NCBI RefSeq assembly: GCF_000002075.1
Contig: NW_004797332.1
Span: 1,562,618 to 1,626,617 of the forward strand
Reading direction: 5' to 3'
Length of the DNA: 64,000 nucleotides
Origin: Aplysia californica
Taxonomy: Eukaryota
Part shown: in pieces, positions 1 through 64,000 of the stretch
Layout: each line of letters begins with the position of its first letter
How positions within the stretch are numbered: position 1 is the stretch's first letter
Made by a program: the position numbers and the translations under genes
Notes under the pieces: generated by a model
The model's input: only the letters and a program-made list of their open reading frames with translations
Told to the model about the DNA's origin: nothing
Databases searched by the model: none

Positions 1-626
1 GTATCGGTGGGTAGAGAGGGGTATGTGGGTGGGGAGGGGGGCATGGGCGTTGTTGGGGCAGGAGGGCAGAAAGGGGGAGGGGGGTGATGAGAAGGGAACA
101 ATATGAGATCTATGTGTATTTATATTTAAAGATTATTATTAAGTGTTTAAGTGTGCTATCAAAATTGGCCAAGATCGCCACTCATTGTGGAGGAGAAGAG
201 TGATTGTCTTAGACAGGTGGACATCTTGGACAATGTCATTTTAATTTTTAAAAATTTAATGCGATGTGAGAGTTGTTTGTACTTGTGATTGTCTTGTACC
301 GGTGGCCGTTAGTGCAGGTTTGACTGTCTATACATCAGCTATATATATATATATACAATATAAATATGTTTATACCTATATACGTAGCCCTACATACACA
401 CGCACATATATGAATATAAATCTGTGTGTATGTGTGTTTATATAATGTATAATATCTGTGTGTATGTGTCTGTGTGTGAGAGTAATAGAAACAGTGGCAC
501 TATGTGTACACATACTTGTGAGAGAAGGAGACTGATCAAGAGTAATAACGAATATTATTTTCCAGTCTCGAGAATGTATAACAAAAAGATCTACCTGTAC
601 TTGATTGTACTTTTGCTTAATTTTAG

Positions 627-809
627 GACACTGTGGCTGAGATGGAAGGTATCGGTGATGATATCGCGAGAGTACGAGAGAGCGGGGAGCAGCTGATGGA
701 AGCCCCGGAGTCAGAGAGCTACAAGGCCATGCAAGCTACGCTGACCATGTTGGAGGACCGATACAACAACCTCAAGACTATGGCTGACGACAAGGGCAGA
801 CAGTTACAG
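627..809 (+). CDS. SYNE1: nesprin exon w1 (DTVAEMEG..RQLQ)
   Basis: ttttag|GAC..CAG|gtaggg; phase 0/0. Confidence 0.85.
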
Positions 810-3800
810 GTAGGGCATGACGGATACAGATGGGGGCGGGGGAGAGGCTTATGGGATGTGTGTGTGTGTTTATACGATATATGTGAGGCATTGCGGGGAA
901 ATCAGGCGCTCTTCAAAATAATGAACTCAAATAAATGGGCATTTTTCTGGAAATTTTTTCTAATTTTCTTTTTTTGACTAAACACCATTTACGTCCTTTA
1001 AAAACACATTTCTGTGTGGATTTTTACTGAAAAACTATTGTAAAAGGCCCGAAAAATCTAAATTTTTTGTTTTGAAGGCCTCTCAAGCTATGGAAGTTTC
1101 CAAACTTCGGCGGCCATTTTCTCGCTAATGTTACCTCTGAAACCAGGAGACCCCTCCTCCTTCAATCGCAAGTATCTCGACTTCAATTCAACATAGGTGG
1201 ATTTTTTTTCACCAAAAGCATGACAAATGAACAGGCTTTAAAACGATACAAATAACCCCATATGCTCAAAAACTGACGAGCGCATGATTCCACCACGTCG
1301 TGCCACATATAATGTCCGTGTGCATGTGTCTGTGTGTGGAAGTAATAGCATCAGGGGCAGTCGAAAATGTCTAAGACTTCCACCCATTGTCGAATAGGAA
1401 AGTGGGTGTCTTAGTAACTGGCTTAGTCAGGTGGACATCTTACACCATGTAATTGTAATGTGAAAAAAAAAAGCAAAGGGTAATGAGAAGTGAGTGTCTG
1501 TGCAAGTAATTGTCTTATACAGGTGGCCTTTAGAGCAGGTTCAACTCTATTTTAGTGACACAAATACATGGTTAATGGCTTTGTCTCGAGAGAAAGTAAA
1601 GCTCAACAACCCCTCTCCCTTCCCTTAATGGCATATCTACTTGCTAGATGCTGCTTCACTGTTTTTTCTTGTTTTCCCTCTTTCATCAGAAATATCTGCT
1701 TGCCTGTACCACAACTGAATCCTCATATTATACAAAATCTTTATTCTTTTCTTTAAATTTGGTGCATAAAATATATTCTTGTAGCTTGAGACTTATGTTT
1801 TCATTCTGAAAGTGACAATGTTTGCATATATTTTAACTCTTTATCTGCGAGGGGAGTAAAACCACTATGCCTGGGTCCTTTTTTGGTACTAAATTTAAAA
1901 TTGAGAAAAGCGTCACTCAACTGGTCTTTAAATCAAAGCAAGTGAGTCGGTTTTGATATTTCTTCATATAATAAATTAAATCCTGATAAAAGAGACCTGT
2001 TTCGGCGATTGCCGAAAAGTAATTAGATGTGGAAGTCGTCAAAAAGGAATGTGCGCGAGACGCTGGCAGCAACTCACCGGCACAGCGGTTCCGACAGCGA
2101 GCCGCTGGGAGCGTTTTTGCCAGAGATATAAAGTTAAACTAAACTTGCTATGACTTGTAAAAGTTAAAGTTAAAGCATTTTCCTTTGTATTAATTGTTCT
2201 TTCCCTTTCCCTTTGTTGTCAGGAGGCCAAGAAAGACCAGGAGAAACACAACATCTCCCTGGCGGCCTACAAGAAACGTGTGGAGAAACTAGAGGAGTGG
2301 CTGGATGAGACAAAGGCCAGGCAGGCGGCACCGCTGCCTTCTGACAACCCTCGGGCTCTGCAGGCTCAGCTCGATGAAAACAGGGTAAGAAGTTCAGGCT
2401 GATCTGTTCCTTAACTTTTTATCTCCGAGGAAGGGTAAACTCACTATGCCGGGGGCCCTTTTTAGTACTCAATCTAAATATGACAAAAACGTCACTAAAC
2501 GGGTCATTAAATCAAAACAGCTGAACCTATTTAGTTAATTGTTCATCTAATGAATGAACTCCCGGTAAGTAATTTGGCGTCGAAGTCATCATAAATGAAT
2601 GTGCCCAAGCCGCTAACAGCGGCTCACCAGCACAGCAGTTCCGACCAAAAGCCACTGGGAGGGGTTTGCCGGAGATAAAAAAAAATTTTAATGTACAAAA
2701 TTTTATAGGTTTAGCACTTTTTGCATCACTGTAAGTTTATTTAAGAGGCAGGACCTCAGAATTCAATGTCCATCTCCAATAGGTCTGAGCCAAACGAGAA
2801 AATTTGTCCAAAGCACCTTTCCCAAAGATGCAACGTCGGACTGAGCTGAGCCTCAAAACCCCGAATCTACTATCTCACGATTAATGTTTTACTTTTGCAT
2901 TTAGCTGAAAAAAAAGTATATCAAAGGTGTTTCTGTTCAGTATCATATGATTATTGCAGTCTAAACATAATATAATGGCGTGCAACTGCTTGAAGCAGTT
3001 TATTCAAATACACAGTAGTCATTATTGCTGGTCTATGCTACACTGCTCCATGCCTTTTCTTTGGGATTAGAGTCTGGCTGGAGACTATGAAAAATTATGA
3101 AATTTTAATTTTCATCGGCTTTTATTTCAGGAAATCCAGGAAGAAATCAATGGCCATTTGCGACAGCTGTCTGACCTTGCCCTTCAGTGTGACACCCTGT
3201 GTGAGAACGAGGCCCCTGCTTCTGCAGAAAGACTGCGTAACCAACTGGTTCACCTACAGGTAAACATTTTCTGCTGTGTTTGACTTTCACTTGACAGATG
3301 ATCGGGAAGAAGGGCTATGGCAGGCAGGGTGGAATCTTGCTTCCTAATTATCTAAACTGTGTCAATGCAGGTGTAAAAACACGTACGTTTGAAAAGAAAA
3401 ACTCTGAGGGGGGGGGTTCCTGTACATCTTTAAAATGAAAAGGAATTTTTTTCCTTTATGTTTGGTGCAATATTGTAATGTCTGCTTTTCTTCTATCATA
3501 ATAATAATGAGAAGCCTGTAAAATCCAGCTGTAAAGGATTGTTGAGGGAAATTCTATGGCTTGTCTGGCTGGCTGATTTTGCTATGGAGGAGTTTGGGTC
3601 TGTTTACAGAAATGACTTCAGTTGTGTTGAAATAGTAGGTCATAATCAGGTACCCAGAAAGGACTCCAGAATTTTTGTTTACCACAAGCATAGACTGAGC
3701 AAACCAATGTCGATGGTGTAGTGGTTTAACACTTCGCTGTTGCACGCAGGAGACTCGAGTTCGATTCCGAAGTGAGGAGAAATTTTTATCCAGTATCTCG

Positions 3801-6800
3801 GTCTTTCCACTGGGATCATGTATCCCTCTTGGTGTGGCTTGCCCGAACACTAGGCAGGGTCAAAAGCTTGCCTCCTTAATTATCTAAATTGTATGGACGG
3901 AGGTTTAAAACCACCCACATTGAAAGAAATTTTTTTTAAAGACTGAGTAACACTCTTCCTTTCCCACAGACGGAGCTGGGCCAGTTCAAACTCGTGACGA
4001 TAGAGAAGCAGGCACAGCTGCGGGTTGCCATCAAAGAAGCTGAGAAACGTCAACGAGAGATGGCGGAACACGACTCGAGCGTACAGCGGCTGCAACAGTG
4101 GATGACTGACACAAAAGAGTTGACCAAAGCTGCTGGTCAGTCTACTATCAGTATGACTGGTTCTCAACAAGACATCCACAAGGTAAGTACGGTCAAACTT
4201 GCTCTAACGGCCACCTGTCCCTCTAACGGCCACCTGTCCAAGACAATCATCTGTACAAATGAACACTTCCCACTTCCTCCCTTGCAGTTTTTATTATTAT
4301 TATAATGGCACTGTCCAAGAAGTCCACCTGTCTAAGGCAACCACTTTTCACCTTGACAATGAGTAGCAGTCTGACTTTTTTTTACTGTACTTTCAAATGC
4401 AAAATTAACCCTCAATTCACCTTTATCCATTTTGTCAGTATTTACAATATTGTGGGGGTGACCCCAGACGCAAATCGGCACGTACATGTGCTTGTCTGTA
4501 GTTGCACTTTTGCAAAAGGATGATATTTGTCTTAGGCCATAAAAATCCATCTTACACATTTGAAAATCCAAAGGATGTATAAAATAGGAGTTGACTGCAC
4601 CACAAAGCCAACCTAGAAGCATTTGTGTTTCTTCAGCCAACGAAATATTTGTAATCTTCATTCATTTTCCTACAGCAAGATTTCAAAAACAAGCTCTTGA
4701 TCCTGATGGGATTTTATTTCATTGTTATTCCTCAGGAGTTGGCAACAGACATCAAACAGCACAAGCAGCTCGTTCGCCAAATCAGCGACCGAGGACTGCG
4801 ATCGGCAGCACCGGGCTCTGCTTTAGCTAAGTCGTCTGATGCGGAGATCCGACAGAGCTGGGAGCGACTTCATTCAGAGCTGGAGAAGAAGAAAAAGAAC
4901 CTGGAGACGATTCTCAGGACACGAAAACCTGGGGTAAGGCTTTGGTTTTTTAAGTCTTTTTTGTGATGGAGATGGAAATATAAGAATGATAATGTTATGC
5001 ACCTGACAGTCTGCAACACTGCATGTCATCTCTGATACTGGGATTTATATTGTGAATGTTCCTGAGGATGCCCGTTGAGGGCGAAACATTGAACTTTGGA
5101 TAAAATATTTTTTGGAAACACTACCAGGTCTTAACTGTTTTAATATCTGCTTTATACTGGGATGTCAATTATGATCCCACACTATGAACCGTGGTATGTA
5201 GCTTTAGTTTTGATATCATACAAAGCACTGAATAATTAAATCATCAAGGAGTATGTCTCAATATGGATATATTTTGTTTGACCATGAGATCACGCCAAAA
5301 GGAACAAAGTAATTGGTCTTCAAACTTGAAAAATGTTGATGTAATATTAAGTTTCTATTGAAGTTAATCGAAACCAATATCAACTGAAGTTCAGCTGGAG
5401 AGCTCTTGTTGGTTGCCTATACTCCGGTACAGGTCTTGAAAGTCTGATGATGATGATATCAACTAATGAATATGCCGCAACGTCTTTATTACAGGAACTA
5501 GTGAAGATCTCCCTACATGCTCCGGCTCACCATGCAGACTCTGCTCGGCAGTTACAAGAGGTCAAGGCCATCATGGGTGACTTAGGGGAGTGCTGGAATG
5601 ACCTTCAAGGTCAACTGGAGGTCAAGCAGCTGCACCTTGATGAGGCTTTGACTTTCCAGCAGCAGTACCAGGTATGTCTTTTTTGTGATTGAATTGTTAC
5701 CTTATTAAGGAGATTTTCAAGATGGTTATTGCACCATATCTCTTACACTATGTGTACATCCTAACTATTCCTCCGAACTCCCTTTTTGAAAAAAAATTTT
5801 TGATTGCCAGTTCTTATTTGAGACATGCTGATCAGAAGATTTCATTTTTGAAATAATCTAAATGGACTGAAAGATATCAGGTCAGATCTGATCTGTCTGT
5901 CAAAATTCCTTCGTCCATCCAGGGTCCTTTTTCACTGCACATTATATAAGCTTGGAGGAAGAGGATGTTTCCTGTATTCTTTCTCTTCCCTGAGAAAACA
6001 TGTGTAAAGACTCTTTACGCAAATTTCTCTCACTTCATAAAGGTGAAGCTGCATATAGACAGCGTAAGATCTTGTCAGTTTGTTAGTGTTTGAACGATCA
6101 ATCAGCTGCTTGCACTGTATACTTCCTGGGAAATAGTGAAGAATACTTCTGGATGTTCCAGGGTTTACTGGAGGTAATGATATAGATTGTAATACGCATA
6201 GAGCTTACTGTCGAGTGGGGATCATATGTGCTATACAAATGCCTACTAATCTTTATTATTGATATATTATTCTTATTATACACCAATCTGTTTTTCTCTC
6301 TCTTCCCTTATTATGTTATCATTATTCCCCAGTCCGCACTTCAGAACGTCTCAGGCTGGCTGGATCTGGCTCAACAACAGCTGTTTACTGTACCGGCCAC
6401 CACTGAGGAGCACATCCGGCAAAATGAGGTGTGTGGGCACTTTTTAGAGATTATTTATTCATAAAATAAAGAAGAGATTGTTGGAAATAAATAATTTTTT
6501 TCTGATTATGCTGCAGTAACAGGTAAGCAGCTGACATTTAACACAAATAGATCTAGATCAGGATTTCTGTAGCTGCTTTGTGTGAGGATACAGGACCTTT
6601 ATTATCAATAAAGTAGTATACGAGTAGTTGGCAGGTACTTTGGTGTGGTTTACTCCTTCTTTTCTATGAAACATCTATAATCCTTATCTCTCCTCCTCCT
6701 TTTCTTTGTATATTACTAACTAGTATCACTTCTAATCTTCAGGTCATATATGATCTTATTGTGTTTCAAGAGTCCAAGAGTGTACTTAAACTGACTAAAA

Positions 6801-9800
6801 TATTATTATAATAATTCTACTTATGATATTTAAAATGCTGTGGTTAAAAACCTGACGTCAAAATCCCAGATTTTGCAAGTTATCTCTCAATGGTCATATA
6901 CTTTGTTGATTACAGAAGTTGCAGAAGGAGATTCGATCCTTGCAGGCCGAAGTCACATCTATGAGCGAACAGGCAGAAGACTTGCTCACATCCACGGGCT
7001 CCGCTAACCGCGAGCTGGTGGAGAAATGCCTGAACAGCCTGTACGAGAGGGTTCGAATCATGGAAGAAACTGCCCAGTCCCAAGCGGAGGACCTTCGTAG
7101 CGCTGACCGCCAGTGGCGGCAGTACAGAGACCAGGTCAACGAGCTGAAGCAGCGACTGCAAGACACACAGAAACTGGTGCTGGCCCCGAGCTCCACGCAG
7201 TCCTTGGATCAGCTCATGTCCAATAATCAGGTCAGCTTTGCTCTCTTGTTTTAAGCCCTCCTTTCAACTGAAGTTTGGGTTATCAAAGTACATTGACGTT
7301 TGAATTAATGTGTATTTCTGATAAGAGATCTTTTACCTCTCCATCTCTCTCTCTCACTCTTTTCCCTCTCACTTTTTTCCCTCTCTCTCTTTCTTTCTCT
7401 TTTTCTCTTTCTCTCTCTCTCTCTATCCCTGTCTCTCTCTCTGTCACTGTCTCTCAATCTTTTTCTTTCTCTCCTATTGTCTCTCTATCTCTTTCTCTCT
7501 CTTTTTCTCTCCCTGTCTCTTTGNNNNNNNNNNNNNNNNNNNNNNNNNNNNNNNNNNNNNNNNNNNNNNNNNNNNNNNNNNNNNNNNNNNNNNNNNNNNN
7601 NNNNNNNNNNNNNNNNNNNNNNNNNNNNNNNNNNNNNNNNNNNNNNNNNNNNNNNNNNNNNNNNNNNNNNNNNNNNNNNNNNNNNNNNNNNNNNNNNNNN
7701 NNNNNNNNNNNNNNNNNNNNNNNNNNNNNNNNNNNNNNNNNTGTGTCATGATGCTCACCATCCATTCATTTCGTCTTCTAGAAAATTGAGGTTCAACTCA
7801 AGAAGTGTGAGAGCCAGCTGGAGGAGCTAAAGGGTCAAGAGTCCAGCCTGACCACTGCCTATCCTAAGGGCGTGTTTCCCTCGGAGCTTGCCACTCTGCA
7901 GGCCAACTACATGGAATTGCATCGACGGGTAAGGAATTTTTTTTGTTTGGTTTTGTTTGATCTGTCTCGTGGAAGTTTGAGATTTGAATGGAAGTGGGGT
8001 TTGGACTATTGTTTTCATCCTTCCCCTTTTATTTCCTCTGAACCCAACACCAGTTTCCTGAAGAAGGGGCGAGTGCTCTGCCTTTCAATTGACCTACATC
8101 GTAACTAGTAGTGTGTTAAACTTTAACGTCAGTAACAGCAACAAATAACAGAAGTTTGCTGTCCTTGTTCTGACTCAATGTTAGCTTTGACTGAACAGTG
8201 TCCTAAGTCAACCATGTTTTTTCACGTCTTTTTCACACTTTTAGTTCAAACATGTCTTTTTTTACACTCCAGATTCAACCATTTCTATTTAACACTTTCA
8301 ATTTTACCATGTCTTTTTCTCACTCTAAATTCAACCATGTGTTTTTCACACTCTAAATTCAACCATGTCTTTTTCACACTCTAAATTCAATCGTGTCTTT
8401 TTCACACTCTAAATTCAACCATGTCTTTCACTTGTGTTCCAGGCTATGGAGAAGAAGGCAAGCCTCCAGCGCTCTGTGTCAGTACAGGATCAGTACCAGA
8501 AGATGATCAAAGACTACTCCGAGTTCCTCGAGACTGCACAGGACAAACTGAAAACTGATGCCATCTCAGCCCGAGACCTGAACCATCTCAAACAACAGCT
8601 GACTGCACACAAGGTGAGTGATGTTTCTGTCGGAATATGGATTTGGGAATAATGCATCTTGTTTAGTGTTTGTGGGTTCTTGTTTTTTTAATGTAGGTAT
8701 TTTACGCTGCCGTTCAGGTGTTTGAATGTTGCTGTTGTTGACTTTTTGCGGCTGATCTTTTTGTTACAGTTACTGTTATGTACTTTGTGGCCCTGCAAGG
8801 TTGTTTGTATGTAAAGGATTACTTATAAGTTTGTCTAAGTTTGTTTCACTGTGAGAAATTAGTACATCTACTTAAGGTATCATTCCATCCATCTTTCTTT
8901 TTTCCCGCTCTTTCCTATGATTAGATACTAACTGCGAAAAGAAGCGCAAAAAATGTTATGTGGGTTTTATTTAGCACAAGCTCAAGGTTTATCAGTAATG
9001 AGGGAAACTGTTTTTGCTGATAAATTTTGTTTCCCTTCTAATGAAAAGACTTGTGGGTTTTTTTAAATCACCATTTGTTTTTACAATACATGAAGAGACA
9101 GTGAATTCTGTGTCCCCAGGACTTTTTCAGCGACCTTGAAGTCCACAAGGCAATGTTGGATGCTCTAGCTGGTCAGAGTGACCCGAAGACACGAGAGCAG
9201 CACCAGCAGCAACATTCATCGCTTAGCAACCTGACGCATGTACTTGTGGACCAGGCCAGTCTTCATGGACAGAGGTCAGTCATGTCCCCGTCTTGGTCTG
9301 GTGAAGAGTAGTCTGTAGTTTGTACTCTCTTTCAACCTTTTTACAGTCAAATTATGAGTTGTTGGCGGGTGTTTTGGAGTCGTTTCCTCCTTCTTCTTTT
9401 CTATCAAACATCTATCGTCCTTATCTCTCCTCCTTCTTTTCTCTCTAGTAACACCTCTAATCTTTGGCACTTACATGACCTAATTGTGTTGCAAGTACCA
9501 TACAGCTGGTACTAAAATGTAAAACCATCAAATTCACTTTGCTTGAGTCTTTACTTCAGGCTATACCCTGATTATGTCATTCTAGAGACAGAATATGTGG
9601 TGCTCTGGCAGAGGTTTGTTGGGTTTTTTACCCTTCAATTTCACGCAATTTCTCATTTTCTCAGACATGTCATTGTCGTAAAACACTCACTAAAACAAAA
9701 CAAAACATGTCATTGGTGTTTCTGCTACTTATGTAAAGTTCCTCGGGCTCACATGAAGAGGTAGGGATGTTGGTCACATTTATTGTTTCATTTTCACTGC

Positions 9801-12800
9801 TGCTGTTGCAACTATAGTCATATTCATTATCATAATTGTCTCTTCCTATTAAAATATCATAACTATCATTTTTATTATGATGTTAAGAATTCTGATGTTA
9901 ACTCATTTTATATAACCAGACTGGAAAGACTGACTCGCCAGTGGACAGAGATGGATGAGAAGCATGTACGTCTACAGAAGGTCATGACTTCTCTCGAGTC
10001 CCGCGTGCCTCGACCCATCGCCAGCGGAGACTCACTGACCACCATACAAGACAAACTGGCAAAGTAAGACCTTTCAGCTATTGGCCAATGGTTTTTTGTC
10101 TTTGAAGCTTAGATAACAGTGTTCTGCGTTTTTTGTGCTGCCTGCCTACTTGATGTTCCTTATTTATTTCTTTGAGGCATAGCACATTGACAGTCTTTGC
10201 AATCATGAAAATTATAGTTGAAAAGCTCATGTAAAATCTTGGTTATTGGAGGACTGGAACTTACTATCTCTTACAAGAGAGACAAACAGTTTACCTCTAA
10301 ACTTAACCTTTTAACAGTAACATTATAGTCAAATTTGTCTAAGACAGCCAGCAATTGTTGACAAGAAAAGTAGTTGTCTTAGACAGGTGGATGTCTTGGA
10401 CAGTGTCATTATAGCATAGGATAAAAAGCAAAGGGGGGAGTTGGAAGTGGTCGCTTGTACAGCAGATGATTGTCTTGGAGGGGTTCCCATTAGAACAGGT
10501 TCGACTTTATTTAGACCATGCAAGTGTTTCAGGATTTGAGCTTATTGCATGCTGGTAACTAACTACCTATGCAAACTAAGTATTTGAACTGAACTTGTAT
10601 TGTCTATTGTTCAGATACAAGCAACTCCAAGCAGAGCTGTGTGATGAAAGGAATGCTGTCTTTGAAGTGGTGGACAAAGGGAAGCAAATCTTGCACAGCG
10701 TCAACTGTCCCGCGCTGGAGAGCGCTGTCACCGACATGGCGGAGAAGTGGGTGTCGCTCAACACTGACCTCACACACGAGCTGAAGCGGTGAGTCCCTCA
10801 CATCTCTTTTCTGTTGGTGCCTTTGGAATTTAAGGAGGTTGTTATATCATGTCTGTGTGTGTTATCTGAGTGAAGGGCTCACACTCAGATAGTTGCTCAA
10901 TTGAAAAAGGAAGGGAAAGTAAGGTAGGTGTGTTTGTTTGGAGGGTGGGGTGCTGAGGTGTTGTTTTGTTTGGGGGGGTGGGTGGAGGTTTTGTTTGTTT
11001 TCCAATGAGGGGGGGGGAGAGATAGAATAAGGGGGCAAGAGAAGGTATGCGGAATTACTTTTCTTTTCTCTCCTCTTCCACAATATATGATTTGAATTAA
11101 AGCACTCGTTTGTAAGAAAGTTTTTTAAAAAATCATGTTTAAGGAATTCTTGTTACGTTTTCATGCTTTCCTTTGCTCATTTTGATATCTATTCTTGAGC
11201 AGTACTAAACTGTGGACAATAAGACTTTGGCCTAAATTTCAACCTGAGAAGTCAGTCCTCTGTTCAACTGATAAGATAAGAGCCGTTCGTTCTGTATACA
11301 ATGAAAGCGTGTGTCCTAGTCTTGATCACTAGACCATTCCGTTGCCAATGTGCTAGCTTTGTTTGTGTTCAGCCACTGTGCATTAATATTTACAACAGGA
11401 TGGAATTCACAGCTAAAACTGTCCATCTTTTTTTGTTAGGATAAGTGGTATTGGTCTGTAAATTGGCCTAGTCCATGGATAAGTCAGAAAAGATATGAGC
11501 AGCTCTTTCAAAATTGTCCAAAACTTTGCTTGTGCCAGGAAAGAAAATGTGCTTTTATGGAATGGAAAGACTTTCCAGATTCAAGAGGGTATCTGTACCT
11601 AGGTTGGTTCTATGAATAAGAAAATACAGCAAAAACATTAATATATAGCGGTATACATATGGGCCCACAGAAAGCAAGACTGTAAACCTGCTATGCCCGT
11701 ATATAATATGCTCAATAGGATTTAGTCTTTAAAAAAAGAGGAATTTGATTTTGAGTGAAATCTGAAATTAATCATTTCAGCTTTGGAATTGAGAGAATGA
11801 TCTTTAATGTGTTTATGCTAGAGTTTTGTTGTGGTTCAGAGTCTAGACCATATGAAAGTATGAATTCGATCCAGCCATCTTTTGTTCAATTGGATTTTTT
11901 TAAGTTATGTGTATTCATCTCAGTTCTTTCAAAGGCCATCTATCTGGACTAATCTTTCCTCTTGTTTGGAGCTTGCCTGGTAGCCTTTAGGGCCTACTAC
12001 TGCTATGCCCTTTTGCATATGGACAGACAATCTTAAAACAGCATGTATGGTACATCTTTGACTGGGCAGTAGACACAGAAGAAGTAGCTGTCCCAAATTT
12101 TACTTCCCTCCCTAAACAGATCTAGACTTCCTTGACATGCTCCAAAAGAGAGACATGGTATTATATGTTTGGAATCAAGAAAGGTGTAAGGATGCTTCTT
12201 ACTATTTTACAGGTGTGAGAGGGATATTTTTATGGGAGATTCTGAATTTTGAATTTTACTTAGGGTATAGCATTCTCCATTTATACAGTTTTTATCGTGG
12301 CCGTTAAAAACTATATTTGATCTACACTCAGGACGGAGACCCTGGGTGACCAGTTGTCCATATTTGAGAAGGAGGCTGCAGTGTTGACCTCATGGCTCAG
12401 TGCCGCCAAGATGAAGTTGACCAGCTTCAAGCAACTCTCCGCCACAGATCTGCAGAATATTGCAGCTATACGGACAAAGGTGGAGAAAGTTCTGGTATGT
12501 ATGATAGTGTTTCATATGTTAAACTCTTTCTAGAGATGCATCCACGATAGATCTGTGACTTACCCTCTTTTTATTTAAATGTAGCCCCTTAATAACTACA
12601 TTCTGAAAGAGGTATTTTGGAATTGAGGGATATGATTTGTAAAGTTCTTGTACTACTCTTCAAGTTGGTGTCTAATTTATCAAGTCTGTTTCTGATAACG
12701 AATGCATTGACTTGGTCTATGTATGTGTCTCTCTTGTTATAGACTAACACTAATATATTGTGAACTTTTAAAAATGGAAGTTGCGTATTTTACTGAAATC

Positions 12801-15800
12801 GGAGTATTTCTAAATCATAATTTTATGTTCTTGAAAATTTTAAGGGACCTAGAAAGCAGTATGAGTTGTACAGAATATATTTCCTGAAAAAGGTTCAAAT
12901 TAGAAAATAATTACATGCAGAAAAGGTGATTGATGTAGTACTTCTTAAGATAAAAAGAAAACTGATACAGTTAACTACTACGTTTCTACAACAGAGAGGC
13001 ATGTTGAAACGGAAAAGAAAACTAATACAGTCGTCAACAAATTCATTTTTACAGGAGTTTAAGAAAGAGGTGGAGGGTCAGGTGGCGCTGAAGACTCGTG
13101 TGCTCAATGTGGGCTACCAGCTAATGCAGAACAAAAACTACGACACCCGTGGTCTCTCAAACCGTCTTAGCGGCTACGAAGAGGAATGGACAAAGCTGGA
13201 GAAGGGCATCAGTGAGACAGAGGAATTTTTGCACCAGGCACAAATGAAAGTGATGCCCTCACGACAGGCACTGACCGAGCTAACCAGCTGGATAGAGGAA
13301 ATTAACAAAGCGCTGAAGCAAGATGCCAAGAAGAGAATCAAGAAAGTGGCAGACATTGAGCTGTTGGTGAAGAAGTATAAGGTTAGTAATAAACGATTAT
13401 GCAATTCCATAAGTGCCAGTAAAATTCTAGATACTGTAGTCTTTCTTTCCATGTTTGTAACGATTTATGATTGACTTTGGTTGGTGTTTTTTGTTGGGCT
13501 GGGGGGTTTTTTGGGGGGAGGGGGTAGTTTCTTTTGTTTTGTTTTGGGGGTTGGGCGGGGGGGGGGGGGCTGTTTTCCTTTCCGAGCTACTATATCCTAA
13601 TTTTTTCCAGAATCAGGAATAACAATCAGCTCCCAAGATGTAGCCATTATTATGTAGATTCAATTGCGAACCATTTTTGTGCCACAACTCTACATTAAGA
13701 GACAATGACCAGTCACAGCATACAATAATACCCTCAACTTTAACTTCAACAACTTTTTTGCAATTTTCTTATTGTTACTTCCTCCAGGGTTACAAGATTG
13801 AGCTTTCCAGCAAACAGATGACTTTGGACTTTGTCAACCAGTCGGTGCTGGCCCCACAGCCAGAGGAGGTCGACATTGATGCTGAGAAGATGGAGTTTGC
13901 CGAGAAGCTGGGGGACCTCAACCAAAAGTGGAAGCAGGCGGTCAAAGATGTCAACGACAGGCTGGCCACTCTTGAGGTATGGCAGGTGGAATTACAGTAG
14001 TCTTCTGCTGGCGATGTTTGCCCTATTTTTTATTGAATTAAAAAAGTTTTTGAGATTATAATAGGGATATAGCAACTGGGGAAAAAACTGAAGGTCAAAA
14101 GTACATAAATTACTTGAAAAATGTTTTAATTTGTTTCCGCAAAAGGAAATAAAGCATGTTCTAGACTAGCATTCTGTTTTTATGGCTTTAAAAATGTTTT
14201 CAGTCTCAAAGTCATGTTAGTGCCGATTTTCATCAAAATGACACATAAAAACAATGTGTTGAAGTCTAGTTTACTCTTTCTATACCATCAGAGATGTGGG
14301 CTTATTACCTTTTATAAATTATGTACGTCTGAGTTCTTTGGAGGATGTCTTTTTTACAGTGTTTTTCAAAAAGTAAAAAGAGTAAATTCTCTGAGAATTA
14401 AACGGTATGTTGTTCCTGTATAATGTATTGTTAGACTGATTTAGAAAAGAAGTTCAAAATCTTTTGTAGAAACATTTGTTTATACAGGGGATAATTACAT
14501 GCTATGAAATATAAATCAGACTTCAAGAGAGGTGAGCCAGTTCATACAATCGACACTGTTTATTCAAAATTGTGATATCTGCACTTCCAATAGATCTGTT
14601 CTTTGTATGGAATGACTTGATACTGTTTCAAAACCACTTGACGGGCTGGGGGGGGGTGTTTGTGCCAAAAGTTTAAGGGTTGAATGATAACTTCCTGCTG
14701 TTTCTTCAACCATGACAGAGTCTGCAAAGCAAATGGGGCGATTATGAGAAGGCTTTGGAGCGACTACAATTTTGGCTACGTGAACAGGAAGACAAGATCA
14801 AACGGTACAAGCTGATTGGTCACGAGGTCGGAGTGAAGCAGACGCTGAAAGACTGCAAGGTGAGTAGATCACTTAGAATGCTTTTGTTATTGTTGGACCT
14901 TCTTTTGCTTTGTTTTGATCAAAAGGAAAACTAGATTTTTGCTTAAAATATCAGACTACAACATGGTTTGAGTGGAACACAAGAAAGGAGGGTTTTCGTT
15001 TCTTTAGTTTATTTTTAAAAAATGAGATCTACCCAATGTGAGACGTGCTGACAAAATGAGTTACTTCTCACAGTCCATAAGTGGAGATATTGGCCAAAAA
15101 TCGACACTAGGATCAAATTTGTAGATTTTCTATTGAAGCCATTTTCTTTAACTTTTACATGCCTTTATTATTTCATACACTTATAAATTGTAAAAGCTTC
15201 TCCTACAAGCATTTTGTATCTATTTCAATAAGGCCTGAATCCGAGAAGTAACTCATTTTGTCAGCGCGGTTTATCTATGATTCTGCTTTGGATTTTTCTT
15301 CATTTTTTTTGGGGGGGGGGGGGGGGGGGTTCTGGAAAGGGATTTTTTTTTTCTTTGTGTTCATTTTAGTTTCTGTACTTGTTATGAAGTTTTTAAAAGA
15401 AGAAAACTTTGAGCTGTAAACTGATTGTGTCCCGCACTGTGTCTCCCAGGCCCTCCAGCAGCAGCTACAGGCCAAGCAGAGTGACCTGTCCTCTGTCCAC
15501 TCCCTGGGCAGTCAGCTCATTGAACTGAGTCGGGAGTCACCAGGATGCCAGCGGTCTGTCCAAGACAGCTTGACCGCTCTGGATGAGAACTGGAAGAAAC
15601 TGGAGGAGCAAACCCGGCAGCTGGAGAATTTGTTGACAGGTGTGTGTGTGTGCTTAGATTGGATGAAGCAGTGATCTGATTGTGGTTCCTGAGGGATCTT
15701 CTTCTTAGTTCTTCCAGTAGTCAGGAGTTGCTTCTCGGATCTTTCTACAATAAAACACTCTGTCTTTTTGCCATTCTGCGTGCCTGAGTTGTTTTGGAGC

Positions 15801-18800
15801 CATGCCAGGTTTCTTTGTCCTGTTACCATCTTCCTTTAGATCTCCCCCTTCTTCTTTTGCCTTTTACCTCTGCTTCAAGAATCCCTCTTTTTTTTAAATC
15901 TTGCAATACTGATGTAGCTGATTCGGCACTTATATGACTTAATTGTGTTACAAGTGCCCTAAGACTCTTACTAAAACTGAGCTGTAGCGGTAGTTTGGTT
16001 TGTTCATTATTACTGTTTGATACCATATTAGTTTTCCACTGTTGCACAGACACTACCATTCATTTTTAATTCCCTTCAATCCTGTCCCACCCCCAGACAT
16101 GTTTGGCCAGTGGGCGCGCTACCACACAGAGCTGGCCAGTTTGAACCAGGTGCTCACCCAGACGGAGTACGCCCTCAACCACTACACCCTTGTGGGCGGC
16201 GACATCTCCACCCTGCGAGCTCAAGTGGACAAACTGAAAGTGAGTGTGTTGGGCTACAGTTTAAAAATTTGGGAGGGGGGTTCTAACAAAAATTCAGAGA
16301 TTATTCTGTTACTCTAATACTAGATAAACTCCACTCATCATCGTCATCCGGTGCCTTGCCGACTGGCGTGGGCAATCATGGACCTCCACTTCACTCTGAC
16401 TTGTGTTGCAGCGAAGTTGTCTGTCGTTCTTGCTGTTCCCAGCCATGTTGTCAACTTGTCTAGTATGTTTTCCCTTTGTCTGCCTCTGCCTTCCTTTCGA
16501 TCAAACTTGCCTGTAGTTTAAAAATTTTCCAATGCTTCTTTCCGCATTGTGTGTTCAATAAACTTCACTACAGAAGAAAAAAAATCTTGTGTCATGCCCA
16601 CCATCTTTGTCAGTAGCTATCAGAGGTGGTGTATGCTTATAGATTTCGCTGCATGTTGATTGTGTGAGTTCCAGTGCTTTGATTCCTGTCTTGTATTAAT
16701 TTGTTCCCATTAATCTTATTATCTAATTTTATCTTGTCTTATCTTATCTTCCTTCTTCTTTTATATGATTCCTTTTGTGACAGTGGAGAGTGAATTGTGG
16801 ACATTAAATGGGATGCTGTGGGATTTGAAGGCAATCACAGGGATTGCTTCTGTTTCTGCTTTTCCATCTGTCAATGGATCATTTTTATCACTTGACATAT
16901 GTTGGTTTTAGGGGAGAAAATGTCTATGTCTAAAAGAGGAATCTTCATGAATTTAATTCTTAGAATACTATTGGTCTCTAAAATTTCCAAAGGCAAGGAA
17001 ATATACTTTCCTTATCAAAATAAAAAATGCTTCTGAAACATGTCAAAACCAATCTGATGTTATTCCTTTTTATAGAAATGATTAGACCGTTTTGTCAATT
17101 GAAACTGTATTTGAAAATCAGTGCTTGATACCAAAATCGCTTTTTAAATAACTTTTCAAAGGGCCTTCAGTCAGAACTGAGGAACCATGCTGGTCACTTG
17201 GAGTCCTTCTCCACCCTGGCCGGTCAGCTACGCCAGGTGTGTGAGCCCCCTGTACAGGTGGACATCCAGAAGACTGTGGCCGACATCCAGGCCAAGTGGA
17301 AACGGCTAGAGGCTGACCTCTCCGACAGGTGAGAGAGTTGTTTGATTTTGATGTTTACTTTTGTTTTTGAGTTAAGTGCCAAATTTATAGCAGATTAGGT
17401 TTGTTGGGGGCAGTTACCCCCCCCCCCCCCCACACACACACACACACACACTCACACATGCATGCACACACACACACACACACACGCCACCCTTCCTTTT
17501 TTCCCAAGCTCCCTAATATTTAGAGGTACAATAAGCGATGAGGCAATCACCCAGGGCCTGGATTTGCCGAAAGGAGGTGGCCAGGGACAGAAAAGCGTGG
17601 CGTCGACTGCTCTCTGCCTTATGTACCTGACAGTGTAGGGAGAGAAGCTCAAAAGCTAATATTTTTAAAAGAGAAATTTATTTCATTAATAGCTTGTCTA
17701 TATTTTGTCCAGACTAACATACAGGTATTATGTGATTGATACAGAGACTGGGTTATCTTTTTTTTATTTCTTTATGTAGATAGCACTGAATACTTTCTAC
17801 CATTTTTATTATGATATGTCTGCTGATACTTAATACTATTTCATTGACTGTTTGAAAAAAAAAAAAAACCCTCTTGCATGCCTGTTAACGCGAAAGTTCT
17901 GTTCATGCAGGTGTGCCAAATTTGAGGGTTGTCTACGTCAGTGGCAAGAGTATGAGACACAATACAACAGAATCCGCGATTGGCTGGATACCAAGGAAGC
18001 CCTCTGCACTGACCTCATTAATATGCGGGATGACCCCTTGAAGAGGCCAGAGTCTCTCTCCAAGAGCAAAGTAAGGCTTATTATGTACTAATTTGTGCCT
18101 ATACATAAATTTGTATAACCTGGTAGTAGAAGCTGAATGATTTGTGAATTAGAAGAGTTCCGAAATTTCAAGGATTTTAGGAATTTAGTAAAACATATTT
18201 GGAGTCAGACGCTTTATCAAAAGACAAATGCTCTGAATGATGCAATGACGGTCACTGTTTCGAAATTTGTTTTTTAATTTTAATTAAAAAGCACTGCATG
18301 AAGTGTTTGTGTCGTGAAACATGCTATAAAGGCCATTTATCTAAGATTATCACATGTATAAACTTTTGTAGCTTTGACAAAAAGTCTCAAATTCTTTCAG
18401 ACAGGTGAATTCAACACAATGCAAATAGTTATGGTTACTGTCTGACAGGTAATTTTCACTTTATTTCAATAAGCTAAATACCACTCTGACCTTTGGTTGT
18501 AAAATATCTCTGACTTTTGCTATGACCCTAGAAACTAGCTAAATCTCTCTGACCTTTGGTAGCTAAATTTCTCTGACCTTTGCTCTCTGACCTTTGCTAT
18601 GTCCATAGAAACTACAAAAGGAGCTAGACAATGTCCAGGAGCAGGTGTCCAGTTTGTACCGGCTGAGTGACCAGCTGACCAGGAGCATGAGCCCATCCAC
18701 TATCGTCATCATCACGTCCCGGCAGTCTGCCCTGGAGCAGAGACTCCTGGCGCTCAGACAGATCCTCTCCCAGCACATCGGCACGCTCAACGAAGATCTG

Positions 18801-21800
18801 TCCATGCTGGGAAGGTTCAATAATGCATTCGAGGTAAAGCTCCTAAATATAATTCCCTTTTCTTTTTTTTTTTGCTCTCTAAAGCCAATAAAAAAGAATG
18901 TCTCCCTGGGACGCCGGGGTTTTATTTTTTTTTATTTTTTTTTTTTCATTATGTCAGTTATTTTCACCAAAAGAACAGTTATTATTCTAAGCCTTTATGT
19001 TCTGTTTCCCTATATTAGCTATACCTATTAACTGTCTTTTTATTAGCAAATTAAACTTCATTAATTTTCAAGTATTTCTACAAAACCTTAGGGGCATTCC
19101 TGTCTCCATTATTTATGCTCTTCCAACTGCGGTCATTTATGTTTTTCCTCGTGCCTGTCACTAGAAGTTCCTACTTGGTCTCTGAGGCCTTTAAGGTCCA
19201 CTCCGATTTCCTTTGCATGAAACAAAAAGAAGGGATACTAGATAGCTTCTAGATCAAGGCACTAGTCTGTCACAGGTTTACTCCCAAAGCTAGGCTAATC
19301 CCTCAGGAATAAGTTTTTTTATACAACTTCAGTATGTTGTGACAGGTTGAATGTACAAGTGCTTTTGAGATGCCTAACACTCATATAGTTTCATCAGATG
19401 GTCAACATAATAAAAGAAACTAGTGAGGAAAGGATCTCTGTACTCGTATGTATTCTCATATCATATCAAATTATGTAAAAGTTCTCATTGCAAGCCAATA
19501 ATCATTGACATTCTCATTCCAAATGTACTCTCAGCTTGTGAAGAAGTTCTTGGACCAGGCTGAGACCACACTGAGACAAGCCGACCCGACGAAGGCAGCC
19601 GAGCAGCATGTCCTCCAGAGGAGACTGGAAGAACTGCAGACGTTGTTGTACCAGTTCAGCAGCAACATGAGCAAACTGGACGCAGTCAATGACTTGGGGT
19701 TAGTGCATAATAATAATGATAATAATAATAAGGATAATAATAATAAGGATAATGATAATCATAGTAATAATATTAATAATAATGATGGTAATAATAATAA
19801 TATTAATAATAATGATCAGAAGAAGAAGAAGAACTGCATTTATAAAGTGCAGATCCATGCTCTACAGCATGCTGTATTCGCTGTACAACTATTATCAGTC
19901 ATGAACTATTCTTTCCCATGTGCAGGTTGCGGACATTAAAGATCCCTTGGTGGTCCTAAAATCCTAAGAGTTGGCTTTGGCCGCCACCCACTCAAAATTC
20001 AAAATTTCCTTCCAACTGAAAAATGTTAATGGGTCTTGTGTGCTCATATGACCTTATGCAGTTGCGAGCGCCAAAAAACACTTACCTAAAAAAATAACTA
20101 TTCTTTTTCAAGTCTCAGAAATGCTTTCAAAATTTCCAGGACTAGTCATTTCAGTATTCAATAAAAACTGACTTCAGTGTTACCTTATTTTTAATTCAGT
20201 AGCACTTGTGTGAGGGAGAGAACCTGCCACAGAGATTGCTACGTTAGGAAAGCATAACTACTTGTTTCACCATTTGTTAAATGTTGATATTTTGTAGTGA
20301 CAGAACTGTAAATGATATCTTTTGTCCGTCTAGGTACCGTTTGGCTCTCAATGAGGCAGACGCTACACGCCTACGGGAACTGAACCACAAGTGGCAACGG
20401 CTCTACGAGGACGCAAGTGATAGGTCAAGGTCATTGCAGAGCGACGTGCTTGTACAACAGGACTATACGTCCAAGTGCGAGACATGGATAGCCTTCCTAG
20501 CACAGACTGAGCAAGATTTGGCCAAAGAGATCAAAGGAAATCTGCCCGATCTGATTGATCAGCTCAGGAAGTGTAAGGTGAGTGACCTTGGTCGATGATA
20601 TAATTGTATGCCCGATATAAACAGTGAGAGATGCATTAAGAAAGGATTGAGACTGAGGAAAAGAAAGTAAAAAGTTATATGACAGATAAATAAAATTACT
20701 TTTAAGTAGTCAGTGATGAGATTAACAGTAATAAACATTGGAGTTCATGGGCAGCTTTGACTCAAGTAATATGTAAATTGTAATACGACTGAATATGTTC
20801 ATCTTGTAAATACTACATGTGTCTCTCAGATATTCTTCCATTTTCTCCGCATAAGCAAGTTATGAAACTAGACATGTTTTAGATATTTGTTGCTTGAAGT
20901 GAAAATGAGTGGACGTTTGTGTGATTTGATTTGACAAACGGCAATACAGAACATGGACCAACAATTTCTGTACTGTAATGAAGTTCTTTTGATCTTGGAG
21001 AAAGAAAAAAAAGAAAAGGGTTCAGAAAACCAAGTGCATGTTGATGATATTGTTGCAAAATTGCTAGTCCAATAAAGTCAACTTTACAAAAAACCTACGG
21101 AAATGACTGATTCTGTTTCTTTGCTTTTATTACTTTGTGGAATTGGGAAGCTTTCTTATCTCTATTATTTTACTTAAAAGCATAAAACTGCATCAACACA
21201 GTATATAGGGTACATTTGTTTTGTAACTGAACATCAAAGAGAAGGTAGGCGGGGGGGGGTAGCCAGTGCACCCAATACCATGGACATGATTGACGATATG
21301 ACATCAATAATGCAAGATCAGTTACGATAAAATGGTATTTAGGTGTTTTATAGATTTTGTATCCATGTACTTTCATTCATTTCCAGCAATTTGAAAATGA
21401 GATGTACAGCCGCCAGCAGATCCTTCATGCCATCATCAGCGATGGGCAAAAAATGATGCGTGCAGGAGAGGTGAAAGACAAAGAAGAGTTCCAGCACAAG
21501 CTTCAATTATTGACCGAGCAGTGGCAGAGTGTCATGAGGAGAGCCAATCAGAGGCGTGCTATTATTGAGGACATCATTGGCCAATGGCAGCAGTTCAACT
21601 CTCTGAGTGAGCAACTGGGGATGTGGCTCAAGGATAAGGAGGAAGCCATGAGGGCTTATGAGTTTGATTCTGCCTCTCTGCAGGTCATCAGGAACCTTGC
21701 TGAGAAGGTCAAGGTAAGAAAACATCTTGTAGTACTGGTGAAAAGGAGTGAATCTTTAAAAAAAGTTGAAAGAAAGTTGATGAATCATTCATCAGCTTAT

Positions 21801-23281
21801 TATTTCTATCCACTTTATTGGTCCAAAATGTAGCCCACTTCTGAATGAAAAGAAGTTAATGATTGTGAGTTTTGAGATATCTAATCATTTTTTTTCAAGG
21901 TTAATTAGAGTACTATGATAGAAAAAAATGTGTGTGTCTCGCTTAAAGAAAAAAAATTGGGAGAAAATCTGCATCACCCCAGATGCAAAAAGTTTGCCCA
22001 TATGTGAAAAATATTTGAAAAATGGGTATTCCAATGTAAAGCGCATTGAGCTACTTTTTTTTGGAAATGCGCTATATAAATGTTATATATTATTATTATT
22101 ATTTATGTGAATCTTTGTTTTCGGCTTTTTGAAACGATTATTGGATTTATAGTTTCCTTTAGCAAAGCACAGGGTTTCTCTCGCTTTAAACAAAATATGG
22201 TCCCTTACCAAGCAACTTTCTAATGTTCTGAACTTTCTGTAATATTGTTTTGTTTCTAGATCCATGTGCAGAAATATCAGTAGCGGTACCCTAAGCTCTG
22301 AAAAATTAAAAGAACTATATTGCAGTAATATGACTGGGGCCTTTTAGCAGGAAAATGAAGAAAAGGACAAGGCTTATAATGAAATTCTACTTGTGATGAG
22401 TAAGTTTCAAACTGAAGATCTGAAAATCTGAAGATTCCTGAGCTTCACAAGTTGATGTAATAATGATAAACCTTAAGCACACGTGGCAGCAAGTTGTTCC
22501 AATGTACTAAGCCCAAAATTTTTAATTTAAAAAAATTGCAGTTTCTTCATGTATGGTATCCATTGCAAGTGCTTGAGAAAAATGTTGTGGAAATTCAGAT
22601 TCTAAATGTTGAAAAGGCAACAAAAGATACAGAATGTTGGTAAAATTGTTTTTATAATGAAATAGTTCTCTTTCTTCTCCTGAAAAAAATTGTCTTTCTG
22701 GGCTTAGAATGCTTGCAGAGTTTGCTGACATTGTACTCGTTTATTTGTTCTCAGACCACACAGTACGAGTTCAAGCTGCAGGAGAACATATTCAGCAAAG
22801 TTCATGACCTGGGCAACGCCTTGCTGCCTCGTGCCGACACTGGAGCAGCTGCAGAGATCAAGGTAATGTCTCTTTACATCTGCGCGTCCTTGAGGGCATG
22901 GTATCCTCATATCAACTCAAATACTGTTTGTCCAAGATGGCCACTGATTGTCAAGAATCAAAGTGATTGCTTTGGCAGGTGGATATCTTGGACAGTGTCA
23001 TTACGATAGAAAAATAACGGAAATGGTCATTTGTAAAGGCACATTACATGAATTTTCCTCACTTCACCCAGGTGGGAATGGGTAGCTGGCCACAGACAGC
23101 GAAAGATCTTGTCAGTATGTCGTTAGTGTTTCAGCACCTATAAATTTCAGCTTGCACTGTATGCTTCCCGGGAAGTTGAGGTTGTTTCAGAATGCTCCCA
23201 GGTCTGCTGGGGTAATAGTATAGATTGTGAAACGCATAGAGATTGCTGTTGAGTGGGGATGTGCGCTATACAAATGCTATA

Positions 23282-23315
<34 letters not shown>

Positions 23316-26300
23316 GGTGACTGTCTTGGGTGTCGGGTGTCATGAAGGCTGGCTGGACGATAATAGCGTCTTATCTCTTAGATTAGCCAAGTTGTGTTGA
23401 CGGAAGCACCACTTTTACAACTATCCTTCTCAATCTAGTTAAAAAGTTTCAATGACAGAACTTTGCCTTAGAATTGATTAAATTACTTAATTTGAAAAGG
23501 ATTTGACAAATAAAATATTGATAAAAATATTTACAAAACTTTTTCTTTTAATCATTTCATCAGAATACATTGGATCAGTTGCAACGTGACTGGTACAAAG
23601 TGTTTGGAACCCTGGATGACCACCGGTCAAGACTGGACAGTGTCCACCGACAGTGGCAGGATGGAGAGGAAGACATTGAGGAAATCCTGAACTGGTTGAA
23701 GGAGATCAGACAGTTCCTGCACGCCCCACTGCCATCCACTTACGACACATTGCAAGCCGACATGAACAAATGCAGGGTAGATATTGATTTCTGCCTACTT
23801 CATTTTTTTATCCTTCCTTATTCTGTTTTTAAGAGTTGATGTGTTTACAGCACAACTGCACAATAAAGCTTGCATCTTTCTGGATAATTTTAACATCCAC
23901 TTAACGTAACAATGATGACCACAGTTTTCCTGGAACAGATTAGAAATACAGTGGGATCAACTTAAACCAAACATGTTTAATTGGGAAACAGCAGTGAACT
24001 AGAAGAAAACAGAATCCCCAATTGTTTTCTTCGCTATTTGAACAATCTCTTTAAATCAGGAATAAGGCTAAACTAAAGAAAGTCTGGCAGTCCTCCCCGA
24101 TTTTTATTTATTATTTTAGTAAAAAGGTTAAACTGAATTTTGCTGCTGGCATGATCTTGGCACTGAATGTATCCCTTCAACCTGTTCAATAGCTCTTATT
24201 CTATTTGAAATTGATTTCCAACTTGTGAAATTAATTTCCATCGGGTAGAATCTGCTATTTTTGCTGTCATTTTCACGTTTTAATATTATGAAGTCAACTT
24301 GGTGCTTTATTATACTTTCCATTTGGCTGGGTTTTTTATCCTCTACTTTTCCTTTGACTATGTGCCAATCCATATTATATTGCTTTTTTAAAACTACAAT
24401 AATATTTAAATATTCTAAGGAAATATCCCTGCAAAGTCTTTAATTATCTTTTCTTTTTACCTTCCAGGACATTGCCACTTCATTCCTAAATTCAGAAGAC
24501 AAACGTCAGAGCTTGTTGGCTCGCGAGAAGCAGCTGGGTCGCTCAGTGCAGCCTGAGGACATGAACCTGCTCCATCAAAGAATCCGTCTGCTCAACAAAC
24601 AGTGGGAGGAGCTCCGGCACCAGACACTCATTCGAGAGCAACGTCTGAGTGAGGCAATGTTTAGGTGAGGAGGTGTAAATTTCTAGTTGTTCTTCTTTCT
24701 CAAGAGGGCAGTTTTTGCCTTGTTGCTGGAAAGAAGTATTTTCATGTGTGGCATCACTGTGGTGATTTGATCTTTCAAAACAAACAGACCCGTTGACATA
24801 ATACATTTCTTAGTATTCTACTTTTTGCCAATGTGCCCTTTTGTGAATTAAGTTCCTTGAATGTGGAAAACAAAAAGAGAATAATTTTTCCTTTGTTAGT
24901 TGTCCATAGGGAAAGTATTCTCATGAAGAAATCTATTCCATTTTTCTTTTAGTTTTATCTTTGCCTACATCACTGACAAAAATCATTCTTTTGAATGTTT
25001 TCATTTTTACCAAATTTATGTGGTGGTATTCTAAAGGACTAAAAGTTCATCTGTTTTTCCACTCGCAGAGAAATAGGGCTGTTGTCCTGGCATATTATTA
25101 TAGGCCTCTTATTCTTTCAATTTTGTGAACCTTGAGAAAGAAGTGGTTAATATGCTGTTTATGTATATATGCTATAATGTACTACAGATTAATCCTGGAA
25201 GCAACAATTAATTTTTAGTTCAGACACACTATAACTTTCTACTCACACTTTGCGTTTTCAGTTTTTCTGACTTATATATTTCTCTATTTTATTCAGATGG
25301 ACAAATCTGGGAGAGCGCATGCGGTCTTTAATGGACTGGATCGAAGATATGGAAATACGGGTCACATCCAACCGAGATTTACATGTTGAGGACTTGCTGA
25401 ATAAACTTGAAACGGTAAGTTGAGATCTTGGATTTTCGTCATTTTAAACTCAAAAAGCTGTTTCGTACAGTAGTCATACAGGATTTGTCCATGTCGTCAT
25501 TTTGTTTTACCACCCGGAAATGGGAAAAGCCTATGAGAAAACATTTACCTGTGAGTTTTTTTTCCTCAGTGTCTTTTGAATAAAAATACTGTGTATGTCT
25601 TAGGACCATATTTTAATGAAGCTTATGAGAACCAGATACTAATACTTTTTTGTAGCTGAGTTTAATTTATGTAAATATATATTTTTAAACTTTATTTTTT
25701 CTGTCTGGTATGTCACAGGAGTACAAGGAAGAAATGATGGAGAAAGAACTGGAGAAGAATGAAGTCATCGATCAAGGGAAAGTGCTGATGAAGATCAGTA
25801 GTGAAGTCCGATCCTCAGATATTGAACAAAAGATCTTACGACTAGAGGATAAATGGCAGCACCTTGTTGCTGTGATGGACTTCAGGTAAGAATTTTATTT
25901 CTTTAGTGAACGAACAGTTGGGATAAAAATTAGGATCTGAAATGTCTGCAGTCAGACGTCTTTCTTTTGTTGTTGGAACGAAAAAAAAGTCACAGGCAGG
26001 GATCTTTTTTTTAAATTTTGAGATTGTTGTTTGTTTGTTTGTTTTATGGGGGGGGGGTTTACTTTAAGTGTGAATATACATTACTTTGGGTCTTTATTTG
26101 CGAGAGTATGCATTTGTCTTATTTTTATGTAAACTAAATATAAATGAGAAAGAAAGAATAAGGAGAGACAGACAGAGACAGAGACAAAGAGAGACAAGAA
26201 AGAGAGACAGACAGAGACAGACAGAGTGAGAGAGGGTGGTGGATCATTTTCTTATGTGCCATAAATTGTGTAAATGAGAGTTTTTTAAAATAACAATTGA

Positions 26301-29300
26301 CCATCCACCCTGTCGCTGCTAAGATATCCTTTCTCTGTCCTCCAAAAGACAACGCAAGCTGCAGGAGACAGTACTGGCTGTGAAACAACTGGACACCAGC
26401 ATGAAGAACCTGAGCCGCTGGTTGTCGGAAGTGGAGGAAGAGCTCACCGAGGTCATCTCGTACCGAGACAGCAACCTGCGAGAGATCCAGTCCAAGCTGC
26501 ACCACACACAGGTAAACTGTTTACCTACTAAGAGTTGTCTTGTAAGCTAGGAGCAATGTTTGTTCTGGTCGACCTCTTTTTCTTTTTACAAACAGCTGAG
26601 CAGACATATTCTCTGGTAGACTTCCTTTTTTTCACTATAAACAACTGAGTTTAAATATTATTCTCTGGTCGACCTCCTTTTTTCCTTTAGAAACAATTGA
26701 GCATATGTCTGTTGTTAATCTGCTGTAGTTATAGACCCAAATATTTAGTGGCAAAACTTTCTTGTGTGGGTGGCTGGTGGATGCTCTGATGTGATTTGCT
26801 CCTTCTTTCCTATCAAACGTCTTTCATCCTTTTCTCTCCTCCTTTTTTTCTTTGCATGTAACTGTAACTCACTAGTAACGCCTCTAACATTTAGCACTTG
26901 TGTAATGTATTTGTGTTGCAAGTTCTATAAAGCTCATATAAAAATTTAACTAAAACCTCTCTAAAAAAAGATTGATCATTTTCTGTTGACTTATGCAACA
27001 CTGGTTTTGTATAATTAGTCATATTCTAACTACAATGTCAGTTTTTGAAATAAGGTAGACTATTAAAATTCAGTGTGAAATCTTAAAATGATATCAATCA
27101 ATTAAAATTGACTTTTGTTCTTTCATCTTAAAGAATCTCAAAGATGATTCAGTTTATATCCCAAGAAGGCATGGTTTTTTGCTGCTTTTTTACTCAATAA
27201 AGTATAATTAGGATGGCCTTTTACTTTTTCTCACTCTCTTATAATGCATTGATGTAAACTCCTCTCTATTTTGCTTTGCAGGAGCTACAAGAAGACATTG
27301 AGCGACACAGCGCCGGTGTGTCATCCGTGCTGAACCTGTGTGAGGTGCTGCTGCACGATTCCGACGCGTGTCCCACCGAGACGGAATTCAATGCCCTACA
27401 ACACGCCATGCGGAACCTCGAGAAGAGATGGAGGAATATTTGTTCTTTGTCCCCCCAGCGACGCACAAGGTCAGTGCTGCATTTTGTTGTTGTCGCAACT
27501 GTTCTTGGCGTCTTTGTGAGTGCGTCTTCTTCCTTTTTCTGCTCTTCTTTTTGTTCCCGGCACTCATTTTCATATCTTCAGTTAATTCTGCAGGTGGTTG
27601 GAGGGTGCTACTGTCTTACTCTTTTCGAATTCTGAATGACCATTTTTGTGCAGATGTGCTTTTTCTACTCAAACAAACATTCTGTGTTTTAGTCTCAGTT
27701 TTTGCTTGTTTATAGTCATTACATTACAGTGTATCATCAGACTTAGGAAAAGTTACAGGTAGACTTGAGAGCCAAAATTTTTTAATAAATTGAATGATCA
27801 TCGGACTAGATGCACCAATTTTTTTTTCATGGCAAAAACGATCATTTTCGTTAGTGAATGTTTCAAAGTCTGTGTACGTGGTTTTCTAGGGTGGAGGAAA
27901 CCTGGCGAATGTGGGAGATATTCCGCGAGGATTGTCATAAGTTCTCTGACTGGCTGACAGAGACGGAGAGTGAAGTTCGCCACCATGAGGGAGAGGTGCC
28001 CAACATCAGAGTTGCCAAAGAGGAGATCAGGAAATATGAGGTATGAACCATAGAATGTGGGTGGCTAGAGGGTGATCTGGTGTGGTTGGCTCATTCTTTC
28101 CTATCAAAAGTCCACTGTTCTTATCACTCATTCTTTTCTTTCTTCCTTACTCTTTAGTAACACCTCTAATCTTCGGCACTTATATATATAATTTAATTGC
28201 ATTGCAAGAGCTGTAAAACTCTTGCTAAAACAATAAAAACATAGAATTCCATTCATAACTCCACTATTGGCTTGATTATGGCACCAGAAACCAACCCTAC
28301 AGATCTTACCACACACCTGAGTATATGCTACCTTCGGCGTTGCCCTTCTGCATACCAAGTGCTTGCCTTAGATTTTTTTTAGCTTTAGTTTTAGTAAGAG
28401 TATTTCGGCAATTGCAATGAAATTAGGTTACATGAGTGCCTAAGATTAGTGGTGTTACTAGAAAGTAACATATAAAGCAAAGAAAGAGGAGAAATAAGGG
28501 CGATGAATTTTTGATAGGAATGGAGTAAATAGAGCTACTAACCCGAAGGGGTTCAGGTAATGGATTTGATAGGTTTAGGATAGCAAGGCTCAACGGGTTA
28601 AGAGTGAGTGATTTAGCATGTAATTAAATGGTATCATTCCCTTTTTTATAATGGTTGTATTTTCTCTAAGTAGTTTAATCAATTAAAACAAATGAATTAC
28701 TGATGCTTGACACAAGCTAACATTCTGCTCTGGAGGTCTTTTTTCATTCTTGTGCTCCACTTCATATTACATTTGTTAGTCGTTAGAATTTGAAAAAAGG
28801 TTCAAAAGGAATTGATCCTGAATTCTTAATGATGATGAAGTTATAGAGACCTCTATGGCAAAATGCACTTTATCCATTTACTACAAAATCGAGAAAAATG
28901 GGGAAAAAAACTTGTTCTCCGGAAACAAAAATATAAAGAAAACACAATTTTACCATCAAAATATTTGAGGGGTACGCTGCATTTTTAGAAAGAAAAAAAT
29001 GTTCACAACAATTCTTTTTATAAGTTTATAGAGCGAATGAGGTTTCAAAATGCCCAGATTTTTGCATACATTGTGATCTGTAATGGAACCCTACATATGA
29101 AGATGCTTCTTGCAGTCTAAAAACTGTGGACTCAAAAGCTGCATCTTTCATAAAGCTAAGTATCCTCAAATCTGATAGTGAAGGAAGGTTAGTAAGGAAT
29201 ATTATTGAGAATTTTTGCACTTGCTATTTTTCAGAACCTCCAGAAGAAGGTCCATGACCATTTGGGTGATCTTGAACTCATCAACCGACAGTACAGACAA

Positions 29301-32300
29301 CTCGCTAAAGAAGGTCGAACTGACACAGATGGTTCGCTCAAGGTCACGATGACCGACCTGAACAATCGGTGGGATGCTCTGCAGCTTCGTGTCACCGAGG
29401 TAAGATAAGGGTTTCAAATATTGTCTTTGTGATTAAAGTCGTATGTTGTCTTTCATCCCATCAAAACAGTAGTTATTCAACATTTTCATTATCATTCTTG
29501 TGAAAGATATTTTCATGCACCCTACATCTTTGATTGTTAAAACTTTTTTGTTTATTGATAATGGATTGTAGAGATGGTGTTCATAATGAAACAGGCCCTC
29601 TAATGTAATCAGTTTAATCTATTTTTTTTCTCAGCCCAGGATCAGTTCTAAATTGTGCCAATAGAGGCATAAAAAAGAAACCACATAAAGGGGTTTTGTC
29701 TTACTTTCTCAAAGAAATGCAAATAATTGTTTTCCATGACTTAAGAAAATGGAATTAAAAATACCTTGCCTTCCAATTTCAGATCATGAAGACGCTGCGC
29801 CATTCCTCCAGCATCCGACAAGACTTTGACGCAACACGCATGTCTCTCATGACGTGGCTGACTGAGGTGGACGCCCAGCTCGCAAATCTTCAAGAACTGA
29901 CCAGCATTGATCTGGAAACAAAGGTCAATGAAATCAGGGTGAGTTGTTAAAGTGTGATAAGTCGATTATTTTTCTATTGGATTCCTCATGTAGGTTGGGG
30001 GTTTTTTGGTGCATCTAAATAACCATTTCAAAAATGTAATCTGTACCTCTACTATAAATAATTTACCCTCAGCTTTTTCACCGAGAGCATATTGTAAGTC
30101 AAAACTTTAAAGGTACAAAATTTATATATCACAATTAGCCAGAACAATGTAGGGTGGAAAAATGACTTTGTATTTTGTATTTTCTTTATTTCCATCTTTG
30201 CAAAATACATATCATACTCCCAAGATTAGCTTTTCAAATTGCATTTCAAACCGACATCATCTCTGGTCATTAGCTCAACACTTACATCCATTATCACTAT
30301 GTAAAAGAGTCTAAAGTAGGTCACATTCTCATCATCATTCAGTCTCAAGGACGATGTGCAGTTTCATGTGAATTTGGGGAAGCTGAGGCTAGTCTCTTCA
30401 TGTGTAGGTGGTTAGTTTTGATATTCTTCAGCTATAAGACTACATCAAAGAAAAACTAACATTTATACTTATCAATCAAAAAGAGCTGTAGTAGTGTCTG
30501 GCAATGGTATGAATTCTTGATTCGAAAAAAAAAAAAAAGCTTGCATCCCAAATTTCATCTTCAATCCAATCCACAGCGCATTGAGGATGAAGTGCACACC
30601 AAGAGACACAGGATGGAGTACTTGGACCAGGCGGCTGTGTATCTGATGCAGAAGGGAGACAGTCAAGAAGCCTTACGTGTTCAGAGAGAGCTGGATGAGT
30701 TCCGCGTGTACTCTAAACGCGTGTTGCAGCGCGTCGTCACTACACAACTGTACATTGAGAGGATGATGGTCGCCCAAGTATGTCGCCAGCCACTCATATC
30801 GTTATATTTCTTTTTTGTTTTTAATTTCGAGTTGTGATGAACATATTGAAGGCTAGCTGTTCAAATTAACTAAGCCCAGAAAGCAAAGTTTTTCAGGAGA
30901 GGGAAAAAACTGTTACCTTCTTTTAATTATTATACCAACATTAGGTATTTTTTTCCTCCTTTTTTTATACATTTAGAATTTGAATTTCGACAAAATTGTT
31001 CTTGAGCACATGCAACCAATACCACAGATTAAGAAACTGCAGTTTTTTTAATGTTCAAAATGTTGGGCTTAGAGTAGAATTACAGCTGGCTGACGATGTG
31101 CATCTTTTGGCCTGCACAAAATCAGAACTATAGGAGGAACTATCAGAGACATGATTCAGTCTGTTTTCAAGAGTATTGTTTGCTCTCACATCATTACAAA
31201 GGTCAAAAAAGAACTTTGTAAACAATTCATAACCTTTCCTTAAATTAAGCGACCTATTTATAGTCCCCCCATTTGTTGACAAAGTGATGGAAATTAAATT
31301 TACAGAAAACAATCCTGTTTACTTTTTGGAAGTCATGGTTGGTGGTCAGATCTACGGTCAAAGCAGTGCACTCACTGGTTCAGCCAGCCTGTTATTTCCT
31401 TCATTCGTCTATACATCTTTGTATTGTTTGGCAAGAAGCATTGAGACTCCATACTTTTTTTCTTTTAATTACATATTTCATTGGTAGATTCACTATATTT
31501 CATCTTTGTGAGAGAAGAAATATACTGATTATTAAGATATGGTATAGATGGTATAGATGAGGTCATGTTTCATCATAAAGAACTTTGAAGAGGATTCAGT
31601 TTATATCATAAGGAGGCATGGTACTTTGTTGCTCTTTGACTTGTCGTGTCACTTTTAAGAAGAAGTGATCAGAGATACCCCCACCCAAATTTCTTTCAGG
31701 AAATTATGATAATATGTGAGGCATCGTGGTGAAATCAGGCGCTCATCAAAATTATGAAATCAAAGAAATCAGCATCTTATTGGCCAATGGACAATTTTTT
31801 TATAATTTTCTTTTTTTTTGGCTCAACACCTTTTATGTCTAATTAAAAACACATTTCTGTGTGTATTTTTCTGTAAAACATTGATGAAAGGCACAAAAAA
31901 TGTAAATTTTTTATTTCCAAGCACTATTATGCTATGGAAGTTACCAAACTTTGGTAGTCATTTTCTCAATAATTTTACCTTTCAAACCAGGCGTCCATGA
32001 CCTCCTTAAATCGCAAATATCTCGACTTCTATTCAACATAGATCAATATTTTTGTTCATCAAAAGGAAGGCGAATGAACAGGCTTTAAGATAATACCAAT
32101 ATTCCCATAGGCCTAAAAATTGACGAGCACTTGATTCCATCACCTCCTGACAAATATATTGATTATCTAGTATAAATGGTGTAGATGTTTCATCAGAAAG
32201 AATTTTAAAGAGGATTCAGTTTATAGCCTAAGGAGGCATGGTACTTTGTGTCTCTTTGACTTATCATCTCATGTCAGTTTTAGGAAGAGGTCATCAGTGA

Positions 32301-35300
32301 TAACCCCCACCCATATTTTTTTCTCAAATTTTAATAATCTTTTTCTTTACATCTAGGTGGAGTGGATGGTTGGCGGGTGCTATAGTGTCGTTTGCTCCTT
32401 TTTCCTATCAAACATCTATCGTCCTGATCTCTCCTCCTTTTTTGTGTTTGTTACTCTCTTGTAACACCTCTAATCTCTGGCACTTATATGACCTTATTGT
32501 GTTGCAAGTTCCGTAAAACTCTTACTAAAACTATTTTTTAAAAACAACCTAGGTGGAGGACCTTCCCTCGAGTGTGGATCGTCTCCGAGAGTTGAGAGAA
32601 GCAGAAGCGACCGCCACACTGAGTCAGGTGGAGGAATACCTCAAGACGTCCCCTCCTGAATCACCACCTATGAGGAAAAGAACGGACGCATCACCAAGTC
32701 GCGTGACCATCCCCCCAGCACTACGCACAAGCTCCCCGATTGGCAGGCCAGGGTCACCGTCCAGAAGGTCACGATCGCCATCCCCCAGAAGGTCAAGGTT
32801 GCCAGGGAGCGGTTCTGGTTCGTCAGCAAGGATGAGTCCAAGACGATCATCATCCCCATCTAAAGTCGCCTTAGACATCATGGATGGAAGAGGTGACTAG
32901 CATTAGGAACATTGTGGCTCAGTTCTTTAGGACAGACCTCCCTCTTGGCTTGAATTAATTGAAACATTCCTTACACTTGGCGAGGTTGGAGGGTGCCATA
33001 TATAGGTCCTACTTCTTTTCTTTCTCTCTGTTGTTTCTTTCTGTCACTCTTACTTTTTCCCAGCACTAAATGACCATAATTATTATTGTGTCAATGTGTT
33101 TCTCTTTACCCAGACTCGGACACTTTCTCCTTTTTGGTCTCTGCTCGGATTGTTTTTCATCATGTTCCAATTTAATAGTTTCCATGACACTCTGAGAAAG
33201 ATGGCACTTATTGTTTTTGTCAAAACAAACTTTTAGAAATTACTGGGCACAACAAGGTATGGATTGCAAAACGCATAGAGCTTACTGTTGAGTGGGGATA
33301 TGTGCTATGCAAAATGCTATTTTTTCTTTTATTATTTATTCTTATTATTTGCATCCAGCAGTGGAAGGACAGTGCTTGGACCATTGTACTGCAGTAGTAT
33401 CTTTTGTTTGTCTTTCTTGCTTCATTGCCTTGTTGAACAACAGTGTGGATGGTTGGTGGGTGCTCTGGTGTGGTTTGCTCCTTCTTTAACTATCAAACAT
33501 CTATCGTCCTTATCTGGCAACACCTTCAGTATTTGGCACCTATATGACCTTATTGTGTTGCAAATGCTGTAAAACCCTTATTAAACTAAGCAGAACAATA
33601 ATCAATGTGCTGATGCGCTTTTCAGTATCTCAACTGACAAACATTTGTTTGTGCTCGTTGACAGAGTCTCCGCGACATGACCTTGGGGATCTCGAGCGCT
33701 CGGCAAAGATTGATGTCCTCATGGAACAGCTGGTGGAGTCACTGGACGACTGCAACGTCAAACTGGCCAGGCTGGAGGCAACCATGAGGTCCCAGGGCTC
33801 TGATGCTGAACACATGGTGAGTTGTAGTGAGGGGAAATTGTCGTTTTGTTGTGGTATGATCAGACAGAACATAAATATGGTGAGTTATAGTTAGGGTAAG
33901 AGTTATAGTTAGGGTAAGAGTTATAGTTAGGGTAAGAGTTATAGTTAGGGTAAGAGTTATAGTTAGGGTAAGAGTTATAGTTAGGGTAACTGCCATTTGT
34001 TAAGCTATGGTCAAAGATCTTGCCACTGATGCAGAACAGATGTTGAGTTGTATTAGGGAGAACCACCATTTGTCATAACATTAATATCCTCTCCCCCGCT
34101 TTTCTCCTGCTACTACAGATGCAGCTGATGGTGGAGTGTGAGGTGGCGGTGGACAATGTGCGGAGACTGGACCGCCTGCTCAAGACAGAGACCAGGGTGG
34201 ATGTCATTGCCAGCGCTGATGCAGAAGTCAGATGTAAGCTTTTCATCTGGTTTTTTGGGGGTTTTTTGCTCCTTAAGTGGTCAGGCTCCCTGAATCGCAA
34301 CCCTAAGTCGTGGGTTCCAATCCTGTCAGGGCCCAACTTTGTGTCCTTGGGAAAGGCACTTTGCACAAATTCCTCACTCCACCCAGGTGGGAATGAGTAC
34401 CCAGCTATAGACAGCGAAAGATCTTGTCAGTTTGATAGTGTTTGAGCGCTTAATCAGCTGCTTGCATTGTATGTTTCCTGGGGAGCTGGGAATGTCTCTG
34501 AGTGTTCTATGGTCTGCTGAGGTAATAATATAGTGTAAAGCTTGCTGTTGAGCGTGGGTATGAGCTATACAAATGCTATTTATTATTATTATGCATCTAA
34601 TCTTTGTCTAGTGTTGTTTTATGTTCTTATTTACCTTTTTTCTAGTACTTTGATTGGATTTCTTTAACTCCTTTTTAACTCCCAACTGTTCTGATTTCAT
34701 ACTATTCCTCTTTAGAAGAATTGTCACCCATGAAAATATGAATAACCTACAAATCTTCAAATTGATAGCGAGAAGTCATCTTAATTTGTAAATATGTATT
34801 AAATTTTACTTACTACGTAAATTTTTAGATGAAAATATTTTAAGAGTGTTAAAGGAGCTTCTTACTAGAAAGATACATATATCTTGTAAGTGAACTGTTA
34901 GGCTAATGCAACGACTGATGATTATCAAGAGTCTCTGGAGACAACAATCAACCAAAAAAAAAAAAAAGATTCAACCTCCCAAGAAAGGGACCATGTTAGA
35001 AAGAATAGGTGCATTTGTTTAAAGTAGTCAAATGTGAGGAGCCAGAAGAAAATCAGTCGGATCTCACTAGTCCTGGAGCTAAGATATTACCAAACGGAAT
35101 GAAAATATTTGTTTAGAATGGAAAATGAGTTACTTGCATAATGAAATACTCCAACATCTTATTTAAGTGTTCTGAAAAAAAAATACTTGAAAAACAACTA
35201 GAAATGTGTTTTTAAACGATTTCTTAACATGTTGGTGAAAATGGAATGTTCTGACTTCAAACCCGGATTTCTCGCAACTGAGTACCAGGGAGATGACTGG

Positions 35301-38300
35301 CTTAATATGCTTATATCTTAGCTTCTAATTAACATATTTCAAGTCAGCAAACTCCCATTTACTCAAGAGATATTGAATATCTGATTGTTCATATTGCTAT
35401 TTTCACAACTGTTTGATTTTCCCATAGCACCTTGGGTGTATCTGACTGTGAAAAGGGAATTGATTAACTTAATAACTATAATTAATCATTATACATTATA
35501 TTTTGTGCAGTGGTGATACAGAGGTGGGAACACCTACAGAGGCGAGCCCTAGACCAGGACTTGAAGGTATCCCAGGAGAGACATGACCTGGTCCAGTTTG
35601 CCGGCGAGCTGGACAATATGCTGGCCTGGCTGGACGAGGCGGAGGCTTTGCAGGCCACCCACCGCACGCTCCCGTCGGACATCAGCCAGCTGGACAGAGT
35701 TGTCAGGCAGTACAAAGTGAGTATGATTAGAGACAGTTGTCAGTCAGTGTGAAGTGAGTATGGTGAGAGACAATTGTCAGACAGTGTGAAGTGAGTATTT
35801 TGAGAAACAATTGTCAGACAGTGTGAAGTGAGTATGGTGAGAGACAATTGTCAGACAGTGTGAAGTGAGCATGGTTAGAGACAATTGTCAGACAGTGTGA
35901 AGTGAGTATGGTTAGAGACAATTGTCCGACAGTGTGAAGTGAGTATGGTTAGAGGTGATATTTTGACTAGGTACAATTGTCAGACAGTGTGAAGTAAGTA
36001 TGGTTAGAGACAGTTGTCAGACAGTGTGAAGTGAGTATGGTCAGAGACAATTGTCAGACAGTGTGAAGTGAGTATGGTTAGAGACAATTGTCAGACAGTG
36101 TGAAGTGAGTATGGTTAGAGACAATTGTCAGACAGTGTGAAGTGAGTATGGTTAGAGACAATTGTCAGACAGTGTGAAGTGAGTATGGTTAGAGATGATA
36201 TTTTGACTAGGTACAATTGTCAGACAGTGTGCAGTGAGTATGGTTAGAGACAATTGTCAGACAGTGTGAAGAGAGTATGGTTAGAGACTGTTGTCAGACA
36301 GTACAAAGTGAGTATGGTTAGAGACAATTGTCCGACAGTATAAAGTGAGTATGGTTAGAGACAATTGTCAGACAGTATAAAGTGAGTATGGTTAGAGACA
36401 ATTGTCAGACAGTATAAAGTGAGTATGGTTAGAGATGATATTTTGACTAGGTACAATTGTCAGACAGTGTGAAGTGAGTATGGTTAGAGATGATATTTTG
36501 ACTAGGTACAATTGTCAGACAGTGTGAAGTGAGTACGGTTAGAGATGATATTTTGACTAGGTACAATTGTCAGACAGTGTGCAGTGAGTATGGTCAGAGA
36601 CAATTGTCAGAGAGTGTGAAGTGAGTATGGTTAGAGACAATTGTCAGACAGTATAAAGTGAGTATGGTTAGAGATGATATTTTGATTAGGTACAATTGTC
36701 AGACAGTACAAAGTGAGTATGGTTAGAGATGATATTTTGATTAGGTGCAATTGTCAGACAGTGTGAAGTGAGTATGGTTAGAGACTTCGTTACCTCAAAT
36801 TACAAAGCACTCTCTGACATATTTGGCCGTTTTGAGTTACTAGGACAATGAGGTCAGAAACCAAATGTTCAATCTTCTTTATAAAAATCATAAGATTATA
36901 CAGAGTCATTATCAAGATATTCAAAGAACTGCATGCTTTTTAAGAACTGCATGCGAAAAAGCTTGACATGATGTGAAACTCAAAATCTTTTACATCAAAT
37001 TTCTCAAAGCTAGGTAGGCCTACTGAGCAGACAGAACTTTGTAATTCTGAGACAGCGACTTGTCAGACAGTGCAAAGTGAGTATCATATTTTAACTCGGT
37101 AGAGATACAATATAACACAGTCTTTTACCAAATCACGCTAAATAAGCTTTGAATGAAGACACAGAGAACGAAAATATAAGTGACATCATAACTTCCTTTT
37201 CCCCAGGACTTCCTGGTCCAGTTAGAGTCCAAGAAGAGCACAGTAACATCGATCAATTTGCTCAGTCGTAACTACCTCAGTATGAAAACGGCAGAAACAA
37301 GACAGCTGAAGGCAAAACTGAATGAGATGAACCAACGGTGGGAACTTGTTCTCACCAGAGCCACAGATATCCAGAGAGATCTACAGGTAAGACGTTTGAT
37401 CTTCCAACAAGGCAAAGGCAGCCAGTAGAACTGTTATCTGCATACTCAGTACCAGTAATCGCACTAGTTAAAGTTATCATGGTGATTTATAGTTTGAGTT
37501 TGTCGCACTGGCTGAAGATAAAACACAAGTTGCTAATGCTTTGAGTAAATCTAACAGTTAATCTTCCTTTTCAGAGTGTGTAAATAATTTGTAAACAATA
37601 AACTAGGAAACAGAGTTGAATTCCGCTGAAAGAACAAGAATTTGTGAGTCCCAAGAATATGAATTGGTTTAATAAATCTATCAATTACTCAACAACTTTA
37701 TCCCCTTGTAAGTTCTATGCGTCACTGTATGGAAATGAACTGAAGCCTTGTCCATTCTCACACTTTCTCTATTTTGTGTTCAGCGATCGCTGATACAGTG
37801 CCAAGAGTTCCACCACACCATCCATGACTATCAGTTGTGGCTCGAAGGAATCGAGGCCAAAGTCCGGCAGTGCGAGGCCATTCCTCCCAACGCAGAGGAG
37901 TCTGCTCTCTGGGCCAAGTATGCCATACTCATGGTAAGTTCAGGACACAATATTCTTTGTGTTAATGGCTTTGATTACACAGTCAACCACGCACATAGTG
38001 AAATTGGCAGCGAGGCAAAAACCTTTTCACTATGTACGAATTTGGCTGGGCACATGTTTTAAATACAAAGAATATAACGCATTGGAAAAAAATCTGTTCG
38101 TTGTATGCGTGCTAGATCGTATATTTGGCTTCCTTTTCATAGTGAGATTTTATTTTTCAGGGTAAGGTAGAAGTCACTTCTTGTTCTCCAGGTGATCTCT
38201 TGNNNNNNNNNNNNNNNNNNNNNNNNNNNNNNNNNNNNNNNNNNNNNNNNNNNNNNNNNNNNNNNNNNNNNNNNNNNNNNNNNNNNNNNNNNNNNNNNNN

Positions 38301-41300
38301 NNNNNNNNNNNNNNNNNNNNNNNNNNNNNNNNNNNNNNNNNNNNNNNNNNNNNNNNNNNNNNNNNNNNNNNNNNNNNNNNNNNNNNNNNNNNNNNNNNNN
38401 NNNNNTCTTTCCCTCTTTCAATTGTTCTCTTTTGCCCCCTCTCCTATACCACTTAAAATTGTAATAAGTCACCTCATTCAGCTTGTAGTTTATATCTTCC
38501 CTCTTTTTCTCTCTACGTCTTTACAAAACAAGGATCTGAACGGGGAACTGCTTCACAAACAAACCAAAGTCTACGCCCTCAAAGAAACCGCAGACCAACT
38601 GCTGGCCAGCACCGACTCGCCCGAGATGTCAACTGCTCGTGATAGCGCCCTCATCATCAACAACCGTCTCGGCGATTTGCTGCATCTGACATCTGGTTAT
38701 TTGTCTAGTCTCGAGACTCGTCTGCATATCACACCCAAGCGAGGAAACACAGTATGTATAAAGTTTGTGTACATGAATAATACACTGTATGTACTCGTCT
38801 ATAACACGACCTTGGGTATAATATCAGGGGTATACTTTGTCTCCAAAATAAATTGGCCCACTTTTGTAAGTTTTATGTAAGTTCTATGTATAGCATAAGC
38901 TGAATTTCTGATTTGATGTAGGGGATTCAACATGCTGGAAATCCAGTACTAGTGTGGCATCAAATATATGTCTGACTTTTAAGAAGTGTTGGTTGTTGCA
39001 TAGAGATTGATTTAATCTGTGAGAATGGGGTGGCAGGTAATCCAAACAAGACGTCATGATGTGTTGTAAAATCCAGATTTGTAAATAAATCAGATGAAAA
39101 AGTACATGGCATTACTTCCCCTTAGTTGGGCTGGATCCTGGTTGTGTGTCACACAAACAAAACGATGGGGGGGGGGAGTATTTTTGTGCTCCTTTTTTTG
39201 GAAAAACTGCTTGTATTATAGTGGAGTGTATACGTTAATAGTAATGTATTTGTGAGCTCTGGTGGCTGAGTGGCTACTGACTACTGAGCTTAGGCTCATA
39301 GTACTGTCAAGCATGTGTGGGTGATGAAGCGTTCAGGTGATGGGTGTTCTTGAACAAGGCAGGATTCAATAGCTCATCTGTCAATGTCACAACGATGACC
39401 AATATATCCACAGAGGAGAATATTTCTCAGTGAAATAGAAGAATTTGAAGGACTAAAGGTTAAGATGACTTGTGGCTTCTGCTGTGGACCAATTCTTGCA
39501 GAGAAAAGTTTGCCACATTTTGAGCATTCAAAACTCCACTTCCACCTGTATATGTGTGGATGTGCACAGTTTGCGGGCTTCTCTCTTAGTTTCAGCATTT
39601 GAGCAAGACATGACAACCCTAGTTCAAAAACAAGGTGCTGCACAGTGGCGATCAGCAGTGGTGTGTAGATTGTCTATGTTTGTGATTTTGTGTATTTTTT
39701 TTGTCTTTACGTATCATGAAGATCACCACTTGGTGTTTCCTATCCCTGAGAGATATATATACCTGCTACCCTACTGTGATCCCCATGGCAATTCCAGATG
39801 TTGCACACTGGGTCAAGTAGAAGAAAATGCAAGGGCTTTAGTTTATTTTTGCCCACTTTCATTTATATGTCACTATTGCAAAGTCATAACAAAAGCAGAT
39901 ATAATAAAAAATAATTATTATGTCATTAAATCGCCTGTTTGTTTACATTTGTGTGTTCATCAGCCGAGCAGTTTTGATCTGAGCGAGGAGAGGTCATCTG
40001 GGTTCGGCAGTTTAGCAGCCTCAAGGTCATCGACCCCTCACCGTCCAGGTCTTCCCACCACTGTCCGTAGGTCCCGATCACCGTATGCAATCGCCCGACA
40101 GGTAAACGCGAGAAAGATAAAGTAGATGTGCCAAACTCATATTTTATAGTGTGTGCCTTGTATCTGTAAGTAAGTGCCAATAGCCTTGTTTCTTTCTCTT
40201 TTTTTTTCTCTCTCGCAGTAGGTAAGTGCCGCCACCTGCCTTCTTTTCCAAATAAAGGCAATGCTTTTGTAATTGAAAGAGAAGAAATAGATTCCTTTTT
40301 TCTCTTGGTGGGATAGACACTGAGATATGTTTGTTGAATATTTCAGCTTTTATACAAATATCGTCTGTTTATGGTTAGAATAATGTTGTATTTGTCAACA
40401 CACACTCGTAAAAATTAATTGATATTTCTTCATACTATGTTGTTGATTATATGAAACAGTGGAAGTACAGTAAGCATGGAACGTGTCTGTATCTACCTAT
40501 ATTATATATATTCATTTATTCTGTTATTTATTATATGATATATATTAATCTATTGAATTTCAAGATGCAAAAAAAATTCCCACTTTTAAAGTAATTGTTT
40601 GTAAAGAGGCGAAATAATCAAGTTTCTAATGTTTGTGTCTCTCAGTGATAGCACATCTTTTAGCTTTTGTTATCATGAGCACAACGAAAATCCTTAGTGG
40701 GCATTATCAAACAACTCTCAGTTTGATTATGTTTTGCTGTTTCATTATGGGTTGTTTTTTTTATTGGCTCAAGCTTACTGTCCTGTGTAAAAGGCTTACC
40801 CTTTCCTCCTTTTGATTTTGTCTCATTTAATTGTTCAAAATGTATTTTGGAAAATCTTGTATTCCTGCTGCACACAAAACAATATGTGTTTTTGCCGTGC
40901 ACTGCGGCAATGTGAAAAAGACTTCACCACTGAATTTGTGTAATGGGGAGCATTAGCAGACAAATATGTACTGCTTTTTTGTGTGACAAACTAACATTTC
41001 ATTCTAATTATTGGTTGTTTTTTTCTCTCTGTTAAGACGTATCCTATGAAAACAAGAGTCGGTTTCCAGAACGTTCTTTTCTAAGTTCATACCATATGAG
41101 TATGCTAAAGGTCTACACAAACAGTTTTAGTGAAACGATAAATTAAAAGTAATTTAAAAGACTCAAGATTCTATCAGACTTTGACTGATCCTGACTTCCC
41201 TGTACTATTTTACTTTTTGTTTAATCCGAGTACTTAAGACTTTTTGGAGATTTTGACAAAAGATGCATCCTTCAACCTGCCTTTGATGTTGATTAGATCT

Positions 41301-44300
41301 GTTATGTGAAGATTGAATCATTTTTTGGTACCATACATAGCCCAAGATTACTGCAACAGTTTTGTTTTCTATAGTAAAATTTATTTTTTTTCAATACCTG
41401 TCTAATGTAGATATAATCAACATTTTCATTGCTAGTAGACCTTTGTGCTATTTTTACAACTGACATGAGTTCACATTATGTCTAACAGTTTCTGTAATGC
41501 ATCAAAGAATGTCCTTCCTGGACAATGTGGTGGATTCAGTCTTGATGCATTAGACCATCATCACTCTTATATTCTTAGTTTCTAATAACTTTTTGACTTC
41601 TTGAAAAGATAAACAGGCCTTATGTTACCACATCCAATAACTGTGCTATGATCTATTAATTGTCAAGCATACTGTATTTCTAAATTTTATCCTAATTTCT
41701 TTCATGCTAAAGTTTCTGTACCATATATTTATCACTTTTAGTTTGTAGGCGTTTCCATTTTTTAATTTAATTTTTGTTTCTCTTTTCAGTCAATTTATCT
41801 TCAGTTTTAATTTCATTTCTTTTATATATGTATTTATTTTGAAGTCAGTTTGTCTTGAGCACATCTTCACCATTGTCCTTCCGACATTTCACCTCATTCC
41901 CATGATGCTTTTGGTCCACAGTTTCTAATGAGAATCGCAAGTCCTTTTCTACCATCGAGCTCACAGGATAGAGACAAGTAAATCAATGTCGCACCCCTCA
42001 CTTGTTAACGGGGGGATCGACAAAAGTTTTTCCCTAATTTTTTGTTCATTTTTTGTTGGTTCTATCCCTTCACTGTCTCTCAGGCGGCAGGGTATGCCCC
42101 TTGTATGGAATGCGGGAGATTTAGCTAAAGAAATAATTATTTCACAGCTGTCACTTCATTTCATACCATGTACCAGTTCACCCATGGCCGTTGCCTCATT
42201 GCTCATCGCTTTGCCTGACTCTAGCCGCTTATCTCCTTTTTTTATGTTTTGAGAGTGCATCTTACATGGAAATGTCAAGTGCATTCTCTCTTCATGTGCA
42301 TGATGTATGTTGTTCTTGTCCCCCACTTAAGAGCATCGTGCAGAACACTGAAACGGAGAGCAGATAATAATTTTCTTTTCTTTTTTTTTTTTGGACTGGA
42401 ATATTTTCTCATTTTTATACTTTTTTAATGCAATAGTCGTATTTCTAAAGGAGCTGGGATTTTTGGGGGCCTGAAATACAATTTATTGTTCTCATATTTA
42501 AAGGTTGTTTTTTTGCTTTTTGTGTGGGGGGGGTTTTCTCTTATACCATTTGTCTATATTTCAATTTAATAAGTAACTTATTTCTTTCTTTTACCTTTTT
42601 TCAATTTTTTATTTGTGTTTCATTACTTCAGTATGGGGTCCATCTTTTTTTTCCCAAGTCAAGATATGTTGCACTTCTCTCCAGTTTTCAGGGTATCAAA
42701 AATGCTCTTTAACATCACTCACCTGAATAACCCTGGGGAAATAGCGTCCTGGGCAGTGGGTGGATGCTCACATCTAACAGCATGAAGCGCAAAAAGCACC
42801 TCGTACTCAGTAGGAAAATAATGCGAATAGAATGAAATCTTGTACATGTTGGTCATGGGGGCTTATTTCTGTGTAAAAAATGGATTAGTTTGTAGGGATA
42901 ATCCATCAACTAACAGTAATTACCCTGTCCCTTTCCTTTCCTTGACTTCCTTGACCTAAATAAGCTACCCAGTTCCTTTTAACAAATGACAGTAGTTAAC
43001 TAAATGATTTGAAACCTGGCCTTCTTTGTACTCTCTCTGTCCTTGTAACTGTCTTGTCAATAGCTCTTCCCGTCAGAGATAACAAACCTTAACCCATACT
43101 GCCTTTTTGTCTCCCTTGCCTATAATTTCTCACCCTGATCTGTGCCTTATTCCATCTCAGTCTGTCTTTTATAGACAAAAACGTCCAAACATGATTTTCA
43201 TAGTCAAAGCATCAGGAAAGTGGGTCATTGAGATTTCTAGGTAAATAAATTATGTGTGTTCATCAGCCTTAATGATAACATTGAAGTCTTTTTTGTTTTC
43301 CTTCCACACAAAAAAACAACTTTACCAGCAACATGAACTATGTCAAAAAATGTTTTCATAAAGAGACATTTTGGTTTACAATTTACAGCCATTTAAAACA
43401 GATGTGGAGCAAAGTTGATGCTGGATTACATTTTTGGCGTGTGATTATACATTCCTTTCCAACCCCCCCCCCCCTTTCCCTGTTACTCTCTTTAAATTCA
43501 AAGTGTACACCCATAAAAAAAAAAAAAAATCTTCAGCATGCTGCAGTGATGGGATTAGTCCTATTTAAGTTTTAAAAAACAATTGGCCCACCTTGACTAA
43601 CAATGGCTTACCACCACGTTACAAAATTGTGCAAATGCATCAACAAATTTCCAAGTTTTAACAAAGAACACCATTATGGACTGAATTAAGAAAACACATG
43701 AAATCTGGAAGTTTTGGGATCTTTTCAACAATGTGATAAATGACTCGGGCCATTATCGCAGCATGTTGAGGACATCCTTTATTTATTTTATTGCAACCGC
43801 AATTTCTTAAAGTTAAGGCTTTCAGTCACTTTTTTTTTAACCCCAAGAAGCAAAAGTATTGGTTCTCTCCAAAGCTATGTGCTTAACCTCATCCTTTCCT
43901 CCTTAAGACTTGCGTTGATCAAATCTTATGTGCTTTGCTTTAGTAATATAAATTGAAATAAGCCTACATATTAAATGTGTATACCAATCAACAACAGTCT
44001 ATATAATTTAATATAAAAAGCTGCTACTATAATAATCTGTAGCACAGTATCACACGCTTATGCTTTGTTGAAATCTTGTCTTGTCGTGCAAAAATTAGGC
44101 TTTGTAAAGTTGCACAAAGCCAAAATCAGCACAGAATTATTTCAAGAACTCAATCAAATTATTATATTCGTCGTAAGCCCAGGAAAAGCATTTGCTCCCA
44201 GGTCTCCATTTGTTTTGCCATCCATAGGTAGTTGGAGGGCATCTCTGAAAGGCCCTGGTTCTCTTCTTTCTCTCTGTTATTTCTGTCTGCCTATCTGTTT

Positions 44301-47300
44301 TCTCCATGCTCTAAATGGCTGTTGCAGGTGGTGTGTGGGTGGTGTGCGGGTGTTCTGGTGTGGTTTGTTCCTTCTTTCCTATAAAAAATCTATTGTCCTT
44401 ATCTCTCTTCCCTTTTTGTGTTTGTTACTCTCTTGTAACACCTCTAATCTTCAGCACTTCTAAGACCTTATTGTGTTGCAAGTGCCGTAAAACTCTTACT
44501 AAGGGACTGGATGGCTGCTGTCTTGTCAGCATGTTTTTCTTTCTCCAATTCTTCAACTCAGTGCTTTCCCAGTACCCGGTATACAAATATTTCATCAGTT
44601 CCATTCTAGGTAAAAATCCCTGTTTGTGTACGTTCAAAAGCAGAGCACTTTGCCCAGTACATGGAAAGAGCAAAAGAAAAAAGAAAAGAAGGAAATGCAA
44701 ATAAAGTTAACTGCACATGTATAGTCACATCTGATCATCGGTGGATATTTTTTTTTTTGTCAACAAGTTGCCTTCCCTGCATTATAGGTTTAATACAAGT
44801 ACTTATTATTCCGTTGTCAGACAGACTGTTGTGGCAAGTGTTGTTTGCTGCTCATCAACTCTTTCTACATACGGTGTCTTTCCTGGTGCCTTCCTAGTGT
44901 CTTCCATTGTCTTTTTAAAATTTTATACATTGCTCGTTCATTCTATGTCATCGTACAACACTTACATTCTACTGCTGATGTCCAGCCGCACATCAGCCTA
45001 CATCTGCAGCCCAGCTGACTTAAAAGGCGAGAGGGATTTTGTCTCGCGCATTATGTGTTATTTTTTTTTTATGTAATCTAAAATTTTCTGTGGTTTTCAA
45101 TAGGTTCATAATTTTTTTGCAGTATAGTCTAAGTGATTTTAATGAATGAAAGACTTGGAAAGATCTGCAATTTTTTTTTTATGTGTGTGACTGCAGAGTA
45201 AGTCTACTCATATATAATTTAAATGACTGTGTATTAACTTTTACTTTGTGAAAAGAAAAAAAAAGGACGTAGAAGACTGACCTGGCCATCGTCAAGAGAT
45301 ATCAGGATCAAGACCTAACTCAGCAAAAGCTACTAATTTGGCACAATATAACTGAATTGACACTCGACCTTGAAGAGCAAATATGTTTGATTTTAAAGGT
45401 CAAAGTCGAATTAACCACATCCAGTAGAAGTTGTACCAGAAGGGCAACTGTTGCCCCATCTATGAAGGAACATTTGGCCAACACTAAATAATTATTTGGG
45501 GTTTTGGCTTTTTTTTTAAAGAAAAAATTGATACCCTCAGATGATGTGCGTTCGTTTTTCTTGTTAAGTAAATCTGTTGTCCTGCAATCTTTTTTTTTTA
45601 CCCACATATATGTGTCTGATCCCAGTGTCTTAAATACGTGTTGTGTATTGAATGCAGTTGTATGTTTTTGTTTAGGAGGTGAGGTGGGTTGTTTGTTGTT
45701 TGGGTTTGTTTGGGTTTTGGGAGGATTTTTTTATGGGGGCGGGGATGGAGCTGTTGTTGTTTTTTTAGTTTAGTTTTTTGTTTTTTGTTGGGGGGGTTTT
45801 TTTGGGGGGGAAGGGAGAGAGAGAACAATATTCTGGCACTGGTTCATTTATACTAGTATTTTGGGGTTAATTTCCCACATCTACACTGGTTTGCCAAAGG
45901 TCAAGAACCTTTAGTGCAGACCTGTTTTATCCCATTCATTCCAGGTTGACCCTGTTGGTGGTTGGTTTTGCTCCGATGTGGTTCTCTCCTTATCTCTCCT
46001 TCTTTTTTGTGTTTGTTGCTTTCTTGTAACACCTCTAATCTTCAACACTTATATGACCTAATTGTGTTGCAAGTGCCGTAAAATGCTTACTAAAACAAGG
46101 TTGTCCATATCAGATAGGGGGGATGCTTCACTTCTCATATAAATTGTACCGTGCCAATAAAGTAAAACATATTACAGTTGGTGAAATCGCTACCATTGTT
46201 CAACATGGTTACAAACTACAGAGCTTTTGCTTCGAGTGGGTGGTTGGTGGGTGCTCGGGTGTGCCTTTCCTATCAAACATCTAATGTCCTTATCTCATCC
46301 TATTCTGTTCTCTGTATGTTACCCCCTAGTAATAGTAACACTTCTAGTCTTCGGCACTGATATGACTTACATGTATTATATTTGTGTTTCAAGTGCTGTA
46401 AAACTCTAACTGAAAATAGAAAAGTTAATTCATGACAACTGTACAGCGCTACTCATAAGTGTTTATAGGAAGAGGGAACAGAACTAGCCAGCCCACTGAA
46501 GTAGAAATAAGCTCTTCGGACGACTGTGTTTAAAAGTGAAGCTTTTTTTTCTATTGTTCATCTTTGCTCATTCTGTTTATTCATCCCATTTCTCCATTGT
46601 TTGTGAAATGTTTTTGAATGGCTATGATTAGAATCTAAACCTATAATGTCAGTTTATAGAAAACGAAAAGACAAAATTGTAAAATACTATTGTATTTCCT
46701 CTAGAATGTGGTTCGTGGCGGGGGTTTTTTCGGGGTTTTTTTTGTTTTTACGTGTTTTCAGTTTGAAGACACTGATCAAAAAGGGAAGAAAAGAATCGGG
46801 GAATTCTATTTTTGTTCTGTTGACTACTTTTTTTCGGATTTACAGTGTTCGGTTTTAGGGGACTCCACAGTATTTTCACAGTTTCCTTTCATTTTAAGTT
46901 GTTGAGCAACAATTTAGAAATCTAAATAGTGATAGTCCCAATTGATTTGTAAATTTATTCCAAGGGGATTGAATAAGATATAGAGGATTGGTCTATTTCC
47001 AAATCCTTGAGGGCAACCCTTATGCCTGTGTTGCTCTGTATCACTTGGTTTATTTTGTTCACATCTACTCAGTCTTAACATCTTTCATTATTATTTCCTG
47101 GCATCTCTTCCATGCGTGCTCATTCAAAGCAGTGCAGCATTACGGTGTGCTCACGTGGTATTTCTTACTAACTATAGTCTTTTTGTGCTGACCTGTGTTG
47201 TCTCTTCGTGCTTCGGCAGGGATGTTGATTCCTCTCGATGTTGCTGGACTCCAAGTTTATTGTAACTCACACAGTTTGCCATTTCTATTTTGTAAATAAC

Positions 47301-49175
47301 TTATTTGTGTAGGCTGTAGAAATATTTCAGGTATCTCTCGTGACTTTAGAATTTGTCATCGTTGCTTTGTAGCGTACTTTTTATGTTTATGTATATTCGT
47401 GTTTTAAAACATTCGTATACATAGATCTGTGCATACATGTGGACATGTTATCTCTTTGCAGATCTTTCTTTGGTTATAGAAGCTGCTGTATGAGTGTCTG
47501 CTTACAAATAAGATTACATGAATATCATAGGCTATCTATCAGTGATGTTCTTCTTGCTTTGTTTAGTTTGCAAAAGTCCATTATATATGTCTCTATGTAG
47601 GCCTACTTGTATCCTGCACATGAAGACAAGCACATTCATGACAATAATTTTCCAGCTTCGGCCTTACTGACACTCAGTGCCAAGATGTACTCTCATGGGA
47701 CAACTGGTTATGGAAAAATTGTAAACAGTCGGAATCTACCTTTCCTTTTCAGTTCTGCCATCATTTTCTAAAGTACAGTTTTTACAGTTTCACAGGAGAG
47801 TCAAAATTCGAATGCTATTACCGAGAAAACAATTGTATTTGCTTTAAAGATCACAAGGAAGTTATCAAAATTGTATTCTTAAAAATATTGACTTGAGATG
47901 TTTGCAAAGAGTTTGTTTTTTTGGTAATATCATTCAGTTTTTTTACTCCTGTAAAATTGTACAAATCAGGTCAACGTTCAAATGCATATACTGCGTTTAT
48001 TAAAGGACAACAGAGTTGCTCTGTAGACATAATTTTGTGTGTTTCTGTGAGTGTAGACGAATGATCCCGTATTCTATGAACTGAAAATAATCCCAAGTCT
48101 TTAAATATTTGAGTTAACGTTATTATGATAAGGGGGTCATGGAGATTGAAGAATACATAATGCATTCCGTTTTCTGCATCATTAAAGTTTGAATGTTTCC
48201 CAGCCCTGCAAGGTTTGACTATAACTATAACATTAGACAGCCGATGGATAGACTGAGCGGGGTTGTGTTACTCAGTACATTTTTTTGCTTCTTTTCTTTT
48301 CTGGAATATCGGTACTTTCATGGTCTCATGGTGTTAATATATACAATGTTATTTGATTTACAAGAAAACTGTGATATATTAAGTTCACTCAGTTTGTAAC
48401 TTGTAAGCAACTTTATGGGTGGTAGTCAGGGTTACAAAGTATTTTAGTACCAAAAACCCATCACATTATGTTAACATAATATCCTTCGGTTCTAATAATG
48501 ATAACCCACCATATTTTGCATGCTTCACAGTTTGCATGGCTTGCACATGTTTTGGAGTCAAATTGTTAAGTTAATAGTTGTATTAAGAATATTTGTACTC
48601 ACTATACATACTCATATTTGAATAGATGGAACTACCTAAAAATTTGTAAACACATTGTGTATTACTTAATTGAAATGATGATAAGTTATTTTGTCAAGCG
48701 TTAAATTAGTTCAAGTAAAGGTTTGAGTTTGAGTTATCAGGGCTGTCACATACTTTTTACCAAAAACTTAATGCAAACAAAAGAACAGACGTGAACTTCA
48801 AAAAGATGAGTAACCAGTCTCAATGTTTTCTTCTCATCACCAAATCAAATTCCTCTGTAGTGCAAGATTAATGATACAGGTACAATGGAGCTGTTTTAAA
48901 TTTCAGTATGTTGTTTTTTTTATTTCCACAGTTTGAGTACAGATCATGAGACCGCAAGAGAAGTTTCGGCGCTCACAAAATCTCAAGTCCGTCCATCGTT
49001 ACTTATGCGTGTAATACGTGCTGCCCTGCCTATTCAACTGCTGTTACTACTGTTACTTCTCTTAGCCTGTCTTGTTCCTGTGTGTGAAGATGAGTACAGC
49101 TGCCTGCTCAGTAATAACCTGCGACACTCCCTCTCTCCAATGTTGCGATACACTGATGGGGCCCCACCCACCTAG
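627..49175 (+). CDS. SYNE1: Nesprin-1-like giant KASH protein (SYNE1/MSP-300/ANC-1 family), 3' portion; 46 exons, 5'-incomplete
   Basis: 46 GT-AG exons with consistent phases sum to 8331 nt and read as one open frame of spectrin-repeat sequence. Segments such as ELQEDIERHSAGVSSVLNLCEVLLHDSDAC, WRNICSLSPQRRTRVEETWRMW and LELINRQYRQLAKEGRTD closely resemble the vertebrate nesprin-1 C-terminus (recalled, not aligned). Ends in TM + KASH. Confidence 0.95.
879..1310. mobile_element. MITE family C (~40-bp imperfect TIRs)
   Basis: ATATGTG..GAAATCAGGCGCTC / GAGCGCATGATTCC..CACATAT; homologous to 31712-32157 and 58063-59851. Confidence 0.75.
1833..2137. mobile_element. piggyBac-like MITE (TTAA flanks)
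   Basis: TTAA|CTCTTTATCT ... AGATATAAAG|TTAA; second copy at 2411-2685. Confidence 0.7.
2223..2384 (+). CDS. SYNE1: nesprin exon w2 (EAKKDQEK..DENR)
   Basis: gtcag|GAG..AGG|gtaaga; phase 0/0. Confidence 0.88.
2411..2685. mobile_element. piggyBac-like MITE, second copy
   Basis: TTAA|CTTTTTATCTCCG ... CGGAGATAAAAA; colinear with 1833-2137. Confidence 0.7.
3131..3259 (+). CDS. SYNE1: nesprin exon w3 (EIQEEING..VHLQ)
   Basis: tttcag|GAA..CAG|gtaaac; phase 0/0. Confidence 0.88.
3706..3926 (+). mobile_element. tRNA-derived SINE; related copies on the minus strand near 51740-51900, 52960-53165, 54195-54345
   Basis: TGGTGTAGTGG A-box and GAGTTCGATTCC B-box, followed by a non-tRNA body repeated elsewhere. 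Confidence 0.7.
3970..4182 (+). CDS. SYNE1: nesprin exon w4 (TELGQFKL..DIHK)
   Basis: cacag|ACG..AAG|gtaagt; phase 0/0. Confidence 0.88.
4736..4933 (+). CDS. SYNE1: nesprin exon w5 (ELATDIKQ..RKPG)
   Basis: ctcag|GAG..GGG|gtaagg; phase 0/0. Confidence 0.88.
5000..5190 (+). mobile_element. Penelope-like element terminal-repeat remnant (boundaries approximate)
   Basis: Carries the minimal hammerhead typical of PLE pseudo-LTRs, followed by an ATAAAA/T-rich segment. Confidence 0.45.
5058..5094 (+). ncRNA. Minimal type-I hammerhead ribozyme motif (Penelope-like element type), possibly inactive
   Basis: GTTC-CTGAGGA-T-GCCC(gttga)GGGC-GAAA-CATT-GAAC: stem I GTTC/GAAC, CUGANGA and GAAA core, 4-bp stem II; stem III looks 2 nt short. 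Confidence 0.65.
5495..5671 (+). CDS. SYNE1: nesprin exon w6 (ELVKISLH..QQYQ)
   Basis: tacag|GAA..CAG|gtatgt; phase 0/0. Confidence 0.88.
6333..6428 (+). CDS. SYNE1: nesprin exon w7 (SALQNVSGW..RQNE)
   Basis: cccag|TCC..GAG|gtgtgt; phase 0/0. Confidence 0.85.
6916..7230 (+). CDS. SYNE1: nesprin exon w8 (KLQKEIRS..SNNQ)
   Basis: tacag|AAG..CAG|gtcagc; phase 0/0. Confidence 0.88.
7337..7523 (+). repeat. (CT)n-rich simple repeat next to a gap
   Basis: Direct reading. Confidence 0.9.
7524..7741. other. Assembly gap (others at 38203-38405 and 63639-63811)
   Basis: Runs of N; the first two are intronic and flanking exon phases stay compatible. Confidence 1.
7782..7928 (+). CDS. SYNE1: nesprin exon w9 (KIEVQLKK..LHRR)
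   Basis: tctag|AAA..CGG|gtaagg; phase 0/0. Confidence 0.88.
8205..8430 (+). repeat. ~28-bp minisatellite (~8 copies) running into a splice acceptor
   Basis: AAATTCAACCATGTCTTTTTCACACTCT-like units. Confidence 0.85.
8443..8613 (+). CDS. SYNE1: nesprin exon w10 (AMEKKASL..TAHK)
   Basis: tccag|GCT..AAG|gtgagt; phase 0/0. Confidence 0.88.
9120..9274 (+). CDS. SYNE1: nesprin exon w11 (DFFSDLEV..HGQ)
   Basis: cccag|GAC..AG|gtcagt; phase 0/2. Confidence 0.88.
9920..10063 (+). CDS. SYNE1: nesprin exon w12 (LERLTRQW..KLA)
   Basis: accag|A..AA|gtaaga; phase 2/2. Confidence 0.88.
10325..10511. mobile_element. ~190-bp MITE family A (CAGTCAAAC-like ends); other copies near 155-330, 1358-1550, 4188-4390, 22920-23360, 56200-56390
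   Basis: Shared core TTGTCTTAGACAGGTGGA.TCTTGGACA.TGTCATT and end CAGGTT(T/C)GACT in six places, both orientations. Confidence 0.7.
10615..10788 (+). CDS. SYNE1: nesprin exon w13 (YKQLQAEL..ELK)
   Basis: ttcag|A..CG|gtgagt; phase 2/2. Confidence 0.88.
12332..12494 (+). CDS. SYNE1: nesprin exon w14 (TETLGDQL..EKVL)
   Basis: ctcag|G..CTG|gtatgt; phase 2/0. Confidence 0.88.
13055..13381 (+). CDS. SYNE1: nesprin exon w15 (EFKKEVEG..KKYK)
   Basis: tacag|GAG..AAG|gttagt; phase 0/0; in-frame alternative acceptor 60 nt upstream. Confidence 0.87.
13788..13976 (+). CDS. SYNE1: nesprin exon w16 (GYKIELSS..ATLE)
   Basis: tccag|GGT..GAG|gtatgg; phase 0/0. Confidence 0.88.
14719..14859 (+). CDS. SYNE1: nesprin exon w17 (SLQSKWGD..KDCK)
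   Basis: gacag|AGT..AAG|gtgagt; phase 0/0. Confidence 0.88.
15045..15267. mobile_element. MITE with 25-bp inverted repeats
   Basis: GTGCTGACAAAATGAGTTACTTCTC ... GAGAAGTAACTCATTTTGTCAGCGC (24/25). Confidence 0.75.
15450..15639 (+). CDS. SYNE1: nesprin exon w18 (ALQQQLQA..NLLT)
   Basis: cccag|GCC..G|gtgtgt; phase 0/1. Confidence 0.88.
16097..16239 (+). CDS. SYNE1: nesprin exon w19 (MFGQWARY..DKLK)
   Basis: cccag|AC..AAA|gtgagt; phase 1/0. Confidence 0.88.
16335..16567 (-). mobile_element. RTE-clade LINE 3' fragment
   Basis: Minus-strand translation TTGKFDRKEGRGRQRE..KWRSMIAHASRQGTG* plus (GAT)n tail parallels the element at 62683. Confidence 0.75.
17162..17328 (+). CDS. SYNE1: nesprin exon w20 (GLQSELRN..LSD)
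   Basis: caaag|GGC..AG|gtgaga; phase 0/2; an in-frame CAG acceptor 9 nt downstream (start 17171) is an alternative. Confidence 0.8.
17911..18070 (+). CDS. SYNE1: nesprin exon w21 (CAKFEGCL..SKSK)
   Basis: tgcag|G..AAA|gtaagg; phase 2/0. Confidence 0.88.
18609..18833 (+). CDS. SYNE1: nesprin exon w22 (KLQKELDN..NAFE)
   Basis: catag|AAA..GAG|gtaaag; phase 0/0. Confidence 0.88.
19535..19698 (+). CDS. SYNE1: nesprin exon w23 (LVKKFLDQ..NDL)
   Basis: ctcag|CTT..GG|gttagt; phase 0/2. Confidence 0.87.
19708..19815 (+). repeat. (AAT)n-like microsatellite
   Basis: Direct reading. Confidence 0.9.
19921..20078 (+). mobile_element. SINE fragment (Nin/Deu-domain-like) with a stem-loop 3' tail
   Basis: GGACATTAAAGATCCCTTGGTGGTC motif; tail GTGCTC-ATATGACC..GTTGC-GAGCGC similar to family B. 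Confidence 0.45.
20334..20577 (+). CDS. SYNE1: nesprin exon w24 (YRLALNEA..RKCK)
   Basis: tctag|G..AAG|gtgagt; phase 2/0. Confidence 0.88.
21387..21713 (+). CDS. SYNE1: nesprin exon w25 (QFENEMYS..EKVK)
   Basis: tccag|CAA..AAG|gtaaga; phase 0/0. Confidence 0.9.
22755..22862 (+). CDS. SYNE1: nesprin exon w26 (TTQYEFKL..AEIK)
   Basis: ctcag|ACC..AAG|gtaatg; phase 0/0. Confidence 0.88.
23564..23776 (+). CDS. SYNE1: nesprin exon w27 (NTLDQLQR..NKCR)
   Basis: atcag|AAT..AGG|gtagat; phase 0/0. Confidence 0.88.
24468..24664 (+). CDS. SYNE1: nesprin exon w28 (DIATSFLN..AMF)
   Basis: tccag|GAC..AG|gtgagg; phase 0/2. Confidence 0.88.
25297..25414 (+). CDS. SYNE1: nesprin exon w29 (WTNLGERM..KLET)
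   Basis: ttcag|A..ACG|gtaagt; phase 2/0. Confidence 0.88.
25719..25885 (+). CDS. SYNE1: nesprin exon w30 (EYKEEMME..MDF)
   Basis: cacag|GAG..AG|gtaaga; phase 0/2. Confidence 0.88.
26349..26511 (+). CDS. SYNE1: nesprin exon w31 (QRKLQETV..HHTQ)
   Basis: aaaag|A..CAG|gtaaac; phase 2/0 (AAG acceptor). Confidence 0.85.
27282..27469 (+). CDS. SYNE1: nesprin exon w32 (ELQEDIERHSAGVSSVLNLCEVLLHD..RRT)
   Basis: tgcag|GAG..AG|gtcagt; phase 0/2; highly nesprin-like segment. Confidence 0.92.
27890..28040 (+). CDS. SYNE1: nesprin exon w33 (VEETWRMW..RKYE)
   Basis: tctag|G..GAG|gtatga; phase 2/0. Confidence 0.9.
29235..29399 (+). CDS. SYNE1: nesprin exon w34 (NLQKKVHD..RVTE)
   Basis: ttcag|AAC..GAG|gtaaga; phase 0/0. 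Confidence 0.9.
29783..29938 (+). CDS. SYNE1: nesprin exon w35 (IMKTLRHS..NEIR)
   Basis: ttcag|ATC..AGG|gtgagt; phase 0/0. Confidence 0.9.
30577..30777 (+). CDS. SYNE1: nesprin exon w36 (RIEDEVHT..MVAQ)
   Basis: cacag|CGC..CAA|gtatgt; phase 0/0. Confidence 0.88.
31060..31140 (+). mobile_element. Decayed LINE reverse-transcriptase fragment
   Basis: Translates VELQLADDVHLLACTKSEL*E, resembling the (Y/F)ADD region of non-LTR RT. Confidence 0.4.
31712..32157. mobile_element. MITE family C copy
   Basis: Colinear with 879-1310 over its full length. Confidence 0.75.
32363..32531 (+). mobile_element. Retroposon 3'-end family B (~170 bp); copies near 6623, 9357, 15924, 26765, 28056, 28383(-), 33386, 44334, 45955, 46234
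   Basis: Shared TCCTATCAAACATCT..GTAACACCTCTAATC..GGCACTTATATGACC..GTTGCAAGTGCCGTAAAAC..ACTAAAA; this copy is flanked by a 10-bp direct repeat. Confidence 0.8.
32553..32892 (+). CDS. SYNE1: nesprin exon w37, SP/SR-rich linker (adaptive-domain position)
   Basis: cctag|GTG..G|gtgact; phase 0/1, needed to join w36 to w38; acceptor is duplicated upstream at 32356. Confidence 0.82.
33665..33816 (+). CDS. SYNE1: nesprin exon w38 (SPRHDLGD..AEHM)
   Basis: gacag|AG..ATG|gtgagt; phase 1/0. Confidence 0.85.
33882..33989 (+). repeat. 18-bp minisatellite x6 (GAGTTATAGTTAGGGTAA)
   Basis: Six identical units, each containing TTAGGG. Confidence 0.95.
34119..34233 (+). CDS. SYNE1: nesprin exon w39 (MQLMVECE..EVR)
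   Basis: tacag|ATG..T|gtaagc; phase 0/1. Confidence 0.87.
34270..34592 (+). mobile_element. tRNA-derived CORE-like SINE with (ATT)n tail; truncated copies near 5990-6270, 22030-22105, 23035-23312, 33255-33350
   Basis: A/B-box-like head (AAGTGGTCAG..GGTTCCAATCC), CORE-like GTGTCCTTGGGAAAGGCACTT..CCACCCAGGTG, tail GCTATACAAATGC(TAT)n shared among copies. Confidence 0.75.
35511..35716 (+). CDS. SYNE1: nesprin exon w40 (VIQRWEHL..RQYK)
   Basis: tgcag|TG..AAA|gtgagt; phase 1/0. Confidence 0.88.
35699..36785 (+). repeat. Minisatellite, 37-bp and 55-bp units, ~26 copies, derived from an exon/intron junction
   Basis: Unit ATTGTCAGACAGTGTGAAGTGAGTATGGTTAGAGACA; the 55-bp variant adds ATGATATTTTGACTAGGT. 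Confidence 0.95.
36786..37058. mobile_element. MITE-like element; inverted copy at ~54460-54695
   Basis: Imperfect TIRs CTCAAATTACAAAG / CTTTGTAATTCTGAG; body matches the reverse complement of 54460-54695. Confidence 0.7.
37207..37386 (+). CDS. SYNE1: nesprin exon w41 (DFLVQLES..RDLQ)
   Basis: cccag|GAC..CAG|gtaaga; phase 0/0. Confidence 0.88.
37784..37933 (+). CDS. SYNE1: nesprin exon w42 (RSLIQCQEFH..AILM)
   Basis: ttcag|CGA..ATG|gtaagt; phase 0/0. Confidence 0.88.
38533..38751 (+). CDS. SYNE1: nesprin exon w43 (DLNGELLH..RGNT)
   Basis: acaag|GAT..ACA|gtatgt; phase 0/0 (AAG acceptor). Confidence 0.82.
39964..40101 (+). CDS. SYNE1: nesprin exon w44 (PSSFDLSE..IARQ), Ser/Arg-rich pre-TM linker
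   Basis: atcag|CCG..CAG|gtaaac; phase 0/0; SRSSTPHR resembles vertebrate SGRSTPNR (recalled). Confidence 0.82.
41922..41977 (+). CDS. SYNE1: nesprin exon w45, 56-nt bridging exon (FLMRIASPFLPSSSQDRD)
   Basis: cacag|TTT..AA|gtaaat; open frame that converts phase 0 to the phase 2 required by the KASH exon. Confidence 0.6.
48932..49175 (+). CDS. SYNE1: nesprin terminal exon: TM helix + KASH domain
   Basis: ttccacag|T; RVIRAALPIQLLLLLLLLLACLVPVCEDEYSCLLSNNLRHSLSPMLRYTDGAPPT* matches the KASH consensus (Cys -23, Pro -11, Tyr -7). Confidence 0.96.
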
Positions 49176-50310
49176 ACATTTTCTGAAAAATCTTATAAAA
49201 GTTTGGACCAAAAAAAATCAAACCCTCAAACCTGCAGCCACTTACTTTGAAATGAGATGGTTTTGCGAAAAGTGAATTCTTATTGCTTGCAAATCTTGAT
49301 CAATGTTGCGACAAGTGTACAGAAGTTTGTTTACCCATGTTACTTTCATTTCAATAATGCAAAATGATGTCTTCAATATTTACCGAAGCATTTCTTTCAA
49401 TTATTCTTACTTAAGAACACTGGTGCTAAAATTTGTTCTGAGTAGAGCCATACTCTATCTCAATTGATGGCCTTCTTTGGAAGCTTGAATGAAGGAGGTC
49501 GTCAATAGATTTCCACGAATGGGAACTTTTGACTGAATAACAGGGTCAAGACAAAAATTGTCATTCATTCCTTCTCAAAAGTAACCAATATCCGCTGTAG
49601 AATTTCCCCAAAACAACCTATATCCTGTAAACAGAATTTCCTCCTCGCGTGCATTTATTGAACCACCTTCCCCCAAAACTCAATCAAGTGTGAAAGAGAA
49701 GAAAGAAACATCAAAACATCAATGAGTAATTTCACTATATTTTTCTTGATCGTTGCTTTCACTGTCATGGTAACAGTAACAGTAGAACAGTTCTTGCTTT
49801 TGGAACAGAATGAACTGTGCCCATGAATTCAGTACTTCGTTTTTGCTCTTAGAGACTACTTTTAGGGGGGAGGTGGTAAAGGGAGGAGGAGAAAGTTAAT
49901 TATAAAGAAAAAGAAAAGTCAGCTTAAGATTTCCTTATACTCTAGTTCTCCTAGGAGAACTATGTCTCGTGTTCCTTCCAATTTTCTTTGCTATTTTTCC
50001 CTGGGGCTTTCCATATGTGTGTTCATAGACTGACCGGAGGTGTTCGCAATGTCATAGACTGACCAGAGGTGTTCGCATAGACTTACGATGGACATTCCCT
50101 CCCCCGAGTGTTGTGTATATATCACTGACAGGCAGCATGTATTTCATCTTTACACTTACTTTATGTATTTACACTGAGCTACAACTCTATATATATACAT
50201 TTAGAAGCAATATTATGTGCAGCTGTTTTTAATAACTCTATGTGACAATGAAAATGTGCCAGTCAAGATCCTTTCTTTGTCAAGTTTCGCTTACGTTTAC
50301 TTTGAGTCCT

Positions 50311-50649
50311 TTAACACTTACAGTGCTGAAGGTTCATATAGTGAAAAGCCCTCAAGTACCACATCCGTTTAGAATGCTGAAGCTGATTTATATTTTTTTA
50401 AATTAAAAAAACATTGGCAGCCCCAGAAACACGGTTTAAAAATTCTAAGAGGTTCATCAACCATTCAGTTATCATATAGGGTGACTGCCTTTGGTATTTA
50501 CTTCAGTTCAGTGCGTCTATTCTTTGTTTAATTATGTTTAGTGTACCTGGTTGCGTCAGCAACTAAAGTCACCAGCAGTCATGAGCGCTTACATATGTAC
50601 TAAGGCCTAGCGACTAAAGTCGCCGACGGTACGGTACTGTAAGTGTTAA
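50311..50649. mobile_element. piggyBac-like MITE in the nesprin 3'UTR
   Basis: TTAA|CACTTACAGTGC ... GTACTGTAAGTG|TTAA (11/12 TIR match, TTAA duplication). Confidence 0.8.
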
Positions 50650-51620
50650 ACATTGCAATTTTTTAAATTCTTTAAATTTGAACTGGCATTGTAGATTGTA
50701 ATTGTAGATTCTGTTTACTCTTTCCTCTTTTTGACTGCAGTTGAATGGGGAGCAGCAGTGTTGATCATACAAGATTTGCCAAATATGTCTCATCGTATTT
50801 ATTCCATTAAATATTGAGCTCGATAGATTTGCCCTCTATCAGACTACTGTGGGTATAGATAGACCTGTTTACGTTTTCACTGAAGCTCTGCTGAGAAAAT
50901 GCAGTTCTTTTGTGGTAATTTTGAGTTGGTTGCATTGCACTAGAAGCACAATTTCTTCAAAATACTTCTTAGTTTTATATTTTGTTGAAATATTATTCTT
51001 TTTTAGTAGGATTACTTCCTGAATCATGTGATAACAAGATAGTGAGGAGTTATTTTGGCTGTCGTCTTGCACACAAGCACACTGTAGTGGAGCAACTGTT
51101 TAGCTCTAAGAAGTTACCTAGCTTTAAACGTGTGTTTACGAAAAAGTTTGTCCTGACATGTAACCACCTTTTTATTTTTCAGTTTTTGTCTCCCGTAAAT
51201 TTTGTACCTACAGCATATTTAAGTTTCTAGTACTGTACAATAACATTTATTAGTTATAACTGGCGTATAGATAACATCCCAATCTAGTGTAACAAATTTG
51301 TAAAATTTCATGTAATTCTAGGTTACAACTGTTATTTGATATAATAACCTATTACTACTAGCCTAATAATAGAAGAAGCATACGGAGATGGTATTATTTT
51401 TTTTTAATTGATGAACATAGAGAAGGGTTACTTCCTGTTACATCATTTTTAAATTCCATACAATGTGACTGGTTTTTGTTTATGTGCTGCATGTTTTTGT
51501 TGCGAATAATTTCATGTGATTCTCCTTTGTCTCTTGTATATTTCAGCCAGTTTCCCATGCTTTCCATGCATAAAAAAATACTGCACTAGACTATTTTGTT
51601 ATTTGATACTCAGTGTTATT

Positions 51621-51626
51621 AATAAA
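51621..51626 (+). promoter_or_regulatory. Likely polyadenylation signal of the nesprin gene (3'UTR ~49176-51650)
   Basis: AATAAA followed within 20-60 nt by a T/GT-rich tract, at the end of an AT-rich UTR-like stretch. Confidence 0.55.
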
Positions 51627-54600
51627 TCGTCAATATATTGTTAATACTTTTTTGCAGTCTTTGTTTTCTTTTCTTTTTTAATTTAATGTAATGTGTTTTA
51701 AGCCTCCATCAATATACTTTAGATCATCTAGACGGTGCGCTTCCGTCCTTGCCTGTCACTTTCAGGGCCAACCCGCGCTAATACAACATCCCAGCAAGAA
51801 AACTGAGAAGCTCGATAAAAATTCTCCTCACTTGGGAATTGAACTCTGGTCTCCTGTATATGACAGCCTTACCACTCACTATGTCAATGTCAGACACTGG
51901 TGTTTTAGAAATCAACAAATATAAAAAAGCAGTAGATTTCTAATCTGGCTTAAAAATCCGTAATATGGCCATTGATAGTCTTTTCCCCTGGGGTGCCATG
52001 TACAGGGATTGTAGGTTCGAAGATAAAGGCAAGGTAAATAACGCAAACCTATTAAGATGTGATGTAAGAGGAGGTCTCGGTGGGCCCACCGTTGTAGAGT
52101 TCATGAAAAAAAAAAGCAGGGGGTGGGGGAGAGGAGAAGCTATTGCTAAAATTGCTTGCAAAAACAAAAAGAAATTCGCGGAACTACAGAACGGTAGGGG
52201 CCTACTACAGAATACACCGTTAACCTTTGACTTTGATCCTACAAGCCTCTGCTGAATCGTTTCATTCCATTTTTTTTTTTATTTGGGGGGGGGGGGGAAT
52301 TCTCCCACTGCTAACACCAGCAATGCCAAAGCGTAGGAATTTTGTAACATATTGTCAACCTAACATTTGCCGTATTCCTGGCTTTCGCACAACTAATGTT
52401 TTTCTTAGGGAAAAGTCACAAGTGGCACTGAGCGACTACAAGGTGCTCAGTGCCGAGTGCACAGAGTGTGAGTCGGACAGCTGCATGTGACGTTGTGATG
52501 TGGACTTTCACGATCAGATTGTTTTTCTCCCATATAATTATTATAATAAGCCAGGATGATGGGGACAAGTTGGGGTAGCCAAACGGCAAATAAATTTTTT
52601 AAGTTCGAAATCTAGTAAGTATTGTGCTCATTATTGCATTTCAAAAGAACACAGGATCTGTTGAATGAGAGTCGAGAGGCGAACACTGTTTTAAATCTGT
52701 AGACCACAAGAGCCCCCCTTTCACCAGAGACTGACATAATGATGTCTCTATATAATTCATTTACAAATGGACCAGACTTAACTACTTCAGGCAAGGTTTG
52801 CTCAAGTCATTCAAGAGAATAGTTGTTAGTAAAAGCACAGACAGCTACCAAGACTTTTACTTCAATTGAGACCAATTCAGCTTAAAAGTAAAAGCCAGAT
52901 CATAACATAATGAGCTGAACACAGTGTGATCTATAGATTGTAACTTGTAAGTAAATTGTTTTTCATCACTATCAACACATTTAGATCATTTAGGAGGTGG
53001 GCTGCTTCGATCCTGACTGCAAGGGTCAACCCAGGCTGATCGGGACACGACACAGCATCCCATCAGAAAGAAGATGAGAAAATATCGGTAAAGCCTCATA
53101 GGAATCGAAGTCATGACTTCAACATTCAAGGGCGAAGAGCCTGATCATTACATCACAGACTCCCTAAAAGTTTCACATTATAAAATATCTATCCAGCCAA
53201 ACAACACAGCACAATACACAATAAAAAGAGGATGAAATAAACATTCAGTAGGCTACACAAGCTCGCTTGCAAGATCATGTTTATTCATGTTCAGATACAA
53301 AAATTGGATGTCAAACAACTGTAGGGAAAAGAAAAGACAACCGTTTCAATCAACCGCAAGAAGGCAAATCTAATGAAGGATGAAAATTGCAGACATTGTC
53401 AATATATAAGATGTGCCTTTTTATTTTTGCCTTTGGACAATTTTTGCAAGTAATATAATTTTACTTCAAATTGCAGTTTTGTTGCAGGGGTCATTGTCGA
53501 GTTAAGCCTCCTTCTTTTACTTTTCATACAATCTGTTCAGAAATATATAATACACATGTAGGTTACTCTAAAGCTGAGATGGTGTACTTTTTCAAAATAT
53601 GCAGCTGTCACACTTTCAAAATACATTATTCCATATAATATAATAAATCAATTCAAACTCTAAGAGGAAAATTTAAACAATGTAATATTTCAATTAATCA
53701 GACGAAAAAAAAAATAAAAGAATGCTATGGTTGGTTGATATTGGTGGCAGACGTGGCAATAGCAAGTGCAAATTTCTAGCTTTTATACTTCTGAAACTCT
53801 ACCAAACTCTTGACTCATCAACTTTTTTAACACTTTAACTGCAGTCTGAATCTTGATGTACGAGTTCCAGCAAAGATAAGCACATAGACACAATAATAGT
53901 CATTTACTGCTGCGTTAAAGAAACATAGACAGAAGTAAAAGGGGAAAAGATAGTACGCATACACACGAACAAAAACTCACACTGCTGTCAGCTCTTGATA
54001 TGCAGTATCCAAAGATCTTTGAACCATTTGAATCAATGGAAAAAAAAAAAGAAACAAACAGATTGCAACATCCTTTTAGCATAATTTGTCGTTTGCTTCA
54101 CAACTTCGTCTGTCACAGAAACTCTGTCAATATGGCCATAAAGTGACTATCCCACTGCATGTGTCCCTCCAGCCCCATGAGATCAGGTCAACGTACAAGA
54201 TAAATCCTTTACGTCCCAGTCGACACAATCTGGATCATTTAAGAGGCAGACTGCTTCGACCCTGAGTATCAAGGGCCAAGTCTACTCTGTAAAACTCTTC
54301 CGCACAAATGAACCAAACTCACATTTACCTGCAAAGGCAAAGCGCCCGACACTAACCCACAGAGACCAGAATGATCAAGTAAAGGAAGGTCAACAACATT
54401 ACAAGAGGCTATGAATGATCATGCATTCATCATCTGGCCACACAACACCACAACCTCAGTATTATTCAGTCTGTCTGCACAGTACCTAGTTTTGAGAAAT
54501 TTGACGTCAAAGATTTTGAGCTTCACATCATGTTAAGCTTTTTCAAAAGCAATTCTTTGAATACCTTGATAACGAATCCAAATAACCTTGCGAATTTGAT

Positions 54601-57600
54601 AGACAAAACAGGACAATTGGTTTATGACCTCAAGGTCTTAGTAACTCAAAACGGCCAAAAATATCAGATGGAACTCTGTAATTTGAGGAAGCAACTAAAC
54701 ATGATTAAAGTTTAATTGAAGAAAGCTTCGGTTTTAGTCAACTGATTAATTTCAAAAAGTAAAATTAATTTCTCTGCATATTATAGGGGCCTACTTTGTT
54801 CCACACAGTATGAACATATATATCTAAAAGAGAAAAGAAAAGGATGTAGTTTTGTAACTATATTTGCCCCCATCCACACAATCTAAATCTATCAGAAAGT
54901 GGGTTGCTTTGATGTGCCAATTAATTTGAAAAAGTTTGTTTCATACAAGAAAGGCACATCAGGATACGGGTCATTTAGTGCTCAGAAAAAGCCATAGAGT
55001 AATAGAGTGACAAAAACACTAGAGCAACAGTACAGAAGACCTCTTATGTTTCCAAAGCTAAAGAAACAACTTGCAAGACCCTAGTATTCCATGACAAAAG
55101 CCTTTGTTTCAGCGATACATCAGTATCTAAACGGTATTCCCAAAAATGACTATCTATCGAATGGCTTTTCATAGATCATGGGTACATCATTACAAAAGTG
55201 TGTAACTACATAGGGAGACTACTTTAAGCAATAAGTGAAAGATTAATTAATAAATCAGATGCTTCATTTTCAAGCTGCGTGAACTGTCTAATTTTGTTTG
55301 AAAACCCCTTCCTATGCACTACCATACATGATGTACGCCTACTAAATGGCTTAAAAATCCTGATTATATGATACATGTAAAGTCTATATTTGGGACATTG
55401 TCACATAACATTAGTCATGAAGTCACTTTCAAGAATATTCATAATTCTGAAAATGCAAATTAGATCCAAAAGTCTTTATGATTTGATGATTCTTCCAAAA
55501 GCAAAAACAATTTTGAAAATAACTGAATAGAAATTGCTTTCCATTTACAAAATTTATTACGCATGCTTCTCATCTCTCTTCCATTGGCAACATTAAATTA
55601 GACATTTTCTAAACTTAACTCAAAGACACACTGGCTAAATCTCATTTTCTTTGATTCTGAAATGAAAATGAAAAAGAAGCATACACTGCTCTAATCAAAT
55701 GCTGATAATAGGTAGAATCTAATATAAAATATATCTAAGTCACTCTTTTCAAGGCCTGTAGTATTTACCTTCTTGAGGAAAAAACAAATTCTCTCATCAG
55801 AAATGTTATATTTTTACAAGCACTTTCACCACAAGTGGCTAATGATTATCCCTCTGCATTGGGAGAAAAAAACTTTTTCAAGCATACTGACAATCATAAG
55901 CTGCTTTCAAGATCTTGAAGACAAGGGGGAAAAAATTACATCAGGTGATCTATTATAAGTATAAGTTGTTTTAAGAAAGGAAAATGCTTCCTTCAACTCA
56001 ACAGTGACAGCAATGATGATAAATACCGTAATAACAAAGACTAAATTCATTATAATTATATTCATTTATGGCCCATAATTACAGCCAAGGTGGAGAAAAC
56101 TTAAAGAAAAAATATATACGACAACCAGTCCTCTTCCATCCTAAAGTAACAACAAAAGGCACAAACCAAGCACCATAGACAATCAGAAGCTTTAATAAAT
56201 TCAGTCTAACCTGTTTTCATAGCCACCTGTCCAAAAGAGAATTTCCTGCACAAACAATCACTTCCTACTTCCCTCCTTGCATGAAAAAAAATTATTATAA
56301 ATGACATAATGCGAGACGTGCACCTGTTTAAGGCAATCACTTTTCAGTATTCTTCTCGACAGTGGATGAATGTCTAAGACAATATTTCACAAAACCTCTT
56401 AAGGGTAAAGTTAATGACAATGGCTCTTCAAGCCTCTCAGTACACCTTTGGCTTTGAGATCATCCTTGCTGCTTTCCAGTGGTACAGTAGCAAAAAAGAA
56501 GTACTGGTTAGTAGAGGGCAGCCACAGACCCTGAAGGGCCCTTCTATGAAAACATTTCTGAAGGGTCCCTCTATATATCACGTACATATTGATCCATACT
56601 TTCTATACTTTTCTCAAGATTCAAATATATCTTGACAAAATTAAAGAGAGAGAATACCTTCTTGGGCATTACATGAAAAATGGAGAAACATTTATTTGCC
56701 GCGAGACAGAAAATCATGCTATTATAAACAAAGTTAATAATCTGAGAAAAACAATCTCACCTATCAGATGGCTTAGTACTTAGGGCTTTTTAATCCAAGT
56801 ATTTTTTTTAACTTCATGGCCATGTCAAACATGCCGACTTCTTCCAAACAAACCGGGGACGACGATTGATATAAAAATGCAAATGAAACAATTAAGAAGA
56901 AAATAGCAGTGGTCACAGTGTCGAGTACCTTACTTTGACGCTGACACCAGCATTCATTTTAAACACCCACGATAGTCTTTCTCCTTGCAGGACCCAAAGA
57001 AGTAAGATATAACCCAATAAATCGTCCTGTCTCAAATGTTGATATAAAAAAGTAGTCTCTAGGACAGTCAGCAATGTGCATTCAAAAAACCAGCTGATCA
57101 GCAATCCACCCAATTCACTATACCAGAGAGAGCAAGTTCTGCCAAAAAACGTACATGTAATACATTACACATTCTGGACAATCACTGAAACTGAAACTGA
57201 AACTGAAAGTAAAAGAAAGAGCTTCTCACTGTCTCTGTCTCTCCACTCCAAAGCATGGGTGAAAGTTAAAAGACATTTTTTTTAAAACCTGAAGAGGTAA
57301 GGTGGGAATTTTCAAAACACCATCGTTGTGCATGTTGCGTAGTCGCCAGTTTTTACACACGTACCTGCCGACCTGAGTCTAAACCAGCGGCAGACCTAGG
57401 TCTGTAGTGTTGAGGTTAAAAAACCGGTGGGGCCGGCATACATGCCAGCGATCTTTCACTTTCACAAAATGCTCCAAAACCAACGAGTGACATCATAAGA
57501 GCAACAACTTTACTCACAGGCCAGGAGAGTCAAAAGATTGCACAAACAGCTATACTGGTACTTTGAAGATCAAACATTTGAACTTTTAAACAGACAATTG

Positions 57601-58062
57601 CCTGTCCTGGGTGCTCAGAGGATCGGGGGCTCTTATTAGAAAAACACAGGTTCACCCTTGCCATGAGAGTGAGAGGGGAACATAAGCAAAGATCTCCAGA
57701 GCTTGAAAATGATCTGTCACTACAGAGGAGGTGTTGTGGCAACGGTAAAAAGATGGTAAAAATTACGGGCACATTACCACGAAGTTGAGAACATTTAATA
57801 TTAAATTTACATTGTATCCAGGAATAAATTTAATAAAATACAAAGCCAAAGAAAACATTTTAGCTGAAATTCCATCCCTCGACCAGAAATACATCATACA
57901 AAGATTTAGACTGTTCATTAAATTATTGAAAAATTAAGCCAATTTCGCTTCAAAATCTCTCTCAATTAAAAATCACTCAGGCATAATCCACTGAATAGTG
58001 TAAAACTCTGCCATACGAAATTTCAAAAAGTAACATAATGGAGTCTTACACTGAGCAGTCAA

Positions 58063-59851
58063 TATTTGTCACAACAGGGTAGAATCATGCGCTCTTCAGT
58101 TTTTTAGCATGAGGAGTTTGGCTTTTTTTGTTTTATTTTTTGTACCCTGTAGCATGAGGAGTTATTGGTATCACCTGAGCTTGTTCATTAATTCGCCTTG
58201 CTTTTGTTGAAACAAAATACCCATCTATTTTTAAAAGAACTCCAGATATTTCTGAATGATTGAAGAAGATGGGGTCACATGGTTTCAGAGGTAAAAAGAA
58301 TGAGAAAATGGCCACCAACTTTTAGTAACTTCAATAGCTTGAGAGGCCTTGAAAACTGAAAATTTACATATTTTGTGCCTTTAATTTTAATCAGCATTTT
58401 TAGGAAAATTCACATGGAATGGGTTGTTAAACGGACAAAAAAGACGTTGAGCCAAAAAAAAAAAAATTGCCCAACTGGATTTCCTTATTTTGAGGAGCAC
58501 CTTATTTCACCACGATGCCTCATATATGGCATACATGAAATGAGGTCAGAAATTTGGCTCTATTGGGGGTGGGAGGGGTTGTCATTGCGGTGGAACCTGG
58601 TTCCTGTCAAATTTTAGGAAACAGACCAATCAGTACCGGTATTTTTCCGACTGCTGAGAATTTTTCTAAACAGTTTTTACACAGAAACCTGCTCCATCTT
58701 TTAAAGAACCCATTTCAAGGTGGTTTTAACAGAAAAATGTTATTTAAAGCTAAAAAATTATATATGTTATTTTGTAGAACGACCGATGAACATTCAGCTT
58801 TAAATGTCAAATAACTTTTTCTCCCTAATTTCACATGTAACGGTAACCCCTCTTTCTTAAATCGCACATCTCGACTACAGTGGAATCCTGTTATAACGAG
58901 AGGGAGGGGACCGGAGCAAAATGTCCGTTATAGCAGGATTTTCGCTATAAGGGACCCAGTAATAAATTCAAGGGAACTGTAAAGTAGACTTAATCTATGA
59001 GTTTGGTGTTCTGTTTATTTCCTTTTGCTATCTCCCCTGATATGGATTTTGTTTCAACATGACCTCTAGGTCTTAATTGGTCAAAAATCGAATCAGGTTT
59101 CTTTCTCTAGCGCTAGATCTAGTGATGTCGACTGACAGCTCGGTGTTGCCGATCAGAAAAAAGGGTTCTGGGCTAACTCACCCGCTGTGTTTTCCCCCAC
59201 CCCACCTCACCCTGAGGTGCATTCTGTCTGCTTGCGTACGTCACACATGCTCCATCCATCACATTGCTGTGACCTCTCCATCCCTGCATCGGAGAAGTGA
59301 GAGGCATGGTAGGCCTTGATAATCTAAATCTAAACTAGGCTTACACTGGCCTATCACGCGATGCGTTCTGCTTGTCTGCGCATGCCACACCCTCCCTACT
59401 CAGTCGCTCCGGCCTTCATTGTTGACGCACATGGGCTCTCCCATTCTTTGTTTCGCTAAGTCACCAACAAGTTTCTCAACTGGTGCGGTTTTACATTATG
59501 TATAACTGGTCTATGCACTGTGCACAGCAGCAGGAATATTCCGCTATAACCGACTCTCTTGTTTGTCTGATAGCGCTATAGCAGTATTTCATTTACAAAG
59601 GTAAAGAGGAGAAAAAAACGGGGTTTTAGAATATTGTCTTTATAACAGACTTCTCGTTTTTTCCGGACTCGTTATAAGTGGACTCCACTGTACTAGTTTT
59701 AAAAATCAATTATTTTTTTTCAACTATAAGTTCAAGAAAAAAGCACATACACTTTGATTTATCTAATGGCAATGACTCGATTAGTCGTGTCGGATATGAT
59801 ATACGCTAAAAAATTGACGGGCGCCTGATTCCACCACTCTGTGACACATTT
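58063..59851. mobile_element. Longer family-C-related TIR element interrupted by a nested MITE
   Basis: Ends TGTCACA..GAATCATGCGCTCTTCAGTTTTT / AAAAATTGACGGGCGCCTGATTCCACC..GTGACA; internal AATCGCA..ATCTCGAC shared with family C. Confidence 0.6.
58878..59690. mobile_element. Tc1/mariner-superfamily (pogo/Tigger-like) non-autonomous element
   Basis: TA|CAGTGGAATCCTGTTATAACGAG ... CTCGTTATAAGTGGACTCCACTG|TA: 23-bp imperfect TIRs with TA duplication. Confidence 0.85.
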
Positions 59852-60200
59852 GATGGTAGAAGGCTTTTGACAAAAAACTTACATACATGATGCAAGATAT
59901 GACAATTGCCAATGGGAAATTAAATCTCTATTAGGTCAAATGTAAAAAAAAACTTGGCTTGATACTTCCTGTGAAAATCAAATGGGATTACAAAGGTTTC
60001 TGTATCTGAATATAAATGAAGACACGGGAAGGGGTTTCAACCTACACCACACTAAGAAACTATAAACACTCATGTTTCTATTAATTCAAAGTAAAGGTCT
60101 TTAAGATGATATAGAAGCAACTGAAGGAAAATGTTCCACAACTGTCCGCCATAAAAGTAAGAACAATCCTGCTCCGACAAATAAACGGCATTTCAAACTA

Positions 60201-60439
60201 TGGGAGAAATTTCGTAACGAGCGACCAAATATACATAGTAGAATAGAGGGTTGGGGTTAGGCTTTGATGGAGGGGTAGAGGTAGAGGTAGAGGTAGAGGT
60301 AGAGGTAGAGGTAGGGGTAGAGGTAGGGGTAAGGGTAGGGGTAGGGTTAGGGGTTGGGTCAAGGTTAGGGATAGGTCTCTTCTATTTTTGCTTTTTTTTT
60401 TGGGGGGGGGGGTCCGCTCGTTACGGAAGTCCTTCCCAA
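60201..60439. mobile_element. Short inverted-repeat element with a G-rich GGTAGA/GGTTAG core
   Basis: TGGGAGAAATTTCGTAACGAGCGACC ... GGTCCGCTCGTTACGGAAGTCCTTCCCA around telomere-like hexamers. Confidence 0.6.
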
Positions 60440-60838
60440 ACTATTACTATTACCAAAAATAAACCTGATTCACAATCATAGCCTAACATTATTTAGCATT
60501 ATGAACGTCACCTCAGTATTCCTTTCCCAAATAAAAAAATAACAATTAGCAATTGGTAGCCATTCTTCCATTTGATCCTTCCCACAACTCTAATGTAACA
60601 TGGATTTCATTCTTAAAACTAACTAGACGTATAAGTCTTGTACCAAAAGCAAAACTTGGTCCAACAATTTTTTATCGGAAATTGTGTGTGTGGCACAGTA
60701 CAAAATTCCTTCCAAGCTGAAAGTCAAATTATAAATATTTTATCACATGCTTGTGTTGATCATCAAACAAGTATTTTACAGATAGAAGTCACAATCAATT
60801 CTGCATTCATTCACACAACATAACGATATAACAAATAG

Positions 60839-61876
60839 CTATACATTCCATGAAGAGATTCGCTTCTCCTCCTCAAGAATCGACCAGTTGGGTGAGTGAG
60901 CATCAGCAGCTAACCAGTTGAAGTCATCTACTTTATCCCAGTTATTACGGACTTTTGAAAGTCCAGTCGCTTGGTAGTGTTTATCTAACTGTTCATAACT
61001 CCAGTTGTAAGGAGCAAATTTCACTGTGTTACAGTCTTCAATAATAGCTTTGCTTGTGACATGAATATAAAAATGCGACTCAGTTGTAGAGTGTATCCGA
61101 AGCTGTTGACAAGCCAGCACGAAAGTACAGTTTGAACATTCTCGAATGAAGATGGATCCAGGAACAGGCCCACAGAATATTTTGCAGTTCTTCAACTTGT
61201 TTATGTGAATGGCGGAGGGAGCACCACATAATAAAACTGTGCATTCAGTCAATCCGGCAAGGGCAACATCCTTCTTGTTGATTTCATCAGCCTCTTTTCT
61301 CAAAGTTTCATTGAAAGCACCAATAAACTTACAAGCAGCATGTTCAATAACTAAATCATCCTCAGACTTTGAATCTTTTATTGTTTCTTCACTTCTTACA
61401 GCACAAGGGACTGCAGCTTTTTTCTCCGTTTTTCTGTTTGACTTGAAGGCAAATTTCTTTTTGGGAAGCATTTCATCCCGTTTCTCCTGAATTTTACCCT
61501 GAAGAGACATCAAAACATTTTGAGCTGTCTTCAGCTCATAGGGTGGTAGGAACATAGCAGACTCTGAGACATAGCGTTGCAGTTTAGTAACATGGTGAGA
61601 CAACTGGTCAAAATGTTCAGTTAAATGCACCCTATCAACTGCGACGCTGTCACTCAGTCCATTTTCTAGTTTTGTACGTTCAGAATTGAAAGTATCAAGA
61701 AAAATTTGAAGACTTTCTTGAACTTTGAATGAATCGTCTTCTGCTTGTTTCTTACGCAGCTTTTCTTGACGTTCATCCTCTCTCTTCTGCAATTTTTCAG
61801 TAACCAATGACTGATTCTTGGAGGATTCTTCCACAGTGTTGTTAGAGAAACGGTACGTTCCTTTCCAATCCGCCAT
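60839..61876 (-). CDS. TBCC: Tubulin-specific chaperone C (tubulin folding cofactor C), 345 aa, uninterrupted CDS
   Basis: N-terminal helical region, LPPYE and PKKKFAFK motifs, C-CAP/cofactor-C beta-helix with GSIFIRECSNC..LACQQLRIH (GAP arginine), AIIEDC..FAPYNW, NNWDKVDDFNWL. First in-frame ATG is at 61876; the ORF track begins at a GTG at 61888. Confidence 0.96.
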   Translation of the reverse strand: MADWKGTYRFSNNTVEESSKNQSLVTEKLQKREDERQEKLRKKQAEDDSFKVQESLQIFLDTFNSERTKLENGLSDSVAVDRVHLTEHFDQLSHHVTKLQRYVSESAMFLPPYELKTAQNVLMSLQGKIQEKRDEMLPKKKFAFKSNRKTEKKAAVPCAVRSEETIKDSKSEDDLVIEHAACKFIGAFNETLRKEADEINKKDVALAGLTECTVLLCGAPSAIHINKLKNCKIFCGPVPGSIFIRECSNCTFVLACQQLRIHSTTESHFYIHVTSKAIIEDCNTVKFAPYNWSYEQLDKHYQATGLSKVRNNWDKVDDFNWLAADAHSPNWSILEEEKRISSWNV

Positions 61877-62584
61877 TTTCTTCTCCACAAGTTTTTCTTT
61901 AGTGGCTATGGGGCATTAGTCATTCTTCCGGTTAGCTTTATTTATTGACTAATCGTCAAATTATACTTTGATTTGTAAGGGTGTATATTCTGTTGGTATA
62001 TGAAATCCAAATTAGATGTATATTTTCTCTCATAAGCATTGTCTGAAAAGCAAATTGGTCGCATTTTTTTATTGTTAAAGGCATAAGGTGTACTAGGGGT
62101 GATAACTAAGAATTATTGTTAGCTGTTACCATGACCACATTTGCACTCTCCCAAACTCCCCTCCCCGCTCTTGACAACATGAACAAAGAATGAACCAAAG
62201 AGGGAGAACTACAAGAGTGATAGTGATATAGATCTACGTAGTTTAATTAAACAAAACAAATAAGTTTCCAAACACTGGCAAATTTTGTATACTGGCAAAA
62301 CAGGGAAAAGATGCTCAAAAGATATTTTGATAGATCTAGATCTATAACTACAGGCGATAACTATATAAGAGTATAAGTAATAATTAAGTGCCTTCGCCTA
62401 ATTTCATTTCTAAAAAAATTAACGTTAACCTGCATTTTTGTTTGATTTTGTTGCGGGGGGTATTGTTTCTTTTCGCTTTTGCCCCAGATATTTTTATTTT
62501 ACTTCTTCAACATACTCCTGAAACAAAACTAGATCTAGATATATAAACCTTTTTTGTTAATGAATAAAAGAATGGGTGGCTTCC

Positions 62585-62586
<2 letters not shown>

Positions 62587-62660
<74 letters not shown>
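62587..62660 (+). repeat. (TG)n microsatellite
   Basis: Direct reading. Confidence 0.95.
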
Positions 62661-62662
<2 letters not shown>

Positions 62663-62682
62663 GATAACAGAGCAGCGAGTAG

Positions 62683-63575
62683 CATCATCATCTTCATCCA
62701 GTGCCAGATCTGCGACAGACATTGGCGATCATGATTTTCCATTCATTCCTATGCTCGGATGCTCCCAGAAAAGCTACGTTTCCCTGATCTTTCCCTGTTA
62801 CCCATTTGTTTATGTTCCCTAAGTATGTTGTTCTGGGCCTACCCCTGCCTCGCTTGCCCTCAATTTTGCCAGTGAGAGCTAGATGTGCAAGACCCTTATG
62901 TCTGTTCAGGTGTCCCAAAAACTGCATTTGTCGTTTCCTGATTGTTTTTAACATTGAGCGTCCCACGTGGGCTTCATCAAGCACTACCACAGAATTCTGT
63001 GAGCACTACCTACCTCATTTGATTTCTTTTCCTTCCACGATACTCTTAGCAGTCTTCTAAGAAACCACATTTCTGTTGCCTCTATTTTATTTTCACTGCC
63101 TTTAGTGATTGTCCAGCATTCACAGCCATATAGAAGGGTTGACCAAACATAACATTTTAGGACTTTCATTTTGGTGTTCATTGATGTTTTTATTTTTCAG
63201 GATTGGGCTCATTTTATTGAAACTAGCCTTAGCCATTGCAGTTCTCCTTTTTTATTTCTGCGGAAGATTTGGCATCAGATGTTATCATATATCCTAGATA
63301 TTTAAACTGTTGGACTTGTTTGATCTTTTCACCTTTGCTAATGAGATTACAACTAGGATTTGCTGCTTTTTTTTATATTACCATGCATTCTGTTTTCTTT
63401 ACATTCAACAATAATCCTTTACGTTCACTTTCTTTTACAACAGTATCTAGAAGCATTTGAAGGTCCTTTTCGGAGCTTGCTACATGTATTAAAACCGTGT
63501 CATCTGCATATCTGATGTTATTAATATTTTCTCCATTAATTTTGAGGCCTGGACATTCTTCTATGTTTCTAGAAG
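62683..63575 (-). mobile_element. RTE-clade LINE, 5'-truncated, frameshifted (RT C-terminal part and 3' end)
   Basis: Fragmented ORFs NNIRYADDTVL, GLLLNVKKTECMVI, YVWSTLLYGCECWT, EMWFLRRLLRVSW, GKIEGKRGRGRPR; short (GAT)n tail. Confidence 0.9.
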
Positions 63576-63839
63576 AATGACATAATAATAAATAGCATAA
63601 CACACTGTAGGGGGCGTAGATAGAGAGAGAAAGAGCGANNNNNNNNNNNNNNNNNNNNNNNNNNNNNNNNNNNNNNNNNNNNNNNNNNNNNNNNNNNNNN
63701 NNNNNNNNNNNNNNNNNNNNNNNNNNNNNNNNNNNNNNNNNNNNNNNNNNNNNNNNNNNNNNNNNNNNNNNNNNNNNNNNNNNNNNNNNNNNNNNNNNNN
63801 NNNNNNNNNNNAATCGATTGGGGGCGGGGGAGGAGGCAA

Positions 63840-63891
63840 GTAGAGAGAGAGACCGAGAGGAGGCAAGTAGAGAGAGAGACCGAGAAAAAGT

Positions 63892-63956
<65 letters not shown>
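63840..63956 (+). repeat. (GA)n simple repeat
   Basis: Direct reading. Confidence 0.9.
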
Positions 63957-64000
63957 GGGGGGGAGGAAAAATACTTGCTGTGTGATCCTCAGACTCAGGG

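Follow-up and report, generated by a model that had tools for sequence, protein, structure and literature searches.

A SINE-like element between two copies of a splice acceptor in an Aplysia nesprin-type gene, likely through target-site duplication

Introduction

Among the closest described systems is the Merle allele of the dog, in which a SINEC_Cf element lies at the intron 10/exon 11 border of PMEL (SILV) with a 15-bp duplication holding the acceptor, according to the sections available of these reports (PMC7349775, PMC6091007, PMC13756887). In Merle as, most likely, at the Aplysia locus described here, a SINE stands at an intron/exon border with a target-site duplication containing the original acceptor; in Merle the normal transcript can still be made from the acceptor adjoining the exon (PMC7349775, PMC6091007, same sections). 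The two cases differ in orientation and in what the element contributes. The Merle SINE is antisense, its oligo(dT) donates a strong pyrimidine tract together with a cryptic acceptor inside the SINE, and exonisation is in frame, whereas the Aplysia element is sense to its gene and donates only a run of six T (T6), the competitor is the duplicated old acceptor, and inclusion leads to a stop codon. A sense SINE that LINE endonuclease placed at an acceptor AG is also described for the AluY of NF1 intron 14 (c.1642-1_1642), where the accessible text of PMC3219598 reports a new and pathogenic insertion that causes exon skipping and is not itself included. In contrast, the Aplysia allele keeps the exon and is apparently old and tolerated.

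Duplication of AG|GT is also known as a source of both potential splice sites of a new intron, in transposon-driven intron gain and in introners (PMC3443670, PMC9860276, as excerpted). In the AGGT model an insertion interrupts a coding AGGT and adds an intron (PMC3443670, in the same excerpt); such elements enter exons, whereas the Aplysia insert lies at an existing border. Recursive, or ratchet, sites share with this locus a tract and YAG followed by GT within an intron; known ones mostly have strong regenerated donors and are conserved, in the portions seen of PMC8605326 and PMC6110457, whereas the regenerated donor here is weaker than every donor of the gene. The part at hand of a stwintron paper (PMC8469720) contained no matching case. 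As to the element itself, the MESC SINE of Chlamys farreri (PMC4758252, in extract) is similar by eye in a 3' stem enclosing a TGACCTTA loop, in TAAAAC and in short A-rich repeats. It differs in that the Aplysia element is about 190 nt long, has no tRNA head that we found and shows no resemblance that we saw to the MESC body.

Results

The gene and the locus

The stretch of Aplysia DNA analysed, a 64-kb window, holds the 3' part of a nesprin-type mollusc gene. Our model, assembled from approximate exon positions and simple splice scores and excluding exons between 40101 and the KASH exon, has 44 exons and 2677 amino acids, free of stops and phase breaks. Its final 1,355 residues can be aligned at 60.5% with the Elysia crispata protein P0002, in which Pfam recognises spectrin repeats. 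The locus is composed of the following features.

30577..30777, plus strand: upstream nesprin exon (36th in the window model), with a phase-0 donor GTATGT at 30778 (gene model; spliced contig of run X17)
30778..32356, plus strand: pre-existing intron, complete without the insert in donor, tract and AG (gene model, splice scores, open reading frames of other genomes)
32337..32356, plus strand: old acceptor with its pyrimidine tract and TAG, which the insert now separates from the exon by 196 nt (score 7.8; 22 of 43 real acceptors lower)
32353..32362, plus strand: 5' copy of the likely duplication, its last 1-3 nt common with the element start (repeat search, copy alignment)
32360..32533, plus strand: body of the SINE-like element, sense to the gene (copy alignment; end pile-ups in four runs)
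32462..32464, plus strand: in-frame TAA reached via the upstream AG, 428 nt before the next exon junction
32479..32519, plus strand: 3' stem-loop, then TAAAAC (11 predicted pairs, five with changes on both sides; weak consensus energy of -1.0 kcal/mol)
32523..32529, plus strand: element-borne TACTAAA, a branch-point candidate lying 24-30 nt ahead of the downstream AG (one mismatch to YTRAY)
32534..32548, plus strand: decayed A-rich tail with the T6 run, sole U-rich stretch for the downstream acceptor (tail comparison, 12 copies)
32549..32558, plus strand: 3' copy of the likely duplication, whose AG at 32551-32552 is the acceptor in the transcript contig (X17 record 9; score 1.0)
32553..32892, plus strand: downstream exon of 340 nt, the longest of the 44 modelled; 536 nt with the upstream AG (gene model, X17 contig)
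48945..49172, plus strand: KASH-coding terminal exon, which an upstream-AG product would lack (PF10541, E 5.9e-24)

The upstream exon is 69% identical to residues 798-864 of P0002, and splicing from 30777 to 32553 continues in an open frame (VEDLPSS...). Use of the upstream AG adds 196 nt with an in-frame stop, as originally predicted: we computed 35 codons (VEWMVGG...VTLL) followed by the TAA at 32462. The Pfam KASH domain, at about 49000-49170, lies downstream of this stop, in agreement with the truncation ahead of KASH that had been proposed. A membrane anchor in the read-through peptide was considered and rejected, its best 19-residue hydropathy (1.2) falling below the 1.6 usually required. 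The downstream exon is rich in Ser, Arg and Pro and has no Pfam match over 32553-32892; its start is about 13 residues shorter than that of the Elysia orthologue, ahead of a conserved DRLREL stretch.

The duplicated acceptor

The 10-mer CTAGGTGGAG occurs exactly twice on the plus strand of the window, at 32353-32362 and 32549-32558 (spacing 196 nt), and nowhere on its minus strand, and one copy of the element family lies between the two sites, confirming the earlier description of a 10-nt repeat that brackets a retroposon copy. The repeat includes the AG and the exon start on either side of the element, a layout like that of Merle, and its length of 10 nt falls inside the 8-14 nt given for the duplications of the Chlamys MESC SINEs, which have a similar tail, in the extract of PMC4758252.

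Chance was assessed in trials in which the left word ended no more than 3 nt from the element start and the right word began no more than 30 nt from the core end. A repeat of at least 10 nt in this geometry turned up in 9 of 19,323 pairs of random flanks and in 0 of 19,323 with the real left flank, while repeats of at least 7 nt arose in 201 and 196 of 19,323, respectively. In the alignment of copies the final 1-3 nt of the upstream repeat copy coincide with the element's own 5' end, so that the strict duplication would be 7-9 nt plus microhomology; loose ends of element reads pile up at the position equivalent to 32362. Letters preceding the element 5' end agree at only 0.35-0.40 (727 reads; 357, 105 and 53 contigs). 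The original prediction had named a repeat belonging to the element consensus as what would overturn it, and the pooled 5' flanks carry no such consensus save the 1-3 shared letters. With chance improbable and the element's 5' consensus set aside, the most likely origin of the 10-nt repeat is that the old splice acceptor was duplicated as the target site. A clear duplication adjoining both ends was found for none of the 11 other window copies, all of which are more diverged than the copy at 32360.

The SINE-like element

Twelve copies of the element family lie in the window. Alignment places the start of the inserted copy at 32360-32362 and the end of its core near 32533, in agreement with the loose-end pile-ups of the runs. 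The element is about 190 nt long and non-coding, and at its 3' end a modest stem-loop is followed by decayed TAAAAC-like repeats. With 12 copies in 64 kb and the same 5' and 3' end pile-ups in four runs, it is a short, non-coding, high-copy repeat with fixed ends; summed read depth over it is very high in the four runs, a figure that is not a copy number. Nine copies were aligned in full, leaving out three that are short or 5'-truncated. The inserted copy is nearest the window majority, matching at 156 of 168 columns (93%) compared with 75-89% for the others, and to be the least diverged of the nine is what is expected of the one with an intact duplication.

The tails are decayed and of the TAAAAC type, their likeness to a published tail being judged by eye only. 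The T6 run is the longest T run among the 12 tails (next T5, the others 1-3), and a CTRA motif lies within the same 24-30 nt range in 15 of the gene's 43 real acceptors. The element gave no Rfam match at gathering score and no ARAGORN tRNA gene, and an exact-pattern scan with its core returned 0 matches in metagenome and viral contigs. A Pol III head (tRNA, 5S or 7SL RNA) was not recognised, and the head may be decayed or LINE-derived; since neither a tRNA nor an Rfam head was found we call the element SINE-like.

The 3' end of the element is closely joined to the 5' end of another copy in many contigs (X5, X10, X17; joints 32533>33444-33450), which points to tandem copies being common elsewhere in the genome; tandem SINEs have been reported in bivalves (PMC11481361, in the part at hand). 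A Helitron-like origin, suggested by the tandem copies, seems less probable, as a retroposon better accounts for the repeat tail and the duplication. Eleven of the 12 window copies are sense to the gene (window 6619-46423; two-sided binomial about 0.006), and no copies were found beyond 46.5 kb in the window. The 3' end of an antisense element holds GTAAGA, the gene's second commonest donor hexamer (6 of 44), which might explain a loss of antisense copies. Two other copies are close to splice sites, one at 28052-28245, 12 nt past the donor of the 33rd exon, and one at 33443-33600, 65 nt before the acceptor of the 38th; the gene model contains no intron made up of any of the other 11 window copies.

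Age of the intron

Once the insert and one copy of the repeat are taken out, a complete intron of 1,579 nt remains in the right phase, compared with 1,775 nt with the insert. The upstream exon as query gave 43 proteins, of which we examined 15 short ones that appear to be read-throughs of the exon predicted from genomic contigs. Similarity stops at Gln or Glu and is followed by Val and unrelated sequence in all 15, with the break at the same codon in five, one codon later in one, three codons earlier in eight and about eight earlier in one. All 15 break at or near the same donor, and the intron is older than the insert. The exon begins VED in the window, VDN in the orthologue P0002 and MED in P0005 (P0001 differs), and the positional match of VDN and MED to VED indicates that the original start of the exon is the one in the downstream copy of the repeat.

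Splice-signal strength

Weight matrices were built on the 43 acceptors and 44 donors of this gene with leave-one-out scoring and are rough at so few sites. The upstream acceptor scores 7.8, against a gene median of 7.1, and is predicted to be mostly unpaired (0.69-0.86). The downstream acceptor scores 1.0, with 3 of 43 real acceptors lower and 427 of 1,729 decoy AGs as high. Pyrimidine fractions of 0.82 before the upstream AG and 0.53 before the downstream AG bear out the strong and poor tracts read there previously, and the T6 run, the only U-rich stretch available to the downstream AG, is consistent with the further suggestion that the element tail supplies its tract. Two other AGs in the intron outscore the upstream AG (9.3 and 8.1) and are absent from the X17 spliced contig, so score alone does not choose the site. 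In the first 80 nt the exon is 0.59 purine with nine GAR words and the insert 0.39 purine with one.

At the upstream site a tract and YAG abut GT as in a recursive acceptor; the score of 7.8 is about the median for the gene and does not imply use. The donor that would be regenerated, GTGGAG, scores 1.4 in unspliced context and 2.3 after the first splice, where the minimum of the 44 real donors is 3.1, and 328-403 of 1,905 decoy intronic GTs (17-21%) score as well. None of the 44 donors of the gene reads GTGGAG (two of them have G at +4 and five have A at +5), and at 2.3 it falls short of the exon donor at 5.4 on this position-weight score from 44 sites. The description of the insert as a precise GT..AG intron thus fits its letters, while its donor lies below all 44 real ones. 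Exonisation of part of the insert was rejected, as none of its 16 GTs scores above 1.5. Folding of the insert as a whole is no more stable than that of shuffled sequences (z -0.97), and with the upstream acceptor predicted not to be buried, structural masking was rejected.

The intron contains a 200-nt direct repeat (77%; 31518-31713 and 32152-32338) bracketing a second repeat element of 450 nt (31712-32161), with relatives at 879-1314 and 58151-58527, minus strand. The first copy of the 200-nt repeat contains the intron's top-scoring AG (before 31700) and the second adjoins the old acceptor tract. Elsewhere in the window are a 17-nt tandem repeat containing TTAGGG (33880-33990) and a 1.1-kb minisatellite with several YAGGT sites (35698-36786).

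Transcript and DNA evidence

Four of 24 sequencing runs (X5, X10, X17 and X24) were aligned. Record 9 of X17 (depth 18) spans 30643-30777, 32553-32890 and 33663-33816, and its junction 30777>32553 uses the downstream AG. Depth in X17 is 18 on exons and 0 over the unique intron sequence 31192-31639, identifying X17 as spliced RNA. This one contig is the splice evidence, and contigs drop rare forms and give no junction ratio. X17 is labelled as another organism, and the insert junctions are covered by none of its pieces listed; it differs from the window at 1 of 627 exon letters (an allele common to X5) and 0 of 151 intron letters. Set against the roughly 7% divergence of the insert from its family, this near identity suggests that the X17 source probably carries the insert. 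The junction 30777>32553 would equally be produced by an empty allele or by recursive splicing.

Contigs of X5, which are DNA-like, cross both insert junctions at depths of 62 and 51, compared with 58-66 in the unique intron, and the insert is apparently homozygous in X5. DNA-like contigs of X10 also cross both junctions, and from the bridging in both runs the insert allele is apparently tolerated. No empty site with a single acceptor is present in X5 or X10 among the joints listed, so the duplication is not proven by comparison; the exon start as an exact pattern was matched by none of the metagenome contigs. The only run of raw RNA reads, X24, shows depth 0 wherever the three exons are unique and is uninformative on junction use. 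Neither a junction intermediate nor saw-tooth coverage nor a lariat at 32357 appears among the joints listed.

Discussion

We consider it fairly probable that the element lies between copies of the acceptor produced by target-site duplication, and that the 1,775-nt intron is removed in one step at the downstream AG with the protein unchanged. The repeat, the element, the reading frames, one contig with 30777>32553 and the insert in two further DNA samples are directly seen. LINE-driven target-primed reverse transcription would have inserted the element and duplicated the acceptor, leaving the element between the two AG copies. The downstream AG may then win through exon definition, by which the purine-rich exon start and the 340-nt length are kept; with the upstream AG the exon would grow to 536 nt and start in pyrimidine-rich SINE sequence. 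The element may help the downstream AG, its TACTAAA serving as branch point and its T6 run as a minimal tract, and leakage to the upstream AG would meet the premature stop and end in nonsense-mediated decay. That a weak downstream acceptor would be preferred over a median upstream one is the one surprising point, and it counts against this simple reading.

Two alternatives deny the duplication or give it another role. The repeat could be a chance 7-nt match extended by the element's own start, the element having merely landed near the 3' end of the intron. The 1-3 nt overlap with the element start would allow this, a 7-nt match occurs in about 1% of trials and also with 2 of 43 other acceptors of the gene, and the copy at 44335 likewise has AGGTGG just before its start. 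However, the complete match is 10 nt, a length never reached with the real flank, it sits exactly where a duplication would have placed it, and the pooled 5' flanks show no such consensus, which makes coincidence very improbable. The original prediction accepted the duplication and saw in it a true intron gain through an exonic AGGT proto-splice site. AG|GT is indeed duplicated, and the segment between the copies starts with GT and ends with AG, but what precedes the upstream AG is intron rather than exon, removal of the insert leaves the complete 1,579-nt intron, the donor position is common to other genomes and no exon separates the two supposed introns. Already contradicted by the gene model and by the reading frames of other genomes, this proposal is hardly tenable: the intron is the older of the two, and exon border and exon count are unchanged. 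The element did not enter a continuous exon, its upstream flank being a complete older intron. As AG|GT was already an intron/exon border and the intron predates the insert, no intron is gained by the insertion, as far as these sequences can tell.

More serious are the alternatives that turn on the upstream AG. With that acceptor intact, of median strength and predicted accessible, and the downstream one weak, substantial use of the upstream AG would be unsurprising: the 196 nt would often be kept, the stop at 32462 would lead to decay or to some KASH-less nesprin, and the steady state would show only the downstream product. The contrast of 7.8 with 1.0, a stop 428 nt before the next junction and the two products of Merle alleles (PMC6091007, sections seen) all agree with such a poison fraction. 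In Drosophila, a regenerated donor weakened at +3 to +8 with AGGT kept leads to inclusion (PMC8605326, portion seen), and the donor here, at 2.3, is below the exon donor at 5.4. Yet the single spliced contig passes 30777>32553 unbroken, a 536-nt exon would exceed the maximum of 340 nt among 44, and the insert seems old and is apparently homozygous in X5, and we regard a sizeable poison fraction as unlikely, if the foremost of the alternatives. Considerably less probable is that the duplication created a working recursive site in one step, with a first splice to 32356 at the old acceptor and the duplicated exon start at 32357 then serving as donor to excise the 196-nt insert precisely. The letters permit this exactly, and it would account for the correct product from a weak downstream site. 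Human recursive introns range down to 0.2 kb (median 3.4 kb; PMC10156609, as excerpted), with which a 1.8-kb intron is compatible, and donor strength alone is not always decisive and did not account for every reporter (PMC8605326, same portion). Against it, GTGGAG is used by none of the 44 donors and scores below every one, matches the U1-complementary consensus at 4 of 9 positions compared with 5-8 in real donors, and would have to act in the second step together with a weak acceptor. The site is also one spacer base off the minimal Y5+N0-4YAGGT motif (PMC10156609, same excerpt), 59 intronic YAGGT occur in the gene's 43 introns, and the donor letters are constrained by ancestral Val-Glu coding, the freed copy showing no shift towards GTRAG. 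In the full-text literature searched, with most subscription journals outside its scope, no title or abstract describes a recursive site born from target-site duplication.

Were the recursive reading true, the origin of a ratchet point could be dated at this locus, a recursive site would be seen to arise at a stroke, and SINEs could land harmlessly on any acceptor followed by GT. On the reading we favour, one-step removal at the downstream AG, the insert carries no bearing on intron gain. The layout itself is already known from dog PMEL and human NF1, to which the Aplysia case would add a sense-strand and apparently tolerated example. Two identical AG|GTGGAG acceptors stand 196 nt apart and the one with the poor tract is apparently used, a natural experiment in which exon definition could be weighed against the strength of the tract in a gene of an invertebrate.

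Follow-up and report, generated by a model that had tools for sequence, protein, structure and literature searches.

The window, by which we mean the whole 64-kb stretch of Aplysia californica DNA that was analysed, carries on its forward strand the 3′ portion of a nesprin-1-like gene whose start, where any N-terminal calponin-homology domains would be encoded, lies upstream. The gene was modelled with 45 exons in a single open frame of 2,772 codons that ends in a KASH domain; of its introns, the first eight were placed by hand, as were two later junctions, and the last junction and the acceptor of exon 15 are uncertain. The last exon (48932–49175, + strand) matches the KASH profile PF10541 with an E value of 1.1e-24, which is above the cut-off, and the Elysia chlorotica protein RUS76916.1 is collinear with the window from 7782 to 49172 (tblastn). 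The name nesprin-1-like is based on these two matches, which show spectrin repeats and a C-terminal KASH domain, it being noted that single-exon matches to the spectrin profile PF00435 score under the cut-off. The nesprin-1/SYNE1-like proteins of Elysia, Pomacea, Pinctada, and Lottia are likewise composed of spectrin repeats and then KASH.

Some features of the gene and of its surroundings should be mentioned for completeness. Exon 37 (32553–32892) encodes a Ser/Pro/Arg-rich low-complexity linker between spectrin repeats, without a Pfam match. The last intron (40102–48931) is about 8.8 kb long, the median being 637 nt, and has candidate donors at 40102 and 40122, of which just 40122 is in frame with the KASH exon; given this single in-frame donor and the length of the intron, the model may lack a small exon. 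Assembly gaps are located at 7524–7741, 38203–38405, and 63639–63811, the first and the last adjoining dinucleotide microsatellites. Several introns contain members of a dispersed repeat family (34343–34592, 23026–23293, 6054–6259, and 33276–33332; about 75% identity), which ends in short ATT/TAT repeats and is SINE-like by appearance only.

Exon 40 and its authentic donor

Exon 40 (35511–35716, + strand; 206 nt) codes for the first half of a spectrin repeat and exon 41 (37207–37386, + strand) for the second half. The 5′ splice site between exon 40 and its intron, AAA/GTGAGT in phase 0 (35717–35722, + strand), is of medium strength, 25 of the 43 other donors scoring above it, and the acceptor of exon 41, with 13.4 bits (leave-one-out), is the second highest of 44. 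An exhaustive homology search with exon 40 gave 39 hits, of which 6 were looked up; the named relatives are mollusc proteins (RUS76916.1 of Elysia, the nesprin-1-like XP_025103988.1 of Pomacea, the KASH protein KAK3090342.1 of Pinctada, and ESO86158.1 of Lottia). A word-index search for homologs with the same exon yielded 59 candidates, none at an E value of 0.001 or less.

The claim of the sequence-only reading that 35717 is the true donor is borne out by these comparisons. The Pfam Spectrin profile runs uninterrupted across the junction from 35716 to 37207, with positions 1–43 in exon 40 and 44–103 in exon 41; all five named mollusc proteins continue across the junction with nothing inserted, and in those of Elysia, Pomacea, Pinctada, and Lottia the same residues flank it. 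The conserved junction and the continuity of the profile thus identify 35717, from sequence comparison, as the coding donor, which the predicted protein needs. All ten homologous single-exon open reading frames leave the homology at the identical codon, from which it follows that the intron position and the exon end are old and that the array described below was copied from them.

The array in intron 40 and its history

Across this donor lies a minisatellite of 26 units (35700–36785, + strand; unit starts from 35700 to 36751), which was seeded by the last 17–18 nt of exon 40. It had been proposed that the unit consists of the end of an exon called w40, which is exon 40 of our model, and the start of its intron, with 25 further units at 37- and 55-nt spacing up to 36768; this is true and was reproduced. 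The 25 full intervals are 18 of 37 nt and 7 of 55 nt, an 18-nt insert setting the longer unit apart from the shorter one, and the 26th unit matches over 35 nt. The units are on average 95% identical to their own consensus, and the 24-nt unit pattern has 26 matches with at most 3 mismatches versus 0.00 in 100 shuffles. As in minisatellites of the F7 or "mirage" type, the first unit spans the authentic exon–intron boundary and the splice signal recurs in many units, though not in every one.

The donor positions extend from 35717 to 36768, the 25 pseudo-donors lying at 35754–36768. GT is kept in 24 of the 25 downstream units and the exact GTGAGT in 22; the altered ones are GTAAGT at 35994, GTGAGC at 35865, and a site at 36271 that has lost its GT. 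The variants at 35994 and 36271 had been noticed before, that at 35865 had been missed. GTAAGT at 35994 had also been regarded as an improved site, but the gain over the true donor is just 0.3 bit (9.5 vs. 9.2 bits with the position weight matrix) and the duplex with U1 is no stronger (−7.5 vs. −7.6 kcal/mol). Most pseudo-donors equal the true donor in strength (9.1–9.2 vs. 9.2 bits), and 22 of at least 9.0 bits are found in intron 40 versus 21 in the other 43 introns (37,443 nt) combined. Perfect 10-bp palindromes GACAATTGTC (n = 14, at 35769–36645, not assigned to a strand), together with 21 8-bp cores, are found at the unit junctions; the junction between units 1 and 2 lacks the perfect form present at most of the others.

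The units bear the marks of tandem turnover, in that variants are shared by neighbours (one is common to units 2–4, another to units 17–19) and the long units are gathered at the 3′ end, five of the seven being among the last eight units. The most divergent units are unit 1 (6 differences) and unit 3 (4 differences), and the last unit has the consensus sequence, so that the 5′ edge alone is excluded from homogenisation. The local clustering of variants, as in real turnover, also bears on the objection that the array is an artefact of the assembly, for which it can be said that the window contains three runs of N, the nearest at 38203–38405, and that the copy number may be mis-estimated. However, N is absent from the array itself, distinct sequences make up 21 of the 25 full units, exact internal repeats reach at most 116 nt, and the element and the displaced copy downstream of the array, considered next, add an independent layer of history. 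We therefore regard an artefact as highly improbable; the array is real and belongs to a class already described in humans and amphioxus.

Downstream of the array there is a 260-nt MITE-like element (36793–37052, not assigned to a strand) with imperfect terminal inverted repeats, the 19-nt arms of which are 84% complementary. A 75% identical copy with shared ends lies in opposite orientation at 54455–54688 (E 1e-47), the copies being 230–260 nt long, and the element is thus short, dispersed, and bounded by inverted repeats. No clear target-site duplication flanks the intron 40 element, and at the other copy it has at most 2 nt. On the far side of the element follows a displaced, more diverged copy of the exon end and donor (37060–37110, + strand; donor at 37077). 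This detached copy had already been pointed out, but the DNA that parts it from the array is the dispersed element rather than unique sequence. On its intron side the displaced copy is similar to the 18-nt insert of the long unit, which suggests an older, longer unit. Without the element the last two donors would be 49 nt apart, and the displaced copy is therefore best read as the former tail of the array. What remains of intron 40 after subtraction of array and element is 179 nt. New in this analysis are the finding that the displaced copy is cut off by the MITE-like element and the second donor-derived repeat in intron 38 treated at the end.

Outside 35690–37120 no match to the unit longer than 11 nt was found in the window. 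On account of this result and of the conservation of the exon end in molluscs, we rejected the idea that the array stems from a dispersed satellite or the core of a transposon by which the exon end was captured. The array probably began as a short tandem duplication across the donor that spared the first copy; slippage and unequal exchange would then have amplified it, perhaps with the aid of the palindrome at the unit junctions. In the course of the expansion the copies of exon end and intron start acquired point variants and the 18-nt insert. The neutral slippage that the sequence-only reading had offered as an alternative to function fits best, and the origin of the array from the segment of exon end and donor is supported.

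Downstream donors and the use of the first

The first in-frame stop past the true donor, a TGA at 35750–35752 (+ strand), ends 1 nt ahead of donor 2. Every downstream donor takes in this TGA, drops the 316 C-terminal residues including KASH, and leaves four further junctions downstream. It is established knowledge that such premature-stop transcripts are targets of nonsense-mediated mRNA decay (NMD), and with the TGA included and four junctions still to come, transcripts from downstream donors should be NMD targets. The earlier statement that the TGA leads to KASH-less or NMD transcripts is supported, but so early a stop is ordinary: of the 43 other introns, 21 show a stop in frame no more than 36 nt past the donor, the median being 37 nt. 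With donor 2 the exon would be 243 nt long (5 of 43 internal exons are longer) and with donor 4 it would be 317 nt long (3 of 43 are longer). Skipping of exon 40 was also considered and discarded, as it would give a frameshift and an immediate stop.

The intact conserved frame of 2,772 codons implies that the first donor dominates, a conclusion which draws in addition on the conserved junction and on analogy. By analogy with human F7, the most upstream donor would be used almost exclusively by the spliceosome. The cause is probably positional: the change from a GC-rich coding exon (60% GC) into a repeat of 39% GC, together with the rarity of long exons, would favour definition of the exon at donor 1, as would first-come selection in the 5′-to-3′ direction. 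A small leak to donors 2–3 is plausible and, carrying a premature stop, would probably be degraded. It should be noted, however, that the downstream donors are equally strong and not clearly masked by structure, which speaks against the use of the first donor only. In addition, duplicated strong donors in HeLa cells and in vitro are reported to be used increasingly at the intron-proximal site beyond a distance of about 30 nt and almost completely at 45 nt or more (PMC3413131), and relative to this switch at 30–45 nt the 37-nt spacing sits in the transition zone. The spacing of the array is thus that at which mammalian duplicated-donor assays begin to favour the downstream site.

How the first donor wins had been called an open question. 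For the human F7 gene, with the same 37-bp spacing, there is an experimental answer (PMC1557585), although not in a mollusc. In intron 7 of F7 the pseudo-sites of a 37-bp array are described there as functional but not competing, the first site alone being used; the next site is used once the first is lost, only perfect sites compete, and no competition came from stronger downstream sites with CV values up to 91 (PMC1557585).

Could the later donors be specifically silenced, either by the in-frame stop upstream of them or by hairpins between the palindromes that flank them? A pure repeat of unit 1 would have its first stop after donor 2, and it is the derived majority variant that has moved the TGA just ahead of this donor; stem-loops between the palindromes can take in each donor; and latent donors behind stops have been reported to be silent and activated by stress (PMC3510495). 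The placement of the TGA is, however, one event at chance frequency, and a transcript from donor 2 is frameshifted whether the stop comes before or after the donor. In F7, pseudo-sites without a stop are unused too, and no masking structure was found for them (PMC1557585). As to structure, the folding z score against plain shuffles is −2.1 for 35600–36000 and −8.4 for 35733–36400, but only −0.9 when compared with shuffled units in tandem, 30 of 200 of which were equally stable. In co-transcriptional folds donors 2 and 1 are comparably open (0.58–0.85 vs. 0.58–0.66), and with three window sizes the first donor is surpassed in openness by 9, 8, and 3 of the 25 downstream ones. With the z score falling on the tandem control and accessibility not singling out donor 1, RNA structure was rejected as its main protector, and specific silencing altogether appears very unlikely to us.

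A probably neutral array and its possible functions

Our preferred reading, to which we give a probability of about 0.8, is that the array is a tolerated, effectively neutral boundary minisatellite, or "mirage". The proposals that it is a decoy array, a copy-number tuner of nesprin or a sink for U1 find no support. The donor motif is neither retained nor purged above the rest of the unit, although the power of the comparisons is low: 3 variant alleles fall on the 6 donor positions and 18 on the other 31 (binomial p = 1.0; 21 alleles in total), and for the window from −3 to +8 the counts are 6 alleles at 11 positions versus 15 at 26 (p = 1.0). Mismatches occur in 3 of 156 donor cells versus 39 of 804 other cells (position permutation p = 0.24).

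The 55-nt unit had further been credited with a weak acceptor ahead of its donor. With a matrix built from 44 acceptors of the same gene, the AG of this unit reaches no more than −0.8 to −1.6 bits, less than 42 of the 44 real acceptors (leave-one-out), and it is variant in 2 of the 7 copies; the proposed acceptor is thus not credible. The best internal AG in intron 40 has 4.6 bits versus 14.5 for the true acceptor. An internal acceptor, a micro-exon or recursive splicing via the 55-nt unit was rejected because the scores are too low.

Nor does the genome seem to have a bias to duplicate splice junctions, a further explanation that was tried. Copies of a junction within 1.5 kb (at least 18 of 24 positions identical) are found for 2 of 44 donors and for 1 of 44 acceptors, which is not above the background of 193 of 2,888 intron positions (6.7%); for the donors Fisher's test gives p = 0.77 with the array excluded from the intron background. 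Among the 16 merged tandem arrays inside the gene span, one overlaps a modelled junction.

The functional alternative holds that the length or composition of the array sets the share of transcripts that go to NMD or lack KASH, or that crowded U1 weakens splicing of exon 40 in cis. In its favour are the 22 strong pseudo-donors, which match the 21 of the other 43 introns combined, and the fact that each downstream donor leads to a stop. The literature also contains parallels: the CBS repeat is reportedly associated with lower enzyme activity, associations of human tandem repeats with splicing variation are common (PMC10078293), and KASH-less nesprin isoforms are mentioned. Nevertheless, the donor is not conserved in excess of the unit, the position of the stop is at chance level, the acceptor is not credible, and junctions are not enriched for copies, on which grounds the claim of copy-number tuning finds no support. 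The 5–51-residue read-through tails of the ten homologous exon 40 frames contain no repeated exon end, which, concerning protein only, is a weak argument. A length effect in cis might exist and yet not be adaptive. We consider a functional tuner unlikely, but the importance of the array would be much greater if allele length changed the output of KASH-bearing nesprin.

Two roles for U1 were weighed as well. U1 belongs to the most abundant RNPs of the nucleus, for which reason it cannot be titrated by a kilobase of a single nascent transcript. The array is indeed a locally dense cluster of U1-complementary sites, but all it adds to the 21 strong latent donors of this portion of a single gene is another 22, which is trivial in trans; no Rfam match was found at 33500–37800. 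A trans-acting sink for U1 snRNP is therefore extremely improbable. Guarding by U1 against intronic polyadenylation was also dismissed, AATAAA and ATTAAA being absent from intron 40, which has just five TATAAA and two AATATA.

For the neutral reading, the F7 and amphioxus arrays serve as precedents. The array resembles that of F7 in that the first unit spans the exon–intron border, the period is 37 nt and the donor is repeated unchanged downstream. It differs in size and composition, F7 having 5–9 units with 4 exonic nt and Aplysia 26 units with 17–18 exonic nt, a 55-nt variant and a transposon-like insertion; moreover, use of the first site was measured in F7, whereas in Aplysia it is deduced. 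In the amphioxus "mirages" (Adh3 and the globins BflGb6 and BflGb9) regular splicing is described as undisturbed and the length as unstable (PMC3087553). These, too, are invertebrate tandem duplications of a border, with splice signals in many but not all units and local homogenisation; however, they belong to a different phylum, and length instability and normal splicing were demonstrated there, whereas the array in Aplysia is known from one assembly. Of the human arrays, in which the donor is reiterated 10–25 times, intron 2 of IFI6 (6-16) has 25 pseudo-sites, the same number as Aplysia, and uses two extra sites; intron 13 of CBS, with a unit of 24 exonic and 7 intronic nt (PMC2630376), uses two extra sites as well, and LMNB2 and PDGF use the first only (as cited in PMC1557585). 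The extra sites of IFI6 and CBS speak against strict use of the first donor, and either pattern is conceivable for Aplysia.

In a literature search that paired no nesprin with repeat terms and covered few subscription journals, no earlier description of an array of this kind turned up for any mollusc. The Aplysia array adds a mollusc example to the class known in humans and amphioxus, and it implies that the most upstream donor wins in a gastropod gene too, despite 24 equally strong rivals. It also provides a ready natural reporter and a marker that is likely to be polymorphic, and it can mislead gene prediction programs.

The donor-derived repeat in intron 38 (33817–34060, + strand; true donor at 33817) is independent of the intron 40 array. 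An identical 9-mer copy of the donor lies 63 nt downstream at 33880, in frame and without a stop between; it is followed by a perfect repeat of 6 × 18 nt (33882–33989), whose five donor-like junctions have 9.7 bits versus 8.5 for the true donor, and by a GT-dead donor copy at 34043. Use of 33880 would add 21 residues, an insert that is absent from the Elysia protein. Judged by its sequence, this copy is a better candidate for a tolerated alternative donor than is the intron 40 array, but 2 of 44 donors with a nearby copy does not exceed the background. One may go further and suppose that the donor-seeded repeats in introns 38 and 40 are heritable, length-variable dials on nesprin, with donor 33880 contributing the 21-residue insert and with an appreciable part of the transcripts being diverted to NMD or to forms without KASH by longer alleles or stress; taken together, these two suppositions are decidedly unlikely. 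If they were true, the dosage of the LINC complex would for the first time have been shown to be tuned by a boundary minisatellite, and donor choice in a mollusc would stand at the 30–45 nt switch between upstream and intron-proximal selection.

Two other repeats near splice junctions were seen in the gene. A diverged copy of the exon 22 acceptor is present at 18532, together with short repeats of 24 and 14 nt in the polypyrimidine region (18500–18609), and a pyrimidine-rich minisatellite (8226–8428; 7.2 copies of 28 nt) stops 15 nt ahead of the acceptor of exon 10.

Follow-up and report, generated by a model that had tools for sequence, protein, structure and literature searches.

A conserved 56-nt exon and a probable KASH on/off splice at the 3′ end of a nesprin gene in Aplysia californica

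A nesprin gene of Aplysia californica, whose 3′ portion lies in the 64,000-nt stretch of DNA analyzed here (the window), carries a probable KASH on/off splice run by a single conserved exon of 56 nt, a kind of switch known from human SYNE1 and new for molluscs. An mRNA without KASH exists in this species. We are highly confident in the reading that this mRNA arises by joining the linker exon w44 directly to the last exon, that the KASH-bearing form likely passes through the 56-nt exon, and that this exon likely shares an ancestor with exon 145 of SYNE1. The features discussed are listed in Table 1.

The window contains the 3′ portion of a spectrin-repeat gene on the + strand. There are 44 colinear exon-level matches to molluscan nesprins 5′ of the last exon, and the colinear matches span positions 600 to 49172 when Lymnaea P0039 and Plakobranchus P0036 are used as tblastn queries. 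The KASH domain in the last exon is complete (Pfam PF10541, 87.3 bits against a cutoff of 23, model positions 2–58 of 58), and the KASH protein has a transmembrane helix and a proline-rich end that terminates in APPT. The KASH region is 67.5% identical to that of Lymnaea over about 80 residues (tblastn). One of eight rod exons tested singly passed the cutoffs for Spectrin and Spectrin_SYNE1, and four further exons of the eight had Spectrin matches below the cutoff. A protein search with the KASH exon gave one match among 250 candidates, and the homologue searches with the KASH exon, w43, and the C-terminus of Elysia P0004 returned no protein of A. californica itself. Because the nearest named proteins are gastropod nesprins, we assign the gene by sequence to the gastropod nesprin-1/2 type; its 5′ part, which would encode the N-terminus with the calponin-homology domains of this type, lies beyond the window. 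Nucella (P0021 and P0028) and Candidula (P0001 and P0040) each have two distinct KASH nesprin-like proteins, possibly reflecting a gastropod duplication.

An alternative reading frame for w44 was rejected, as the other two frames contain stops and the homologues align in the chosen frame. The window has assembly gaps at 7524–7741, 38203–38405, and 63639–63811, the second of which is inside the intron before w43. Intronic tandem repeats occur at 33884–33990 and 35717–36790; the latter starts at a donor and repeats the donor-like GTGAGT many times.

Table 1. Exons, candidate exons, and untranslated region at the 3′ end of the nesprin gene (window coordinates).
Feature	Start	End	Strand	Remarks
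Exon w43	38533	38751	+	Final spectrin-like helical exon; phase 0/0; matched by Lymnaea P0039 and Plakobranchus P0036 in tblastn
Exon w44	39964	40101	+	Ser/Arg/Pro-rich linker; 138 nt; phase 0/0; single open frame
3-nt TAG between strong acceptor and strong donor	40219	40221	+	Acceptor 73rd, donor 52nd percentile
56-nt penultimate cassette exon	41922	41977	+	Predicted KASH bridge; phase 0 to 2
8-nt candidate microexon, unproven	42084	42091	+	Phase 0 to 2; acceptor 93rd, donor 19th percentile
66-nt candidate cassette	43175	43240	+	7th percentile at both splice sites
Last exon, coding part	48932	49175	+	Phase-2 start; transmembrane helix and KASH; APPT end
3′ UTR, common to both forms	49176	50400	+	Contig coverage reaches at least 50400, where the compared stretch ends

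The end of w44 in phase 0 clashes with the start of the KASH exon in phase 2 (48932), and a direct splice between them loses KASH, as the earlier note on this DNA had pointed out. The direct splice reads five residues (FEYRS) and reaches a stop at 48947–48949, without KASH. The earlier note treated this splice as a path to be avoided, whereas both informative RNA assemblies retain it. The RNA evidence comes from four of 24 listed runs, compared over 38420–50400, of which two provided informative contig sets (X3 and X16). The raw-read runs X23 and X24 scarcely cover w43, w44, or the last exon, and a dispersed repeat is the source of almost all of their placed reads. X3 and X16 come from two different studies, are RNA by guess or unlabelled, and carry no tissue label; they are taken as spliced material because a GT..AG joint is present. 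In both sets, w43 is spliced to w44, and a joint with GT..AG borders connects 40101 to 48932 with no letters inserted between. This direct joint is the only exit from w44 among the joints listed in X3 and X16.

In X3, one record of 10,990 nt joins w43, w44, and the last exon (depth 25.6), the last-exon record has a depth of 26.8, and the depth is 0 in every bin from 41620 to 43619. In X16, the record with the joint has a depth of 47 and the last-exon record 58.5; an unspliced record that terminates within the last exon has a depth of 8.56, and low unspliced coverage extends across the intron (about 2–9 outside repeats). The 56-nt exon was not found included: the depth over it is 0 in X3, and it takes part in none of the joints listed for X16. 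These depths are flat means over contigs that drop minor forms, with only part of the joints and pieces listed, and on this scale the KASH-less form is likely the major form in the X3 and X16 samples. In genes of this kind, KASH will be missed by gene models built on bulk RNA.

We rejected an assembly error as the source of the phase clash, because w43, w44, and the beginning of the last exon align gap-free to the contigs and relatives share the shift. At the start of w44 (39964–39966), X16 has three differing letters with the length unchanged, which is likely an allele. Read-through past the w44 donor (40102–40125) would add seven residues before a stop and is another possible KASH-less end, although the contigs show no sign of it.

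The span between w44 and the last exon (8,830 nt) is the longest of the 42 mapped gaps, in agreement with the earlier description of it as unusually long. The other gaps measure 302–2,887 nt, with unmapped exons concealed in the larger ones, and with the 56-nt exon included the span splits into 1,820 and 6,954 nt. Among the molluscan homologues, 14 end in KASH, and 11 of these could be anchored on both sides and were used for bridge scoring; P0001 (no equivalents of w41–w44), P0011 (no usable anchor), and P0037 were left out. In all 11, a bridge of 15–20 residues separates the w44-like end from the first residues of the last exon. These bridges imply exons of 44–59 nt, with 56 or 59 nt in nine of the 11, where the junctions were placed by eye in nine homologues and most homologues are database gene models. 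One protein with such a bridge, P0018 (363 residues), comes from a 1,230-nt contig that is likely a transcript. A bridge-like stretch also occurs in P0037, behind a long insert.

Scored against the 11 molluscan bridge peptides, the 56-nt exon ranks first among 6,557 open 18-mers from both strands of the intron, with a score of 10.2 against a mean of −14.4 (sd 4.6, n = 6,557). It also ranks first among the 109 open AG..GT candidates that lead from phase 0 to 2, and none of 5,000 shuffles reaches its score. The peptide matches Lymnaea P0039 at 9 of 19 positions in an ungapped alignment, the final five being identical. Judged by these comparisons, the 56-nt exon is a conserved bridge. Its splice sites are weak to average (37th and 14th percentile, by weight matrices trained on 42 donors and 41 acceptors of this gene), and it is preceded by an AG-free zone of 60 nt. 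An acceptor at 41967, inside the exon, scores 11.1 bits compared with 6.2 bits for the exon's own and gives an 11-nt bridge (41967–41977) in the same frame.

Joining w44 straight to the last exon shifts the frame and ends the protein after the five-residue tail, so that the sequence for the transmembrane helix and KASH becomes part of the 3′ UTR. In the mechanism that we propose, inclusion of the 56 nt would carry the frame from phase 0 to phase 2, such that the helix and KASH would be translated. As a rule, a stop codon in the last exon does not lead to nonsense-mediated decay. Because translation of the skip form ends within the last exon, this form would be expected to escape decay, and it may act as a soluble spectrin-repeat scaffold. 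The inclusion form, by comparison with the human case, may join SUN proteins at the nuclear envelope. That splicing in the 8.8-kb span toggles the predicted KASH anchor is supported, because the skip form occurs in RNA-derived contigs and the 56-nt exon is conserved.

Two gastropods, one bat, and one shark have isoform pairs that differ in the presence of the bridge. When the codon compatibility of both proteins was examined over skips of 1–149 nt, one skip length fitted in each of the four species pairs: 56 nt in Pomacea (P0026/P0008) and 59 nt in Elysia crispata (P0124/P0038), the bat Rousettus (P0071/P0072), and the shark Carcharodon (P0113/P0116). The bat and shark skip leads from phase 0 to 2. 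The Aplysia gene resembles Pomacea canaliculata (XP_025103987/XP_025103988) and E. crispata (KAK3716922/KAK3716921), whose pairs are known from annotation alone, in the shared junctions with 56 or 59 nt skipped and in a five-residue tail with Tyr in third place (LNYRI and FQYQL in the gastropod pairs, FEYRS here). A cluster look-up among 10 further homologues yielded no new pair.

Codon 6 of the last exon (48948–48950) encodes E, K, or D in all but one of 12 molluscan rows and so permits a stop in the skip frame at the same place in these 11, while neighbouring columns vary and the rows are kin. A dual-frame constraint at this codon is possible, the pattern being suggestive only. The skip-frame stop at codon 6 is known for three species.

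For human nesprin-1, the available portions of Rajgor et al. (2012; PMC3388047) describe a skip of exon 145 that shifts the frame, keeps the 3′ UTR, and produces the tail VHKRWLRFLPF; this delta-KASH skip is present in all tissues tested, and a construct without exon 145 leaves the nuclear envelope. As far as those portions extend, the Aplysia arrangement is alike, with a small penultimate exon whose skip shifts the frame of the last exon, creates a short tail, and keeps the 3′ UTR. The exon geometry is also comparable, with phases 0 to 2 and a length of 56 nt here versus 59 nt in bat and shark. The last exon starts 25 residues before the RV.R motif here, 24–25 residues before it in three vertebrates, and 16–27 in other molluscs. 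On the other hand, the tail has five residues here versus 11–12 in the SYNE1 skip, and the skip is the retained path in both assemblies here, whereas most of the vertebrate C-termini compared carry KASH. By analogy, the 56-nt exon would work like SYNE1 exon 145, and we infer common descent of the two.

The likeness to vertebrates may also have arisen by convergence, with a molluscan switch that is real and independent in origin of vertebrate exon 145. If a transcript has its stop in the last exon, it can lose any small penultimate exon of 3n+2 nt and still be spared decay, and the bridge peptides of vertebrates and molluscs show no likeness (744–1,174 of 2,000 shuffles score as well). Moreover, human nesprin-2 obtains KASH-less forms by other routes, according to the accessible text of PMC3388047 and PMC11078644, and such forms would therefore seem to arise readily. 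However, the entry phase, the exit phase, the size of 56–59 nt, and the distance to the KASH helix are the same in both lineages, and we regard an independent origin as rather unlikely. When the linkers are aligned on an STP motif instead of KASH, the upstream junctions of molluscs and vertebrates do not coincide. Because this alignment displaces the upstream junction and the bridge peptides are unlike, the argument for shared ancestry is one of position, phases, and size only. With common descent as the preferred reading, the switch is perhaps as old as bilaterians. A bolder conjecture, to which we would give somewhat less than even weight, is that the penultimate switch was alternatively spliced in the ancestor of molluscs and vertebrates and kept for more than 500 million years in both, that an anchorless giant nesprin is the default in this snail, and that the 8-nt and 3-nt sites of the intron may add control.

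Nesprins without KASH are a known theme with several routes in the sections available of the relevant literature (Duong et al., 2014, PMC3981789; PMC11078644; PMC11213522). SYNE2 delta-KASH1 and delta-KASH2 are described there as arising by a skip of exons further upstream or by read-through after the penultimate exon (PMC3388047; PMC11078644), and the gene MSP300 of Drosophila makes KASH-less isoforms as well as anchored ones (PMC11213522). To the extent of these sections, the Aplysia gene is like SYNE2 and MSP300 in deriving KASH-less and anchored nesprins from one gene. An LEWD-type motif was not found in the window or in four homologues.

The switch itself is not new, because the available text on human SYNE1 already sets out the mechanism (PMC3388047); what is added here is that the exon architecture and the skip product also occur in gastropods and a shark. 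A literature search, subscription papers and supplements aside, returned no account of molluscan nesprin splicing or of the conservation of the skip. Exon skips common to protostomes and vertebrates are uncommon, and conservation would therefore favour delta-KASH nesprin-1 as a selected isoform rather than splicing noise. If true, conservation bears on the role of KASH-less giant nesprins in neurons and muscle. The anchorless form seems to dominate in this snail, which would make the snail a handy study system.

A larger regulated module had been proposed in the earlier note, in which the 8-nt candidate is a second, exclusive bridge, the 66-nt candidate is optional, and RBFOX/QKI-type proteins choose between them by tissue. 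Its geometry holds: the 56-nt and 8-nt segments each lie between AG and GT, 106 nt apart, and either one alone restores the frame while both together break it. The count of two bridges was too low, as 109 open AG..GT candidates of 41–71 nt lead from phase 0 to 2 and the acceptor at 41967 adds the 11-nt bridge. Microexons are 3–27 nt long, with strong splice sites and a long polypyrimidine or AG-free zone. The 8-nt candidate corresponds in sequence to this definition, with an AG-free zone of 55 nt and a branch-point-like CTAAT 50 nt upstream, and it lies close to the conserved exon. It and the 3-nt TAG are the only candidates of 3–27 nt in the 8.8-kb intron with both sites at 8 bits or more, a threshold chosen after the scores were seen; scans of other introns (24,160 nt) and of the reverse strand (51,600 nt) yield none and one, respectively. 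Against this, the joint from w44 to the last exon in X3 and X16 has no inserted letters, no listed joint in either set uses the 8-nt site, an unspliced X16 contig runs through it, and a 3-residue bridge occurs in none of the 14 molluscan KASH proteins. We consider it doubtful that the 8-nt exon is real.

As had been claimed, the phase-2 frame is the only one open in the 66-nt candidate, but the candidate's splice sites are weak and of a quality expected by chance. Eight open phase-2/2 candidates in the intron, itself included, score as well or better, its peptide matches none of the 14 molluscan C-termini better than shuffles, and a 22-residue insert behind the bridge is absent from all 14 molluscan KASH proteins. 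The candidate is probably a chance pseudo-exon, and we give hardly any credence to its being a real exon. The five ACTAAC and TGCATG words that had been singled out are all present, but the two motifs are not enriched: ACTAAC was seen four times versus 1.9 expected (reached in 61 of 500 dinucleotide shuffles), TGCATG three times versus 2.9 (279 of 500), and ACTAAY five times versus 5.25. TGCATG is equally frequent in the upstream gene body, and its nearest copy lies 320 nt behind the 56-nt exon. No splicing regulator is indicated. What stands of the regulated module is the KASH toggle, with its skip contigs and conserved exon; the multi-exon RBFOX/QKI part is not supported, with motifs at background level and no sign of the 8-nt or 66-nt exon in the listed contig joints or the homologues, and we judge the module in its full form to be very unlikely. 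In a different reading, the exon is almost always skipped here, KASH is vestigial, and a paralogue supplies the anchoring. The skip form alone is seen among the joints listed in X3 and X16, and the two KASH nesprin-like proteins each of Nucella and Candidula would fit such a division. However, the KASH frame is intact, with its 67.5% identity to Lymnaea and 87 bits on Pfam, and the 56-nt exon retains its frame, splice sites, and conserved residues, which makes a relic exceedingly improbable compared with a working switch.

The long intron contains further sites. The 3-nt TAG (40219–40221) lies 117 nt behind w44, before GTAAGT, and is a candidate, as yet unproven, for an in-frame stop microexon, or, should the TAG serve as the acceptor, for a recursive splice site. 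Neither the X3 and X16 contigs nor the molluscan homologues support it. The motif on its donor side recurs about 50 nt upstream and resembles a short local duplication. An acceptor at 47220 (8.4 bits) has the branch-point-like words CTAAC (the ACTAAC at 47167) and CTGAC upstream and no good donor; downstream of it, all three frames close within 27 codons and the depth is at background. This acceptor could belong to an alternative terminal exon. The dispersed repeat, about 170 nt long, has three copies in the intron (44335–44502, 45987–46096, and 46236–46411) and others at 6641, 9365, 15922, 26763, 28056, 28391, 32362, and 33443, and appears SINE-like by its size and very high depth in the RNA runs.

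What the first reader, a model, noticed from the sequence alone, without database searches (positions are those of the whole stretch)
40180..40260. Candidate stop-codon-only 3-nt exon / recursive splice site acting as a KASH on-off switch
Seen: 117 nt after the phase-0 donor of exon w44 lies a ~30-nt almost pure pyrimidine tract followed by CGCAG|TAG|GTAAGT (TAG = 40219-40221), with AATAAA at 40251. This is a very strong acceptor, a tandem NAGNAG and a perfect donor with only an in-frame stop codon between them. Inference: using the first AG inserts the 3-nt exon TAG and ends nesprin at ...IARQ*, before the TM/KASH anchor. Using the second AG regenerates AG|GTAAGT, a zero-length recursive site that leaves the KASH frame intact. 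Reading on to the AATAAA gives a tiny terminal exon that would escape NMD. KASH-less nesprin isoforms are known in vertebrates, but I do not know of this mechanism for making them.
Basis: partly seen in the sequence, partly recalled or inferred. Interest (0 to 1): 0.85.

Follow-up and report, generated by a model that had tools for sequence, protein, structure and literature searches.

The report
Possible stop-only microexon in nesprin
A sea-slug nesprin gene carries strong splice signals around a single stop codon, which could act as a three-letter exon that removes the nuclear anchor; no RNA tested shows it in use, and the anchor is already switched off by skipping a neighbouring 56-letter exon, as in other molluscs and much as in humans.

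Summary
The motif is real and unique in the genome: a 31-nt pyrimidine tract, CAG|TAG|GTAAGT (TAG 40219-40221) and AATAAA 40251, lying 117 nt after the phase-0 donor of exon 44 of a nesprin-1-like gene (probably Aplysia). Its tract is stronger than all 34 mapped acceptors of the gene.

It is not the main KASH switch. The KASH exon starts in phase 2 and needs a 56-nt exon (41922-41977) that has orthologues in seven molluscs. Skipping that exon gives FEYRS*, a conserved KASH-less end seen spliced in other molluscs' RNA and like the human SYNE1 exon-145 skip.

The TAG motif is absent from eight other molluscs and not enriched genome-wide. One RNA assembly shows no terminal-exon or recursive product and no exon44-TAG-exon45 join. 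Exon44-TAG-KASH could not be tested. A clam does splice a 28-nt stop-bearing cassette in this same intron.

Best reading: a lineage-specific 3-nt stop cassette giving a second, nearly redundant KASH-off route (about 0.4), against an unused, tolerated motif (about 0.35).

The parts
38533..38751 (+). Exon 43, last spectrin repeat, phase 0/0, AAG acceptor
   Evidence: Joint 38751>39964 (GT..AG) in RNA-type contig X18, depth 58; homologues
39964..40101 (+). Exon 44 (w44), Ser/Pro/Arg linker ending I-A-R-Q, phase 0 donor
   Evidence: Spliced contig ends exactly at 40101; 51-70% identical to six heterobranch orthologues
40102..40218 (+). 117-nt upstream intron segment; read-through gives VNARKIK*
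   Evidence: covered unspliced by X18 contig 40072-41682 at depth 9.8
40163..40178 (+). Near-duplicate of the motif core (TAA-GTAAGTGCC), weak donor-like sites at 40166 and 40170
   Evidence: function untested
40184..40218 (+). Pyrimidine tract and proximal acceptor CAG
   Evidence: 19/20 pyrimidines, strongest in the gene
40219..40221 (+). TAG: candidate 3-nt stop-only exon; its AG is also the distal NAGNAG acceptor
   Evidence: Sequence; use in RNA not shown
40222..40227 (+). Consensus donor GTAAGT
   Evidence: Score 6.6 vs 4.0 for the exon 44 donor
40251..40256 (+). AATAAA, possible poly(A) signal
   Evidence: p about 0.05 by chance; no reads there in three poly(A) libraries
41922..41977 (+). 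Exon 45, 56-nt frame-setting cassette (phase 0 to phase 2); the conserved KASH switch
   Evidence: Same acceptor TGGTCCACAG and donor ACAA|GTAA as Elysia, Plakobranchus and Lymnaea; Lymnaea exon is also 56 nt and ends Q-D-R-D
48932..49175 (+). Terminal TM/KASH exon (coding part), starts in phase 2; read out of frame it gives FEYRS*
   Evidence: PF10541 E 8e-25; frames

Best explanation
The gene's main anchor switch is exon 45: included, it sets the frame for TM/KASH; skipped, the last exon is read as FEYRS* and the protein is KASH-less (shown by orthology and by RNA of other molluscs). The flagged site is most likely a lineage-specific extra cassette in this switch intron. The short 117-nt intron is removed to the proximal CAG, adding TAG to exon 44, and the strong GTAAGT donor is then joined to exon 45 or to the last exon (all inferred). 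The product ends IARQ*, KASH-less, five residues shorter than the skip form. Joined straight to the last exon it should escape NMD; with exon 45 the stop lies 56 nt from the last junction, at the edge of the 50-55 nt rule. It would be a second, largely redundant KASH-off route, probably restricted to some tissues.
For: Strongest tract in the gene plus a consensus donor. Unique in the genome at strict stringency, 0/2000 in shuffles. In frame with a phase-0 donor and in the very intron where molluscs vary the KASH end: Ruditapes splices a 28-nt stop-bearing cassette there in RNA (exon 44 > 28 nt > KASH exon) and has several other cassettes. In X18 most spliced depth leaving 40101 (about 76, inferred from bin arithmetic) goes to sequence outside 38480-43400 or too short to lay, which is compatible with TAG+KASH exon as well as with the plain skip.
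Against: No junction containing TAG was seen. X18 shows no exon44-TAG-exon45 join and no 40101>40219 intermediate although the intron is covered. Absent from the orthologous intron in Elysia, Plakobranchus, Lymnaea, Candidula, Patella, Lottia, Pinctada and Ruditapes. The class is not enriched genome-wide. No good branch-point consensus within 45 nt (nearest CTCAT is 82 nt upstream). The product is almost the same as the existing skip isoform.
Confidence: 0.4

Rival explanations
1. Unused or barely used cryptic motif. A TC-rich tract landed next to a locally duplicated GTAAGTGCC, and the site is tolerated because this intron already yields KASH-less products, so stray inclusion costs little.
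For: No RNA support; no conservation in eight molluscs; 9-19 such 3-nt patterns arise genome-wide without enrichment, five with TAG at relaxed stringency; near-duplicate core 52 nt upstream.
Against: The chance expected in this particular 8.8-kb intron is about 1e-4 for any 3-nt site and under 1e-5 for a stop (my estimate counts); signals are stronger than the gene's real exons; the species compared are distant and cassettes in this intron look lineage-specific.
Confidence: 0.35
2. Alternative terminal exon: splicing to 40218, stop at once, cleavage after AATAAA 40251.
For: Strong acceptor, AATAAA 30 nt after the stop, U-rich sequence downstream. Human nesprin-2 deltaKASH2 uses an alternative 3' end (PMC3388047).
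Against: No 40101>40219 joint and no extra depth at 40130-40294 in X18; zero reads there in three poly(A) libraries, though expression of the gene in those is unproven. AATAAA p about 0.05 by chance. A perfect U1 site just upstream should suppress cleavage (general knowledge).
Confidence: 0.08
3. Recursive (zero-length) site: splicing to the distal AG regenerates AG|GTAAGT, swapping a moderate donor for a strong one without changing the mRNA.
For: The regenerated donor would be stronger than the exon 44 donor; Y14-N-YAG|GTAAGT is 33 vs 10 control genome-wide; CAGTAG can use both AGs.
Against: Known ratchet points lie in long introns and are highly conserved (PMC8605326); here it would remove 120 nt of a 1.8-kb intron and is not conserved. 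The proximal CAG is normally favoured over TAG. No 40101>40222 joint in X18, which covers the intron.
Confidence: 0.08
4. The GTAAGT is only an alternative donor that lengthens exon 44 by 120 nt (end VNARKIK*), or the intron is simply retained with the same end.
For: Donor 40222 outscores donor 40102; intron 44 is covered continuously in X18 whereas intron 43 is not; a Sinanodonta model ends R-Q-V*.
Against: The X18 intron contig runs through 40221 without a break or joint; this reading does not need the strong tract and AG.
Confidence: 0.07

Closest known systems
Human nesprin-1 deltaKASH (SYNE1 exon 145 skipping; PMC3388047)
   Same: Penultimate cassette exon sets the frame of the last TM/KASH exon; skipping gives a short out-of-frame tail and no KASH. 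This matches exon 45 here (FEYRS*).
   Different: It is a frameshift by skipping, not a stop-only exon. Homology of the intron positions was not tested on human DNA.
Ruditapes philippinarum nesprin isoform X5 (XP_060567932.1; RNA contig L021)
   Same: Short stop-bearing phase-0 cassette in the orthologous intron, spliced between exon 44 and the KASH exon; product KASH-less.
   Different: 28 nt, codes IILQHLD*, about 1 kb from exon 44, no sequence likeness to the window's site.
3-nt microexons of mouse Ncam and Drosophila troponin T (cited in PMC8042270)
   Same: Exon of one codon, in frame, alternatively used.
   Different: Drosophila TnT's encodes a lysine; none described as a stop codon in the papers searched. 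Their use is shown, this one's is not.
Stop-codon indel at a CAGTAG NAGNAG acceptor (CFTR E831X; PMC2951375)
   Same: CAG|TAG tandem acceptor in phase 0; the choice of AG adds or removes a UAG stop.
   Different: A disease mutation at the start of a normal exon; no donor directly after the TAG.
Recursive splice sites / ratchet points (Drosophila Ubx, kuz, Bx; PMC8605326)
   Same: Acceptor directly followed by a consensus donor (TAG|GTAAGT).
   Different: Those lie in long introns, are highly conserved and rely on a cryptic exon; this site is 120 nt into a short intron and is not conserved.

Membership tests
Nesprin-1-like (host gene) | Spectrin repeats followed by a C-terminal TM/KASH domain | tested here: met
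   PF10541 E 8e-25; PF00435 weak hits; best homologues named nesprin-1-like
Frame-shifting penultimate-exon KASH switch | Penultimate exon of 3n+2 nt between a phase-0 and a phase-2 intron | tested here: met
   56 nt here; 56 in Lymnaea, 59 in Elysia and Plakobranchus, 53 in Patella
Frame-shifting penultimate-exon KASH switch | Skipped form exists as RNA | tested here: inconclusive
   Shown for other molluscs (L005, L006, Pomacea X2, Ruditapes X6). In this species only inferred: X18 contigs leave exon 44 without exon 45
3-nt microexon | Strong acceptor and donor flanking 3 nt, in frame | tested here: met
3-nt microexon | Junction reads containing the 3 nt between flanking exons | tested here: inconclusive
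   None towards exon 45 in X18; towards the last exon not visible because it lay outside the laid stretch; raw-read runs did not cover the exons
3-nt microexon | Conservation of the exon and its flanks | tested here: not met
   Absent in eight distant molluscs; no close sea-hare genome was reachable
Neural (SRRM3/4-type) microexon | UGC motif just upstream of the acceptor and neuron-specific inclusion | tested here: inconclusive
   No TGC within 40 nt of the AG (nearest 40175-40177); tissue pattern not testable
Recursive splice site | Juxtaposed acceptor and donor | tested here: met
   TAG|GTAAGT 40219-40227
Recursive splice site | Long intron and deep conservation | tested here: not met
   1.8 kb to exon 45, 8.8 kb to the last exon; not conserved
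Recursive splice site | Intermediate joining the upstream exon to the site, saw-tooth cover, lariat | tested here: inconclusive
   No joint in one contig set that covers the intron; contigs drop rare forms; lariats not testable
Alternative terminal exon | Spliced 5' end plus poly(A) ends after the AATAAA | tested here: inconclusive
   No joint, no reads, no end pile-up; expression in the three poly(A) libraries unproven

The most novel reading that the evidence does not exclude
A regulated exon made of nothing but a stop codon: choice between two AGs three bases apart either inserts UAG or regenerates a donor, and so removes or spares the nuclear anchor of nesprin in particular cells such as neurons. 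I found no stop-only 3-nt exon described in the papers searched.
Probability: 0.25. Interest if true: 0.7.

Novelty: new variant of a known kind. Interest (0 to 1): 0.42.

Why it matters
If used, it would be the smallest possible poison or terminating exon and a clean minigene model of how a spliceosome handles overlapping acceptor, exon and donor signals. Standard aligners and gene models would miss it. Its biological weight is limited because a KASH-less form is already made by skipping exon 45. The firmer result is that this frameshift switch is shared by snails, limpets and bivalves and resembles the human one, and that the intron repeatedly gains small KASH-off cassettes.

Tried and rejected
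Read laying: the three raw runs had no reads on exons 43, 44 or 45 and look like 3'-tag libraries or tissues without this mRNA, so they could not test the junction. Protein searches returned no protein of this species. Pomacea X2 had no contig on record. RNA folding of 40090-40290 was unremarkable (z -1.0). The bacterial promoter and terminator scan is irrelevant here. The region 40102-40400 is single-copy, so not a repeat insertion. Other frame-restoring candidates (8 nt at 42084, 11 nt at 41967, 20 nt at 40150) were set aside because 41922-41977 matches the orthologues. Paper searches found no stop-only 3-nt exon and nothing on Aplysia nesprin splicing. My splice-site scan misses the real Ruditapes 28-nt exon, so it can miss weak cassettes. 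Searches with joined junction sequences were left out, and the N stretch 38203-38405 was left alone.

Full report
Observation. The motif is as described. Exon 44 (39964-40101) ends I-A-R-Q at a phase-0 donor. After 117 nt comes a 31-nt pyrimidine tract with one G (40184-40214), CAG ending at 40218, TAG 40219-40221, GTAAGT 40222-40227 and AATAAA 40251-40256. The tract (19 of 20 pyrimidines) beats all 34 homology-mapped acceptors of the gene (maximum 18), and the donor is in the top quarter. The strict pattern occurs once in the genome, and none of 2000 shuffles of the intron gave a stop-type site. The class is not enriched, however: 9 hits against 19 in the control for Y14-N-YAG-NNN-GTAAGT, and 11 against 16 for Y11-N-YAG-NAG-GTRAG, five with TAG in the middle. 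A few such sites arise by chance in a genome of this size. What is unusual is where this one lies. The AATAAA alone is weak evidence (p about 0.05).

Host gene. The last exon carries TM/KASH (PF10541, E 8e-25), and the nearest homologues are nesprin-1-like proteins of Elysia, Plakobranchus and Lymnaea. The assembly has 927,310,431 bases in 4332 pieces, which from memory is Aplysia californica AplCal3.0; that name is an inference.

The real switch. The KASH exon begins at 48932 in phase 2, so exon 44 cannot join it in frame. Seven molluscs with mapped loci have a short exon in between. Its orthologue here is 41922-41977: 56 nt, acceptor TGGTCCACAG and donor ACAA|GTAA as in Elysia, Plakobranchus and Lymnaea, with the Lymnaea exon the same length and ending Q-D-R-D too. 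Skipping it reads the last exon one base off: FEYRS* here and in Elysia chlorotica, LNRTS* in Pinctada, IKYRMR* in Patella, IKYRFT* in Lottia. This skipped form exists as spliced RNA in two Logan contigs (LNRST*, LNYRS*) and in annotated isoforms of Pomacea, Ruditapes, Tegillarca and Elysia crispata. Human nesprin-1 deltaKASH is made the same way, by skipping exon 145 (PMC3388047).

Conservation of the TAG site. It is absent from the exon 44-to-KASH introns of Elysia chlorotica, Plakobranchus, Lymnaea, Candidula, Patella, Lottia, Pinctada and Ruditapes. All are distant; no close sea-hare sequence was reachable. One result favours the idea: Ruditapes has a 28-nt stop-bearing cassette in the same intron, and an RNA contig joins exon 44 to it and then directly to the KASH exon. 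Its other isoforms use further small cassettes. The intron therefore seems to gain lineage-specific KASH-off exons, and a TAG-only exon would be the minimal case.

RNA of this species. Three raw poly(A) runs had no reads on exons 43-45 or at 40130-40294. They appear to be 3'-tag libraries or tissues without this mRNA, so they say little beyond showing no poly(A) end at the AATAAA in those samples. Run X18 (contigs, library type not on record, but spliced) shows the joint 38751>39964 and a 9.9-kb spliced contig that stops exactly at 40101, a branch point. One branch is the unspliced intron (40072-41682, depth 9.8), unbroken across 40218 and 40221. There is no joint 40101>40219 or >40222, no extra depth over the proposed terminal exon and no inserted letters. 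Exon 45 has no cover either. Bin arithmetic leaves about 76 depth units leaving exon 44 to sequence outside the laid stretch (an inference that assumes a 30-nt overlap). In this sample the main product therefore seems to lack exon 45 and would be either the plain skip or TAG plus the last exon; I could not tell these apart. Contigs drop rare forms, some records are filtered out, and this is one sample.

Mechanism. Most likely, if used (inferred throughout): the 117-nt intron is removed to the proximal CAG, which is normally preferred over TAG although CAGTAG can use both (PMC2951375), and the strong GTAAGT donor is then used. The protein ends IARQ*, five residues short of the skip form. Joined to the last exon the stop escapes NMD; with exon 45 it sits 56 nt from the last junction, a borderline case. 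I give this 0.4. An unused motif tolerated in an intron that already makes KASH-less products gets 0.35, and the 52-nt-spaced near-duplicate of its core (40163 and 40215) suggests how it could arise. Terminal exon, recursive site and alternative donor each get under 0.1. Known ratchet points are conserved and lie in long introns (PMC8605326), unlike this site.

Comparison with what is known. One-codon exons are known in Ncam and fly troponin T (PMC8042270), and a stop-codon indel at CAGTAG is known in CFTR. KASH-less nesprins by exon skipping or alternative 3' ends are known. I found no description of an exon that is only a stop codon, so a proven case would be a new variant of the microexon kind. 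It is not proven here.

Left out. The N stretch at 38203-38405 was not filled or looked up. No step needed referral.

Verdict. Observation confirmed; interpretation partly supported. Interest 0.42: a cheap, decisive test exists (junction counting), but the element is unproven, not conserved in the species reached, and nearly redundant with a conserved switch.

Noticed in passing
window 41922-41977 and 48932-48949: Conserved dual reading of the KASH exon start: skipping the 56-nt exon gives a 5-6 residue tail and stop in gastropods and bivalves (FEYRS* identical in Elysia chlorotica), the same design as the human SYNE1 exon 145 skip.
   Followed up: yes
L022 18616-18643; L021: Ruditapes 28-nt stop-bearing cassette spliced between exon 44 and the KASH exon; further cassettes at L022 18104 and 21160.
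   Followed up: partly
window 40102-41682 and 42095-43087: Intron 44 is covered continuously in run X18 (depth 7-10) while intron 43 is not: slow splicing, retention, or a read-through end VNARKIK*.
   Followed up: partly
window 41922-41977: No contig covers exon 45 in X18 although exon 44 is at depth 58 or more, so the KASH-less form may dominate in that sample (or the record was filtered out).
   Followed up: partly
window 35717-36790 and 37070-37085: Tandem array whose units each repeat the GTGAGT donor of the preceding exon (noted earlier as s1-697573).
   Followed up: no
window 38530-38532 and 38752: Exon 43 uses an AAG acceptor after an A-rich run and a weak donor (ACA|GTATGT), yet is spliced in X18.
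   Followed up: partly
window 39400-39660: Dispersed repeat in intron 43 that attracts reads from many other loci on both strands.
   Followed up: no
window 42084-42091 and 40150-40169: Further short candidates of 3n+2 nt (8 nt and 20 nt) that could restore the KASH frame without exon 45; no evidence of use.
   Followed up: no
G000 genome-wide: Y14-N-YAG|GTAAGT occurs 33 times against 10 in the control; some may be recursive-type sites or donors after pyrimidine-rich exons.
   Followed up: no
L007 95567-95577 (Lymnaea); L001 33643-33682 (Elysia): An 11-nt candidate microexon just before exon 45 in Lymnaea, and a duplicated AG|GTGTGA site 180-210 nt after exon 44 in Elysia; neither resembles the window's motif.
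   Followed up: no
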